Part shown: positions 1-47,075 of the stretch, in pieces
How the letters are laid out: the number at the start of each line of letters is the position of its first letter
Numbering within the stretch: position 1 is the first letter of the stretch
Assembly: GCA_020440915.1 (NCBI GenBank)
Contig: JAGRNE010000001.1
Span: forward strand, 1-47,075
DNA: 47,075 nt
Direction of reading: 5' to 3'
Source of the DNA: Leptospiraceae bacterium
GTDB lineage: Bacteria; Spirochaetota; Leptospiria; Leptospirales; Leptonemataceae
Made by a program: the position numbers and the translations under genes
Notes under the pieces: model-generated
What the model was told of the DNA's origin: nothing
The model's input: the letters and a program-made list of their open reading frames with translations, nothing else
Databases searched by the model: none

Positions 1-2370
1 GTCATCGAAGCTGGCTTGCGATGTGTGCAGGGTAAAGCCATTGTAAATTCCATCTCCATGAAAGAGGGAGAGGAGGCTTTCAAGGAACAGGCCCGCAAGA
101 TCATGCGCTATGGCGCCAGTGTCATTGTCATGGCTTTTGATGAAAAAGGTCAGGCGGATAGCTACGAGCGCATGATCGAAATCTGCGGCAAAGCCTACAA
201 GATTCTCACGGAAGAAGTGGGCTTTCCTGCTCAGGATATCATTTTCGATCCCAACATCTTTCCCATCGCCACCGGTATTGAAGACCACAACAACTATTCG
301 GTTGACTTCATCAATGCCACAAAATGGATCAAAGAGAATCTTCCTCATGCTCGTGTAAGCGGCGGAGTCTCCAACATGAGCTTCTCCTTCCGGGGAAATG
401 AGCCGGTGCGAAGAGCCATGCACTCGGTATTCCTCTATCATGCCATCCGCGCAGGAATGGATATGGGAATTGTGAATCCAGGGCAGCTGGATGTTTACGA
501 TGAAATCCCCCGGGAACTGCGTGATCTGGTGGAAGATGTAGTGCTCAACCGTAATCCCGATGCGGGCGAAAAGCTTGTGGATTTTGCGGAAAGCTATAAG
601 GATGAGGGCGGCCAGGACGATACGAAAAAGAACGCCTGGCGCGAAGCGGATGTGGCCGAAAGGATTCGCCATGCCCTGGTAAAGGGAATCGTAGAATTCA
701 TCGAAGAAGATACGGAAGAAGCTCGTCAGAAGTTTGATCAACCTCTGGATGTTATCGAAGGTCCTCTGATGGATGGAATGAATCATGTGGGAGAGCTATT
801 TGGCTCCGGGCAGATGTTTCTTCCGCAGGTAGTTAAGAGCGCCCGGGTAATGAAAAAGGCTGTGGCCTACTTGATTCCGTATATGGAGGAGGAGCAGAGA
901 AAGAATCCTGGATCCAAAAAGGAAGCCATTAAAGTACTTCTGGCTACCGTAAAAGGCGATGTGCACGATATCGGTAAGAATATCGTAGGTGTGGTTCTGG
1001 CCTGTAATGGCTACGAAGTTATTGATATGGGCGTAATGGTTCCCAGGGATAAGATCCTGGACGAAGCCCTGAAGCAGAAGGTAGACGTAGTTGGCCTTTC
1101 CGGACTGATTACTCCTTCTCTGGATGAAATGGTAGAAGTGGCCCGGGAAATGGAGAAGAGGAAAATGAAAATGCCTCTTTTGATTGGCGGCGCCACCACC
1201 AGCGAAGTCCACACAGCGGTGAAAATCGAGCCCAACTATTCGGGCACCACGGTCCATGTTCTGGATGCTTCACTCAGCGTGCCCATGGTTTCCAACCTGG
1301 CTTCGGACAGCCATCGCGAAAAGACCGCAGGCGAAATCCGAGCAAAGTACGAAAATGTGCGGGAGCAGCACAAGAATCGTCAGGACGAAAAAGAGATTCT
1401 TCCCTTTGATAAAGCCAGGGCCAATCAGCACAAAGTGAAGTTCGATGGAAACACTTTCCAGCCGAAGAAAACCGGTGTATTCAAAGTTGAGCCCAGCGTA
1501 GAGGAACTGATCCCTTACATCGACTGGACTCCCTTCTTCCTTACCTGGGAGATGCGCGGAAAATACCCGGACATCCTGAAGGATGCAAGGCTCGGCGAAG
1601 AAGCCACAAAACTCTTTAACGATGCCAATGACTTGCTCAAGCGGATTTCTGCCGAAGAGCTGCTTCGGCCTCGAGGCGTATATGGCATCTTTCCGGCCAA
1701 TTCCACCGGAGAGGATATAAAGCTCTACAAAGACGAGAATCGAAAGGAAGAACTGGCCGTGTTCCACTGCTTGCGACAGCAGGCAAAGAAGCGTTCCGGC
1801 CAGCCCAACCGCTCCCTGGCGGACTATGTGGCTCCCGAGGGATCCGGTACTCCGGACTGGCTGGGGGCCTTTGCTGTTACTTCTGGCATTGGACTGAACG
1901 CCCTGGTGAAGGAATTCGACGATAAGCACGACGATTACAACTCCATTCTTTCCAAGGCTGTGGCTGACCGCCTGGCCGAGGCTTTTGCAGAGTACCTGCA
2001 TGAAAAAGTGCGAAAGGAAGTCTGGGGATACGGCGAGTCTGAAGGCTTGAGTAACGATGAGCTAATCAAAGAGAAATATCAGGGGATTCGTCCGGCTCCG
2101 GGATATCCTGCTCAGCCCGATCACACCGAGAAGATCACTCTGTTTAGACTTCTTAATGCTACCGAAGATGCCAGCATCCAGCTAACGGAAAGCCTGGCCA
2201 TGATGCCAGCATCCAGCGTAAGCGGACTGTACTTTTCGCATCCAGACGCGGAGTACTTTAACCTGGGAAAATTAAACAAGGACCAGGTGGAGGATTATGC
2301 GAAGCGTAAGGAAATGAATCTGGAAGAAGTGGAGAAATGGCTGGGGCCGGCTCTGGCTTACGACCGGTAA
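1..2370 (+). CDS. metH: Cobalamin-dependent methionine synthase, C-terminal about 789 aa (5' end outside window)
   Basis: Frame 1 is open from nt 1 ([24 protein letters not shown]...). Pterin-binding domain sequence ([25 protein letters not shown]). B12-binding DxHxxG motif ([12 protein letters not shown]). C-terminal AdoMet reactivation domain ([12 protein letters not shown]). Stop at 2368-2370. Confidence 0.95.
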
Positions 2371-2529
2371 TCGATTCACTGCAAGAATCTGCGTTTCGAT
2401 TTCTCTGCAACGCGCCTGCCCGGGGCTTGAATCCAATTCGGGCCTCCAGGATTTTTCCAGGAATGGCCCGGGATTTGTCCAGAGAAAAGCCCGGGCGGCT
2501 TCATCGAGAAATTGTGAATGCAGTACACT

Positions 2530-2562
2530 GCCGGTTTCCTTCTTAAAGGGGCCGGCTTTTTT
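2530..2562 (+). terminator. Weak intrinsic-terminator-like hairpin followed by a T6 run downstream of metH
   Basis: GCCGG (2530-2534) pairs with CCGGC (2552-2556) and is followed by TTTTTT (2557-2562). The stem is short and the loop long, so this is weak. Confidence 0.3.
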
Positions 2563-2815
2563 GTGCTCATGAGGCCCCGCGCCGCAGGAGTCTAGCCCGC
2601 AGATCTGTCAAGGAAAGGGGCGGAGTGCGCATTATGACCCGATGCGCCTTCAATGCGAACGGGGGCCGTGGCCGCAATGCTCGCCTTGAGAAGTCTTGAC
2701 CCTGGCCCATGTGTACCGGACCGGAGGCGCATGGCCCTGCAACCGGCTGCAATATTGCGACGTCAAATCCTTCCGTCGGGCCTGTCGGCCATCTTTCCCA
2801 TTTACGGAAAGCGTA

Positions 2816-3412
2816 TCAGCCCGGAAGATATCCCCGTACCGTATTCCAGAAATTCACCAGTGCGGCCGGGGAGTAGATGGCAGCTACCAGAAATCCGATA
2901 ATGGCCCCGCCGATGTGGGCTTCATGATTCACGGTGCCTCTTTCGGACCGGGCCATGTACATACTGCCTGCCAGATAGAGCAGGGCAAAGAGCGGTCCCG
3001 GGATGGGGATGGGCAGAGGAAAAATGAAGATTCCCTGGTCCGGGAAGAACAGGATGGAGGCAAACAGTACTCCGGCCACAGATCCGCTGGCGCCAAGAGT
3101 AGCAAAGCGCGGCTCCTCTTTGTGTCGAATAAAGGTGGCCAGATCGGCTCCGGCCGCCGCCAGGAAGTAAGAAAGCAATAGGACGGAGGGGCTCAGCAAC
3201 TCCAGGTTTCGGCCAAAAAAGAAGAGAGTGAACATGTTAAAGAACAGATGCCCCCATCCAGCATGGCTAAACTGGGAGTAGAGGAGACCCCGGTAACCCT
3301 GGCCACGGGCCACATCATATGGGAAAAACAGGAAATCTCGTGGTTCTTCCTTCTGCAGGAAGATTAGAGTCACAATGAAGTTGATGGCAATAAGGAAGAG
3401 AGTAATCATCAT
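2816..3412 (-). CDS. Rhomboid-family intramembrane serine protease
   Basis: Polytopic hydrophobic 198-aa ORF. Rhomboid catalytic Ser motif GASGSVAG and catalytic His motif HIGGAIIGF. WGHLFFNM-type motif earlier in the protein. Confidence 0.85.
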   Translation of the reverse strand: MMITLFLIAINFIVTLIFLQKEEPRDFLFFPYDVARGQGYRGLLYSQFSHAGWGHLFFNMFTLFFFGRNLELLSPSVLLLSYFLAAAGADLATFIRHKEEPRFATLGASGSVAGVLFASILFFPDQGIFIFPLPIPIPGPLFALLYLAGSMYMARSERGTVNHEAHIGGAIIGFLVAAIYSPAALVNFWNTVRGYLPG

Positions 3413-3468
3413 ATGCTTTTTTCTGCGGCAATTCCTTCGGTATTCCGATCTTAATACGGAGCGAATCT

Positions 3469-4659
3469 ATGTCAGCCCGGGTTCAGAAAAAAATCGACGC
3501 CTACCGTAAAGATAAAAAGGAACAGCAGGATTTCCTGGAGAAATGCCGCTCCATACCTGTGGAGGCTATCCTCTGGCCGGATCAGTATAGCAGCCAATTT
3601 CCGGCTGAGTACCTGATCAAGAAAGGAAAGAAGCAATTACCGTATCCGCTACTTGAAAATGAGGATCGGTTGAAGGTTTTGCAGGGTCTTTTTCATCACT
3701 GGAATGGGGCCGATGCAAGTAGTCCCGAACATCCTCTGGTGCTTTGCTATTATCTAAATGAATTCCAGAAGCAGTTTCGTCCGGTAAAGAAGAAAACCGG
3801 CACCGCCCTGCAACGGGCTACCCGGGCTGTGCTGAGCGAAAAGAAAGGCAAGAAAAAGGCGGCCAGCGCCGCCGAGATTCGCAAGCAGGAACGGGAAAAA
3901 GAGAAAGAAAAGAATTATAAAAAGCTCCAGACCCTGAAGAACAAGCTCTCTGTAGCGAAAGAACTCAAGAAAGCGGAGTCTTCCGAAATCCAGTGGGCCA
4001 TTTTTCTTACACTCCGGGACCTGGTGCGTGAAAGGGACGAGCTCATCGAGGGAACCCATGAGCTCCGGGCAAATCGCGTCCGGGATGTTCAGACGACCGA
4101 CAAGGAATTGAAGAAACGCCTGGAAGAGGTGCTCGAAGAAAGCGAGGATCTTCGATCTCAGCTGAAGAGAGAAACCACGCGAGCAGATCTTCTGGAAGAA
4201 GAAGTGCAGCGCCTGGCAGAACAGATCATATCATCTCCTACCACCATCATTACACGCGGTGATCCTTCGGAGCTGGAGGGTTTGAAGCAGGAATATAATC
4301 TGATTTCCCAGAAATACGATGCCCTGGTTAGCAAGAATATCGACCTTTCCAACAGACTGAATCGAATTGATCATGCCGCCCGGCTGGAAGAGGTGCTGGA
4401 CAGCATTCGAGATCGTGTGAATGGCATCATTCGGTCCGGAGTGTTCAAGGAAGAAATTCTACTTTCGCGGATCGGCGGTGAGGTGGAGCAACTGCAGCGA
4501 GCCAGAATTTATCTTGGCCGAGCTCTTTTTGATATGGGCATGCTATACCTTCGCATGGGCAAAAAGGATGCCGCTTTCCAGGAGTTGCGCGCCGCGCGAG
4601 AACTGGGAGTGGAGGATCCAGAAGCGGACAGATTCCTGGAATCGGTGAGTCGTCGCTGA
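3469..4659 (+). CDS. Hypothetical coiled-coil protein with K/E-rich centre and TPR-like C-terminus
   Basis: 396-aa ORF with GGAG 9 nt upstream of the ATG. Long charged heptad-like stretch ([22 protein letters not shown]...). C-terminal [32 protein letters not shown] resembles a TPR repeat. I recognise no family. Confidence 0.6.
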
Positions 4660-4696
4660 ATTCAGCCAGCGGTTAGCATCAGCCAGCAACCCATTT

Positions 4697-5146
4697 ATGC
4701 GAGCCCTGATTCAGAGAGTGCTGGAAGCTTCTGTTTCCGTAGACGGTAACATTGTTTCCTCCATTGGGCCGGGAATGCTGATCTTTTTGGGCGCCATGCA
4801 GGATGACAGCGAAAGGATTGCCTGCGACCTGGCGGGCCGAATCCAGAAGTTTCGCATCTTCGAAGACGACTCAGGAAAAATGAATCTCTCTATTGCTGAT
4901 GTTGCCGGCCAGGCCCTGGTTGTGTCCCAGTTCACTCTTTGCGCAGATCTGGCGCGGGGAAATAGGCCTTCCTTTGGTCCGGCGGCTGAGCCCGAAAAGG
5001 CGGAATCCCTTTACCGAGCCTTTATTGCGGAAATGGCAGGGGCCGGGATCACCGTCCGATCCGGAATCTTCGGTGCCGATATGAAGGTGAGTCTGGTGAA
5101 CGATGGGCCGGTGACTTTCATTTTGGAAGAGCCCCGAAAGCGCTGA
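4697..5146 (+). CDS. dtd: D-aminoacyl-tRNA deacylase
   Basis: 149 aa. Starts MRALIQRV, with the SQFTL motif and C-terminal NDGPVTF motif typical of Dtd. Confidence 0.95.
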
Positions 5147-5267
5147 AGGTCCTGCATCGCCAGGCTACGGCAGATCCAGGATGGGCATCCCGGTACGGGC
5201 AGGAATCAGCCGCAGCCGTCAGAACATGCGTCCGGAGTCAAATCCGTATAACCGCAATCGCGCGGAA

Positions 5268-6152
5268 CTAGGCTGCGCTTTCCTTTCTTTTTACATCCAC
5301 GGAAACATGGACTTTGTGCTTTCCGCCTCCAAAGAGTACGCCCCGCAGAGGGCTAACATCCTGATAGTCCCGACCGACGGCTGCCTGAATGTACTCATGA
5401 GTTCGGGCTTTGCCGTTTGTGGGGTCCAGATCATACCATCCCAGCCCAGGAACGTACACCGATACCCATGCATGGCTGGCATCGGCTCCCTGAAGCCGGG
5501 GTTGTCCGGGAGGGGGATAGGTTTCAATGTAACCGCTTACGTACCGGCAAGGTAGGCCCAGGCTTCGCAGTGCGGCCAGAAAGATGTGGCTAAAATCCTG
5601 GCAGACACCTTTTCGCATGGCCGCCACTTCATGTAGCGGAGTGAGTATGGTAGTGGCGCCGGATTCGTATTCGAACTCATTGTAGAGGCGCAAACAGAAA
5701 TCGGTGGAGGCCTCCAGAATGGGCCGACCTGGCAAAAAATCCTGCCTGGCGAGTTCTGCGAATTCTGCGCCGGTAGGGACAAAACGGGAAGGCAGAGTGT
5801 ACTGGATGATTTCCAGTTCCTCGGGTTGGATGGCACGCCGAATGGAGTCTCGGACCGTTTCATACGGCGGGGATTCGGTGTCCGGAAAAAGCGGGTCTTC
5901 AGTGAAAACATCGGTGGTGCTGACGAACTCTATATGCGAATGGGGTTGTTCAATGGCGAAATAATGAATGGCGTTGCCGAAGTAATCCTTTCTTCTGTTT
6001 CTTGCTGCAGGGGATGGATCGCAACTCAAAGAGAAGCTCCGAACGGTCTGAATATGGCTGTCCTGAGGCTCCATCAGCGCCAGATTCTGGCAGAGCGATA
6101 CAGTCTCTTCGTAGTCGTAGCGAGAGATATGAGTAACAATATACTCAGGCAC
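5268..6152 (-). CDS. Transglutaminase-family protein (Bact_transglu_N plus transglutaminase core)
   Basis: N-terminus HISRYDYEE is typical of the family. Catalytic Cys context GVCQDFSHIF, His ASHAWVSVY, Asp DLDPTN. Overlaps the upstream gene by 8 nt. Confidence 0.9.
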   Translation of the reverse strand: MPEYIVTHISRYDYEETVSLCQNLALMEPQDSHIQTVRSFSLSCDPSPAARNRRKDYFGNAIHYFAIEQPHSHIEFVSTTDVFTEDPLFPDTESPPYETVRDSIRRAIQPEELEIIQYTLPSRFVPTGAEFAELARQDFLPGRPILEASTDFCLRLYNEFEYESGATTILTPLHEVAAMRKGVCQDFSHIFLAALRSLGLPCRYVSGYIETYPPPGQPRLQGADASHAWVSVYVPGLGWYDLDPTNGKARTHEYIQAAVGRDYQDVSPLRGVLFGGGKHKVHVSVDVKRKESAA

Positions 6153-8625
6153 CCAGGTCCTCCATTTGCTGGCTTTTTTCCTGGTACTGGAAGTAACGAT
6201 CGCTTATGGCATCGCTCAATGCGAAGGTAAGCTTCTGACATTCTAGAGAGAAGGACATCAGGCGATCCGGAAGCAGAGGGCCGTCCGCAGCAAAGAAGCT
6301 ATCAATCTCGGTAAGGTGCACTCTGGAATAGAGCTCCAGGGCCAGCTTTCGCTCCCTGGATTTGTCCGCGCTTTCTACTCCGGGCAACTCTTCGCTCATG
6401 GAATACATCTCATCCACCTGAAAGACCAGGGAGCGCGGATTGGTGCGGTCAAAAAGCAGGATATCGAGAACGCTTCGTGCATCCATGCGACTGCGGTACC
6501 TGCGCCGGTAAGTGATTCCGATATCATTGATCCGAAGTATGGCATCCAGGAAATCCCACCAGTCCAGCGGAGCAGACCTGGAAAGTGAGTATATGAGTCG
6601 TAGCAGAAAGAGCGCCCTTTCCAGCCTTCGTCCCATACGAGGAAAGAAGTAGGATGCCTCCCTGGACATGTTCTCCGACAGATGGCCGGTAAGCGAAGTT
6701 AGTAGGAGGATAATCTGAAAAAGGACTTCCGAGACTTCCATCATATCATCTCTGCGCAAGAAATCCGCAATTTCTTCCAGGCCCGAGATGACTCTTCGCG
6801 TATCTTCGGAAAGGCGGTCCCGAATTCGGCGGCCCGACTGCACCAGGGCAGTCAGATCATGGGCCATGGAACCTGGATCGGCGCTGCGAATGAGCATGAA
6901 GTTAAGCATCTCGGAATTCTGGTCTGGACCGGGGCTGCCGCTGACTTCCGAGAGAATTTCTGTGAGTGTGCTTTGAAGGGCCGAAGGTCCTGTCTGGTCG
7001 GTATTGATCTCCAGCACCATTCGCAAGAATCGACACTGGTTTTCCGCTCTTTCGCCGTAGCGCGCCATCCAGAACAGATTGTCCGCCACCCGGCCTGGAA
7101 GGCCAATACCTTTGCGAAAGATCTCTCCGGTTTCGGCGGCTGCAGAAAGCAGGGTTTCCTGTTTCTGGGGTTCGCTGGCCAGAATCCATATATCTTTGCT
7201 GAGCGCTCCGGTCTGATTGGTTATCACCAGATCCTGGAGATTGGCATTAAATCGCGCCAGACCTCCTGGAAGGACGATGTAGCCAGAATCGGATGCTGCG
7301 GCAAAAGTGCGATAGATGCCCCGGGCCGCCACCAGTTGCCCATTCTGAAACACAGGGCAGCTGCATCCGGTTAGAATTTCCTGGGCAACGTAGTCGAAAG
7401 GGGCCGAAAGTACGCGTTGCCAGAGTTCTTCGCGTTCGGACTCTTCCATGGTATTCAGGAAGTAGCCCTCTTCGCCCATGCGGCGAATGCACGGCTTGAG
7501 AACCAGATCGGTGCGGTACCGTACCTGCTGCAGATGCGATTCGTCGCCCAGCCAGTAGGTGCGTGCATTGGGCAGAATTAATTCCTCACCCAGAAAATGC
7601 TGACTGAGGTCGGGCAGGTAAGCAAGCAATGCGCGATCTTCCAGAATGCCTGATCCTGGAGGATTTAGAACGCTTACGGTTCCTGCACGAACGCATTGCA
7701 GAAGCCCTGGAACGCCCAGCAAGGAATCTCCCCGGAGTTCCAGGGAATCCAGAAAAGCATCATCCACCCGGCGAAAGACAATGTCTACCTGCTGGAAACC
7801 CTCCACGGTCTTCAGATAGAGCTTTTGCTCTCGAACGGTTAGATCGTCGGCCTGGGCCAGGGGAAAGCCAAGATACGAAGATAGATACGCATGTTCAAAG
7901 TAGGTTTCGTTGCCCGGTCCGGGCGAAAGCAGAATGGTGAGCGGATCTTTTTTGCGAATCTGCGCTTTTCGAACGAGGGTTCTTCGCAACGTGCGAAAAT
8001 AGGTGGCCAGACGATGAACCTGGCTGTCCCGATAGATGCTGGGAAGTACCCTGGAAAGTACAATGCGATTCTCCAGACTGTAGCCGGAGCCAGACGGCGC
8101 CTGGATTCGGTCACCCAGGGCCACAAACTGCCCCCGGGAATCCCGGCTGACGTCGGTGGCAATGTAAGCCAGGGAATTTCCCCTGGCAGAGATCATATCG
8201 TGGCAGGGCCGTAAAAAAGCCGGAGAGCGAAACAAAAGCTCTGCGGGCAAAACTCTTTCCTGGATACAGCTTTTTTGAGTGTAAATGTCGGAGAGGATCA
8301 GGTCCAGAAGCTCGGCTCGCTGGATCAATCCTCGCTCCAGGGGCGACCATTCATCGCTGGGGATGATTACTGGCAGGAGATCCAGAGGCCAGGTGCGGTC
8401 CAGCCCGCCGGGACTGCCGTAGATGCTGTAGGTTACGCCGTTTTCTTTGAGAAGCCTGTAGGCCTCCCTTCTTCTTTGTTCCAGGCGCTCCTGCCCCAGA
8501 GCATCCAGGCTGGAGATCAGAAAATCGTAATGAGGACGAATCAATCCCCGGTGGAGCAATTCATCATGTATTCCGGCCACGGGTTCGTAGCCGGAAAGAA
8601 GCTGGCGCTCCAGGGTCTCCATCAA
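6145..8625 (-). CDS. Fusion protein: circularly permuted ATP-grasp (type 2) domain plus alpha-E domain
   Basis: 826 aa. The N-terminal half is visibly paralogous to the stand-alone ATP-grasp at 12846-14270 (VDIVFRRVDDAFLDSLELRGDSLLGVPGLLQCVRAGTVSVLNPPGSG vs [47 protein letters not shown]). The C-terminal half resembles the alpha-E protein (NLFWMARYGERAEN vs SVYWMNRYIERAEN). ATGA overlap with the upstream gene. Confidence 0.85.
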   Translation of the reverse strand: MMETLERQLLSGYEPVAGIHDELLHRGLIRPHYDFLISSLDALGQERLEQRRREAYRLLKENGVTYSIYGSPGGLDRTWPLDLLPVIIPSDEWSPLERGLIQRAELLDLILSDIYTQKSCIQERVLPAELLFRSPAFLRPCHDMISARGNSLAYIATDVSRDSRGQFVALGDRIQAPSGSGYSLENRIVLSRVLPSIYRDSQVHRLATYFRTLRRTLVRKAQIRKKDPLTILLSPGPGNETYFEHAYLSSYLGFPLAQADDLTVREQKLYLKTVEGFQQVDIVFRRVDDAFLDSLELRGDSLLGVPGLLQCVRAGTVSVLNPPGSGILEDRALLAYLPDLSQHFLGEELILPNARTYWLGDESHLQQVRYRTDLVLKPCIRRMGEEGYFLNTMEESEREELWQRVLSAPFDYVAQEILTGCSCPVFQNGQLVAARGIYRTFAAASDSGYIVLPGGLARFNANLQDLVITNQTGALSKDIWILASEPQKQETLLSAAAETGEIFRKGIGLPGRVADNLFWMARYGERAENQCRFLRMVLEINTDQTGPSALQSTLTEILSEVSGSPGPDQNSEMLNFMLIRSADPGSMAHDLTALVQSGRRIRDRLSEDTRRVISGLEEIADFLRRDDMMEVSEVLFQIILLLTSLTGHLSENMSREASYFFPRMGRRLERALFLLRLIYSLSRSAPLDWWDFLDAILRINDIGITYRRRYRSRMDARSVLDILLFDRTNPRSLVFQVDEMYSMSEELPGVESADKSRERKLALELYSRVHLTEIDSFFAADGPLLPDRLMSFSLECQKLTFALSDAISDRYFQYQEKSQQMEDLGA

Positions 8626-11600
8626 GGGCCAGAGAACTCCCTGTCAGATTGGATGGCCAGCCTTAAATCCAGAGTGCAGGGAAACTCTGGATTGGCAACC
8701 GGCTTAGGGGCCGGCCCATGGGACGATCCAAATTCACCGGCCTGAAACCGGCTGATTCTTCGGCTTTCCGCTTCCAGCGCATTGACGGGCAGGGTGTCGT
8801 AGGCTCGACCTCCTGGATGGGAGACATGGTAGGTGCAGCCAGTTACATACCTTTCGTTATATGTGTCGAAAACGGAGAAGACCAGGGGATTGTGAGGCTT
8901 GATATGCGGATGAAGGGTGGATGCAGGATTCCATGCTTTGAAGCGAATTCCGGCCACCTGGATGTTTTGATGCCGGCGCAGAGGAACGAGCGCTCCATTG
9001 CAGGCCACCTGGTAGCGACCCGCAGCATCTCCTTCCAATATGACCTGCATTCGTTCCGTGGCAGAATCCACAGCCCGGGATGTGCCGCCGGTATGCGCTT
9101 CCTCGCCCAGGACGTTCCAGGGCTCCAGGGCCATGCGAAGCTCCAGGCGAATTCCCGGGTAAAGAGTTTCTCCATACAGAGGAAAGCGAAATTCGAAGAA
9201 AGGCTCGAACATCTCCATTGTGAAGTCAAAACCTTCCAATTTCAGATCGTCCAGCACCCTTTGCAGATCCTCTCGAACATAGTGAGGAAGCATAAAACGA
9301 TCTCTTAGATCCAGGCCCCATCGAACCAGACGGGGTTCCGGCGGTTTTTCCCTTACAAAGCAAAGTATGGCGCCGATCAAAGCCTGCTGCACTGCGCTCA
9401 TCTTCCAGTGCGGAGGCATTTCAAAACCGCGTAGTTCCAGCAATCCTCGCCGGCCGCCCAGAGAAGCGGGATCGTACATCTTATCTATGCAAAACTCCGC
9501 GCGATGGGTATTGCCGGTAAGGTCCGTAAGATGGTTGCGTAGCAGTCTATCTATCAAATACGGAGGACACTTTTCGTCTTCGCGTTTGTACAATTCGATA
9601 AGCGCAAGTTCCAGATCATACAGAGTATCCATCCTGGCCTCATCTACGCGTGGCGCCTGGCTGGTAGGACCAATAAAAAGGCCGGAGAAAAGATAAGAAA
9701 GGGAAGGATGTTTTTGCCAGTAAACAAGAAGGGCCGGCAGCAGGGCTGGGAAGCGCAGAAAAGGGCTCTCCAATGTGCTTCGGGCACCCAGGGTGATATG
9801 GTTTCCGCCGCCGGTAGCTGCGGGGCGGCCATCCATCAGGAATTTTTGCGTTATGAGTCCTTCCGCTCGCGCGGCCTCGTAAAGCTTTCGCGTAAGATCC
9901 GCCGCTTCCTGAAGACTTTCCGAAGGCTGTAGATTCGCTTCAATGACTCCAGGATCTGGAGTGATGGAAAAATGGGTAAGTGCAGGATGCGCTGGCGGTG
10001 GATGCCCTTCCCATTCGTAGCGCGCCGGACTCTCGGAAAGGCATTTTTCCAGGTGTGCGATCAGGCTGAGATGGCTGACCGTGGAAGAAGGGGGAGGCAG
10101 AAAGATTTTCAGTGTTTCCTCCCGGATCTCCACAACCAGCGCCACCCGCAGGGGCCAGCGACCTTCATCATCTTTGAGAGTATAATTTCCATCCCTGGCA
10201 ATCAGGTGTTCTGGATCTGGCAATCGCGTGGATTGTTCCGTAGGATCTTCCATGTAGACGCTGCGAAAGCCATCTCCCAGCGAAGACAGGGGTAAACGCA
10301 ATCCGGCCGGAGAGTCTCCCGGAAGCAGAAATAGATGACTGCGCCGGTTTTTCCACAGAGAAGAGGTCCAGCGAGACTTTTGCGGATCAAACGCCAGCGG
10401 AAGGACGAAGGCAGATGGTTCGGCCAGATCCTTCTCCAGCAACATGAGCAGTCGATTTCTTTCCAGCGCTTCGAAGCTTTCCAGGTCCTTGATTCGCCTG
10501 GCGCCTTCGGGTAAGTTTGCCTGGCCACGAAGAGCCTCCAGCGGATCTTCATGAAGCGGTTGCACAAATGCCCGGTCCAGTCCCAGTCGGTTTGCCAGGG
10601 ATTCAAGAAGCTCTTTGGCCTGGCCTGCTGTAGCTGGTTTTCGCTCCAGACTTTCCGAGTAAAGGGCGCTTAATGGTTCTCCATCCAGTCGCCAGTGAGC
10701 AAAGTAAGCCCAGCGCGGCAGAGGCTCGCCAGGGTACCATTTTCCCTGTCCGGAAAGAAAGAGCGGAGCCGGAAGCGCCAGATTTTGAACAAGACGCTTG
10801 CGTAACCTTTGCGCAAAATCTCTCTTCTTTTTGTCTCCGCCCGGGGCCATGGCCTGATAGTTCCATTCCGGCCCATCCAGGTCTTCGTCGGAAACAAAGG
10901 TGGGTTCTCCGCCCATGGTAAGTCGCAAATCCAGTTCCTTTAGCTTACGATCCACGGCGGGTACGATCCGCTGAAAACGTTGGAAAACGCTATCGCTGTA
11001 AGGCCTGGTGGTGCGCGGGCTTTCGGCGATCCGTTCGATTTTCATCTCAAAATGAAGATCGGACTGGCAGATGCCGGTGGATCCGGTCACCGGGGCTGCT
11101 CTGGAGGGTTCAGCGGCTGCAAAAAGGGGGATGTGGCCTTCGCCAGTAAGCAGGCCTGACGTGGCGTCCAGGCCAATCCATCCTGCTCCGGGCAGATAAA
11201 CTTCGGTCCATGCATGCAGATCTGTGAAATCCTCTTCCGGACCTGCCGGTCCTTTGCGAGGCGTTTCGTCTGCCTTTAGCTGAATCAAGTAGCCGGAACA
11301 GAACCGGCTGGCCAGTCCCAGATGTCGCAGAATATGCATTAGAAGAAAAGCGGAATCCCGGCAGGAACCCTGGCCCCGGTCGATGGTCTCGGTGCAGCTT
11401 TGAATGCCGGGTTCCATGCGAATGATGTAGCTGACTCGCCTGGCTACAAATTGATTGATGGCCACAAGCATGTCTACCGTGCTCAGCTCCGGTCGAATGA
11501 TGTCCTTCTTGATGTGTTGCACCCAGGCCAGTAGTTCCGGTTCGGTAACATCGCTTCGCAGGTATATGGACAGGTCGTCCTCGAGATCCGCGGGATAGGG

Positions 11601-11909
11601 AAATGGATAACGGTTGGCTTCGGGCTCCAGGAAAAAGTCAAAAGGATTAATGGTGCGAAGCTCCACCACCATATCCACCTGGATCTTCAGTTCCCAGCTT
11701 CGTTCAGGAAAAACCAGTCTGGCCAAAAAATTGCCAGCAGGGTCCTGTTGCCAGTTAAGAAAGTGCTCCGGGCTTATTTTGAGGGAGTACGAATGTATGG
11801 CGGCCCGGGCATGAGGGGCGGGGCGCAGGCGAATGGAATGAGGATGTATCTGGACCGGGCGGTCAAAACGGTAATGGGTAAGATGATGAAGGGAAACCTT
11901 AATCGACAT
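8622..11909 (-). CDS. Large transglutaminase-like protein (Bact_transglu_N plus transglutaminase core plus DUF2126-like C-terminal region)
   Basis: 1095 aa. N-terminus LHHLTHYRFDRPV. Catalytic Cys GSCRDSAFLL, His DLHAWTEVY, Asp GLDATSG. The long C-terminal region is typical of the DUF2126 architecture. Confidence 0.85.
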   Translation of the reverse strand: MSIKVSLHHLTHYRFDRPVQIHPHSIRLRPAPHARAAIHSYSLKISPEHFLNWQQDPAGNFLARLVFPERSWELKIQVDMVVELRTINPFDFFLEPEANRYPFPYPADLEDDLSIYLRSDVTEPELLAWVQHIKKDIIRPELSTVDMLVAINQFVARRVSYIIRMEPGIQSCTETIDRGQGSCRDSAFLLMHILRHLGLASRFCSGYLIQLKADETPRKGPAGPEEDFTDLHAWTEVYLPGAGWIGLDATSGLLTGEGHIPLFAAAEPSRAAPVTGSTGICQSDLHFEMKIERIAESPRTTRPYSDSVFQRFQRIVPAVDRKLKELDLRLTMGGEPTFVSDEDLDGPEWNYQAMAPGGDKKKRDFAQRLRKRLVQNLALPAPLFLSGQGKWYPGEPLPRWAYFAHWRLDGEPLSALYSESLERKPATAGQAKELLESLANRLGLDRAFVQPLHEDPLEALRGQANLPEGARRIKDLESFEALERNRLLMLLEKDLAEPSAFVLPLAFDPQKSRWTSSLWKNRRSHLFLLPGDSPAGLRLPLSSLGDGFRSVYMEDPTEQSTRLPDPEHLIARDGNYTLKDDEGRWPLRVALVVEIREETLKIFLPPPSSTVSHLSLIAHLEKCLSESPARYEWEGHPPPAHPALTHFSITPDPGVIEANLQPSESLQEAADLTRKLYEAARAEGLITQKFLMDGRPAATGGGNHITLGARSTLESPFLRFPALLPALLVYWQKHPSLSYLFSGLFIGPTSQAPRVDEARMDTLYDLELALIELYKREDEKCPPYLIDRLLRNHLTDLTGNTHRAEFCIDKMYDPASLGGRRGLLELRGFEMPPHWKMSAVQQALIGAILCFVREKPPEPRLVRWGLDLRDRFMLPHYVREDLQRVLDDLKLEGFDFTMEMFEPFFEFRFPLYGETLYPGIRLELRMALEPWNVLGEEAHTGGTSRAVDSATERMQVILEGDAAGRYQVACNGALVPLRRHQNIQVAGIRFKAWNPASTLHPHIKPHNPLVFSVFDTYNERYVTGCTYHVSHPGGRAYDTLPVNALEAESRRISRFQAGEFGSSHGPAPKPVANPEFPCTLDLRLAIQSDREFSGP

Positions 11910-11911
11910 GT

Positions 11912-12844
11912 TTATACCGCGAAGTATCGTTCATTGATGGTCTCTCCTATGCGATTCAACCGTGTCTGTACCTTATCCAGATACTCATGCATTCCTTTGT
12001 CGAAAATTGCATCGATATCTGTGTAATTCAAATCAGAAAGCAGCATGCCGGTCCATCGCTCCGCTTCATTGGAAAATGAGGGGCCTGTATTTCCGCTGAT
12101 GGATCGAAGGTTTCGGTCCAGTTCTGAAATGCAGTAGATCAGCGCACGGGGGAAATCCCGGTTCAAGATAAGGAATTCCGCAATGTTTTTGGGCGTTACC
12201 TTCTGGTAAGAACGGTTGAACATTTCATGAGCGCTGGCGGACTTGAGCAGGGAAAGCCACTGAATCAAGTCCAGTGTGGTGCCAACATCCTGAATGCTGG
12301 GAAGCAAAATAAAGTATTTCATGTCCAGGATGCGAGTCGTCTTGTCCGCCCTCTCCAGGTATCGCCCGGTGAGAGCAAAGCGATGGACCTCGTCGTGGGA
12401 AAGCGTGGCATCCATGGTGCCGTAAAACAGCAGGCATGTCCGGCGAACCCTGGTGTAGAAGCGTTCCAGTTCCTCCAGATGCGATGTTTGCTGATTTTTT
12501 ACCTCCAGGTAGAGTTCATTGAGCACCTGCCACAGTTCGGTGCTAATATTTTCCCGGATGGTGCGAGCGTTCTCTCTAGCCCTGCGAATGCAAGAAAGAA
12601 TGGAGCTGGAGTTCTCCGCATCGAAAGTCATGAAATGAATGACATTTTCCCTGTTATACTCTCCGTATCGCTCTTCAAAGTCGGTGTTGTCGCCGGTAGT
12701 GGTTACCATAGGTCCCCATTGATTGGCGGTTTCCGGAGAGTCCAGAGAGAGCTGAAAGTTCACGTCCATGAAGCGGCAGTAGTTTTCTGCCCTTTCGATG
12801 TAGCGGTTCATCCAGTAGACGGAGTCTGCTACGCGGCTCAGCAT
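11912..12844 (-). CDS. Alpha-E domain protein (DUF403)
   Basis: 310 aa. Starts MLSRVADSVYWMNRYIERAENYCR, the hallmark of alpha-E proteins. 2 nt separate its stop (11912-11914) from the next gene's ATG (11909), and 1 nt separates its ATG (12844) from the upstream stop (12846-12848). Confidence 0.85.
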   Translation of the reverse strand: MLSRVADSVYWMNRYIERAENYCRFMDVNFQLSLDSPETANQWGPMVTTTGDNTDFEERYGEYNRENVIHFMTFDAENSSSILSCIRRARENARTIRENISTELWQVLNELYLEVKNQQTSHLEELERFYTRVRRTCLLFYGTMDATLSHDEVHRFALTGRYLERADKTTRILDMKYFILLPSIQDVGTTLDLIQWLSLLKSASAHEMFNRSYQKVTPKNIAEFLILNRDFPRALIYCISELDRNLRSISGNTGPSFSNEAERWTGMLLSDLNYTDIDAIFDKGMHEYLDKVQTRLNRIGETINERYFAV

Positions 12845-12845
12845 A

Positions 12846-14270
12846 TCAGGACCCCATCACCCAGGTATCCTTGGTTCCTCCTCCCTGAGAAGAGTTCACC
12901 ACCAGCGAATCCCGGGGCAGCGCCACCCTGGTCAATCCGCCGGGCATAACATAGATGTCGTCGGAGAAAAGTATAAATGGTCGCAAGTCCACGTGCCGGC
13001 CTTCTATGCCATCGTCTGTTACCGTGGGTACCCGCGAAAGGCTCATCACTGGCTGCGCGATGAAGTCCCGAGGCGCATGGCGCACTTTTTCTCGAAACTC
13101 CTGGACCTGTTTCTTTGAGGCGCTGGGGCCGATGAGCATACCGTAGCCGCCGGCTCCATTCGCTTCCTTCACCACCAGTTCTTCCATGTTCTCCAGGACA
13201 TACTTCAGATCGCTAGGCCGAGAGCAAAGATAGGTGTCGACGTTCGGGATGATGGGCTCTTCGTCCAGATAGAAGCGGATCATATCCGGAACAAAGGTAT
13301 AGATTACTTTGTCGTCCGCGACCCCGGTTCCCGGGGCATTGAGCAGGGCCACATTCCCTTTCCGATAGGCTTCAAAAAGACCTGGAACGCCCAGAACGGA
13401 ATCCGGGAGAAAGGCTTCCGGATCCAGGAAAGCGTCGTCAATACGCCGGTAGATTACATCTACTGGCTGTAGTCCGCGGGTGGTGCGCATGTATACCCGA
13501 TCATCATGAACCACAAGATCCGTGCCGCCCACCAGGGGAAGCCCCATCTTCTGAGCCAGAAAGGAGTGCTCGTAATAGGCCGAATTGTAGATACCTGGCG
13601 TAAGCACGACGCAGGAAGGGGCAGGGGCATCGCTGAGGTACTCCATGGTGCCTCGCAGACGGATAGGGTAATCGTAGATGCTGCGAATCCTGTGGCTGCG
13701 AAAGAGCTCGGGAAAAGTGCGCTTCATTACTTCCCGGTTCTCCAGAACATAGGAGACGCCTGAGGGGCAGCGAAGATTGTCTTCCAGGACGCGAAATGTG
13801 CCTTCAGAGTCGCGGATCAAATCCGTGCCGCTAACGTGAATCCAGATATCCCGGGGTGGGGCAAAACCTACCATCTGTTTGAGATAGTTGGGGCTGGAGT
13901 ATACCACTTCCGGATCGACTATCTTCTCTTTCAGTATTCTGGCCGGACCATACACATCTTTGAGGAATTCGTTCAGCGCTCTTGCTCGCTGCTGCAGTCC
14001 TTTTTCCAGAGGAGCCCAGTCCCCTGGAGTAATAACCCGTGGAATAATATCGAAAGGGATGATCCTTTCTTCGGCCCTGGCATCGCCATAAACGCTAAAC
14101 GTAATTCCCATGGAGATCAGGGCATGCTCGGCCTCATCTCTTCTATGAAGTAATTCAGTATCGGTCATGGATTCGATCTGTGTCCGCAACGGGCCGTACC
14201 CGGGCCGGGCTTCGCCATCGGCAGCGAACATTTCATCGAAGAAGACCCCTGTGCTGTAGTTCTTTAGCAT
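12846..14270 (-). CDS. Circularly permuted ATP-grasp protein (DUF404/DUF407 type)
   Basis: Strong family-like sequence from MLKNYSTGVFFDEMF... I chose the start at ATG 14270 (474 aa, GGA-rich stretch upstream). The ORF is open in frame up to 14393, but that extension is a basic low-complexity stretch. Confidence 0.85.
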   Translation of the reverse strand: MLKNYSTGVFFDEMFAADGEARPGYGPLRTQIESMTDTELLHRRDEAEHALISMGITFSVYGDARAEERIIPFDIIPRVITPGDWAPLEKGLQQRARALNEFLKDVYGPARILKEKIVDPEVVYSSPNYLKQMVGFAPPRDIWIHVSGTDLIRDSEGTFRVLEDNLRCPSGVSYVLENREVMKRTFPELFRSHRIRSIYDYPIRLRGTMEYLSDAPAPSCVVLTPGIYNSAYYEHSFLAQKMGLPLVGGTDLVVHDDRVYMRTTRGLQPVDVIYRRIDDAFLDPEAFLPDSVLGVPGLFEAYRKGNVALLNAPGTGVADDKVIYTFVPDMIRFYLDEEPIIPNVDTYLCSRPSDLKYVLENMEELVVKEANGAGGYGMLIGPSASKKQVQEFREKVRHAPRDFIAQPVMSLSRVPTVTDDGIEGRHVDLRPFILFSDDIYVMPGGLTRVALPRDSLVVNSSQGGGTKDTWVMGS

Positions 14271-14580
14271 CCTGCTTCCAATCCTTGACTTAATCCCATT
14301 CCCGATCATTGCAAGGGAAATTCTACGCGAAATTCGCTGAGCTTTACCCCGGACCTGATAGAATAGGCGTCGTTTTGCTATGTTTTTATGCATTCTCGGC
14401 CTGGGCCGACCTGCATAGCTTCATTTGCAATTTGCGTACCCCGCAGGCGGGCGGGCCCGGGCCTGGTTTTCCAAGAGGCGGGGCCCCGGCCACCTCGCAT
14501 CCGGGTCCAGAGGGCCTGCTTTCTCCGATGTTTGGCCCAATCTGCGGGGGCGAAAGGCTCTGCCTTGCCTCCGACGAAGC

Positions 14581-14605
14581 AATCTGCCTGCCAGGCAGGC
14601 AGATT
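14581..14605. promoter_or_regulatory. Perfect 12-bp-arm inverted repeat (candidate operator or RNA hairpin) in the divergent control region
   Basis: AATCTGCCTGCC-A-GGCAGGCAGATT read directly from the sequence. It ends 47 nt upstream of the M3 peptidase ATG (14653). No T-run follows on either strand. Confidence 0.35.
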
Positions 14606-14652
14606 TCAAAAGAGGTTGCCTGGTGTCCTGCCCGGAGACTTTATTGAAGCGT

Positions 14653-16755
14653 ATGACCAACAAAGAGAAAGCCCCTTCTTCCCCGTCCACTGCGTCTTCG
14701 AAGCCCAATCCGCTGATCCAGCGCATTTGCGGGCCTAACGACACCATCCCCTTTGAACAGATCCAGCCCGAGGATTTTCTTCCCGCTCTGGCGCACTTCA
14801 AGCAGGTGGCGGAGCAAAATGTGCAATCTATTGTTGCGAATGCTGATCCGGATTTTGTGAGCACCATCCAGGCCCTGGAGACTTCTGCAGAGGAGCTCAA
14901 CTATGTCGCTTCTGTCTATTATGTGCTCTTTAGCGCGCATGCTACGGAAGGCATTCAAAAAATTGCCGGCGAGGTTTCCACTTTTCTGGCCGGCTTTTCC
15001 AGCGACATTACGCTGAACAAAGAGCTCTTTGAAAAGGTTCGCGCGGTCCATGAAAGTAAGAAAGGAGTGGAGAACTCGGAACAGCAAAGACTGCTGGACG
15101 AAACCTATCTGGACTTTGTGCGAAACGGCGCTTCGTTGCAAGGCGCTGATCGAGAAGCCCTTCGCGAAATTGATCAAAAGCTGGCGGCCCTGGCTCCTAA
15201 ATTCTCCGAGCACTTGCTCAAGGCTACCAATCACTTCAAACTACACATAACAAACCGGGAAGATCTGCTAGGATTGCCGGACATGGTGATGGAGCAGGGA
15301 GCGGCCACGGCTGCTGCCGAAGGCAAGGAGGGTTGGGTATTTACTCTTCAGTACCCGGACTTCATGCCCTTTATGACCTATGCAGAGAATGCCGAACTGC
15401 GCAAGAAAATGTATCTGGCCTTTCGAAGTCGAGGGATGGGCGAAGCAGCCGCCGCCTATGGACAGCCGGCGGATACCGATAATCAACCGGTGGTTCTGGA
15501 AATCCTGAGGCTGCGCGAAGAGCGTGCTCGACTGCTGGGGTTTGAAAACCATGCCTGCTACATCCTGGAAAAGCGGATGGCCCGTAGCCCGGAAAATGTT
15601 CAGTCTTTCCTGGATCGTCTGGTAGAAGTGAGTCTGCCGGCGGCCAGAAAAGAGCAGCAGGAGTTGAGCGATTTCGCCAAGGAGCTGGGCTACGATTCGG
15701 TGCAACCCTACGACATCCGCTTTTTGGCCGAGAAGTTGAAGCAGAAGATCCATAAATTCGATTCGGAAGAGTTGCGTCCGTACTTTCCTCTGGATCGCGT
15801 CATGAAGGGGCTCTTTGGTACAGCCGAAAAACTCTACGGTTTGTCCTTCAAGAAGTTGGAGGGGATAGAAGTCTATCATCCGGAAGTCGAGGTCTATTCC
15901 GTGAGCGATTCGTCCGGAGCGGACGTGGGCCTATTCTATGTAGATCTGTTTCCCCGGGATACCAAGAAAAGCGGCGCATGGATGACCTCCTTTCGCGAGC
16001 AAGGGCTCTTCCGCGGCGAAGTGCGGCGCCCTCACATTGGCATCGTCTGTAACTTTACGCGGCCTGGAAAGGACAGGCCATCGTTACTCTCCTATGATGA
16101 AGTGCGGACGCTTTTTCATGAATTTGGACACGCTTTGCACGGCCTGCTTTCCCGCTGCACTTTCAGCAGTCTGGCAGGAACCAATGTGTACTGGGACTTT
16201 GTAGAGTTGCCTTCGCAGTTTATGGAAAACTGGGTGCGAAAGAAGGAAGGCCTGGATCTCTTTGCCGCCCATTATCAGACGGGAGAAAAGATACCTGCGG
16301 ATCTGGTCGAAAAGATGCAGGCTGCTGAAACATTCCGTGCAGGCTGGAACTTCATGACTCAATTGAACTATGCCACTCTGGATATGAAGTTTCACACAAC
16401 TCCGGCCGCCGAAATCCAGGATGTGGAAGAATTTGAGCGAAAGGCCACCGAAAGGACAAATCTGGTGGAGGATCTGCCCAATACCTGCTTTGCCACCGGC
16501 TTTGGTCATATCTTTGCCGGCGGGTATTCAGCGGGCTACTATTCCTACAAGTGGGCGGAGATCCTGGAAGCGGACGCTTTTGAGCTCTTTGAAGAGAAAG
16601 GCCTTTTTGATTCGGACAGCGCCAGCCGCTTTCGCGGCTTTATCCTGGAAAAAGGGAACACCGAGGATCCATCCGTACTTTATCGCAACTTTCGAGGGCG
16701 TGATCCGGATCCGGATGCTCTGTTGCGACGCGAAGGTTTGCTGAAGTCGGCCTGA
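14653..16755 (+). CDS. M3-family zinc metallopeptidase (peptidyl-dipeptidase Dcp / oligopeptidase A type)
   Basis: HEFGHALH zinc motif and family-typical length (700 aa from ATG 14653). The N-terminus NPLIQ...PFEQIQPEDFLPAL resembles Dcp/PrlC. The upstream 76 codons of the ORF are Arg/Gly-rich intergenic read-through. Confidence 0.9.
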   Translation: MTNKEKAPSSPSTASSKPNPLIQRICGPNDTIPFEQIQPEDFLPALAHFKQVAEQNVQSIVANADPDFVSTIQALETSAEELNYVASVYYVLFSAHATEGIQKIAGEVSTFLAGFSSDITLNKELFEKVRAVHESKKGVENSEQQRLLDETYLDFVRNGASLQGADREALREIDQKLAALAPKFSEHLLKATNHFKLHITNREDLLGLPDMVMEQGAATAAAEGKEGWVFTLQYPDFMPFMTYAENAELRKKMYLAFRSRGMGEAAAAYGQPADTDNQPVVLEILRLREERARLLGFENHACYILEKRMARSPENVQSFLDRLVEVSLPAARKEQQELSDFAKELGYDSVQPYDIRFLAEKLKQKIHKFDSEELRPYFPLDRVMKGLFGTAEKLYGLSFKKLEGIEVYHPEVEVYSVSDSSGADVGLFYVDLFPRDTKKSGAWMTSFREQGLFRGEVRRPHIGIVCNFTRPGKDRPSLLSYDEVRTLFHEFGHALHGLLSRCTFSSLAGTNVYWDFVELPSQFMENWVRKKEGLDLFAAHYQTGEKIPADLVEKMQAAETFRAGWNFMTQLNYATLDMKFHTTPAAEIQDVEEFERKATERTNLVEDLPNTCFATGFGHIFAGGYSAGYYSYKWAEILEADAFELFEEKGLFDSDSASRFRGFILEKGNTEDPSVLYRNFRGRDPDPDALLRREGLLKSA

Positions 16756-16768
16756 AAATTCTGAGAAT

Positions 16769-16784
16769 GGCCCGTTTTCGGGCC
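16769..16784. terminator. Short GC hairpin between convergent genes (weak terminator candidate)
   Basis: GGCCCG-TTTT-CGGGCC, with no flanking T tract. Confidence 0.25.
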
Positions 16785-16817
16785 GTCCCGGGATACAGCG
16801 TGCTTAAGCGTCAGAGC

Positions 16818-17255
16818 TCAGGGCATATCTGTGCAGTCGCCTGAAAACGGTGCGCTCTCCCAGAGGCCATCCGCATCGCTGTGGATATCGTTCCAGGAGA
16901 GTTCTTCGGTCTCGTCGATGGCTCTTTCAAAAGGCCTGTATTCTTTGTAAACGCATACCGAGCCGCAGAATTGCGGAGCTCCCACAGGCTCGCCTCCTTT
17001 CTCTTTGGTCCACCGGATGCGAATGGTATCCCCGTCTATATTCCATGCGCCAAAACGAACATGAGGGCTCAGTTCAGAGATTCTGTATTGCACCCGGACC
17101 TGCCCGTTGGAACAGAAAGCGAATGCATCCTCACTACTTGCCACTGTGCGAACCAGAATATGTCCGGCAGGCGGAGCAGAGGTCTCCTTCTTGGCGGATG
17201 CGCAGCCAGGCACAAAGATTACAGAAAGCAGCGATAGCCAGAGCGCTCGATTCAT
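16818..17255 (-). CDS. Hypothetical lipoprotein
   Basis: Signal peptide with lipobox-like MNRALWLSLLSVIFVPGC. 145 aa. I recognise no family. Confidence 0.65.
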   Translation of the reverse strand: MNRALWLSLLSVIFVPGCASAKKETSAPPAGHILVRTVASSEDAFAFCSNGQVRVQYRISELSPHVRFGAWNIDGDTIRIRWTKEKGGEPVGAPQFCGSVCVYKEYRPFERAIDETEELSWNDIHSDADGLWESAPFSGDCTDMP

Positions 17256-17365
17256 GGATGCAGGCTAGACTTCTAGTGCCTGGCGGCAACCAGAATTCCG
17301 ATGGGGTAGCATTGCGCAGCACTTAAAGCGGATTCGGGCGTACCTGCAAAACGCGCTGCGCTTTG

Positions 17366-17450
17366 GGCAGACAGTAGGTCTGCCAGGCGCGTAGCGCCGG
17401 AGCAATTCTGACGGGAGAAGCGATACAGGAGGTATCGTTTCGAGCGTGCC
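17366..17450 (-). repeat. Structured intergenic repeat, copy A (inverted relative to the copies at 32355 and 32461)
   Basis: The reverse complement of 17411-17450 (GGCACGCTCGAAACGATACCTCCTGTATCGCTTCTCCCGT) matches 32355-32394 at 37/40 positions. It contains three hairpins: 17417-17441, 17386-17398 and 17366-17384. It starts within the stop codon of the gene at 17450. Confidence 0.7.
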
Positions 17451-18394
17451 TATATATGTATACCGTTGACGGCGTCGGAAATCCGGCCGTTTACTTTGAT
17501 GATGAAGTAATTGGTGTAGTTGGTAATATCTTTGCGGAACTTGGTGACGTATCGCACGGCACGGGTAAGGTCCAGTTCAAATAGTCGTGATTCCATTTCG
17601 CGCAGAGATTCTTCCATCTCAATAAGGATATGCTTGAGATCCCGGAATTTCTGATTGGCTTCGATCAGAGCTGGCTTTTCCAGGCTCTGAGTGGAGATAT
17701 CCACGGGAAAGGATGAAAGTATATCTTCGCTGGCTTCGGCGAATTCGCCGGATATCTCTTCTATTTCCTTGAGGTATTCGGATTCCAGTTCGCTATGGTA
17801 CTCTTGAAGAGTGTACTGATGAACTCGATCTCGCATTTTGTAGAACTGGCCAATAATGGAGCCTCGAATCAATTTGAGGCCAAAGTGCTCTCTGCGCAGG
17901 GTCTTCAGAGAAAAGAAGTCGCGACCCAGATAGATCTTATCTTTATAGTTTTCCGGGAGGTCGGAGGCCGAAATGGTGTAGAGCTTTACTTCGTATCTCT
18001 GATCTTCGCCTTCCACCGGAACAAAGCGGGAAATCAGAACATGGCCGTTGGAAGCAATGTAATAGGAGTTGGTCTCCAGAAGGGCGGAGTACAGGCTCAA
18101 ATCGTAGAGCAGGTACCATTTCAGCTTATCCAGGGTTTCCGTTCCGGATGCAAGAAGCTCCTCCAGCCTTTCCAGTTCTTCTGAACCAGCAGGCCCGGTA
18201 GTCATGTAGCTCAGGTCCGGAGTGACCAGGACCCGGCATTGTTCCAGGAAGAATTCCAGATACAGATTCTCGAGTACGCTCTTCTGAAAGGAGTCCAGCT
18301 CGAAGTGCGGGACCCGAATCATCTCTACCCTGGTGATGTCTTCCAATGCTTGCATAGGTTTCTGTTCTTTAGAGCCTGCCAATCCTACGGTCAA
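17450..18394 (-). CDS. Hypothetical protein encoded directly downstream of queA
   Basis: 314-aa ORF from TTG 18394 (4-nt overlap with the queA stop), or 301 aa from ATG 18355. Acidic, helix-rich C-terminal half. I recognise no family. Confidence 0.6.
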   Translation of the reverse strand: MTVGLAGSKEQKPMQALEDITRVEMIRVPHFELDSFQKSVLENLYLEFFLEQCRVLVTPDLSYMTTGPAGSEELERLEELLASGTETLDKLKWYLLYDLSLYSALLETNSYYIASNGHVLISRFVPVEGEDQRYEVKLYTISASDLPENYKDKIYLGRDFFSLKTLRREHFGLKLIRGSIIGQFYKMRDRVHQYTLQEYHSELESEYLKEIEEISGEFAEASEDILSSFPVDISTQSLEKPALIEANQKFRDLKHILIEMEESLREMESRLFELDLTRAVRYVTKFRKDITNYTNYFIIKVNGRISDAVNGIHI

Positions 18395-19524
18395 GCAAAT
18401 ACCAGCATCGCATCTCCGTAGCTGTAGAATCTATATTCTTTCTCAATGGCTGTTCTGTAAGCTTCCAGAATCCGCTGTTTTCCTGCAAAAGCGGCTACGA
18501 GCAGAAGCAGGCTGGAGCCAGGTAGATGGAAATTCGTTATCAATCCCTGGATGGATTGTATGGTATCTGGCGGATGATAAAAGGCGCTGGTTTCAAAATG
18601 ACCGGACTGGAATTTTCCGAATTGTCGAATATTGCTTTCCAGAGCGCGCAATGTGGTTGTGCCGATGGCGATGACTCGGCCATCCTTTCTGTTTAGCAGC
18701 TCAGCGGTTTCTTCTGGCAGTGCAAACCTTTCTCTATGTAATTCCTTTCGCCTGAGATTCTCTTCCTGTAGAGGCGAAAAGGTTCCCAATCCGACGGCCA
18801 GCTGAACCGAACAAATGCGAATCCCTTTATTCTTGAGTTTTTCAATTAGCTCTGCGGTAAAGTGAAGGCCTGCCGTAGGGGCTGCTGCGCTGCTATACTC
18901 CAGGGAACCGCGGCTTTTTGCGGCCGCATAGACTGTCTGGTATCGCAATCGATCCAGGCCTTCTTCTTCTCTTCCCAGGTATGGAGGGATGGGCATCTCT
19001 CCATGTTCCAGAAAGAAGTTATGCATGTTCAATCCATCCGGAGCAATCAGATAGAAGTCTTCATTGCTGCCGGATTCGCTGGTTGTCTTTTTACGGATGA
19101 AGCGAAACTCCACCCCGCTGGGAGAATGAATCAAGAATTCTCCAGAGCGGGCTTTTGCGTTTCGAATCAAACAACTCCAGGCTTCATTGCTCCGGGTTCT
19201 TGCTATGGAGTGGGGCCCATGCTCTGCAGAATTCGGTTCGCCGGAAATGGATTCCGGCTCCAGAAATAGCGCTTCCATTTTTGCTCCCGTCTTCCTTTCC
19301 AGGCGCACTCTTCGGGGTTCTACCATTGTGTCGTTCCACACCAGGATGTCAGAAGGTTCCAGCAGTTCCGGCAGTTCAAAGAACTGGCGGTGTTCGGGCA
19401 AGTCTGCTCCGGCCGGTAGCGCCAGCAGCCTGGACTTATCTCGGAACTGTGCCGGATATCGGGCGATGAGCCGGTCGGGAAGGGGAAAACCGTATTCTTG
19501 CTCTATGTCGGAAAGTCGGGGCAT
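18391..19524 (-). CDS. queA: S-adenosylmethionine:tRNA ribosyltransferase-isomerase
   Basis: N-terminus LPDRLIARYP...RDKSRLL. Motifs IPPYLGRE, RYQTVYA, AAPTAGLHFT, GTTTLRALES and LITNFHLPGSSLLLLVAAF. Confidence 0.92.
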   Translation of the reverse strand: MPRLSDIEQEYGFPLPDRLIARYPAQFRDKSRLLALPAGADLPEHRQFFELPELLEPSDILVWNDTMVEPRRVRLERKTGAKMEALFLEPESISGEPNSAEHGPHSIARTRSNEAWSCLIRNAKARSGEFLIHSPSGVEFRFIRKKTTSESGSNEDFYLIAPDGLNMHNFFLEHGEMPIPPYLGREEEGLDRLRYQTVYAAAKSRGSLEYSSAAAPTAGLHFTAELIEKLKNKGIRICSVQLAVGLGTFSPLQEENLRRKELHRERFALPEETAELLNRKDGRVIAIGTTTLRALESNIRQFGKFQSGHFETSAFYHPPDTIQSIQGLITNFHLPGSSLLLLVAAFAGKQRILEAYRTAIEKEYRFYSYGDAMLVFA

Positions 19525-19621
19525 GTTAAATTGGTTTTGCCTGCACGGCGGCTTTCATGGCATGGTACACTGCAGACCAGAGAAACAGCTTTGCCTCCAG
19601 GGTGAAGCGATTCCCGGAGGA

Positions 19622-21094
19622 ATGGTGAGTCAGATTCTGGAAAAGATTCAGCTGTATGTGGAGAAGGGAGGGGTGTATCTGGCCCTGGTGGCTTTTCTGG
19701 CCCTTCTTGTGGCCGGGCTACGGGTTCTGGATGAAGCCGATGGAGGCTTGCTGCAACTTCGTACCGCTCGAAGCGACTTCGAGGACTACTACAATGCTTC
19801 GGTGCGTATGGCTGAAAAAGGAGACCTCTATAGAATTCAGGCCGCACGCAACATGGAAGAATCGGCAGATCCGGGCATAGATATCAACAATCCCATAGAA
19901 CTGCTGCGCTTCTCCATGACTCCGGAAGGGAAGGCCTATCTGGAATCCATTCGCGGCGCAGGCTCCTATCTCTATCTGCCATTCTTTGCCTTCCTGCTTC
20001 TGCCACTGAGCTTTGTGGGCTACGAAGTGGCAGTGATGGTCTTTCAGATTTCTTGCCTGGTTCTTCTATGGACCTTCTTCGTGCTCATTCGCAGAAGTCA
20101 CGATCATATGAGTCGGGAGGAGTTCTGGTACCGCGCGGTGCTTTCCATGTTACCGGTAGCATCCTTTTTGTCCGAGAATGCGGCCAATGCCAACGTTGGC
20201 TTTTTGCTGGTTTTCCTCTGCGGCGGGGGGCTACTTCTTTCTACTCCGGATTTGACGGTGGAGTCGGCCTCCGAAAAGAAACGGCCAGTTCATTGGATGC
20301 AATATGTAGGCGGGGCTCTTCTGGGTATGGCCGCTGTCATTAAGATCATGCCTGTCATACTGGGGCTGTATCTTGTGGCCAGCCGAAGCTATCGCGCACT
20401 GATTGGAGCGACGCTGGCGGGCATTGCCTGTCTCTTTCTCCCGGCACTCTATGCAGGATGGGGAACCAACCTGGGCTGGCATCTGGAATGGTATGAAATG
20501 ATGATCCATACCTACAGCCAGTACGGGGTCGTTCGACCATATGCAAATAACCAGACAATTTCTGCAGCCATCTCCAAGCTTTTTGTGGCCGGTTCCGATC
20601 CGGACCAATCCACAGTTGGTCTTCCTTTGATCTATCGCAGCCTGGAAGAGCTGGGAAGCGCTGGCGCCTTCTGGTTACGGACCATAATCAAAACCCTGGT
20701 GTATGGTTTTCTGGCCATGGCTGTTTTTATGGCCATTCTCTTTTCTCTTCGGCGGAAGTTCTTGAGACCGGATAAGCGGCCTGCGCGCATCTACTTCATT
20801 CAAAGTCTGGTGCTAATTAGCCTTCTGGTTTCCGGTGTTAGCTGGTTTCATGCCTATAGTCTTCTTCTGGTACCCCTGGCTCTGCGCGTATACGAACCCA
20901 CTCCATGGAGCGCCGAAGAATTCTCCATGGCCGGCCTTATCGCATTTTCTGGTTTTGGAAACCTCCTTTTCTCTGGTATCTTTCGCGATTATCTGGCGCT
21001 GTACAGCGTCCATGCCTGGCTGATGGTGGCGCTGACTGTGTGGAGTATGACTCTGGTGTTTAGATTTCTTCGCAAGGAGGCCGAATATGCATGA
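19622..21094 (+). CDS. Polytopic membrane protein, glycosyltransferase family 87 / DUF2029-like (tentative)
   Basis: About 12 hydrophobic segments. GSYLYLPFFAFLLLPL and AAVIKIMPVILGLYLV resemble GT87/DUF2029 signatures. The part of the ORF upstream of 19622 is antisense to queA. An alternative in-frame ATG lies at 19562. Confidence 0.6.
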   Translation: MVSQILEKIQLYVEKGGVYLALVAFLALLVAGLRVLDEADGGLLQLRTARSDFEDYYNASVRMAEKGDLYRIQAARNMEESADPGIDINNPIELLRFSMTPEGKAYLESIRGAGSYLYLPFFAFLLLPLSFVGYEVAVMVFQISCLVLLWTFFVLIRRSHDHMSREEFWYRAVLSMLPVASFLSENAANANVGFLLVFLCGGGLLLSTPDLTVESASEKKRPVHWMQYVGGALLGMAAVIKIMPVILGLYLVASRSYRALIGATLAGIACLFLPALYAGWGTNLGWHLEWYEMMIHTYSQYGVVRPYANNQTISAAISKLFVAGSDPDQSTVGLPLIYRSLEELGSAGAFWLRTIIKTLVYGFLAMAVFMAILFSLRRKFLRPDKRPARIYFIQSLVLISLLVSGVSWFHAYSLLLVPLALRVYEPTPWSAEEFSMAGLIAFSGFGNLLFSGIFRDYLALYSVHAWLMVALTVWSMTLVFRFLRKEAEYA

Positions 21095-22232
21095 TGGCGC
21101 CGGCCGTTATCTCCTTTTCCCTGTATTTCTCTTCCTGGCTTTCTTTGCCCTGGACAAGGTGATGTGCCTGGATGCGGTGAAGCGATACACCCAGGACGAC
21201 GCTACCTATGTCTACTATGACTACAAGCCCGAGCTTCTGGAGGAAATGATCGAGTTCGACCGACTTCGAAAGCTACCTCCGGCGGATGAAGAAGGGAACT
21301 GCCTGGACGGTTCCGCCGGGCCCTGTTCGGTGCATTCCGGCCAGAAAATACTGATCGTTCTGGGAAGTTCACGATTGCTGTACTTCAACTACGAGAACTT
21401 CAAGCATGCCTATCCAGAATGGGAGATGTTCAACTTTTCCGCTCCGGTGAGTTCGCCGGCGTACTTCGATTACATGCTTCAGGAAGTTCTGGCCACAGGA
21501 GTGAAGCCGGATTACATCATCGCCGAATCCGATCCCTTCCAATTTAACGAAAACTCTCCAGGTTTTATTAAGTCCAACCTGGCCTATAGCTTTGATTTCG
21601 CCTATGTTCTGGACAACTTTTCCCTTCTATCGGACGGAGGATTTACTGCAGACGAAGTGAGCCAGTTTCTGGCGAAGAACCTTTTTGCTGGCTATCGCTA
21701 TCGGCCCCATCTGGACAATGCTTTTGAGCGATTGTCCGATCCGCAGGACAAATTCCTGTTGGCCATCCATCAAATGGATCAATTCCAGAGAAAGAATCGC
21801 GGCGGAGGCATGTCTTTGATTCCAAGACCGGATTATTATGAGCGGGACTATGCAAGCCTGGCGGCCACGTCGGCCATGACCGTGCAGTGGATTTACGGAA
21901 ACTACGAGCTTTCCGAGAGGCAGTGGATCTTTCTGGATCAGTTGATTGCCAGGGCTCGTCAGGCAAACGTTCCCCTGGCTTTCTTAAGGCCACCCGTGTC
22001 TCGGCCCATGCAGGACATTCTGGACAAGAATGAAGTGATCCAGGAAAACACCGAGATCTGGTCTGGTAGAATGGATGAGCGTCTGAAGTCGGAAATGCTT
22101 ATTGATCTTACCGATGGCGATCCTTTTCATTGCAACACTTTTGCCGATGGCAGCCACATGTCGTTGCAGTGCTATAATCCGGTGCTCACCGTTGCCATGG
22201 AAGCGTATCCAGTTATCAAGCAGCGAATGTAG
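21087..22232 (+). CDS. Membrane-anchored hypothetical protein, DUF1574-like (tentative)
   Basis: Consensus AAGGAGG lies 6 nt upstream of ATG 21087. The ATG overlaps the end of the upstream gene by 8 nt. N-terminal TM anchor (LLFPVFLFLAFFAL). The family assignment is from memory of Leptospira DUF1574 proteins and is not verified. Confidence 0.5.
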   Translation: MHDGAGRYLLFPVFLFLAFFALDKVMCLDAVKRYTQDDATYVYYDYKPELLEEMIEFDRLRKLPPADEEGNCLDGSAGPCSVHSGQKILIVLGSSRLLYFNYENFKHAYPEWEMFNFSAPVSSPAYFDYMLQEVLATGVKPDYIIAESDPFQFNENSPGFIKSNLAYSFDFAYVLDNFSLLSDGGFTADEVSQFLAKNLFAGYRYRPHLDNAFERLSDPQDKFLLAIHQMDQFQRKNRGGGMSLIPRPDYYERDYASLAATSAMTVQWIYGNYELSERQWIFLDQLIARARQANVPLAFLRPPVSRPMQDILDKNEVIQENTEIWSGRMDERLKSEMLIDLTDGDPFHCNTFADGSHMSLQCYNPVLTVAMEAYPVIKQRM

Positions 22233-22292
22233 TGGGGCTTTCCAGGTCCCGATGGCTCGAGGATTGAAAAGTGGGATGACCCGGCCAGAATT

Positions 22293-22310
22293 GCGTCAGC
22301 CCGCTGACGC
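22293..22310. terminator. Hairpin between convergent genes (terminator candidate)
   Basis: GCGTCAG-CCCG-CTGACGC, a 7-bp stem between the stop at 22232 (+) and the stop at 22333 (-). No strong T tract. Confidence 0.3.
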
Positions 22311-22332
22311 TGAATCGGTTTCTGAGAGGAGC

Positions 22333-22869
22333 CTATTTCGATCGCCGGGCAGCTTCCTGGAGCGCCTGGATCATGGATTTGCTATCCAGGTAATCCTGGC
22401 CCTTCCAGACAAGTTCATGGGATGAGTCCAGAACTGCAAAAAGCGGCAGAGCTTCGTTGATCTCTTTAAATCGTCCATCCCTGGCGTAATCCGAAAATGC
22501 GGAGTCCTCTTCGTCGACCTTGAGGACAATGGATGACTGGAGGGCCTGGTTAAGCGAAGGGTCCTGAATCATGCGATCCTGAAACTTCACGCAATTAGTG
22601 CACCAATCCGCGAAGAAGTCCAGGAATACGGGTTTCCTTTCCTCTTTCGCGGCGCGGAAGGCCTCTGCCGGATCCCGATATATTGTTAGGTTTCCGTGAG
22701 AAGTGGATTCGAGTCCTGTGGACGGAGGCAGGGCATTCGCATGCGCCTCATTTTCAGGCTCCGCCCCGAGGCCGTCCTGGAAGTAATAGTAAAAGAAACT
22801 GCCGATGCCGCCCACCAGCAGCCCTCCCAGAATGGCTGCGATCAAGACAACTTTGAAATTCTTTTCCAT
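22333..22869 (-). CDS. Membrane-anchored thioredoxin-fold protein, DsbD gamma-domain-like
   Basis: The start ATG 22869 forms an ATGA overlap with the upstream stop. TM anchor VVLIAAILGGLLVGGIGSFFYYYF. KPVFLDFFADWCTNCVKFQ carries a CxxC motif and closely resembles the DsbD gamma motif LDLYADWCVACKEFE. Confidence 0.8.
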   Translation of the reverse strand: MEKNFKVVLIAAILGGLLVGGIGSFFYYYFQDGLGAEPENEAHANALPPSTGLESTSHGNLTIYRDPAEAFRAAKEERKPVFLDFFADWCTNCVKFQDRMIQDPSLNQALQSSIVLKVDEEDSAFSDYARDGRFKEINEALPLFAVLDSSHELVWKGQDYLDSKSMIQALQEAARRSK

Positions 22870-23363
22870 CACTCTACACTTAATTCCTGCCAGGTGGGAC
22901 GAAAACACATGCCGGTTACATCGTTGCAAATCTGCGTGCGAACCCGTATGGGCGCGCCCGGCTTCGCCGATCCCTGGAATACGAATTCGCCAGTGCCTCG
23001 TAGAACCAGAGCGCCGATTTTCTCTTCCTCTTCGCCTTCTGGCTTGCTCTTTAGTGTTGGGGCGGAATCCATCTTGCCGGCGGCGAGGGCAGGCTCCCAG
23101 TCGAAGGCCACAGGAATTAGATTACCATGAGGGCCTTCATCCAGGTAAGCATGGTGGTCTGCCGGGATGCTCACTGAAACAGTAATGTTGTCCTGCAGAG
23201 CGGCCGCCCGAATGGTTGCCCGGGGGATGCCCTCTGCATGACCGTTCTTTTCTGTATCGTTGCAAAAAAGCATGGTCGTGGCCAGCATGGATACCAGGGC
23301 CAGGCGCATTGCATTGGATGATAATGTGAAAAAATTTCGTAGCAGTAAAGGACGGTTTCTCAT
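22869..23363 (-). CDS. DsbD N-terminal (alpha) domain-like periplasmic protein
   Basis: C-terminal RTQICNDVTGMCFRPT matches the Q-x-C-x5/6-C-[FY]-x-P pattern of DsbD alpha. An alternative start at ATG 23309 gives the lipoprotein-like signal MRLALVSMLATTMLFC. Confidence 0.65.
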   Translation of the reverse strand: MRNRPLLLRNFFTLSSNAMRLALVSMLATTMLFCNDTEKNGHAEGIPRATIRAAALQDNITVSVSIPADHHAYLDEGPHGNLIPVAFDWEPALAAGKMDSAPTLKSKPEGEEEEKIGALVLRGTGEFVFQGSAKPGAPIRVRTQICNDVTGMCFRPTWQELSVE

Positions 23364-23412
23364 AGGTCAAGGATGCCAGGAAAGCGTCAGAACGGGAAGT
23401 ATATTTCGGTGC

Positions 23413-24021
23413 TCAGTAGCCCTGCGGCAGGAAATAGGTGTCCGTGCCGCTCTGAAAGCAGTCGGTGAGGCAGCTTTTGAACGTTGAGTCCACGCATTCG
23501 CCGGTCCAGGTGGAAGGACTGCACTGTCCATGGATGGTGATGGCCGCAGTGGCGCCAGCGGACGTGCAGAGCCCGGCCTGCCGTCGAGCCTGCCAGAACT
23601 GCCGGTTACATTCAAAGTGACAGTTCCGCGCCCCATAGGTGTAAACCGTGGGGGAGTTGAAGATCCCTGCATCAATCAAGCTATTGCAAAGGTTGGTTGC
23701 ATCAGTGGATGTGGAAGCAGGGCGATAGGCAGTGTTTACCGTACTTAAATAACTGGCCTGGTTGCCCCCATCCGATGTGCAGGAAAGCGCAATAGTTTCG
23801 GCCTCCACGCATTTGGCCAGAGCGCTTTCGCGAGTGGGAGCAGTAATGAGCAGGAAGATCGAAGCGGTTTCTTCCGTATTTGGAACATCATCAAAAGAAT
23901 CGCTGGCGCATCCCGCAATTGCATATAGCATTCCGGTAAGCAGGGCCATGGCCAGATTACCAGAAATTTTCCCTGGATAAAGTACGACCCGCCCGGAGCT
24001 ATCCTTTCGGAGAAGTCTCAT
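23413..24021 (-). CDS. Cys-rich lipoprotein (hypothetical)
   Basis: Lipobox LYAIAGC followed by 10 further cysteines in about 165 mature residues. ATGA overlap with the TonB-dependent receptor stop. Confidence 0.6.
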   Translation of the reverse strand: MRLLRKDSSGRVVLYPGKISGNLAMALLTGMLYAIAGCASDSFDDVPNTEETASIFLLITAPTRESALAKCVEAETIALSCTSDGGNQASYLSTVNTAYRPASTSTDATNLCNSLIDAGIFNSPTVYTYGARNCHFECNRQFWQARRQAGLCTSAGATAAITIHGQCSPSTWTGECVDSTFKSCLTDCFQSGTDTYFLPQGY

Positions 24022-26528
24022 CAGAACTGAACCTCCACTCCAAAGTTGATGAGCGGTACCCTCAGTCCCTGACCGCTGGAGGTTGGAATGACCAGGTTGC
24101 CAAATTCAGGAGTTACCGATGGATTCGCCTTCGAGAAAGGCTGACTTTCGTCAAAGGAGTAGCTTCCCGGATTATCTCTGAGGTAGATGTTCAGCGCTTC
24201 AATGAATACGTTACCGAAGCCCCATTCGTAGTTGAAGAATCGGTCAATGCGGATATCCAGTCTATGGTACGGCTTCAGTCGCAGAGTGTTTTCAAATGGA
24301 GAATACACCGGATCGAAGATGGGCCTGCCATTGTTGTTCTGCTGGGCCCCATCATCGCCTATGATCTCCGTATAGGGCTGGGACGTGGCGTACCGCCATT
24401 TTATACCGATCTGCCATTCTGGATTGATCTTATACCCCAGGATTATGTTGATAATATGGGTTCGGTCAAAGTTGGCGAAGATGGGGTCCGTGTTGTCGTA
24501 CTGTTGCAGTAGCCGAAGCTCGTCGGCGGAGTAATTGGTAGCCGGGGCAAAAGGGCTGGGCCGAAAGATGTTGTCGTCTCGGTAGCTGCGAGAATACGTA
24601 TAGGAAATCCATCCATACCAGCCGGACTCATTCGGAGGTTTGCTTCGCTTGATATAGAGCTCGATGCCCTCGGAGTAGCCGTATCCTCGATTCGAATAAT
24701 AGGCCGGAGTATTTATCAGAAAGGGGCTTGAATACCGTGTAAATGGATCGGGGTTTTCGCGGTAGGCCAGGCGAGCATAGGGGTCCTGAATCACTATGTC
24801 TCGGTATACCTGGCGAAAGCCTTCGGCTTTGAAAATCCAGTTGCCCAGTATCTGCTCCACTCCCACTGCAGCATGGTCGGCTTGCTCCAGTTTCAGCCGG
24901 GGATTTCCGGAGGAAGGGCTGTACTGCTGCGGATCCGGCACGCGATGGTAGATGCCTCCACCGGCTATGAACGTAGTATCCGTGGGCAATTTCAGGGAAA
25001 TGGTGCCCCGGGGATCGGTAACTCGTTGCTTTGTAGGGCCAAAGTAATCCACTCGCACCCCTGGTTTGAATTCGATCCACCAGCCGCGCAGCGTTAGCAT
25101 GGCGTAGCCGCTGTTAAAGCTTGCAAAGTTCCTGTCATCCACCGGTACGACCTGGAAGTCCGGGTTCGCGGTATTAAATAGATCCGGACTCTGATCCAGC
25201 ACATCCACCTGTTGTACCGTTGTGCCCTCGAAGACGTATCGAAATCGTCTCCCTTCCAGGCCCACGTCAAGAAGGGCATGATCCTTCCACAGCTCCAGGA
25301 AGCCTTCCACTCGAAGGGCAGCATAACCGTTCTCCAGGTTTTGCTTTGCGTCGATGATTCCCAGGGTTCCATCCGTGTAGGAGATATTGTTATGATTGAA
25401 TAGCGTTGTCTTGAGCTGGAAGATGGAATTGGGCTGCCATACGTGACGAATAGCCTCTGTATGGAATACCCGGTCCAGGGCAATGCTTGCACCAAAAAGC
25501 ACCGGGCTGATCTCCGTGGTCGGATCCCAGGTGGGTCGATTGTCTACTGCGGCGATCAGGGTATCTTTGGATCCGAGAATGTAGAAGTACAGACTCTGGC
25601 GATCTGTGAGATTGTACTTCAGTTTGAATTGAGCATCCTGATAACGAGGAATAAGCGTGTAGCCAGAAGGAACAAGATTGCCCAGGGTTCTATCCAGGTA
25701 GGAGGCCCGCACGCCGGCAACCCAGTAGCCGTCTTTTCCTTTCTCTCCAATGGGCGATTTGAGCAGGATGCTTGCGGACCACAGAGAAAACGTAGTATGG
25801 CCGCCAAACTTTTCTACTTCATCGATGGTATCGATGGAGATGACGCCACCTGTAGCATCGCCGTACTTCACCGGGTAGGAGCCGGAATAAACATCAATGC
25901 TGTTGATGATGTTGTTCTGCACCACCGAGTTCAGTCCAAGCAGATGGAACGGATAACCAATGGGAAGTTCGTCCAGCAAATATGTGTTTGCATTTTCGTT
26001 GGCGCCGCGAAGAACAATATCTCCGTTGCCAAATGGCGGAGCGTTGACTCCTGGCAGCGACTCAATGCCGCGAAGGGCCTCGCCAAATTGACCTGGAAGC
26101 CGGCGAACCTCGTCCAGTCGCACATTATAGCGCGAAAGATTCTGTTTGTCGCGGCGACCTCGAACTACAATTCCTTCATCGCTAACGATTTGAGTTTCCG
26201 GCCCGGATGGAACGGGTTGTTCTTCTTTTTCAGGAGTGGATGTGTATATAGTGAGCGTTTGTCCCGCTCCCTGCACCTGCAGTCGTGGCTGGACCAGATT
26301 GCCGTCCGGCAGAATGGCCCGCACCGTGTAAAATCCCGGGGCCGGGACATCCAGAATGGCCTGGCCACTGGAATCTGTGTAGGTTTGCTGTCCGGTTTCG
26401 CGAACAATGATCTGGGCATCCGGCACAGTCTTTCGTGTTACCGGATCGAAAACGCGTACAGTCACTTCAAATGCGGAGAGTAATCCTGGCAGCAGAAACA
26501 CAAAAAGGGCAAAGTAAAACCGACCCAT
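24021..26528 (-). CDS. TonB-dependent outer-membrane receptor with N-terminal carboxypeptidase-regulatory-like domain
   Basis: Signal peptide MGRFYFALFVFLLPGLLSA from ATG 26528. Ig-like CarbopepD_reg-type segment (VTVRVFDPVTRKTVPDAQIIVRETGQQTYTDSSGQ). Plug-domain sequence (LPGVNAPPFGNGDIVLRGA). Long beta-barrel ending in a terminal aromatic residue (GVEVQF). Confidence 0.9.
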   Translation of the reverse strand: MGRFYFALFVFLLPGLLSAFEVTVRVFDPVTRKTVPDAQIIVRETGQQTYTDSSGQAILDVPAPGFYTVRAILPDGNLVQPRLQVQGAGQTLTIYTSTPEKEEQPVPSGPETQIVSDEGIVVRGRRDKQNLSRYNVRLDEVRRLPGQFGEALRGIESLPGVNAPPFGNGDIVLRGANENANTYLLDELPIGYPFHLLGLNSVVQNNIINSIDVYSGSYPVKYGDATGGVISIDTIDEVEKFGGHTTFSLWSASILLKSPIGEKGKDGYWVAGVRASYLDRTLGNLVPSGYTLIPRYQDAQFKLKYNLTDRQSLYFYILGSKDTLIAAVDNRPTWDPTTEISPVLFGASIALDRVFHTEAIRHVWQPNSIFQLKTTLFNHNNISYTDGTLGIIDAKQNLENGYAALRVEGFLELWKDHALLDVGLEGRRFRYVFEGTTVQQVDVLDQSPDLFNTANPDFQVVPVDDRNFASFNSGYAMLTLRGWWIEFKPGVRVDYFGPTKQRVTDPRGTISLKLPTDTTFIAGGGIYHRVPDPQQYSPSSGNPRLKLEQADHAAVGVEQILGNWIFKAEGFRQVYRDIVIQDPYARLAYRENPDPFTRYSSPFLINTPAYYSNRGYGYSEGIELYIKRSKPPNESGWYGWISYTYSRSYRDDNIFRPSPFAPATNYSADELRLLQQYDNTDPIFANFDRTHIINIILGYKINPEWQIGIKWRYATSQPYTEIIGDDGAQQNNNGRPIFDPVYSPFENTLRLKPYHRLDIRIDRFFNYEWGFGNVFIEALNIYLRDNPGSYSFDESQPFSKANPSVTPEFGNLVIPTSSGQGLRVPLINFGVEVQF

Positions 26529-26601
26529 GGAGAAGCCGGCTTTGCCGATCCGTTTGCCGCAGCGTCCGTCTGCTTTCGAAATTCCCCCGGCGAACATCAT
26601 G

Positions 26602-26925
26602 CTATGGACCTATCCCTGGCAGATCGATTTCGTACATCTCCACGCAGAAAAGAGGATAATCATTGAACGGGCATTCCTGGCGAAGAATGGAGAGTGAGCA
26701 GAGTTCCACTCCATACTGACTGGGCTCATGAGGTACAATCAGGATATAGTTGGGTTGATTGCCGCACTCTTTGTATTTGTAGTCGATGGCCGCATAGATC
26801 TGGCTCCAGGCCTCATCTTCCGGAACGGTTGTGTTTTCCGGGCATCCTGCAAATGTGAAGAGGCAAAGAACCAGCAATACAAAAGATGCAATTCTAGCGC
26901 TACTTTGCAGGACCCTATCTTTCAC
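26602..26925 (-). CDS. Small Cys-containing lipoprotein (hypothetical)
   Basis: GTG 26925 is preceded by AGGAAGG at 5-nt spacing and gives the signal (M)KDRVLQSSARIASFVLLVLCLFTFAGC. The alternative start is ATG 26958. Either start overlaps the upstream gene. The stop lies 1 nt before the extended receptor ORF. Confidence 0.55.
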   Translation of the reverse strand: MKDRVLQSSARIASFVLLVLCLFTFAGCPENTTVPEDEAWSQIYAAIDYKYKECGNQPNYILIVPHEPSQYGVELCSLSILRQECPFNDYPLFCVEMYEIDLPGIGP

Positions 26926-27418
26926 GTTTGCCTTCCTTTTGTTCAAAGCGAATGACATCGCCTTTGATCTTGAAGACACGTACGTGCCCCAGCAGGGAGT
27001 AGTAATGGGTCTCATGCCAGGTCTTGATGTTGATCATGGTGTCGCCTTCTAGCTTCTGAACGGCCAGCCCCAGAGCGTAGTGGGCATCCATAGGAGGCGT
27101 GGCCGGAAATAGATGAAGGAGGTAATATACCGAACTGCTGGCGGTCTGCTCGCATCCTCCGCCGTAGGCTGCCGGAGAAATCAGTTTTATGGCGGGTTCT
27201 TTGGGAACGGCCTGTCCTTCTTCCTTTAGCTGCTGCCGGCGCTGCAGTTCTTCCTGGTCCGGGCACACCACCTGGTATGGAGCATTGTTCGTAAGGGTGG
27301 CCTCGGGAATCCACCCTGCCTGGTCTACGTGGCCGCCTTCAACAACGAAGCCGCCCGGAAAGCAGGAAAAAAGTAAAGCCAGCAAGGCCCCGCTCAGGAT
27401 GTGAAAGAACCGCTGCAT
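26915..27418 (-). CDS. Lipoprotein, paralogue of the gene at 27419-27763 (TRL-like?, tentative)
   Basis: Signal and lipobox MQRFFHILSGALLALLFSC. The C-terminal module PPMD...GDTMINIK...KGDVIRF aligns with the neighbouring gene. Its ATG directly abuts the upstream stop (TGAATG). Confidence 0.55.
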   Translation of the reverse strand: MQRFFHILSGALLALLFSCFPGGFVVEGGHVDQAGWIPEATLTNNAPYQVVCPDQEELQRRQQLKEEGQAVPKEPAIKLISPAAYGGGCEQTASSSVYYLLHLFPATPPMDAHYALGLAVQKLEGDTMINIKTWHETHYYSLLGHVRVFKIKGDVIRFEQKEGKRER

Positions 27419-27763
27419 TCAGTTTACTTTGACCACGTCGGCCCTGAGGGTGAATCTGTACCGAGTCATGAACAGGTAAACGTACCGATCGGTGGAATAG
27501 CGCATGTTGATAAGAGCGTCGCCGCCATGGGCGTCCAGCAGCTGCTTTATCGCTTTGTCCACTGGCGGTTCCTCCAGGGGAAGACCAAGAATGCCAATGT
27601 CCAGCGCCCACCAGTCCACGCTGGCTTCGCCGCTTCCTACTACACGGTAGTTTTTGCCGGTAAGGGGAATGTTGGAGGTGGTAATTCCTGCACTGGCCGA
27701 AGCGCAGTAGGAACCGGAAACAACGATCAGCGCCGCAGCGCAAAAGGCAGAGAATCCACGCAT
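27419..27763 (-). CDS. Small secreted protein or lipoprotein, paralogue of the gene at 26915-27418
   Basis: Signal peptide MRGFSAFCAAALIVVSGSYCASASA. C-terminal module PPVD...GDALINMR...RADVVKV. Confidence 0.55.
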   Translation of the reverse strand: MRGFSAFCAAALIVVSGSYCASASAGITTSNIPLTGKNYRVVGSGEASVDWWALDIGILGLPLEEPPVDKAIKQLLDAHGGDALINMRYSTDRYVYLFMTRYRFTLRADVVKVN

Positions 27764-27970
27764 CGGGCCAATTTTACGGAACCCTCTCTGGAAAGCAAAC
27801 GTTCTATATCGTTATATTAGTTTAGCCAGCCGAATCGGAGAATGCATTCTTCTGGCCTGGCGAGGCGGCCCCTTTTCTTCTGCTTTATCGTATGCAATGG
27901 AGTTTCTGAATTCTTTTTGACGCAGTTTACTTCGGCGCGCTGTCCAATGCAGATTCCGCTTATACCTGGA

Positions 27971-28591
27971 CTATTGCAGTATGCTTCGAAAACCCTTGCT
28001 ATGGAAGACGATGTGGTCAAGCACCGGAATTCCCATCATCTCTCCGCAATCCTGTAACCTGGACGTAATTCGCCGATCCTCTTCGCTGGGTTCCAGGTCG
28101 CCGGAAGGATGATTATGGGCTACAATGAGGCTCGCCGCCCGATCCGCTACAGCAGGTGCGAAAACCTCCCTGGGATGAATGAGCGTGCGGTTTACCAGGC
28201 CTATGGTGATGGTATGCCTTCGAATCAATGCCCCGTTTCCGGCCAGCGTCAAAGCCAGGAAATGCTCCTGGTTTCGGTCGCCCAGATGTCGAATACATTG
28301 AAAGGCATCCTCCGGGCCTGCCACGGGCGGCGCCGAACCATGCTTTCTGCGACCGAATTCAAGCATGGCCAGAAGCATGGCGGCCCGAGCATTATGGATG
28401 CCATCCAGGCCGCAAAGAGTGTGCAGATCGGGGCCCGGATTCTGATCCAGAATCTTAAGCAGGGAAGTAGCCAGCGGGGCCAGACGTTTCCTCCGGCTAC
28501 CCCTTCCCAGGATGAGCATTAGCAACTCTTTGTCCGAGAGTCGCTCTACACCGTACTGAAGAAGTTTTTCTCGTGGCCCATCTGCAATCAC
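27971..28591 (-). CDS. radC: RadC-family JAB-domain protein
   Basis: N-terminal REKLLQYGVERLSDKELLMLILGRGS (HhH-like). JAMM motif HNHPSGDLEPSEEDRRIT. Confidence 0.9.
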   Translation of the reverse strand: MIADGPREKLLQYGVERLSDKELLMLILGRGSRRKRLAPLATSLLKILDQNPGPDLHTLCGLDGIHNARAAMLLAMLEFGRRKHGSAPPVAGPEDAFQCIRHLGDRNQEHFLALTLAGNGALIRRHTITIGLVNRTLIHPREVFAPAVADRAASLIVAHNHPSGDLEPSEEDRRITSRLQDCGEMMGIPVLDHIVFHSKGFRSILQ

Positions 28592-28722
28592 AGTTTCTAT
28601 CTGTGGCAGAGAATAAAATCGTTCGCAAAAGAAAGTGGTGGGCCAGAGTCCGGATTTGAAGCAGCGGCGATTCCTGGATGCGAATCAATTTCATGTTTCA
28701 CCGGCACCTCTGCCAGGCGATG

Positions 28723-29562
28723 CTACTTGCGGGACTTCTTTGCTTTCTTTTTTGCTGTTCGAGGGGCGTTCTTGCGAACCGCCTTTTTTGTGCTGGAAGG
28801 GCGCGCCTGAACCTGAGGTCTTGCAACGGCCCCTTCCGGTTCCGGGCCTTGGGCGGCCATATGAGTGGCGGTTACCGGGAATGGATGTTCCCGATTCATG
28901 TGCTCGATGATGGTTTCTCCGACGTCTCGGCTAAAGAGCAAGTTCATTCGACCCGGCCAGTCCAGGATTAGATCCCGTCCCTGTCCGAAACGCGCCAGAT
29001 TGCCTGGAACGATCCATTCATCTTTCCAGGGGACAAAAGGAGAAAAGGATGGAAAGAGCAGAGCATTCATTCGATTGATCAGCAAATATTCGCTTCCAGG
29101 CGTCATGTCATGAAAGGCGGGGATGAAAGGAAGCCAGTTCAACAGTGTAGTCCCATGAAACGGGGCGCCCATGGTTACCAGGTACTTGATTCTCTGGCGC
29201 CCTGGATCGGGCAGGCCGAGCGAAGCCAGACCGCCGGATCCATGACAGAGCAGCGTGGCCTGATGCACATTCCATTTCTCCAGGTTGGACGACAGAGTCC
29301 GGGCATGTACCCGAAATCCTTTGAGAGGATTAAAGCCGGAATGAATGTAAACGCTGTAGCCATTTTTCTTCAGTCTTTGCATCAGAAGAAAATAAAACAG
29401 TGGCGAGGTGAGCAGATCCGTGACGATGATAATAGTGCCCCGTCTTCCTCGTTTGAAAGCGGGCAGGGGAAAGGGCAGCAGGAGGAAAATGAGCTGTAAT
29501 ATAAGCAGCAGAGTTTCCAGAGTCCAGCCAAGAATCAATCTCAATCGAGACACAGGCTCCAT
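28723..29562 (-). CDS. Membrane-anchored alpha/beta-hydrolase (lipase-like) with polybasic C-terminal tail
   Basis: N-terminal TM (LLLILQLIFLLLPFPL). Nucleophile-elbow-like LLCHGSGGLASL. C-terminal tail AVRKNAPRTAKKKAKKSRK. I chose the start at ATG 29562 because longer versions overlap the divergent gene at 29605. Confidence 0.65.
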   Translation of the reverse strand: MEPVSRLRLILGWTLETLLLILQLIFLLLPFPLPAFKRGRRGTIIIVTDLLTSPLFYFLLMQRLKKNGYSVYIHSGFNPLKGFRVHARTLSSNLEKWNVHQATLLCHGSGGLASLGLPDPGRQRIKYLVTMGAPFHGTTLLNWLPFIPAFHDMTPGSEYLLINRMNALLFPSFSPFVPWKDEWIVPGNLARFGQGRDLILDWPGRMNLLFSRDVGETIIEHMNREHPFPVTATHMAAQGPEPEGAVARPQVQARPSSTKKAVRKNAPRTAKKKAKKSRK

Positions 29563-29604
29563 GTAGGACTCAAAACCATTCTGTGTCGCAATTAGCAACA
29601 AGTT

Positions 29605-30060
29605 ATGAACTCCACCGTGCATTTTATACTGAAAGGAATGATGGATCGGCCCATGATCGAATCCATTCTGGAAGAAATGGCTGCTCGACCCTACATCCAC
29701 TACCGGGCGGACGCTGCATCTCTGTATTCAGTGGATTTTGCTTCTGCCTGTCTTCTCAAAGACCAGGTGGAAAGAATGGAAGGCCAGCTTGCTATTTTGA
29801 ATCTGAATGCAGAATGTAGAGTGGCGCTGCAATATTGTGGCTGGAATCTCCATGACGGTGTGGCGCTGGCCACCCGCGCCCCGGCATCTTCCGAAAGCGA
29901 AAACGTCATCTCTGCATCGCAGGCCCGCTGTCCGGAATGCGGCAAGTCTTTACAGGTTGAAGGCGCCGGGCTTTACGGTTGCCCGGTATGCGGCTGTCGA
30001 TTTCATTCGGATATCCGTGGCAGGACCACTCCCTATGAATCGCTGGGTATTTCGAAATAG
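29605..30060 (+). CDS. STAS-like domain fused to a C-terminal CxxC...CxxC zinc ribbon (hypothetical)
   Basis: 151 aa. The N-terminal about 90 aa has a STAS-like pattern (FILKG...ADAASLYSVDFASACLL...GQLAILNLNAECRVALQYCG). C-terminal CPECGKSLQVEGAGLYGCPVCG. Confidence 0.5.
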   Translation: MNSTVHFILKGMMDRPMIESILEEMAARPYIHYRADAASLYSVDFASACLLKDQVERMEGQLAILNLNAECRVALQYCGWNLHDGVALATRAPASSESENVISASQARCPECGKSLQVEGAGLYGCPVCGCRFHSDIRGRTTPYESLGISK

Positions 30061-31435
30061 AACCTTCTTTCTAGTATCCGTTGCGATATTCTTCTCTTCT
30101 TATGCATTGATCCGCGCGGAACGCTTTGGCGGATTCTCTTCGCTCATCGGATTTGGCTGCTTGCAGGATTCCGTTTGCTTTGCCCGTTTAAACAGTCATG
30201 TAATCCCGGAGCATGCGGCGGTATTTCCCACCGGCGGCTACGATGGCCAGTTCTATTACTATGTGGCCGCGGGCCTTTACGGGAATCAGGATATCCTGGA
30301 TCTTTCCAGCGCATTGAAAGATTCGCCGGGATCAGGGCGCATATTTGTAGATAGCCTGGGTTTTCGCATCCCTCGAATAGGATTTCCGCTCCTCTCGGGC
30401 TGGCTTTTTCTTTTTGGCGCCAGCGCGCTGTCCTTCGGCATGCCTGTGCTGTTGCTTCTTTCGCATCTGCTTTCTTGCTGGTTTCTGTTTCGCATGCGAC
30501 CGTCGGCCGCATGGCTCTATGGCTTCAATCCGGTAAGCCTGCTTTCTTTCGGATTGAACCTGGCCGAACCTCTGGCCATGTCTCTTGCCATTTTCGCCTC
30601 CATTGCCATGATTCGCCCGGGAGGCATGACTGGATCTGCTGGAAACGCGTTTCGATGGTGGTCTGCTCTTCTGGCGCTCTTTCTGGCATTGATCAGCAAA
30701 GAGACGATGTTTGTGCCTGGCGTTGCGCTGGGATGGCTTTTTCTGCTTTCTGCATGGAATCGATCGGCGGCGATGGGAACTGGCATCAAGCAGTTGATGA
30801 GTCCGCCGGGTCCGGTGGATCCAGCCGGGGTGGGTCGCCAGAAAGACCGGAGCGGCGCCGTGGCAGGATTGTATGCCATCGCTTCCTACTGGTCGCTTCC
30901 TTTCTGGATTTTCCTGGCCGGACTGGCCGCTCTTATATGGTACTACATTGCCGGCTTCTTCTCCGGCGAAAGCGCAGCAGGAAAGCTTCAAATTCCCTTC
31001 CTGGGACTTATGGACTTCCTGCGAAGCGGCCAGGGACTTTCCGGCGGGCGGGGATTGCTGGTTCTGGGTATTTTCTGGATGGCAATTCTTGTGCTTTACT
31101 TTGCGGTGCATTTGGTCCTGCGAATGAGGGCCGAAGTCTCTTCATTGTCGGATCAGGGCAGGCAGAAGGGGAAAGCCGGCAATGGACGCAGAACAGGAAC
31201 TGCATTGCTGGAACGAAGGTTGGTCTTTCCCGGATTGGTATTGAACCTGCTATTGATCTCTTTCGCCAGCGCCGAGGAATACTGGCTTACTTTCGCCAAT
31301 ATCGTCCGGCTCTTTGCGCCAGCTTTTCTGCTTATGGCCTTTGTTCGAAAGCGCCTGCTATTTCGGGTATCGGCGGGCTGGACGATTCTGGTCAGCTTCC
31401 TTCTATGGTGGAATGACTTTCGTCATCTGATTTGA
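30035..31435 (+). CDS. Polytopic membrane protein (GT-C-like / surface glycopolymer-related?, tentative)
   Basis: 466 aa from ATG 30035, overlapping the preceding gene by 26 nt. About 10 or more hydrophobic segments. An early GGYDGQFYYYVAAGL motif. The ORF-track extension back to 29807 overlaps the STAS-like gene and looks non-coding. Confidence 0.6.
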   Translation: MNRWVFRNRTFFLVSVAIFFSSYALIRAERFGGFSSLIGFGCLQDSVCFARLNSHVIPEHAAVFPTGGYDGQFYYYVAAGLYGNQDILDLSSALKDSPGSGRIFVDSLGFRIPRIGFPLLSGWLFLFGASALSFGMPVLLLLSHLLSCWFLFRMRPSAAWLYGFNPVSLLSFGLNLAEPLAMSLAIFASIAMIRPGGMTGSAGNAFRWWSALLALFLALISKETMFVPGVALGWLFLLSAWNRSAAMGTGIKQLMSPPGPVDPAGVGRQKDRSGAVAGLYAIASYWSLPFWIFLAGLAALIWYYIAGFFSGESAAGKLQIPFLGLMDFLRSGQGLSGGRGLLVLGIFWMAILVLYFAVHLVLRMRAEVSSLSDQGRQKGKAGNGRRTGTALLERRLVFPGLVLNLLLISFASAEEYWLTFANIVRLFAPAFLLMAFVRKRLLFRVSAGWTILVSFLLWWNDFRHLI

Positions 31436-31575
31436 GCCAGTCCTTTGTTCGTTGAGCATTTATCCCGGAAAACGGTGCCAGTAAATGCATGGCTGCATTT
31501 TCGGGGCCTATTCGACGGTAGTGCCCGGTTGTGTATGGATGTGAAGATCAGCGACGACGATCGGCCCGAAACGTT

Positions 31576-32205
31576 TCAGGTAAGAATGGCGCCAAGCCAC
31601 TGACCGAAATCCTGCATTTCTTCCTGGCAGATTTGATGTCCCATGGGATAATCCCTCCAGTCCAGTTTGTAGCCAGATTCCGAGAGTTCATTGGCATGCT
31701 CCTCGGATGTCTGAAAGGGTAGCACATCGTCGTAAAGTCCGTGGGTCATGAAAATGGGAGTCTTCTTGCTCTCTTCTGTGCTTTCGCTCAGTCCGCCGAA
31801 CAGATAGCCGGATAAGGCTCCCATGCCAGCCAGAGGCACATCCTGGCGGATGCCAGTGTACAGGCTGACAACGGCGCCCTGGCTGAAGCCGGAAAGCACA
31901 ATCTGATCGGTGGGTATGCCTTCTTCGTTCTCCAGGTGGGCGAAGACCTGCTGCAGAAGCGTCCTGGACTTCTTTAGCCCGGTCTCCTGCTGACCGTCCA
32001 GGTCATACCATTTCCAGCCCACAACGTATTCATCGGGGGCGTTCAAGAAAAGATAGGATATGCGAGATCCGAGAAGAAAGGAGGGGAAATCAAAGAAAGA
32101 CTCCATGCGATCGCCCAGTCCATGCATGACAATGAGCAATCCGGAGTCTTTTCTATCGGCCGGCAGAAAATGATTTCTAAGAGGCAGGCCTGCAATAGGC
32201 TTCAT
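31576..32205 (-). CDS. Phospholipase/carboxylesterase-family serine hydrolase (Abhydrolase_2)
   Basis: LIVMHGLGD near the N-terminus, nucleophile elbow GFSQGA, downstream MTHGLYDDVLP and a His near the C-terminus (YPMGHQI). Confidence 0.85.
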   Translation of the reverse strand: MKPIAGLPLRNHFLPADRKDSGLLIVMHGLGDRMESFFDFPSFLLGSRISYLFLNAPDEYVVGWKWYDLDGQQETGLKKSRTLLQQVFAHLENEEGIPTDQIVLSGFSQGAVVSLYTGIRQDVPLAGMGALSGYLFGGLSESTEESKKTPIFMTHGLYDDVLPFQTSEEHANELSESGYKLDWRDYPMGHQICQEEMQDFGQWLGAILT

Positions 32206-32339
32206 TACTCAGAATCTTCCAGATCCTTGAATCCCGTTCCTCGTCGATGAGCCTGCTTGGCTTTGCTGCGCAAAGCTCGGGCTTCTCGTTTTTTCTGCAG
32301 TCGCTTTCGAACGGACAATTTCGTTTTCAGCTTCTTCAC
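32205..32339 (-). CDS. Unannotated 44-aa highly basic small ORF, apparently translationally coupled to the esterase gene
   Basis: GTG at 32339 is preceded by AAGGAG (32346-32351) at 6-nt spacing. Product: (M)KKLKTKLSVRKRLQKKREARALRSKAKQAHRRGTGFKDLEDSE. The stop TAA shares one nt with the esterase ATG (GAGTAATGAA). It is too short for the supplied ORF track. Confidence 0.5.
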   Translation of the reverse strand: MKKLKTKLSVRKRLQKKREARALRSKAKQAHRRGTGFKDLEDSE

Positions 32340-32354
32340 TTTGGGCTCCTTAGA

Positions 32355-32410
32355 GGTACGCTCGAAGCGATACCTCGTGTATCGCTTCTCCCGTGATCTT
32401 TTTGCGGTCC
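32355..32410 (+). repeat. Structured intergenic repeat, copy B1
   Basis: 46/56 identical to copy B2, which lies 106 nt downstream. It contains a perfect 10-bp stem GAAGCGATAC-CTCGT-GTATCGCTTC (32364-32388) and GGTCC-TTT-GGACC (32406-32418). Confidence 0.7.
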
Positions 32411-32460
32411 TTTGGACCTCGCGATCATCCTGATCGCACCAGAACGCTTAGTGTTCTGGT

Positions 32461-32516
32461 GGTACGCTCGCCCCAATATCTCGTGTATCGGTGCTCCCGT
32501 GAACTTTTTGCGGCGC
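32461..32516 (+). repeat. Structured intergenic repeat, copy B2
   Basis: GGTACGCTCG...CTCGTGTATCG...CTCCCGTGA.CTTTTTGCGG is shared with B1. The first hairpin is partly degraded. The second hairpin GGCGC-TCC-GCGCC (32512-32524) matches the hairpin of copy A (GGCGC-TAC-GCGCC). Confidence 0.7.
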
Positions 32517-32630
32517 TCCGCGCCTTGCGGGCAGGCGCTTTGCCGGGCCGAAATCTCGGCCTACACCTACGGAATCTTCCAGAATTTGCAATCCGCTATA
32601 CAGGGCAAGTCGGTTTTTTTGGCTGGCTGT

Positions 32631-33782
32631 ATGAATACCTGGCTGGAGATCAGCAGAGGGGCCGTGGAGCAATCGGTGATGAATTACCGGAAGATGGCTC
32701 CAGGCAGCGCTTTCTTCGGCGTTGTAAAATCCAATGCTTACGGCCACGGATTGCAGGAGATGACGGAGATCCTGAAGCCCCTGCATGCAAGGGGCGATGT
32801 GTCCGGGCTGGCCGTAAATGCAGTCTTCGAAGCCCTGGCCCTTCGGAGTTTTGGCTACACAGGGACTGTGCTCATAATGGGCCGAAACGGCGACGAGGAT
32901 TACAGAGACATTCCCGAGTCTGAATCCGACTTTCATATGGTGTTGTCCACGGTTGACGACATAAGAGCCCTGCAATCCATCCGACCTTTGCCGTTTCATT
33001 TAAAGGTTGATACCGGAATGAGCCGTCTGGGATTGCATGGAAAAGCCTTTGAGGAAGTGCTGGATTTCCTCTCCAGCCGTCCGTCATTGCCCTGGCGCGG
33101 TCTGATGACACACTTTGCCAACGTCGAAGATGTAATGGATCAGGGCTATGGGCGAATGCAACTGGCGCGTTTTGAGCAGGCCATGGACAGGGCCCGGGCC
33201 GTATTTCGGACCTCCGGATTTACCGGAGAGCTCATCTGTCATAGCGCCGCCAGCGCTCCGGCCATGTTGCTTCCAGAATCCAGGCAGCACTGGATCCGGG
33301 TTGGGATTTCGCTCTATGGCTTCTGGCCCTCCAGCTCGACGCGGCTTTCGGCCCGTACAGTTTTTGCAGAAATGCCCGAGTTTCGGCCTGCTCTTGCCTG
33401 GAAATCCCGGGTTGTGCATATAAACCGCGTTGAGGCCGGCACTGACGTGGGCTATGGCTGCACCTTTCGCACCCCGGCTCCAACGACCATCGCCGTGATT
33501 CCTGTGGGATACTATGAGGGATACGATCGCTCCCTTTCCAATCGGGCCCATGTGTTGATTCGCGGGAAGCGAGCCCAGATTCTGGGCCGGGTATGCATGA
33601 ATATGATCATGGTGGACGTTACTTCCATCCCGGAATGTGAGCCTGGCGATGTGGCGACGTTGATTGGTCTGGATGGACAGGAATCCATAAGCGCCGATGA
33701 GCTGGCGGATCTGGCAGGCACCATCAACTACGAGGTTGTGACCAGAATAGAGCCAGGCATTCCACGGATTATTGTGGACTGA
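32631..33782 (+). CDS. alr: Alanine racemase
   Basis: From ATG 32631: MNTWLEISRGAVEQSV...FFGVVKSNAYGHG (PLP-Lys motif). C-terminal GRVCMNMIMVDVT and INYEVVTRI. The ORF-track extension from 32412 crosses the repeat region. Confidence 0.92.
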   Translation: MNTWLEISRGAVEQSVMNYRKMAPGSAFFGVVKSNAYGHGLQEMTEILKPLHARGDVSGLAVNAVFEALALRSFGYTGTVLIMGRNGDEDYRDIPESESDFHMVLSTVDDIRALQSIRPLPFHLKVDTGMSRLGLHGKAFEEVLDFLSSRPSLPWRGLMTHFANVEDVMDQGYGRMQLARFEQAMDRARAVFRTSGFTGELICHSAASAPAMLLPESRQHWIRVGISLYGFWPSSSTRLSARTVFAEMPEFRPALAWKSRVVHINRVEAGTDVGYGCTFRTPAPTTIAVIPVGYYEGYDRSLSNRAHVLIRGKRAQILGRVCMNMIMVDVTSIPECEPGDVATLIGLDGQESISADELADLAGTINYEVVTRIEPGIPRIIVD

Positions 33783-33873
33783 CAGATCCGCCGACCCGGG
33801 CAGATAGCCCGGCCTGTCAAAAAAAGTGAGCGGAAAATCACAACCCGGCATTGCGATACTGCGTCCAACCTGC

Positions 33874-34500
33874 ATGCGTGGTCTCTGCCCTTTTCCATAT
33901 CTTTCTGGAATGGTATTCTGGATGATTCTGGCATTCCCTGCAGCGCACTCCCTGGGCGCGCGGGACATGGATGTTTCCTTTTATCGCGGACAATTCACGA
34001 GCACAACCCTGGGAAACATTCTACTTCAGGCAGACACCGACTATAAGCCTTCTTACATCCTTACAGGAGCTGTGTCTTCTCCGGCTCCCATTGCATTCTT
34101 TGGTTTGCCCACCGAATGGGAAGGGCAGGTAGTAAAGCATTCCGGTTCCCAGAAACATCTGGAATTCAACGCTGTGCTCATGGCGCGCATAGGAAATAGC
34201 CTGGATTTTTCCGGACTGCCCATCAGCTTCGCAGTAGGCGAAGGCATTTCCCTGGCTTCCAGAAATCCTGACCTGGAGAATCCACGTAGCTTTTACGGGA
34301 TGAACGGGCAGTCCGAGTATTCCCAGAATTTTCTCAACTATCTTGTCTTCGAAGTAGAGCTCGGTTTGCCACTGGACGCTTATGAGCCTCGTGCCTTTAT
34401 TCGCCTGCACCATCGTAGCGGTATCTATGGGACCTTCTGTCCCCGTACCTGTGGCAGCAACTACGTTGCCTATGGAGTAAAGTTCTCGCCCTTTGAATAG
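33874..34500 (+). CDS. Outer-membrane acyloxyacyl hydrolase / lipid A deacylase (PagL)-like protein (tentative)
   Basis: Signal peptide. Alternating beta-strand-like sequence. C-terminal IRLHHRSGIYG...GSNYVAYGVKFSPFE resembles the PagL-family HxS...N...F ending. The start is ambiguous (33874 or 33910). Confidence 0.45.
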   Translation: MRGLCPFPYLSGMVFWMILAFPAAHSLGARDMDVSFYRGQFTSTTLGNILLQADTDYKPSYILTGAVSSPAPIAFFGLPTEWEGQVVKHSGSQKHLEFNAVLMARIGNSLDFSGLPISFAVGEGISLASRNPDLENPRSFYGMNGQSEYSQNFLNYLVFEVELGLPLDAYEPRAFIRLHHRSGIYGTFCPRTCGSNYVAYGVKFSPFE

Positions 34501-34518
34501 AATCTTTTACGCTGACCC

Positions 34519-35613
34519 GTGGCCCGTGCGACCATAATTATTCCTTTCAAAGATGCGGCCAGCACCATAGAAGATTGCCTGGAATCTGTTTCGCGTCAGA
34601 CCGAGGCCGATTTCGAAGCTCTTTTTATCGATGATGGCTCCACCGATGCAAGCCCTGCAATTGTAGCGGAGGCAGCGCGAAAGGACAGTCGAATCTGCCT
34701 GCTTGCCAATCCCGGGGCCGGCCTTGTATCGGCGTTGAACTCAGGTATACAGAAAGCCTCGGCAGAAGCACTGATTCGCATGGATGCGGACGATATCATG
34801 CATCCAGCTCGACTGGAGTTGCAACTGGAGCATCTGCGTTCGGTGGATATTTCTTCGTGTCAGGTGGCATTGATAGGTTCTGCAGGCGCAGGAATGAAGG
34901 AGTACATTCGCTGGCAGAATTCTCTGCTAAGCGAAAGCCAGATCCGTGCGCATCGCTATGTGGAGTGCCCGGTACTGCATCCCACCATCGCTTTTCGCGC
35001 CTCCCTGCTGCCACAGAATGGCATGCTTTATTCGGAAGGGCCATTTCCGGAAGACTATGAACTTGTGCTTCGCTGGATAAATCTGGGTTGCAGCATCCAG
35101 AAAGTGCCAGAAACGCTGCTCCAGCATCGATGCCATGACAGACAGCTTTCGCGCCTGGACCCTCGATACAATCGCTCCGCCTTTCATGAACTAAGGAAGC
35201 GATTCCTCCGAGACGATACCTGGCTACAGAATCGGCTGCAGGAGAAGCCTGCCGTTGTGTGGGGGGCTTCCAGGCAATCCAGAAGAAGATTCGAGGATCA
35301 TTTCCCCGGTCTACAGCCTGCCTACTTTGTGGACATCAAACCTTCTTTGCTGGCAGCCCATCGGATGTCGGTGGGCTGCGCCCGGCTATCCTCGGAGCGT
35401 GCTTCGCCGAACGCCGGCCCGGGTCAGATCGCGGGGGAGGGGCAGCAGCCATGGACTATGCCAGGTGTCCGGAGTCCGGAGCAATTGTTTGCCGATGCTT
35501 CCCGGCCTTTTGTGCTGGTGTACGTGAACTCCAGGGGTGCCCGGCCCATTATCGAATCGGCTCTTGACAAGAATGCGTACAGTGCAGGGGAAGATTACAT
35601 TTGCATTGGATGA
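34519..35613 (+). CDS. Family 2 glycosyltransferase with about 140-aa C-terminal extension
   Basis: GTG start. TIIIPFKDAASTIEDCLESVSRQT...FIDDGSTD (GT-A DxD region) and RMDADDI. Confidence 0.8.
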   Translation: MARATIIIPFKDAASTIEDCLESVSRQTEADFEALFIDDGSTDASPAIVAEAARKDSRICLLANPGAGLVSALNSGIQKASAEALIRMDADDIMHPARLELQLEHLRSVDISSCQVALIGSAGAGMKEYIRWQNSLLSESQIRAHRYVECPVLHPTIAFRASLLPQNGMLYSEGPFPEDYELVLRWINLGCSIQKVPETLLQHRCHDRQLSRLDPRYNRSAFHELRKRFLRDDTWLQNRLQEKPAVVWGASRQSRRRFEDHFPGLQPAYFVDIKPSLLAAHRMSVGCARLSSERASPNAGPGQIAGEGQQPWTMPGVRSPEQLFADASRPFVLVYVNSRGARPIIESALDKNAYSAGEDYICIG

Positions 35614-35638
35614 TTGCTTCTTTGCGGCGGCGTCACAG

Positions 35639-36994
35639 TCACTGAACGCGTGCTGTTACGATTCCATTTTCCAGGTTTAGAACGCCCCTGGGGCAAACCG
35701 CGGAGCACATGCCGCAGCCCACGCAGGATGCTCGCACAATATTCTGACCTCTCTGGGCATACCATCGAACGTCTATACCCATTTCGCAATAAGTGGAGCA
35801 GTTCCCACAGGAGATACATTGACCTCCATTGGTTGTTATGCGAAAGCGGGAAAAGAACTTCTGCACGATCCCCAGGATGGCGGCCATAGGACAGCCGAAG
35901 CGGCACCAGACTCGCGTCCCAAGTAGAGGGTAAAAACCTACGCCCACAACGCCGCTAAAGATCAGGCCAATGTAAAATCCGTAGAATTCCCGTAGATCCT
36001 TACCCCAGCCGGGCAGAAGATTTCCGTCGCTCAGGGAGTTTGCCCACAGAACGCCAGTTACGATTACAATCAAGACCAGCACCGAATGTATGATCCAGCG
36101 CTCCAGTTTCCAGGCGGCCAGAGACTTATCGCTTAGCTGGCGAAAGGGATCGCCGGCTGTGTTGGCCAGTCCGCCGCATCCGCATACCCAGGAGCAGTAC
36201 CATCGTTTGCCGAAGAAGTAGGTGAGAATGGGCGTGGCCACAAAACTCATGAAGGCGCCGAATGCCAGAAAGTAGGTGAAGAGTTCCGCTTCGCCGGAGA
36301 AGAAATGCCCCAGAGCTCCAGGTACCCAGTCTGGCCAGGTTTCCGGATACAGGTATTCGGGTTTCAGAGGCCAGAAATAGCTGAAATAGAAGTCCGGTTT
36401 TTGCAGGCCCTGGAGTAAATACGGAATAGCAAATCCGAATCCAGTTTGAACAATCATTACTGAAATAGTGCGAATGATCTGATACGCCGAATGCCGGTGC
36501 TTTAAGATCATGCGAATGCCAAAGACAAATACTGCAAGAGTGTACATGAAACTGTAGAAAAACCAGTTATCCGCGGGTTTGCTTCGCATCCACTGACTGA
36601 TGGGATCAAAATTAGAGTAGAGTCGTTCCTGAAAGAATTGATGCAGGGTAGCCTCTCCCAGAGGGATGCGATTGCCAAAGTAGATGATTACGTAGAGGCC
36701 GGTGATGATTACTCCCAGAAGAATTCCTGCCAGGCCTCGGCCGGTAACGCTGGAATGGTAGATGCCATGGTTGTCGATTCCTGCCGGCCTGGAAAGCGCC
36801 CTTCGCGCAGCCAGCATAAAGAATCCCAGGCAGAGCAGTCCCGGAAAAAGGGCCAGATACAGGCCGCCTTCCGGCGTCGGTAAGCCAGAAATTCCAAGCA
36901 ATGGTACTGCCAGGCTTATGCTGACAAGAAGGGTGGCCATAAGATCAAAAGGCTGACCAGGCTGAAAGGGAGATGATGTGCTGGATCGATTCAT
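35639..36994 (-). CDS. Polytopic membrane polyferredoxin (NapH/MauN-like 4Fe-4S binding protein)
   Basis: Multiple TM segments. Cys clusters CSWVCGCGG and CRFGCP. Two ferredoxin motifs, CISCGNCSTYC and CVGCGMCSAVCP. Confidence 0.8.
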   Translation of the reverse strand: MNRSSTSSPFQPGQPFDLMATLLVSISLAVPLLGISGLPTPEGGLYLALFPGLLCLGFFMLAARRALSRPAGIDNHGIYHSSVTGRGLAGILLGVIITGLYVIIYFGNRIPLGEATLHQFFQERLYSNFDPISQWMRSKPADNWFFYSFMYTLAVFVFGIRMILKHRHSAYQIIRTISVMIVQTGFGFAIPYLLQGLQKPDFYFSYFWPLKPEYLYPETWPDWVPGALGHFFSGEAELFTYFLAFGAFMSFVATPILTYFFGKRWYCSWVCGCGGLANTAGDPFRQLSDKSLAAWKLERWIIHSVLVLIVIVTGVLWANSLSDGNLLPGWGKDLREFYGFYIGLIFSGVVGVGFYPLLGTRVWCRFGCPMAAILGIVQKFFSRFRITTNGGQCISCGNCSTYCEMGIDVRWYAQRGQNIVRASCVGCGMCSAVCPRGVLNLENGIVTARVQ

Positions 36995-37068
36995 AACTGT
37001 ATTTCCGGTCCGTGTTTTTTCTCAATGCTTCGGGCTGAAGACTCCGGGCTGATCCTGGCTGAATTGGC

Positions 37069-38442
37069 TTAATCTGCGGTGACAGCTACACTCTTTCGCC
37101 GGATTTTGAAGGCCTTGCTGATCTTCTTTTCTGGTCTTTCGAAAAATTCAGGATCGAAGTTCGCTTCCTTTAGATTGTCTATGACGTAATCCGGACTTCG
37201 CTTTTCTCGAATCCATCGCTGGCACACTTCCTGGCGATACCGAATGCCCAGTACGTTGAATCCGGTGACAGCAGCAGAACTGCCTTCGCCTTCCCATACC
37301 ATGCGAAAGCACAGGCGTTTTTCAGGATGTTGCCAGTAGAATGTGCGATCGGGTTCCGGACTTGCGGGTACAAAACCATAGGTCTGATACTCCAGGTTAA
37401 AGAATTTCGCCGAATTAAACCAGATGCCGCGATCGTAGCTTACATCTTCGGGCGCAGGCTGGTTATCGTCAATATCGGAACGCAACGCCAGACCATGGTC
37501 TTTCTGGATTCGATGGCCCAGGATCTTGCCCAGGGCTTCGCCATGCATCTTCCCGGTGTACCAGAGCTGTTCCAGGGGACCCGGGCTCCCATCCTGCATT
37601 CTAAATTGTGCGCAGTCTCCGGCCGCAAAGACTCTATCCACTGATGTGCGGAAGCGATCGTCCACCAGGTAACCCCGGGCCGTCTCCAGGGAAGGATGGG
37701 AGACGGATAGGTTGGGCGATACCCCGGCCGTCAGACCCACGAAATTGGCCTGGATTGTTTCTCCTTCAGATGTTATCACTGCGCTGGCACGGCCGGCGGA
37801 GTCTCCTTCAATGGACTTTAGCTCCGTGCGTAGCTTCAATCCTACGTGGTGCTCTTCAATCTCTTCATGGACCAGCGAAGATTCTTCTGCTGGCAGAATG
37901 TTGCCCCAGTAATGAGTTTCCCGCACCAGAAACGTGGAAGGAATCCCTCTTGTATGCAGCATCTCCGCCAGCTCAATTCCAATGAGTCCTCCTCCTATAA
38001 TTACAGCGTGGTCAATACCTCTTTCGGTCCATTGCTCCAGATTTTGCAGATCCTGCATCGAATACAGTCCCTGCACCCCATTCAGGTTTTCACCAGGCCA
38101 TCCAAATCGATTGGGCAAGGAACCGGTGGCCAGAACCAGATAATCGAAATCGACTCTCTGACCAGAAGCGAGTTGCACAAAGCCGGCCGGCTCCAGGGAT
38201 TCCACGCGACCTCGAATTCGCTCCAAACGATTTTCATCGTAGAACCTTCGTTCGTAAGGCTCGGTTTGTTTCGCCTCCATGTGGCCCATGTAGATATACA
38301 TCAAAGCCGGGCGGGAGAAGAAATAGTCGGTTTCATCGGAAATGATGCGGATGCGTACTTCTTTGAATTGCTTGCGAATGGTTCGCGCTACGGTGATTCC
38401 TGTGATTCCGTTGCCGATAATAACAAGTACGGGTTCTTTCAT
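37069..38442 (-). CDS. NAD(P)/FAD-dependent pyridine-nucleotide-disulfide-type oxidoreductase with C-terminal extension
   Basis: N-terminal dinucleotide fold VLVIIGNGITGITVA. Second Rossmann motif AVIIGGGLIGIELAE. FAAGDCA motif. Confidence 0.85.
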   Translation of the reverse strand: MKEPVLVIIGNGITGITVARTIRKQFKEVRIRIISDETDYFFSRPALMYIYMGHMEAKQTEPYERRFYDENRLERIRGRVESLEPAGFVQLASGQRVDFDYLVLATGSLPNRFGWPGENLNGVQGLYSMQDLQNLEQWTERGIDHAVIIGGGLIGIELAEMLHTRGIPSTFLVRETHYWGNILPAEESSLVHEEIEEHHVGLKLRTELKSIEGDSAGRASAVITSEGETIQANFVGLTAGVSPNLSVSHPSLETARGYLVDDRFRTSVDRVFAAGDCAQFRMQDGSPGPLEQLWYTGKMHGEALGKILGHRIQKDHGLALRSDIDDNQPAPEDVSYDRGIWFNSAKFFNLEYQTYGFVPASPEPDRTFYWQHPEKRLCFRMVWEGEGSSAAVTGFNVLGIRYRQEVCQRWIREKRSPDYVIDNLKEANFDPEFFERPEKKISKAFKIRRKSVAVTAD

Positions 38443-38492
38443 GGATAGCCTGAATTCGGAAATGTAATAGCAGGGTTACAGGATTTCCCGGT

Positions 38493-38876
38493 ATGTCAAA
38501 TAGAGAAACCAGAGGTTGGGCTGTGCTTACCGTTTCGGGCGCGGAGCTGCATCCCGAAGATGTAAGCCGAATCCTGGGCATGGAGCCCGATCGGATTATT
38601 CCCAGAGATGCCTGGGGCCGGGGCATATGGCAGCTGAACAGCCGCCCTGCAGGTAACGAAAAGATAGAGGAGCATGTGAAGGATCTGTTGCGACGCCTGT
38701 TGCCTGTGCGTCGCAATCTCCGTCAGCTGGCCCGGGAGCATGAGGTCCGCGTCTCTTGCGTGCTGGATGCCGGTTCAGAAACCGAAGCCCATTTCGAGCT
38801 GGATCCCAGATATCTTCTGCTGGCCGGCGCTGTGGGCGCCGTGATGGAATTTCGCTTCCAGGCGGGCTTTCAATGA
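38493..38876 (+). CDS. DUF4279-like small protein
   Basis: 127 aa. The pattern LTVSGAELHPEDVSRILGMEPD...W.L.S resembles DUF4279 and is tentative. Confidence 0.55.
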   Translation: MSNRETRGWAVLTVSGAELHPEDVSRILGMEPDRIIPRDAWGRGIWQLNSRPAGNEKIEEHVKDLLRRLLPVRRNLRQLAREHEVRVSCVLDAGSETEAHFELDPRYLLLAGAVGAVMEFRFQAGFQ

Positions 38877-39028
38877 AACTCTTCATCCCGGCCTTGCCTG
38901 CGAGGTCAGGTATGTCCGGGGTAGTATTCCGGAAAAGCAGAGCTGTTACAAAAACTGTGGAAAATGTTGCAAAAGCAGCACTACTCTGTGTTTAACGTTT
39001 GTTCGTATATTAACGTACAGGAGTTGTT

Positions 39029-39742
39029 ATGATTTCAACCAGATTCTTGCGCTCGCGAATGGGCGCCGCCGCCATTCTTACCATGGTATTCTTTTCTGCC
39101 GGGATGTTGCATGCAGAGGACAGAGCCGTGGTAACGCACCTTGTGGGTCTTGCCAGGGTGCAGAAGGGAGGCCAGGGCTCCTGGGAGCCGTTGAAGCTAA
39201 GAAGCATTATTTCTGGTAAGGATCGAATTCAGACCGGTCCCCAGAGTCGTCTGATTGTACTGTACGCCGGCACAGAGATCCGCCTGGGCGAAAAAACAGA
39301 AGTCACTGTGTCCAATCTGAAACAGAAAGATAAGCCGGTGCAACTCAAGCTTAAAGAGGGATTCACCTGGGTAAACGTAAAAAAGCCGCTTGAGTCCGGT
39401 CTGGAAATTGTGAGCCCCACGGCCGTAGCTTCCGTTCGTGGAACCAAGTTTTCGGTCAGCCATGATCACAACGGTAGCGCCACATGCGTCTGCGAAGGCA
39501 CCGTGGCGACAAAGGCTGTGGATGCTGAGAAGTTCACAGATGTAAAAAAGGGCTTTAGCAACGACTTCTCCGAAGAGGGAGAAGTAAAGACCAATGATTT
39601 TCGCGATCTATTTCGCGGACTCAAGGTGGATCAGAAGTTTCAGGAAATAATCGATGCGGATGCAAAAATGCAGGGCTGCACCATGTGTCATCGAATGACC
39701 GATCTGGCCACCGACAACAGTCCCGATCCAGACGACTATTAA
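39029..39742 (+). CDS. Secreted FecR-domain protein with C-terminal CxxCH motif
   Basis: AGGAG lies 7 nt upstream. Signal peptide. FecR-like core (VGLARVQKGGQGSWEPLKL...GKDRIQTGPQSRLIVLYAGTEIRLGEKTEV). CTMCH at 39677-39691. Confidence 0.7.
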   Translation: MISTRFLRSRMGAAAILTMVFFSAGMLHAEDRAVVTHLVGLARVQKGGQGSWEPLKLRSIISGKDRIQTGPQSRLIVLYAGTEIRLGEKTEVTVSNLKQKDKPVQLKLKEGFTWVNVKKPLESGLEIVSPTAVASVRGTKFSVSHDHNGSATCVCEGTVATKAVDAEKFTDVKKGFSNDFSEEGEVKTNDFRDLFRGLKVDQKFQEIIDADAKMQGCTMCHRMTDLATDNSPDPDDY

Positions 39743-39934
39743 ATCGTCCACCCGTCCTTCTCTGAGGCCGAGGTCCGCCGAATCGAATCCATTGATGCGG
39801 CAGCCTCGGCGCTGTGGTGTTTGCTGGTTTTTGCCATGCTTCTGCCCTCCCTGAAACCCGCCTCTGGAGCATCGCCTGTTTTGAGATCTTCGGACAGAGC
39901 TTGACAGCGCAGCCGGGTCCATCGGCTTTTGCTC

Positions 39935-40816
39935 ATGGCTCGAAAGGACGATTCGCTTCTGAAGAATCTTCAAAAGGAACACATTGAAGGCAGGCTATGC
40001 CTGGTTACCGGAGCTACTTCCGGTATTGGGAAGGCCACTGCCATCGGCCTACTGGAACTGGGAGCCCAGGTTGTAATTACAGCCCGTGACATTGCCAGGG
40101 GCCAGGCGACTCAGAGAGAGATTCAGATGAAATCCGGTCGAAGCCGTGTAGAGCTCTATGAGCTGGATCTTGCTTCGCAGGATTCCATCCGCAAATTCAT
40201 CAAGGACTTCAAGAAAAGGCATAAAGGCCTGGATGTTCTGATAAACAATGCAGGAGTCTTTCATCCGGAGCGGGCAGAAAGCGCCGATGGGGTCGAGGCC
40301 ACCTTCGCCGTAAATCATCTTGGCCCATTTCTGCTGACCGAATCGTTGCTCGATGTTCTGAAAAAGAATGCCCCTTCGCGGATCATCAATGTGGCCTCCG
40401 CATTGCATTACCAGGCAAAGACTGATTTTCTTTCCGGCGGGCCTGCTCTGGACAGAAAAGAGAACTACAGCGGATTCCAGGCCTACAACGATTCCAAGCT
40501 CTGCAATGTAATCTATACTATGGATCTGCTGCGGAAACTGCAGTCCCAGAATATATCTGTATATGCCTTTCATCCCGGAGTGGTGGATACAGGACTTGTG
40601 CGGGAATACCCTGGCTTTGTGAAGTTCGCATGGAGTATGCTCAGCAAATCGGCAAAGAAAGCCGCCATTCCTCTTGTTGAGCTGGCAAGCCTTCCGGACC
40701 CTGGCCCTTCTGGCACATACTTCCACGGTAAGAAAAGAAAGAAGCCCCTGGCCGTCGCCAACGATGCGACATCTGCAGATCGGCTTCGCCAGATTTCAGA
40801 AGAATTGCTTTCCTGA
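39935..40816 (+). CDS. Short-chain dehydrogenase/reductase (retinol-dehydrogenase-like SDR)
   Basis: TGATSGIGKAT cofactor motif, NNAG, and catalytic YNDSK. Confidence 0.9.
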   Translation: MARKDDSLLKNLQKEHIEGRLCLVTGATSGIGKATAIGLLELGAQVVITARDIARGQATQREIQMKSGRSRVELYELDLASQDSIRKFIKDFKKRHKGLDVLINNAGVFHPERAESADGVEATFAVNHLGPFLLTESLLDVLKKNAPSRIINVASALHYQAKTDFLSGGPALDRKENYSGFQAYNDSKLCNVIYTMDLLRKLQSQNISVYAFHPGVVDTGLVREYPGFVKFAWSMLSKSAKKAAIPLVELASLPDPGPSGTYFHGKKRKKPLAVANDATSADRLRQISEELLS

Positions 40817-40913
40817 ACTCATTTGCGAACCGAGGCCAGGGCGCGGACTCGTCCATCCTCAAATCCAGCGATACAGGCAGTCCGCAACATTGCCCGGAGT
40901 TGCTCCGTCGAAA

Positions 40914-42563
40914 TCAGAATTCCGCGGTTAACATGAAATAGGCGAAATCGCTTCTGGGATCGAAAGCCGGTTCCCGCAGATCGGGCCGAACATAGGTTTC
41001 GTCCACACGATGCCGAATGGAGCTTCGAGCGTAGGCCTGACCATAGCCAAAGGCGAATTTCAGTCCATTGGCCTTGATTGCATAGGTTACGTTGTATTCG
41101 TCAAACAGTGCGGCGCTTAGCTGAGCCACCGAGTTTTCCGAGATCTTTCCGTTGGCATCCAGAACTTCGCCATAGCGCGAATTGCTGCTGGTTTCGGTGC
41201 TCAGAAGTTCGCCATCTTCATCGGTGGCCGCATTGCCGCCATTATCGTAGTAGCTGTCCTGCGCTTTGTGCTTCCTGTAGTTCCAGTACGCCAGCTTCAA
41301 CTCTCCGTATTGGCCAAAGGAGAGATCCAGGCGAATGGCCCGGGCTATCATATTTCTGGAGCCGATCAAATCCATATCTCCCATGGGTCCATGGTTGGAA
41401 GGAAAGAGCTGATTGTAGGTGGCCACCGAAGCGTCCGTGCGATCCGGATCGCCGGAGGCCAGGTCGGCCATCAGGCCAATGCGAAGAAACTCTACAGGTC
41501 GGTAGCCTACATCGGCGTAGAGGACGTAGGCATCGTAGCGCTGTCTTTCTGTATAGATGGGATCTCCATTGGAGTCGCGAAGATTCAGTAGATCCCATCC
41601 GGCCTGCACGCGCTGCCCGTTGAATCCGGTCTGGTAGGCCCCTTCCAGGGAATAATCGAAGATTGGGCTGGCGCTCTTTCCGTTTACAGTCTTATTCGTA
41701 ATGCGCAGTCCAATGGTATGCAGATTGTCCCTTTGCCGATCCCTGGCCTTTGGAGGAATGGGCAATCCAGGATACGGCGAAGTGCTGGCCGGAATCCACT
41801 TCTTGTAAATGCCTATGTAGTATGGCTCCAGCTGAAACTGTGGGTGGATCTTGATTTCATTGTACATTGCAGCCATGTACGCATCATCCAATTCCCGGGG
41901 TGTGGAAGATTGCACCGTGCAGATACCGGAAGTAGCATTGCACTGGAAGTTGATGCCCGAAGGGTTCTCTCTTCCGACCGTGGTGCGCAGACCGGTTCCC
42001 GCATCTTCCTCTGCGATAACGGCGCCTATTAGTGAAGATTTCCAGAGGCCCAGTTCCCAGTGAAACTCCATGGCATCGAAACTTCGCCCCACATGATTCC
42101 AGTCCGTTCTGCCCAGCTGTCTTCCGCTTCCGTAATCCAGGATCTGTCGTCCCATCTTAATTCCCACGGGGCCCAGCAGATTGTCCGATTTTACATACGC
42201 TTCGCGAACGGTAAGAAAGCTATCCGACTCCTGGGGATCGGCCGCGAAGCCTGAATCGCTGGACGGACTTCCGCCCCAGACCCGGGAATCCTGCAAACGG
42301 AAAACCAGAGTCGTATCTTCGGTGAATTTCTTTTCAATGCCCAGCTGAATTTTGCTGCCCACGAATTCGCTGGTATCATCTGTTTTTCGATTGAAGTCCG
42401 GGTTAGCTCGAAACTCCGGTCTGAATCGTGCGCTTCCAAATACTGTGAAGCCGTCCAGCCAGCTAGATGCGTCCCAGTCATCCGCCATCGCGGAAGCGGG
42501 AAGCAAAAGTGCAACGAACAGAAATGTAATAAAGCGGGTTATTGGCTTATTCTTCCTCATCAA
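40914..42563 (-). CDS. Outer-membrane beta-barrel, alginate-export (AlgE)-family-like porin (tentative)
   Basis: Signal peptide ending ASAMA. Beta-strand-rich sequence starting FGSARFRPEFRAN. Terminal aromatic residue (MLTAEF). Confidence 0.55.
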   Translation of the reverse strand: MMRKNKPITRFITFLFVALLLPASAMADDWDASSWLDGFTVFGSARFRPEFRANPDFNRKTDDTSEFVGSKIQLGIEKKFTEDTTLVFRLQDSRVWGGSPSSDSGFAADPQESDSFLTVREAYVKSDNLLGPVGIKMGRQILDYGSGRQLGRTDWNHVGRSFDAMEFHWELGLWKSSLIGAVIAEEDAGTGLRTTVGRENPSGINFQCNATSGICTVQSSTPRELDDAYMAAMYNEIKIHPQFQLEPYYIGIYKKWIPASTSPYPGLPIPPKARDRQRDNLHTIGLRITNKTVNGKSASPIFDYSLEGAYQTGFNGQRVQAGWDLLNLRDSNGDPIYTERQRYDAYVLYADVGYRPVEFLRIGLMADLASGDPDRTDASVATYNQLFPSNHGPMGDMDLIGSRNMIARAIRLDLSFGQYGELKLAYWNYRKHKAQDSYYDNGGNAATDEDGELLSTETSSNSRYGEVLDANGKISENSVAQLSAALFDEYNVTYAIKANGLKFAFGYGQAYARSSIRHRVDETYVRPDLREPAFDPRSDFAYFMLTAEF

Positions 42564-42658
42564 AAACTCCAGTGAGTAAACACTTCAGCGCCGGGGTTTC
42601 CCGGATATATAGCAAATTTCCGGTCCTGTGCCCAGGAAAAAAGTTCTTAAAAGCAGTG

Positions 42659-43390
42659 TCAGGAGCCGATCAGCATCCTGCTACTTTCAGTGGAGAGATG
42701 GTTGCGCAAAAAGTCAAGCTGTCGATCCCGAATCTGCTCCAGGGCCGCATCGCAAAGGTCAAGTATTTCATCTAGCTGAGCTTTAGTAAATCCCGCCCGT
42801 TCACCTGTGCCCTGAAGCTCAATCCATTCCTTTCTCTGGTTCTGTACGGCATTCAAATCCACATCGGCGCTACTGTCCTTTTCGTAGTCAAGATCCACCA
42901 CGCATTTTCCTTTCACTACTCCGGCGCTGATGGCGCTAACAAGCTGGATCGGTATGCGATCCGTTGCATTGACGGGAAGCTTACCTTCTTCCAGGGCCCT
43001 CCCCAGCGCAAGCATCAGGGCCACCGAGGCGCCAGAAATGGCTGCGGTTCGCGTTCCTCCATCCGCCTGGAGAACTTCGCAATCGCAAATGATGCTAACT
43101 CCCGGTATAGCTGTGAGCTCTACCATGGCTCTCAAAGATCGTCCAATGAGGCGCTGGATTTCAGTGCTTCTTCCGTCGGTGCCGCGCTTCTTCCGGGGGG
43201 ACGTGGAGCCAGGAAGCATGTTGTATTCAGCGCTGATCCATCCAGAAGGAGGCTCTTTGGAAGCCAGCCATCCAGGGAGATCCGTGGAAAGGGAGGCGGT
43301 GCAAAGGACCCTGGTGTTACCTGCAGATAGAATTACCGCTCCTGCTGCGGCGGTCTCGAACTTTTCAATGATTACATTTCTAATAGCCAT
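42659..43390 (-). CDS. rph: Ribonuclease PH
   Basis: GNTRVLCTAS, GWISAEYNMLPGSTSPRKKR, GRSTEIQRLIGRSLRA and CDCEVLQADGGTRTAAISGA. Confidence 0.95.
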   Translation of the reverse strand: MAIRNVIIEKFETAAAGAVILSAGNTRVLCTASLSTDLPGWLASKEPPSGWISAEYNMLPGSTSPRKKRGTDGRSTEIQRLIGRSLRAMVELTAIPGVSIICDCEVLQADGGTRTAAISGASVALMLALGRALEEGKLPVNATDRIPIQLVSAISAGVVKGKCVVDLDYEKDSSADVDLNAVQNQRKEWIELQGTGERAGFTKAQLDEILDLCDAALEQIRDRQLDFLRNHLSTESSRMLIGS

Positions 43391-43543
43391 TCAGGCACAA
43401 TCCTGCGAGGGACAGTGAGGACAATTGACTTTCCTGTACCTCGCTTCAGGCGGCGTTTCGAGGCCTGCTGAATCGGACTGCAAGGCACCGCGAAGCTGAA
43501 CGGAAAAAACAATGGCCCGCCATCTCCGAACTGCGGATCTTGT

Positions 43544-44173
43544 ATGGGTGTTCCAGGCCACCTGGAGCCAGCGCACAATCACTGCAGGGAGCTGACTTTG
43601 GAAAAAGAAGTAAGTCATGAGGATGCCTTAAACGCTGTTAGGACTTTGATCCGATACATTGGCGATGATCCGGAGCGAGAAGGATTGCTGGAAACCCCGG
43701 ACCGGGTGGTGCGATCCTTTGAACACATCTACAGCGGCTACAAAAAGGATTACCGGGATGTGCTCAACAAGACGTTCACCTCCAGCACCGAAGAGATGGT
43801 TGTGCTGTCCAACATCGAACTCTATTCCATGTGCGAACATCATATGCTTCCGTTTACCGGAAAGTGTCACATTGGCTACATCCCTAAAGGCAAAGTCCTG
43901 GGAATCAGCAAGCTGGCACGGGTTATGGAGATCTTCTCCCGCCGATTGCAGATCCAGGAAGAGCTCTGCCATCAGATCGCTTCGGCCATCTACGATGCGT
44001 TAAAGCCAGATGGCGTGGGCGTGGTCATCGAAGCGCAGCATATGTGCATGACCTGCAGGGGAGTGGAAAAGCAGCATTCGATAATGACCAGTTCCACATT
44101 GCTGGGCTCGTTTCGCGAAGATCCCCGCACGCGGCAGGAATTCTTTGATCTGATTCGTGCCAACGGGAAATGA
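43544..44173 (+). CDS. folE: GTP cyclohydrolase I
   Basis: [41 protein letters not shown] and [12 protein letters not shown]. Confidence 0.93.
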
Positions 44174-44281
44174 GGGGCTGAGCCCGGGGAAGCCCATGGA
44201 GGAGGCCAGAAGTCGGGCAGGACTCCCGGAGGTGTGCCGGGGCCCCTCGGTCGCATCCGATGCTTCGAGGCGCATTGCGGT

Positions 44282-44950
44282 TCAGGGTTCTGCGAAATCC
44301 ATGAGCCGCCGGCCAGACCGCCACAGAATGCGATCCAAGGCTGCAGGCGAAAGGCCCACAACATTCAGGTAATCGCCCTGAATCTCTTCTACAAGCAGGC
44401 ATCCGTAGCCCTGAATGGCGTAGGCGCCAGCCTTATCTTTCCATTCGCCGGTACTGATATACCATTGCAGAGTATTTTCATCGAGCTCGCGAAATCGCAC
44501 CAGGGTAGAAGTCAACTCCCATTCGAATCGGCCCTCCGGGGAAACCATCACGTGACCTGTGCGTACAAAGTGCTCCGTGCCGGAAAGATGTTCGAGCATC
44601 TGACGGGCCTCTGCGGCATCCGAGGCTTTGCCCAGATAGCCCAGATAGAGCGGTCCGCTGGAAACAGCGGTATGGGAGGCTCCTGAATGATTCCGATCTT
44701 CAAGAGGCGGCTGCGCCGGTAGGCCTTGGGCTTCTACTACGGTATCGCAGGCAATGATCCACGAACCCGGAAAATCCCGATGTGCCTGTTGCGCCTTTCT
44801 CTCCGCAATGTAAAGCGCCGGATGCCGCTTTTCCAGAGCATCCAGACCTTCGTCTGTATCCACGGGCCGGACGGAGAAATCCAGGTTCAGGCCCGCGAGA
44901 ATTTCTTTTCTTCGCGGCGATGCGGAGGCCAGTATGAGCGGAGGGGTCAT
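44282..44950 (-). CDS. maf: Maf-family nucleoside triphosphate pyrophosphatase
   Basis: From ATG 44950: LILASASPRRKEIL and KAGAYAIQG. The upstream ORF-track extension overlaps the desaturase gene end and is Pro/Ser-rich. Confidence 0.88.
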   Translation of the reverse strand: MTPPLILASASPRRKEILAGLNLDFSVRPVDTDEGLDALEKRHPALYIAERKAQQAHRDFPGSWIIACDTVVEAQGLPAQPPLEDRNHSGASHTAVSSGPLYLGYLGKASDAAEARQMLEHLSGTEHFVRTGHVMVSPEGRFEWELTSTLVRFRELDENTLQWYISTGEWKDKAGAYAIQGYGCLLVEEIQGDYLNVVGLSPAALDRILWRSGRRLMDFAEP

Positions 44951-45002
44951 GAGATTCTTAGAGGCCGGAGCGCCGATTTCAGTAGATAGCGCTTCTGGCA
45001 CT

Positions 45003-46088
45003 TCACCGGCCGGGCAGCGCTTCCGGAGGCCTTCCCATCTGCCTGAGGAAGCGCACATGCGCCAGAAATGCAGCTCCAATGGAGGGGAAGGACTGGTAGT
45101 CGATGGAGAACTCCCGGCAAGTGGATCGCACAATTCTGCTGAGCGCAGGATAGTGCACGTGGCAAATTCGGCTAAATAGGTGATGCTCGATTTGATAGTT
45201 CAGGCCTCCGAGATACCATGCGGCCAGGGGCCGGTTGGGGGCGAAGTCGGCGGTGGTAATCACCTGATGTGTGGCCCAGTCATCGGGTAGCATCCCGGAT
45301 TCCGGCTTGGCCTGCGGAAAGGATCGGGAGGAATTTGTATGCGCCATTTGAAATACTATGGCCAGAGAAAGGCCAGTAACAAGATGTATTGCCAGAAAAA
45401 CCAGCAATACATGTAAGACCGGATGGAAAAACAGCGGCAGCGCCAGTGCATAGGCAACATAGAAAAGCTTCGTAGAGAAGAAAAAGAGCCGCTGTAGAGC
45501 GCCGATGTTCGGCATGCGATGGGCGCCCACGCGCCCTGTAATCAATTTCTGAAAGTCATAGAATGCCAGCCAGGAGATGGTTAGCAGACTGTACAGAGGA
45601 AAGGCATACCATAGCTGGAACCTGTGCCAGGGCTTCCATTCCTGTCGCGGACTGAGCCGCAGCAGCCCGCCTGTGAGCAAGTCGTCGTCCAGATCATGAA
45701 CGTTCGTGTAGGTATGATGCAGTACATTGTGCTTCTGTTTCCAGAGCATGCTGCTGCCACCGATAAGATCCAGAGACCACCCCATGATCCTGTTCACTGT
45801 CTTATTTCTGCTGTAGCTTCCGTGGTTCGCATCATGCATGATGTTGAAACCTACGAGAACAAAACCCTGGGCTAGCGCGAAAGCTGTGATTATGGCCATC
45901 AGGAAAGATGCAGAAAAGAAAACCAGCAGCACGTATGCAGTGACAAGCCAGGCCAGTATGATGGCTGTCTTAATGTACATTGAAGCGTTGCCCGTCTTTT
46001 GTTTGCGGCTTTCTCGAAAGTAGTCGTCCACCCGGGCCTTCAGCGTTTGGTAGAATGAGTTGCTTTGCGGAAATGAAATCCGGTCCAT
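45003..46088 (-). CDS. Membrane fatty-acid desaturase (three His-box type)
   Basis: His boxes HDANHGS, HNVLHHTYTN and QIEHHLF, with TM segments. GAGGA lies upstream of ATG 46088. Confidence 0.88.
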   Translation of the reverse strand: MDRISFPQSNSFYQTLKARVDDYFRESRKQKTGNASMYIKTAIILAWLVTAYVLLVFFSASFLMAIITAFALAQGFVLVGFNIMHDANHGSYSRNKTVNRIMGWSLDLIGGSSMLWKQKHNVLHHTYTNVHDLDDDLLTGGLLRLSPRQEWKPWHRFQLWYAFPLYSLLTISWLAFYDFQKLITGRVGAHRMPNIGALQRLFFFSTKLFYVAYALALPLFFHPVLHVLLVFLAIHLVTGLSLAIVFQMAHTNSSRSFPQAKPESGMLPDDWATHQVITTADFAPNRPLAAWYLGGLNYQIEHHLFSRICHVHYPALSRIVRSTCREFSIDYQSFPSIGAAFLAHVRFLRQMGRPPEALPGR

Positions 46089-46247
46089 AGCTATCCTCGC
46101 TATCAGAATCGTATCGCCGGAAACCATCAAACCGTCCCTAAGGCGGGTTAGAAGCTGCCCGATCTGCGGTCAGGGTATGAAGATCTTGCCATAGGACAAG
46201 GAAGATTAAACAGTGCATCGGGATTCTGCCGCGCCCGGCATCCAGAA

Positions 46248-47075
46248 TCAGGCTTTCGAAACCAGCAAGTCTCTTGCCAGTCTTGCAATCATCCACTCTT
46301 CATCGGTGGGGATGGCATAGACAGCGATGGGGCTGTGCTCTTTTGTGAGCAGGTTGCCTTCCCCGGATTCAACCTTCCTCTCGTTGGTTTCGGAATCAAA
46401 GTATATGCGATCCTCGAACAGGCCTTTCATGATTCTTGCGCGGATAACGGAAGAGTTCTCTCCAATACCTGCGGTAAAGATGATGGCATCCACCTGGCCG
46501 GGCAGAGCAGCAAAATAGGCCCCAATGTACTTTCGCACGCGATAGCAGAATGTGTCGATGGCCAGGGCCGCATCCTGTTCTCCTTTGCTTTCTCTTTCCA
46601 GTAGATCCCGCATATCGGAAGCTCCGCCCAGACCCAGTAGTCCGGACTGACGATTCAGTAACGTATCCACCTCCTGGAAGATAAGCTTCTCTTTTTCCTG
46701 AAGATAGGCTACGATAGCCGGATCCAGATCGCCGCATCGAGTACCCATTACCAGGCCTTCCAGAGGAGTAAAGCCCATGCTGGTATCGACGCTGATGCCG
46801 CCGGCGATGGCGCATGCGCTGGCTCCATTACCCAGATGCAGCGAAATAAGGTTCAGATCGCTCAAGGATCGATTCAGGTTTCGCGCCGCAATTTCCGCTA
46901 CGTAGCCGTGGGAGGTGCCATGGAAACCATATCGCTGGATTCCATGTTTTCTCGCAAGCTCCCGGGGAATGGCATAGGTTCGGGCTGTGGCCGGCATGCG
47001 AGCATGGAAAGCGGTATCGAAAACCGCTACCTGGGGACAGCTAAACAGTTCCCGGCATACGCGAATACCGTTTAG
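46248..47075 (-). CDS. ackA: Acetate kinase, C-terminal about 275 aa (5' end outside window)
   Basis: The frame stays open to the window edge (…PQVAVFDTAFHARMP…). RYGFHGTSH, TSMGFTPLEGLVMGTRCGDLDP, and IPTDEEWMIA near the C-terminus. Confidence 0.93.
   Translation of the reverse strand, partial: LNGIRVCRELFSCPQVAVFDTAFHARMPATARTYAIPRELARKHGIQRYGFHGTSHGYVAEIAARNLNRSLSDLNLISLHLGNGASACAIAGGISVDTSMGFTPLEGLVMGTRCGDLDPAIVAYLQEKEKLIFQEVDTLLNRQSGLLGLGGASDMRDLLERESKGEQDAALAIDTFCYRVRKYIGAYFAALPGQVDAIIFTAGIGENSSVIRARIMKGLFEDRIYFDSETNERKVESGEGNLLTKEHSPIAVYAIPTDEEWMIARLARDLLVSKA

Follow-up and report, generated by a model that had tools for sequence, protein, structure and literature searches.

Five minus-strand genes, A to E, lie at positions 5268-14270 in the genome of a marine, free-living, uncultured spirochaete. 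In our preferred reading, to which we assign a probability of about 0.5, they form a cytosolic, chromosomal copy of a known system, a sigma-54 operon that is induced by nitrogen limitation and that would run a ligase/amidase cycle on small amides. The module is the system of circularly permuted ATP-grasp (cpATP-grasp), Alpha-E, transglutaminase-like and GS-like ligase proteins that was predicted in 2008-09, and it is still biochemically uncharacterised. The sequence-only reading had put the locus forward as an undescribed system. That claim does not hold: the system was already predicted by Iyer and Aravind (2008, 2009), it is named and widespread, and the regulation of a homologue is known (PMC5491218). 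The spirochaete copy is an ordinary member of this set and brings no new component. New here are the sigma-54 element with its enrichment across the family, the loss of catalytic residues in D in 53 species, and a confident model of Alpha-E that has no relative in the PDB.

Comparative genomics had predicted peptide synthesis or tagging for these families, as the sequence-only reading stated (PMC2588565, PMC3495828, PMC5666114). It also held that no substrate or product is known, and indeed neither is defined for the module in the literature searched or among PDB entries. The module is among the most conserved bacterial gene sets without a known reaction. In Burkholderia and Pseudomonas its homologues belong to nitrogen-limitation regulons, and M. 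tuberculosis has homologues too. Knowing the reaction would close a gap in the understanding of bacterial nitrogen physiology and might explain the proteasome-like protein Anbu.

Gene order and junctions

The five-gene span covers 9003 nt, or 19% of the window (the whole 47,075-nt stretch of DNA that was analysed), in agreement with an earlier estimate of about 20 percent. Gene A (12846..14270, minus strand) encodes a cpATP-grasp ligase of 474 aa from its probable start codon (ATG 14270), within a longest ORF of 12846-14393. Gene B (11912..12844, minus strand) encodes an Alpha-E protein of 310 aa, and gene C (8622..11909, minus strand) a protein of 1095 aa in which a transglutaminase-like thiol peptidase is joined to DUF2126. 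Gene D (6145..8622, minus strand) encodes a fusion of a degenerate ATP-grasp domain with Alpha-E, which has 825 aa when read from ATG 8622 and 826 aa with a TTG start (ORF 6145-8625). Gene E (5268..6152, minus strand) starts with GTG and encodes a second transglutaminase-like thiol peptidase (294 aa).

Read from the sequence, the A/B junction is TGA-T-ATG (gap of 1 nt) and the B/C junction is TAA-AC-ATG (gap of 2 nt). Genes C and D meet in TGATG, overlapping by 1 nt if D starts at ATG and by 4 nt if it starts at TTG, and D and E overlap by 8 nt (GTGCCTGA). From these gaps and overlaps of 1-8 nt we infer that A-E are transcribed as one operon, consistent with the single transcript previously deduced from the tight packing. 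The ORFs, Pfam matches and junctions bear out the five packed minus-strand genes and their architectures, and CP_ATPgrasp_2, Alpha-E, Bact_transglu_N, Transglut_core and DUF2126 were all recovered in HMM searches. Given the low domain E-values and the recurrence of the same set in other phyla, the observed combination of genes is far beyond chance. None of the five proteins matched NCBIfam, and a search of E. coli found the module absent there.

Catalytic residues and domain architecture

Protein A matches Pfam CP_ATPgrasp_2 (E 2e-165) and, over its whole length, PDB entry 3N6X (E 1.7e-159), which its depositors named GspS. Its Mg-ATP residues are D150, E163-x-N165, K321 and the GGYG loop at 374-377. 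The Mg-binding hairpin is in register with E270/N272 of E. coli DdlB and E330/N332 of GspS, and the key residues are invariant in 36/36 orthologues. A is predicted from these residues to be a catalytically competent ligase.

Protein B is an all-alpha Alpha-E protein (Pfam E 4e-102) that carries two conserved ER motifs and is ~53% identical to cyanobacterial homologues; many Arg residues are invariant in Alpha-E. Its AlphaFold model (pLDDT 88.8) has 15 helices, and a fold search with the Alpha-E model gave no PDB match at E<0.001. The best-matching folds, Borrelia CspZ and 14-3-3, are not credible relatives (TM about 0.2). B is presumed to be an obligate partner of A. Since both domains are fused in D, the architecture implies that ATP-grasp and Alpha-E would interact.

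In protein D, CP_ATPgrasp_2 (E 5e-128) is followed by Alpha-E (E 2e-61), and the protein is 34% identical to A and 22% identical to B. It has G171 and R173 at the positions where A-type proteins have E and N. None of 53 orthologues keeps the Mg ligand E, which has become A, G, S or D; in 48 of them the N of the motif is R, and both K321 and the GGYG loop are lost. The Alpha-E half keeps the ER motifs, and across phyla D diverges faster than A. Judged by its residues, the ATP-grasp half of D is probably not a ligase, and D is probably a non-catalytic paralogue of A plus B that acts as an adaptor or scaffold.

Protein C, the hub of the locus, is recognised by Bact_transglu_N, Transglut_core and DUF2126 (E 1.5e-296). 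The thiol peptidase occupies residues 1 to about 280 and the DUF2126 part residues about 281-1095. Its triad motifs GSCRDS, HAWTEVY and GLDATSG place the catalytic residues at C183, H232 and D248; among 119 homologues C183 and H232 never vary, conservation of D248 is 90% or higher, and about 180 columns are invariant. A model of C (pLDDT 86.7) was used for structural comparison, in which the N-domain matched 3ISR (Foldseek E 2e-14). The C-terminal region gave weak Foldseek matches to glutamine-synthetase-family enzymes (probability 0.9-0.97, E about 1e-2), including GS or gamma-glutamylmethylamide synthetase. Searched against the PDB, the C-family profile returned transglutaminase-like entries only; sequence comparison gave no GS-like match either, and hhalign of the DUF2126/C family against E. 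coli YbdK, with a single-sequence target, gave no signal. The model-based matches weakly suggest that DUF2126 of C is a GS-like carboxylate-amine ligase, a second real ligase beside A. The C family was found in the survey of Iyer et al. 2008, which named the Rv2566 family as a fusion of TGL with a GS-like ligase and predicted glutathione-like peptide synthesis for it (PMC2588565).

Protein E consists of Bact_transglu_N and Transglut_core, matches 3ISR (E 4e-12) and has the motifs GVCQDF, HAWVSVY and DLDPTN. A motif search found its triad kept in 53/58 orthologues. With all quoted motifs found, the intact Cys/His/Asp triads previously reported for both transglutaminase-fold proteins are confirmed. 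The proposed pairing of ligases with thiol peptidases also stands as a pairing. Its inventory of ligases needs revision: the ATP-grasp half of D is probably no ligase, and DUF2126 of C had been omitted as the second one. As D lacks the canonical Mg-ATP residues, the ligase-competent parts would be A and the C-terminal domain of C. Experiments are thereby narrowed to A and C as the only ligase candidates, to D as a binding subunit, and to conditions that induce sigma-54/NtrC.

Promoter region and probable nitrogen control

Upstream of gene A we identified a sigma-54-type -24/-12 element, GGGTACGCAAATTGCA (14426..14441, minus strand), with GG and GC intact and 10/12 specified positions matching. 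Its end lies 156 nt upstream of the A start codon. The element is the best-conserved block of an otherwise divergent intergenic region in two relatives, and its distance to the start is 156 nt in one of them (L001) and 129 nt, 27 nt closer, in the other (L008). In the window alone, sigma-54 matches are not significantly enriched (8 versus 4.4 expected). Across phyla, at a threshold of at least 9/12 matches, such sites precede 20/39 A-type genes (expected 2.35, P 1e-12) and 21/84 C-type genes (expected 5.0, P 9e-8), and upstream of the internal genes of the module they occur at background frequency. The NtrC/sigma-54 dependence published for the Burkholderia homologues agrees with this enrichment. 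In B. cenocepacia the cluster I35_5080-83, which has the same domain families, is among those most strongly dependent on NtrC and sigma-54 under nitrogen limitation (PMC5491218). Also, nitrogen limitation up-regulates the Anbu operon in P. putida, as cited in PMC5666114, and in marine metagenomes these domains co-vary with urea-metabolism domains (PMC3597751).

Transcription from a sigma-54 promoter would make the locus responsive to nitrogen limitation. By analogy with these relatives, the locus is most likely induced by nitrogen shortage, the control in this organism being deduced from theirs. The window contains neither an rpoN nor an ntrC gene. Scans for sigma-70-like promoters and terminators gave matches no commoner than in shuffled sequence. 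An Rfam search of 4600-14900 found no match at E<=1, and shuffled sequence folds as well as the 5' leader does (z -0.34), so a riboswitch is unlikely.

A perfect palindrome with 12-nt arms, AATCTGCCTGCC-N-GGCAGGCAGATT, occupies 14581..14605 in the intergenic region between A and the M3 peptidase gene. The palindrome is 140-165 nt upstream of the -24 element, a distance that would suit an activator site, and 48-72 nt upstream of where the M3 gene probably starts (ATG 14653); it is not conserved as such in L001 or L008. An enhancer-binding protein of the sigma-54 promoter might bind there, or the palindrome could serve the divergent M3 gene as an operator, and the choice is uncertain. A functional link to the M3 oligopeptidase was rejected, given that the synteny is lineage-specific and seen only in L001 and L008.

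Distribution of the module and its sub-modules

Homologues of C fall into at least 8000 clusters at 90% identity, with 1727 50%-identity representatives at E<=1e-30, and a genome scan for the module gave at least 584 confirmed matches. Our neighbourhood survey covered 80 species. The colinear five-gene order occurs in about nine of these species, from Spirochaetota, Planctomycetota and several proteobacterial classes. Marinobacter manganoxydans and Marinobacter sp. F3R08 are examples of species with this order. C-D-E without A-B accounts for 31/80 loci, A-B-Anbu-C without D-E for about 15, and Anbu is linked in 22/80. The five genes are therefore not an indivisible unit; A-B(-C) and C-D-E are separable sub-modules that come together in this layout. 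A tblastn search with the Anbu homologue of locus L006 found no match in the window. In the neighbourhoods of relatives, neither transporter genes nor genes of amine catabolism accompany the module consistently.

In M. tuberculosis the sub-modules presumably lie in separate loci, Rv2566/Rv2567/Rv2569c and Rv2411c-Rv2409c, and we regard Rv2567 and Rv2411c as the ATP-grasp homologues. A 2026 M. tuberculosis preprint calls these two proteins candidate enzymes with an ATP-binding domain and reports that lysates expressing Rv2567 or Rv2411c made no GABA-trehalose. The C family has Rv2566 as its type member (PMC2588565).

Comparison with known systems

All four families of the predicted peptide-ligase system of Iyer and Aravind (PMC2588565; Mol Biosyst 2009) are in operonic linkage here with intact peptidase triads. 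The locus differs in having no Anbu in the window and in its two ATP-grasp/Alpha-E pairs, one of which is fused and catalytically degenerate. The Anbu operon of Pseudomonas and Yersinia (ATP-grasp, Alpha-E, transglutaminase and Anbu) begins with two genes that share the Pfam architectures of A and B (PMC6376114, PMC5666114), and it is induced by nitrogen limitation. Unlike that operon, the spirochaete locus lacks a proteasome-like subunit, has the 1095-aa C in place of a small transglutaminase-like protein, and adds the D-E pair. The I35_5080-5083 cluster of Burkholderia cenocepacia H111 (BCAM1233-1236) resembles it in that its sigma-54/NtrC dependence matches the promoter element found here (PMC5491218); it has four genes without the fusion D, and its regulation is experimental whereas ours is deduced.

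The logic of the locus is also that of E. coli Gss, where a papain-like thiol amidase reverses the bond made by the ATP-grasp-type synthetase to which it is joined. The R/D...E-x-N Mg hairpin of A is present in Gss too. The differences are that Gss has no Alpha-E partner and that its amidase is a CHAP domain, not a transglutaminase-like one. As a candidate family relative of A, Gss was rejected (hhalign probability 0.1 with a single-sequence target; no GSP_synth or CHAP Pfam match). PafA and Dop likewise pair GS-fold carboxylate-amine ligases with a reversal activity. They differ from the locus, which has no Pup-like ORF and no Pup_ligase Pfam match, and in which the reversal enzyme is a thiol peptidase.

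Proposed function and alternative explanations

In the cycle that we favour, amide bonds would be made by two ATP-dependent carboxylate-amine ligases, A (with B) and DUF2126 of C, and the same bonds would be hydrolysed or transamidated by two papain-like thiol amidases, the N-domain of C and E. D would be a catalytically dead duplicate of A plus B that is left with a binding or scaffolding role and serves C-D-E. The preferred class of substrate would be a small gamma-glutamyl-type peptide or amine conjugate, comparable to glutathione or glutathionylspermidine, and the cycle would be an ATP-driven capture and release for nitrogen scavenging rather than one acting through a ribosomally made protein tag.

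By analogy with better-known enzymes we infer that the substrate is a small molecule. The nearest characterised relatives (GspS and GS/gamma-glutamylmethylamide synthetase) use small molecules, and E. coli Gss is a precedent for a ligase-amidase fusion. In keeping with such a substrate, no family of small ORFs, Pup-like ones included, recurs beside the module across lineages, the sole clusters being alternative frames within Pseudomonas. The linkage to Anbu and the protein-directed activity usual for transglutaminase folds point the other way, to a protein or a peptide tag. The basal ATPase activity of the Yersinia ATP-grasp protein is the sole biochemical datum for any member (PMC6376114).

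Unlikely in our view, though far from negligible, is that the ligases put non-ribosomal amino-acid or short-peptide tags on protein side chains or C-termini, as do TTL, RimK and PafA, and that the transglutaminase-like peptidases strip them, with protein turnover and amino-acid recycling in nitrogen starvation as the outcome. The linkage of homologues to proteasome-like Anbu in 22/80 loci fits this, as does the fact that transglutaminase and papain folds mostly act on proteins, and the invariant Arg residues of Alpha-E could bind acidic tails. The Pup-proteasome system has a role in nitrogen starvation, to which control by nitrogen limitation would be a parallel. The Pup ligase belongs to the GS-like ligases (PMC2588565). 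Tagging is moreover the published prediction (Iyer et al. 2009; Zhang and Aravind 2012). However, neither a tag gene nor a conserved small ORF was found, Anbu is absent from the window, and the work in PMC6376114 recovered no complexes by pull-down and saw no peptidase activity of Anbu; in their 2008 analysis the authors of the tagging proposal preferred glutathione-like metabolites for the C family. We are more doubtful still of an elaborate version, in which the locus is a nitrogen-starvation-induced machine for non-ribosomal tags, a counterpart of tubulin glutamylation or pupylation, where A plus B and the ligase of C write, the two peptidases erase, D reads or adapts, and Alpha-E is a new fold for acidic tags.

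A more open possibility, which we hold tentatively to be wrong, is that two autonomous systems merely abut, A-B (with C as peptidase/ligase partner) and C-D-E, and that there is no single machine or product. The survey gives this weight through the loci that have one sub-module without the other, through Leptospira sarikeiensis, in which two unrelated genes sit between C and D, and through C-type genes, which often have their own sigma-54 site. Yet in the spirochaete B and C are 2 nt apart, C and D overlap, and no internal promoter match was found within A-E. At least five lineages of phylum or class rank have the five-gene colinearity, C and D share a single open frame in L008, and C is common to both sub-modules.

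Very improbable is the view that E, perhaps together with C, acts outside the cell as a broad-specificity protease or virulence factor, with the ligase genes as unrelated neighbours. It extends a disputed extracellular role of M. tuberculosis Rv2569c, reported to degrade casein, fibrinogen and E-cadherin (PMC11081392). In the same study serine-protease inhibitors inhibited this activity, whereas E-64 and NEM did not, which conflicts with the conserved Cys-His-Asp fold. The sequence of E lacks a signal peptide, E is translationally coupled to D, it is co-inherited with C-D in 31 or more species, and the host is a free-living marine spirochaete. We give just as little credence to a mobile secondary-metabolite cluster or anti-phage defence island, even though peptide natural-product clusters contain ligase-plus-peptidase sets and one genomics paper terms the ATP-grasp/Alpha-E pair a 'putative peptide enzymatic module'. 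PADLOC matched none of the five proteins, and transporter, precursor-peptide and immunity genes were not found. The flanking genes are housekeeping genes (metH, dtd, queA and the M3 peptidase) in synteny shared with relatives, and the GC content of the locus equals that of the rest of the window. Finally, C is about 50% identical between phyla over 1100 residues, the pattern of a core enzyme and not of a fast-evolving locus.

Gene organization and native context

Five long minus-strand ORFs occupy 5268-14393. In transcription order they encode A (12846-14270; a circularly permuted ATP-grasp protein, Pfam E 2e-165), B (11912-12844; Alpha-E, E 4e-102), C (8622-11909; Bact_transglu_N, Transglut_core and DUF2126, E 1.5e-296), D (6145-8622; cpATP-grasp fused to Alpha-E) and E (5268-6152; Bact_transglu_N and Transglut_core). 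The Pfam search bears out the layout and architectures of the sequence-only reading. The tight packing it described is equally evident: 1-2-nt gaps at A/B (TGA-T-ATG) and B/C (TAA-AC-ATG), a 1-nt (or 4-nt) overlap at C/D (TGATG) and an 8-nt overlap at D/E (GTGCCTGA). A probably starts at ATG 14270 and not at the ORF maximum of 14393, because the resulting 474 aa match the length of orthologues and of PDB 3N6X and because the ribosome-binding region is kept in relatives. The Cys/His/Asp motifs quoted for the transglutaminase-fold proteins are all present; in C, neither C183 nor H232 varies among 119 homologues, and at least 90% of these conserve D248.

The closest protein relatives are from uncultured marine Leptospirales. 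The Alpha-E protein shares 97% identity with one from a Leptospiraceae MAG, and C shares 76% with proteins from Spirochaetaceae and Leptonemataceae MAGs, Tara Oceans contigs among them. The locus is a native chromosomal one, a predicted operon rather than an island, since it is flanked by housekeeping genes (metH, rhomboid, dtd, the divergent M3 oligopeptidase gene, queA, glycosyltransferases) in synteny with the closest relative, its GC content is that of the remaining window, and neither the five proteins matched defence systems nor the sequence at 4600-14900 RNA families.

Predicted ligase competence and contacts

The Mg hairpin of A (TDLIRDSEGTFRVLEDNLRCPSG) is the canonical ATP-grasp one and lines up without offset with those of E. 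coli DdlB (E270, N272) and the glutathionylspermidine synthetase GspS (E330, N332). In A, D150, E163, N165, K321 and the GGYG loop are invariant in 36/36 orthologues. The D residues aligned to the Glu and Asn of this hairpin are G and R; among D-type orthologues Glu is kept in 0/53, Asn is replaced by Arg in 48/53, and neither K321 nor the Gly-rich loop survives. Thus, the earlier interpretation was largely right, its pairing of ligases with peptidases included, except that D is probably not a ligase, which leaves A and the DUF2126 part of C as the predicted competent ligase domains. In the DUF2126 part the 119 homologues share densely placed invariant motifs (acidic, basic and Gly-rich), and its fold weakly matches enzymes of the glutamine-synthetase family. 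D, which diverges faster than A between phyla and retains both ER motifs in its Alpha-E half, resembles a paralogue kept for binding or scaffolding.

In the closest genome-level relative, a Leptonemataceae MAG (L008:9953-15754), a single 1934-aa open frame runs through both the C and the D homologue (junction ...TLDLRLAGEVQDLLSDPYMETLQKQL...), either a natural fusion or an assembly indel. If real, it constitutes Rosetta-stone evidence for a C:D complex. This frame and the A-B fusion represented by D argue for predicted A:B and C:D physical contacts.

Three loops of C (residues 691-700, 936-944 and 1032-1048) are invariant or nearly so in the 119 homologues (DGR..TGGGNH, EE..R and HPGGR..P.N..EAE.RR), yet in its model these are the least confident regions; they may serve as mobile flaps over the active site or bind a partner.

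Two sub-modules joined at C

C homologues form at least 8000 clusters at 90% identity and 1727 representatives at 50% identity (E<=1e-30), with about 50% identity across phyla. A pattern scan with one genome per species confirmed at least 584 relatives among the 600 stretches listed. A neighbourhood survey of 80 species found the gene association to recur across distant lineages. C-D-E occurs without the rest in 31/80, clusters containing the proteasome-like subunit gene Anbu, typically A-B-Anbu-C, in 22/80, and the colinear A-B-C-D-E order of the window in about 9/80: Spirochaetota (L008, L009, L086), a deltaproteobacterium (L025), Marinobacter (L035, L045), Burkholderiales (L040), Planctomicrobium (L070) and Cellvibrionales (L077). 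At several additional loci A-B lies close by but is oriented differently. In Leptospira sarikeiensis (L004:13475-17106) two unrelated genes, encoding an M75 peptidase and a TonB-dependent receptor, divide the set into A-B-C and D-E. Based on these classes and this split, the five-gene set is a place where two separable sub-modules recurrently meet, and C is the hub common to both.

The A-B-Anbu-C clusters (L006:8663-9984 and similar) also encode a ~174-aa Pfam-less protein between Anbu and C, which could be a further accessory component of that variant.

Probable sigma-54 control

On the operon strand, 14426-14441 holds a sigma-54-type element (GGGTACGCAAATTGCA) located 156 nt upstream of where A starts. 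It agrees with TGGCACG-N4-TTGCA at 10/12 positions and keeps both GG and GC. Within the window alone such matches are not significant (8 observed, 4.4 expected). The element is the best-conserved intergenic block in the Tara relative (L001) and the Leptonemataceae MAG, 156 and 129 nt upstream of the start, respectively. Across the family (at least 9/12 consensus matches), sites precede 20/39 A-type genes (2.35 expected, P 1e-12) and 21/84 C-type genes (5.0 expected, P 9e-8), whereas the regions upstream of internal genes, a built-in control, are at background (2/52, 0/38 and 6/58). This enrichment agrees with the strong NtrC and sigma-54 dependence of the B. cenocepacia I35_5080-83 cluster (PMC5491218), and given both, nitrogen-limitation control, which we infer for this organism, is the best-supported physiological statement on the locus. 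The Anbu operon of P. putida is more highly expressed in nitrogen limitation, as cited in PMC5666114, and in marine metagenomes the module domains co-vary with urea-metabolism domains (PMC3597751).

Predicted function

The system had been predicted before and is not undescribed, as the sequence-only reading suggested it might be. Iyer et al. 2008 (PMC2588565) defined the family of C, with Rv2566 as its type member, by the fusion of a transglutaminase-like domain and a carboxylate-amine ligase, and predicted glutathione-like peptide synthesis. A 2009 prediction, as relayed by citing papers (PMC6376114, PMC3495828, PMC5666114), assembled ATP-grasp, Alpha-E, transglutaminase-like peptidase and Anbu into a peptide-ligase or tagging system. 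The window copy is an ordinary member of this predicted system; the interest lies in the family-wide question and two refinements from our analysis rather than in the window itself. Anbu structures have been solved with no activity detected, and a Yersinia ATP-grasp has basal ATPase (PMC6376114). M. tuberculosis Rv2567 and Rv2411c were negative for GABA-trehalose synthesis, and Rv2569c has been claimed as an extracellular "serine" protease (PMC11081392), at odds with its fold. As the sequence-only reading had supposed, our full-text literature search returned no substrate- or product-defining paper.

We propose that the module would couple ATP-driven amide-bond formation to thiol-dependent reversal in nitrogen scarcity. 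The substrate we prefer, at a probability of roughly 0.4-0.5, would be a small gamma-glutamyl-type peptide or amine conjugate, because the nearest characterised relatives use small molecules, E. coli Gss likewise joins a ligase to an amidase, and the module associates with nitrogen-scavenging genes. Protein tagging is the less probable but still serious alternative: some homologous clusters are linked to Anbu, transglutaminase folds are habitually protein-directed and pupylation offers a parallel, but no tag ORF is present at the module, which again favours the small-molecule substrate.

Structural coverage and neighbouring ORFs

PDB relatives of the module are limited to 3N6X and 3ISR, both structural-genomics entries, with no entry for DUF2126 or Alpha-E. 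For the confident Alpha-E model (pLDDT 88.8, 15 helices) no PDB fold hit improved on E 0.2 and TM 0.2, and the domain has no known structural relative there.

The M3 oligopeptidase ORF (14425-16755, +) reaches too far in the 5' direction. Its similarity to relatives starts at ATG 14653, probably the true start, which would make the A/M3 intergenic region ~380 nt. This divergent pairing occurs only in the closest relatives. Between the two lies a perfect palindrome (14581-14605; 12-nt arms AATCTGCCTGCC-N-GGCAGGCAGATT), of which a second sigma-54-like match (14578-14593) is merely part. The palindrome sits at enhancer distance from the sigma-54 element, but neither L001 nor L008 conserves it, and it could instead be a regulatory site of the M3 gene.

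Sizeable ORFs without Pfam match lie at 3469-4659 (+), 16818-17255 (-), 17450-18394 (-), 28723-29700 (-) and 29807-31435 (+). The first three have syntenic Pfam-less counterparts in the Tara relative (394, 145 and 301 aa); they are lineage-specific conserved hypothetical proteins.
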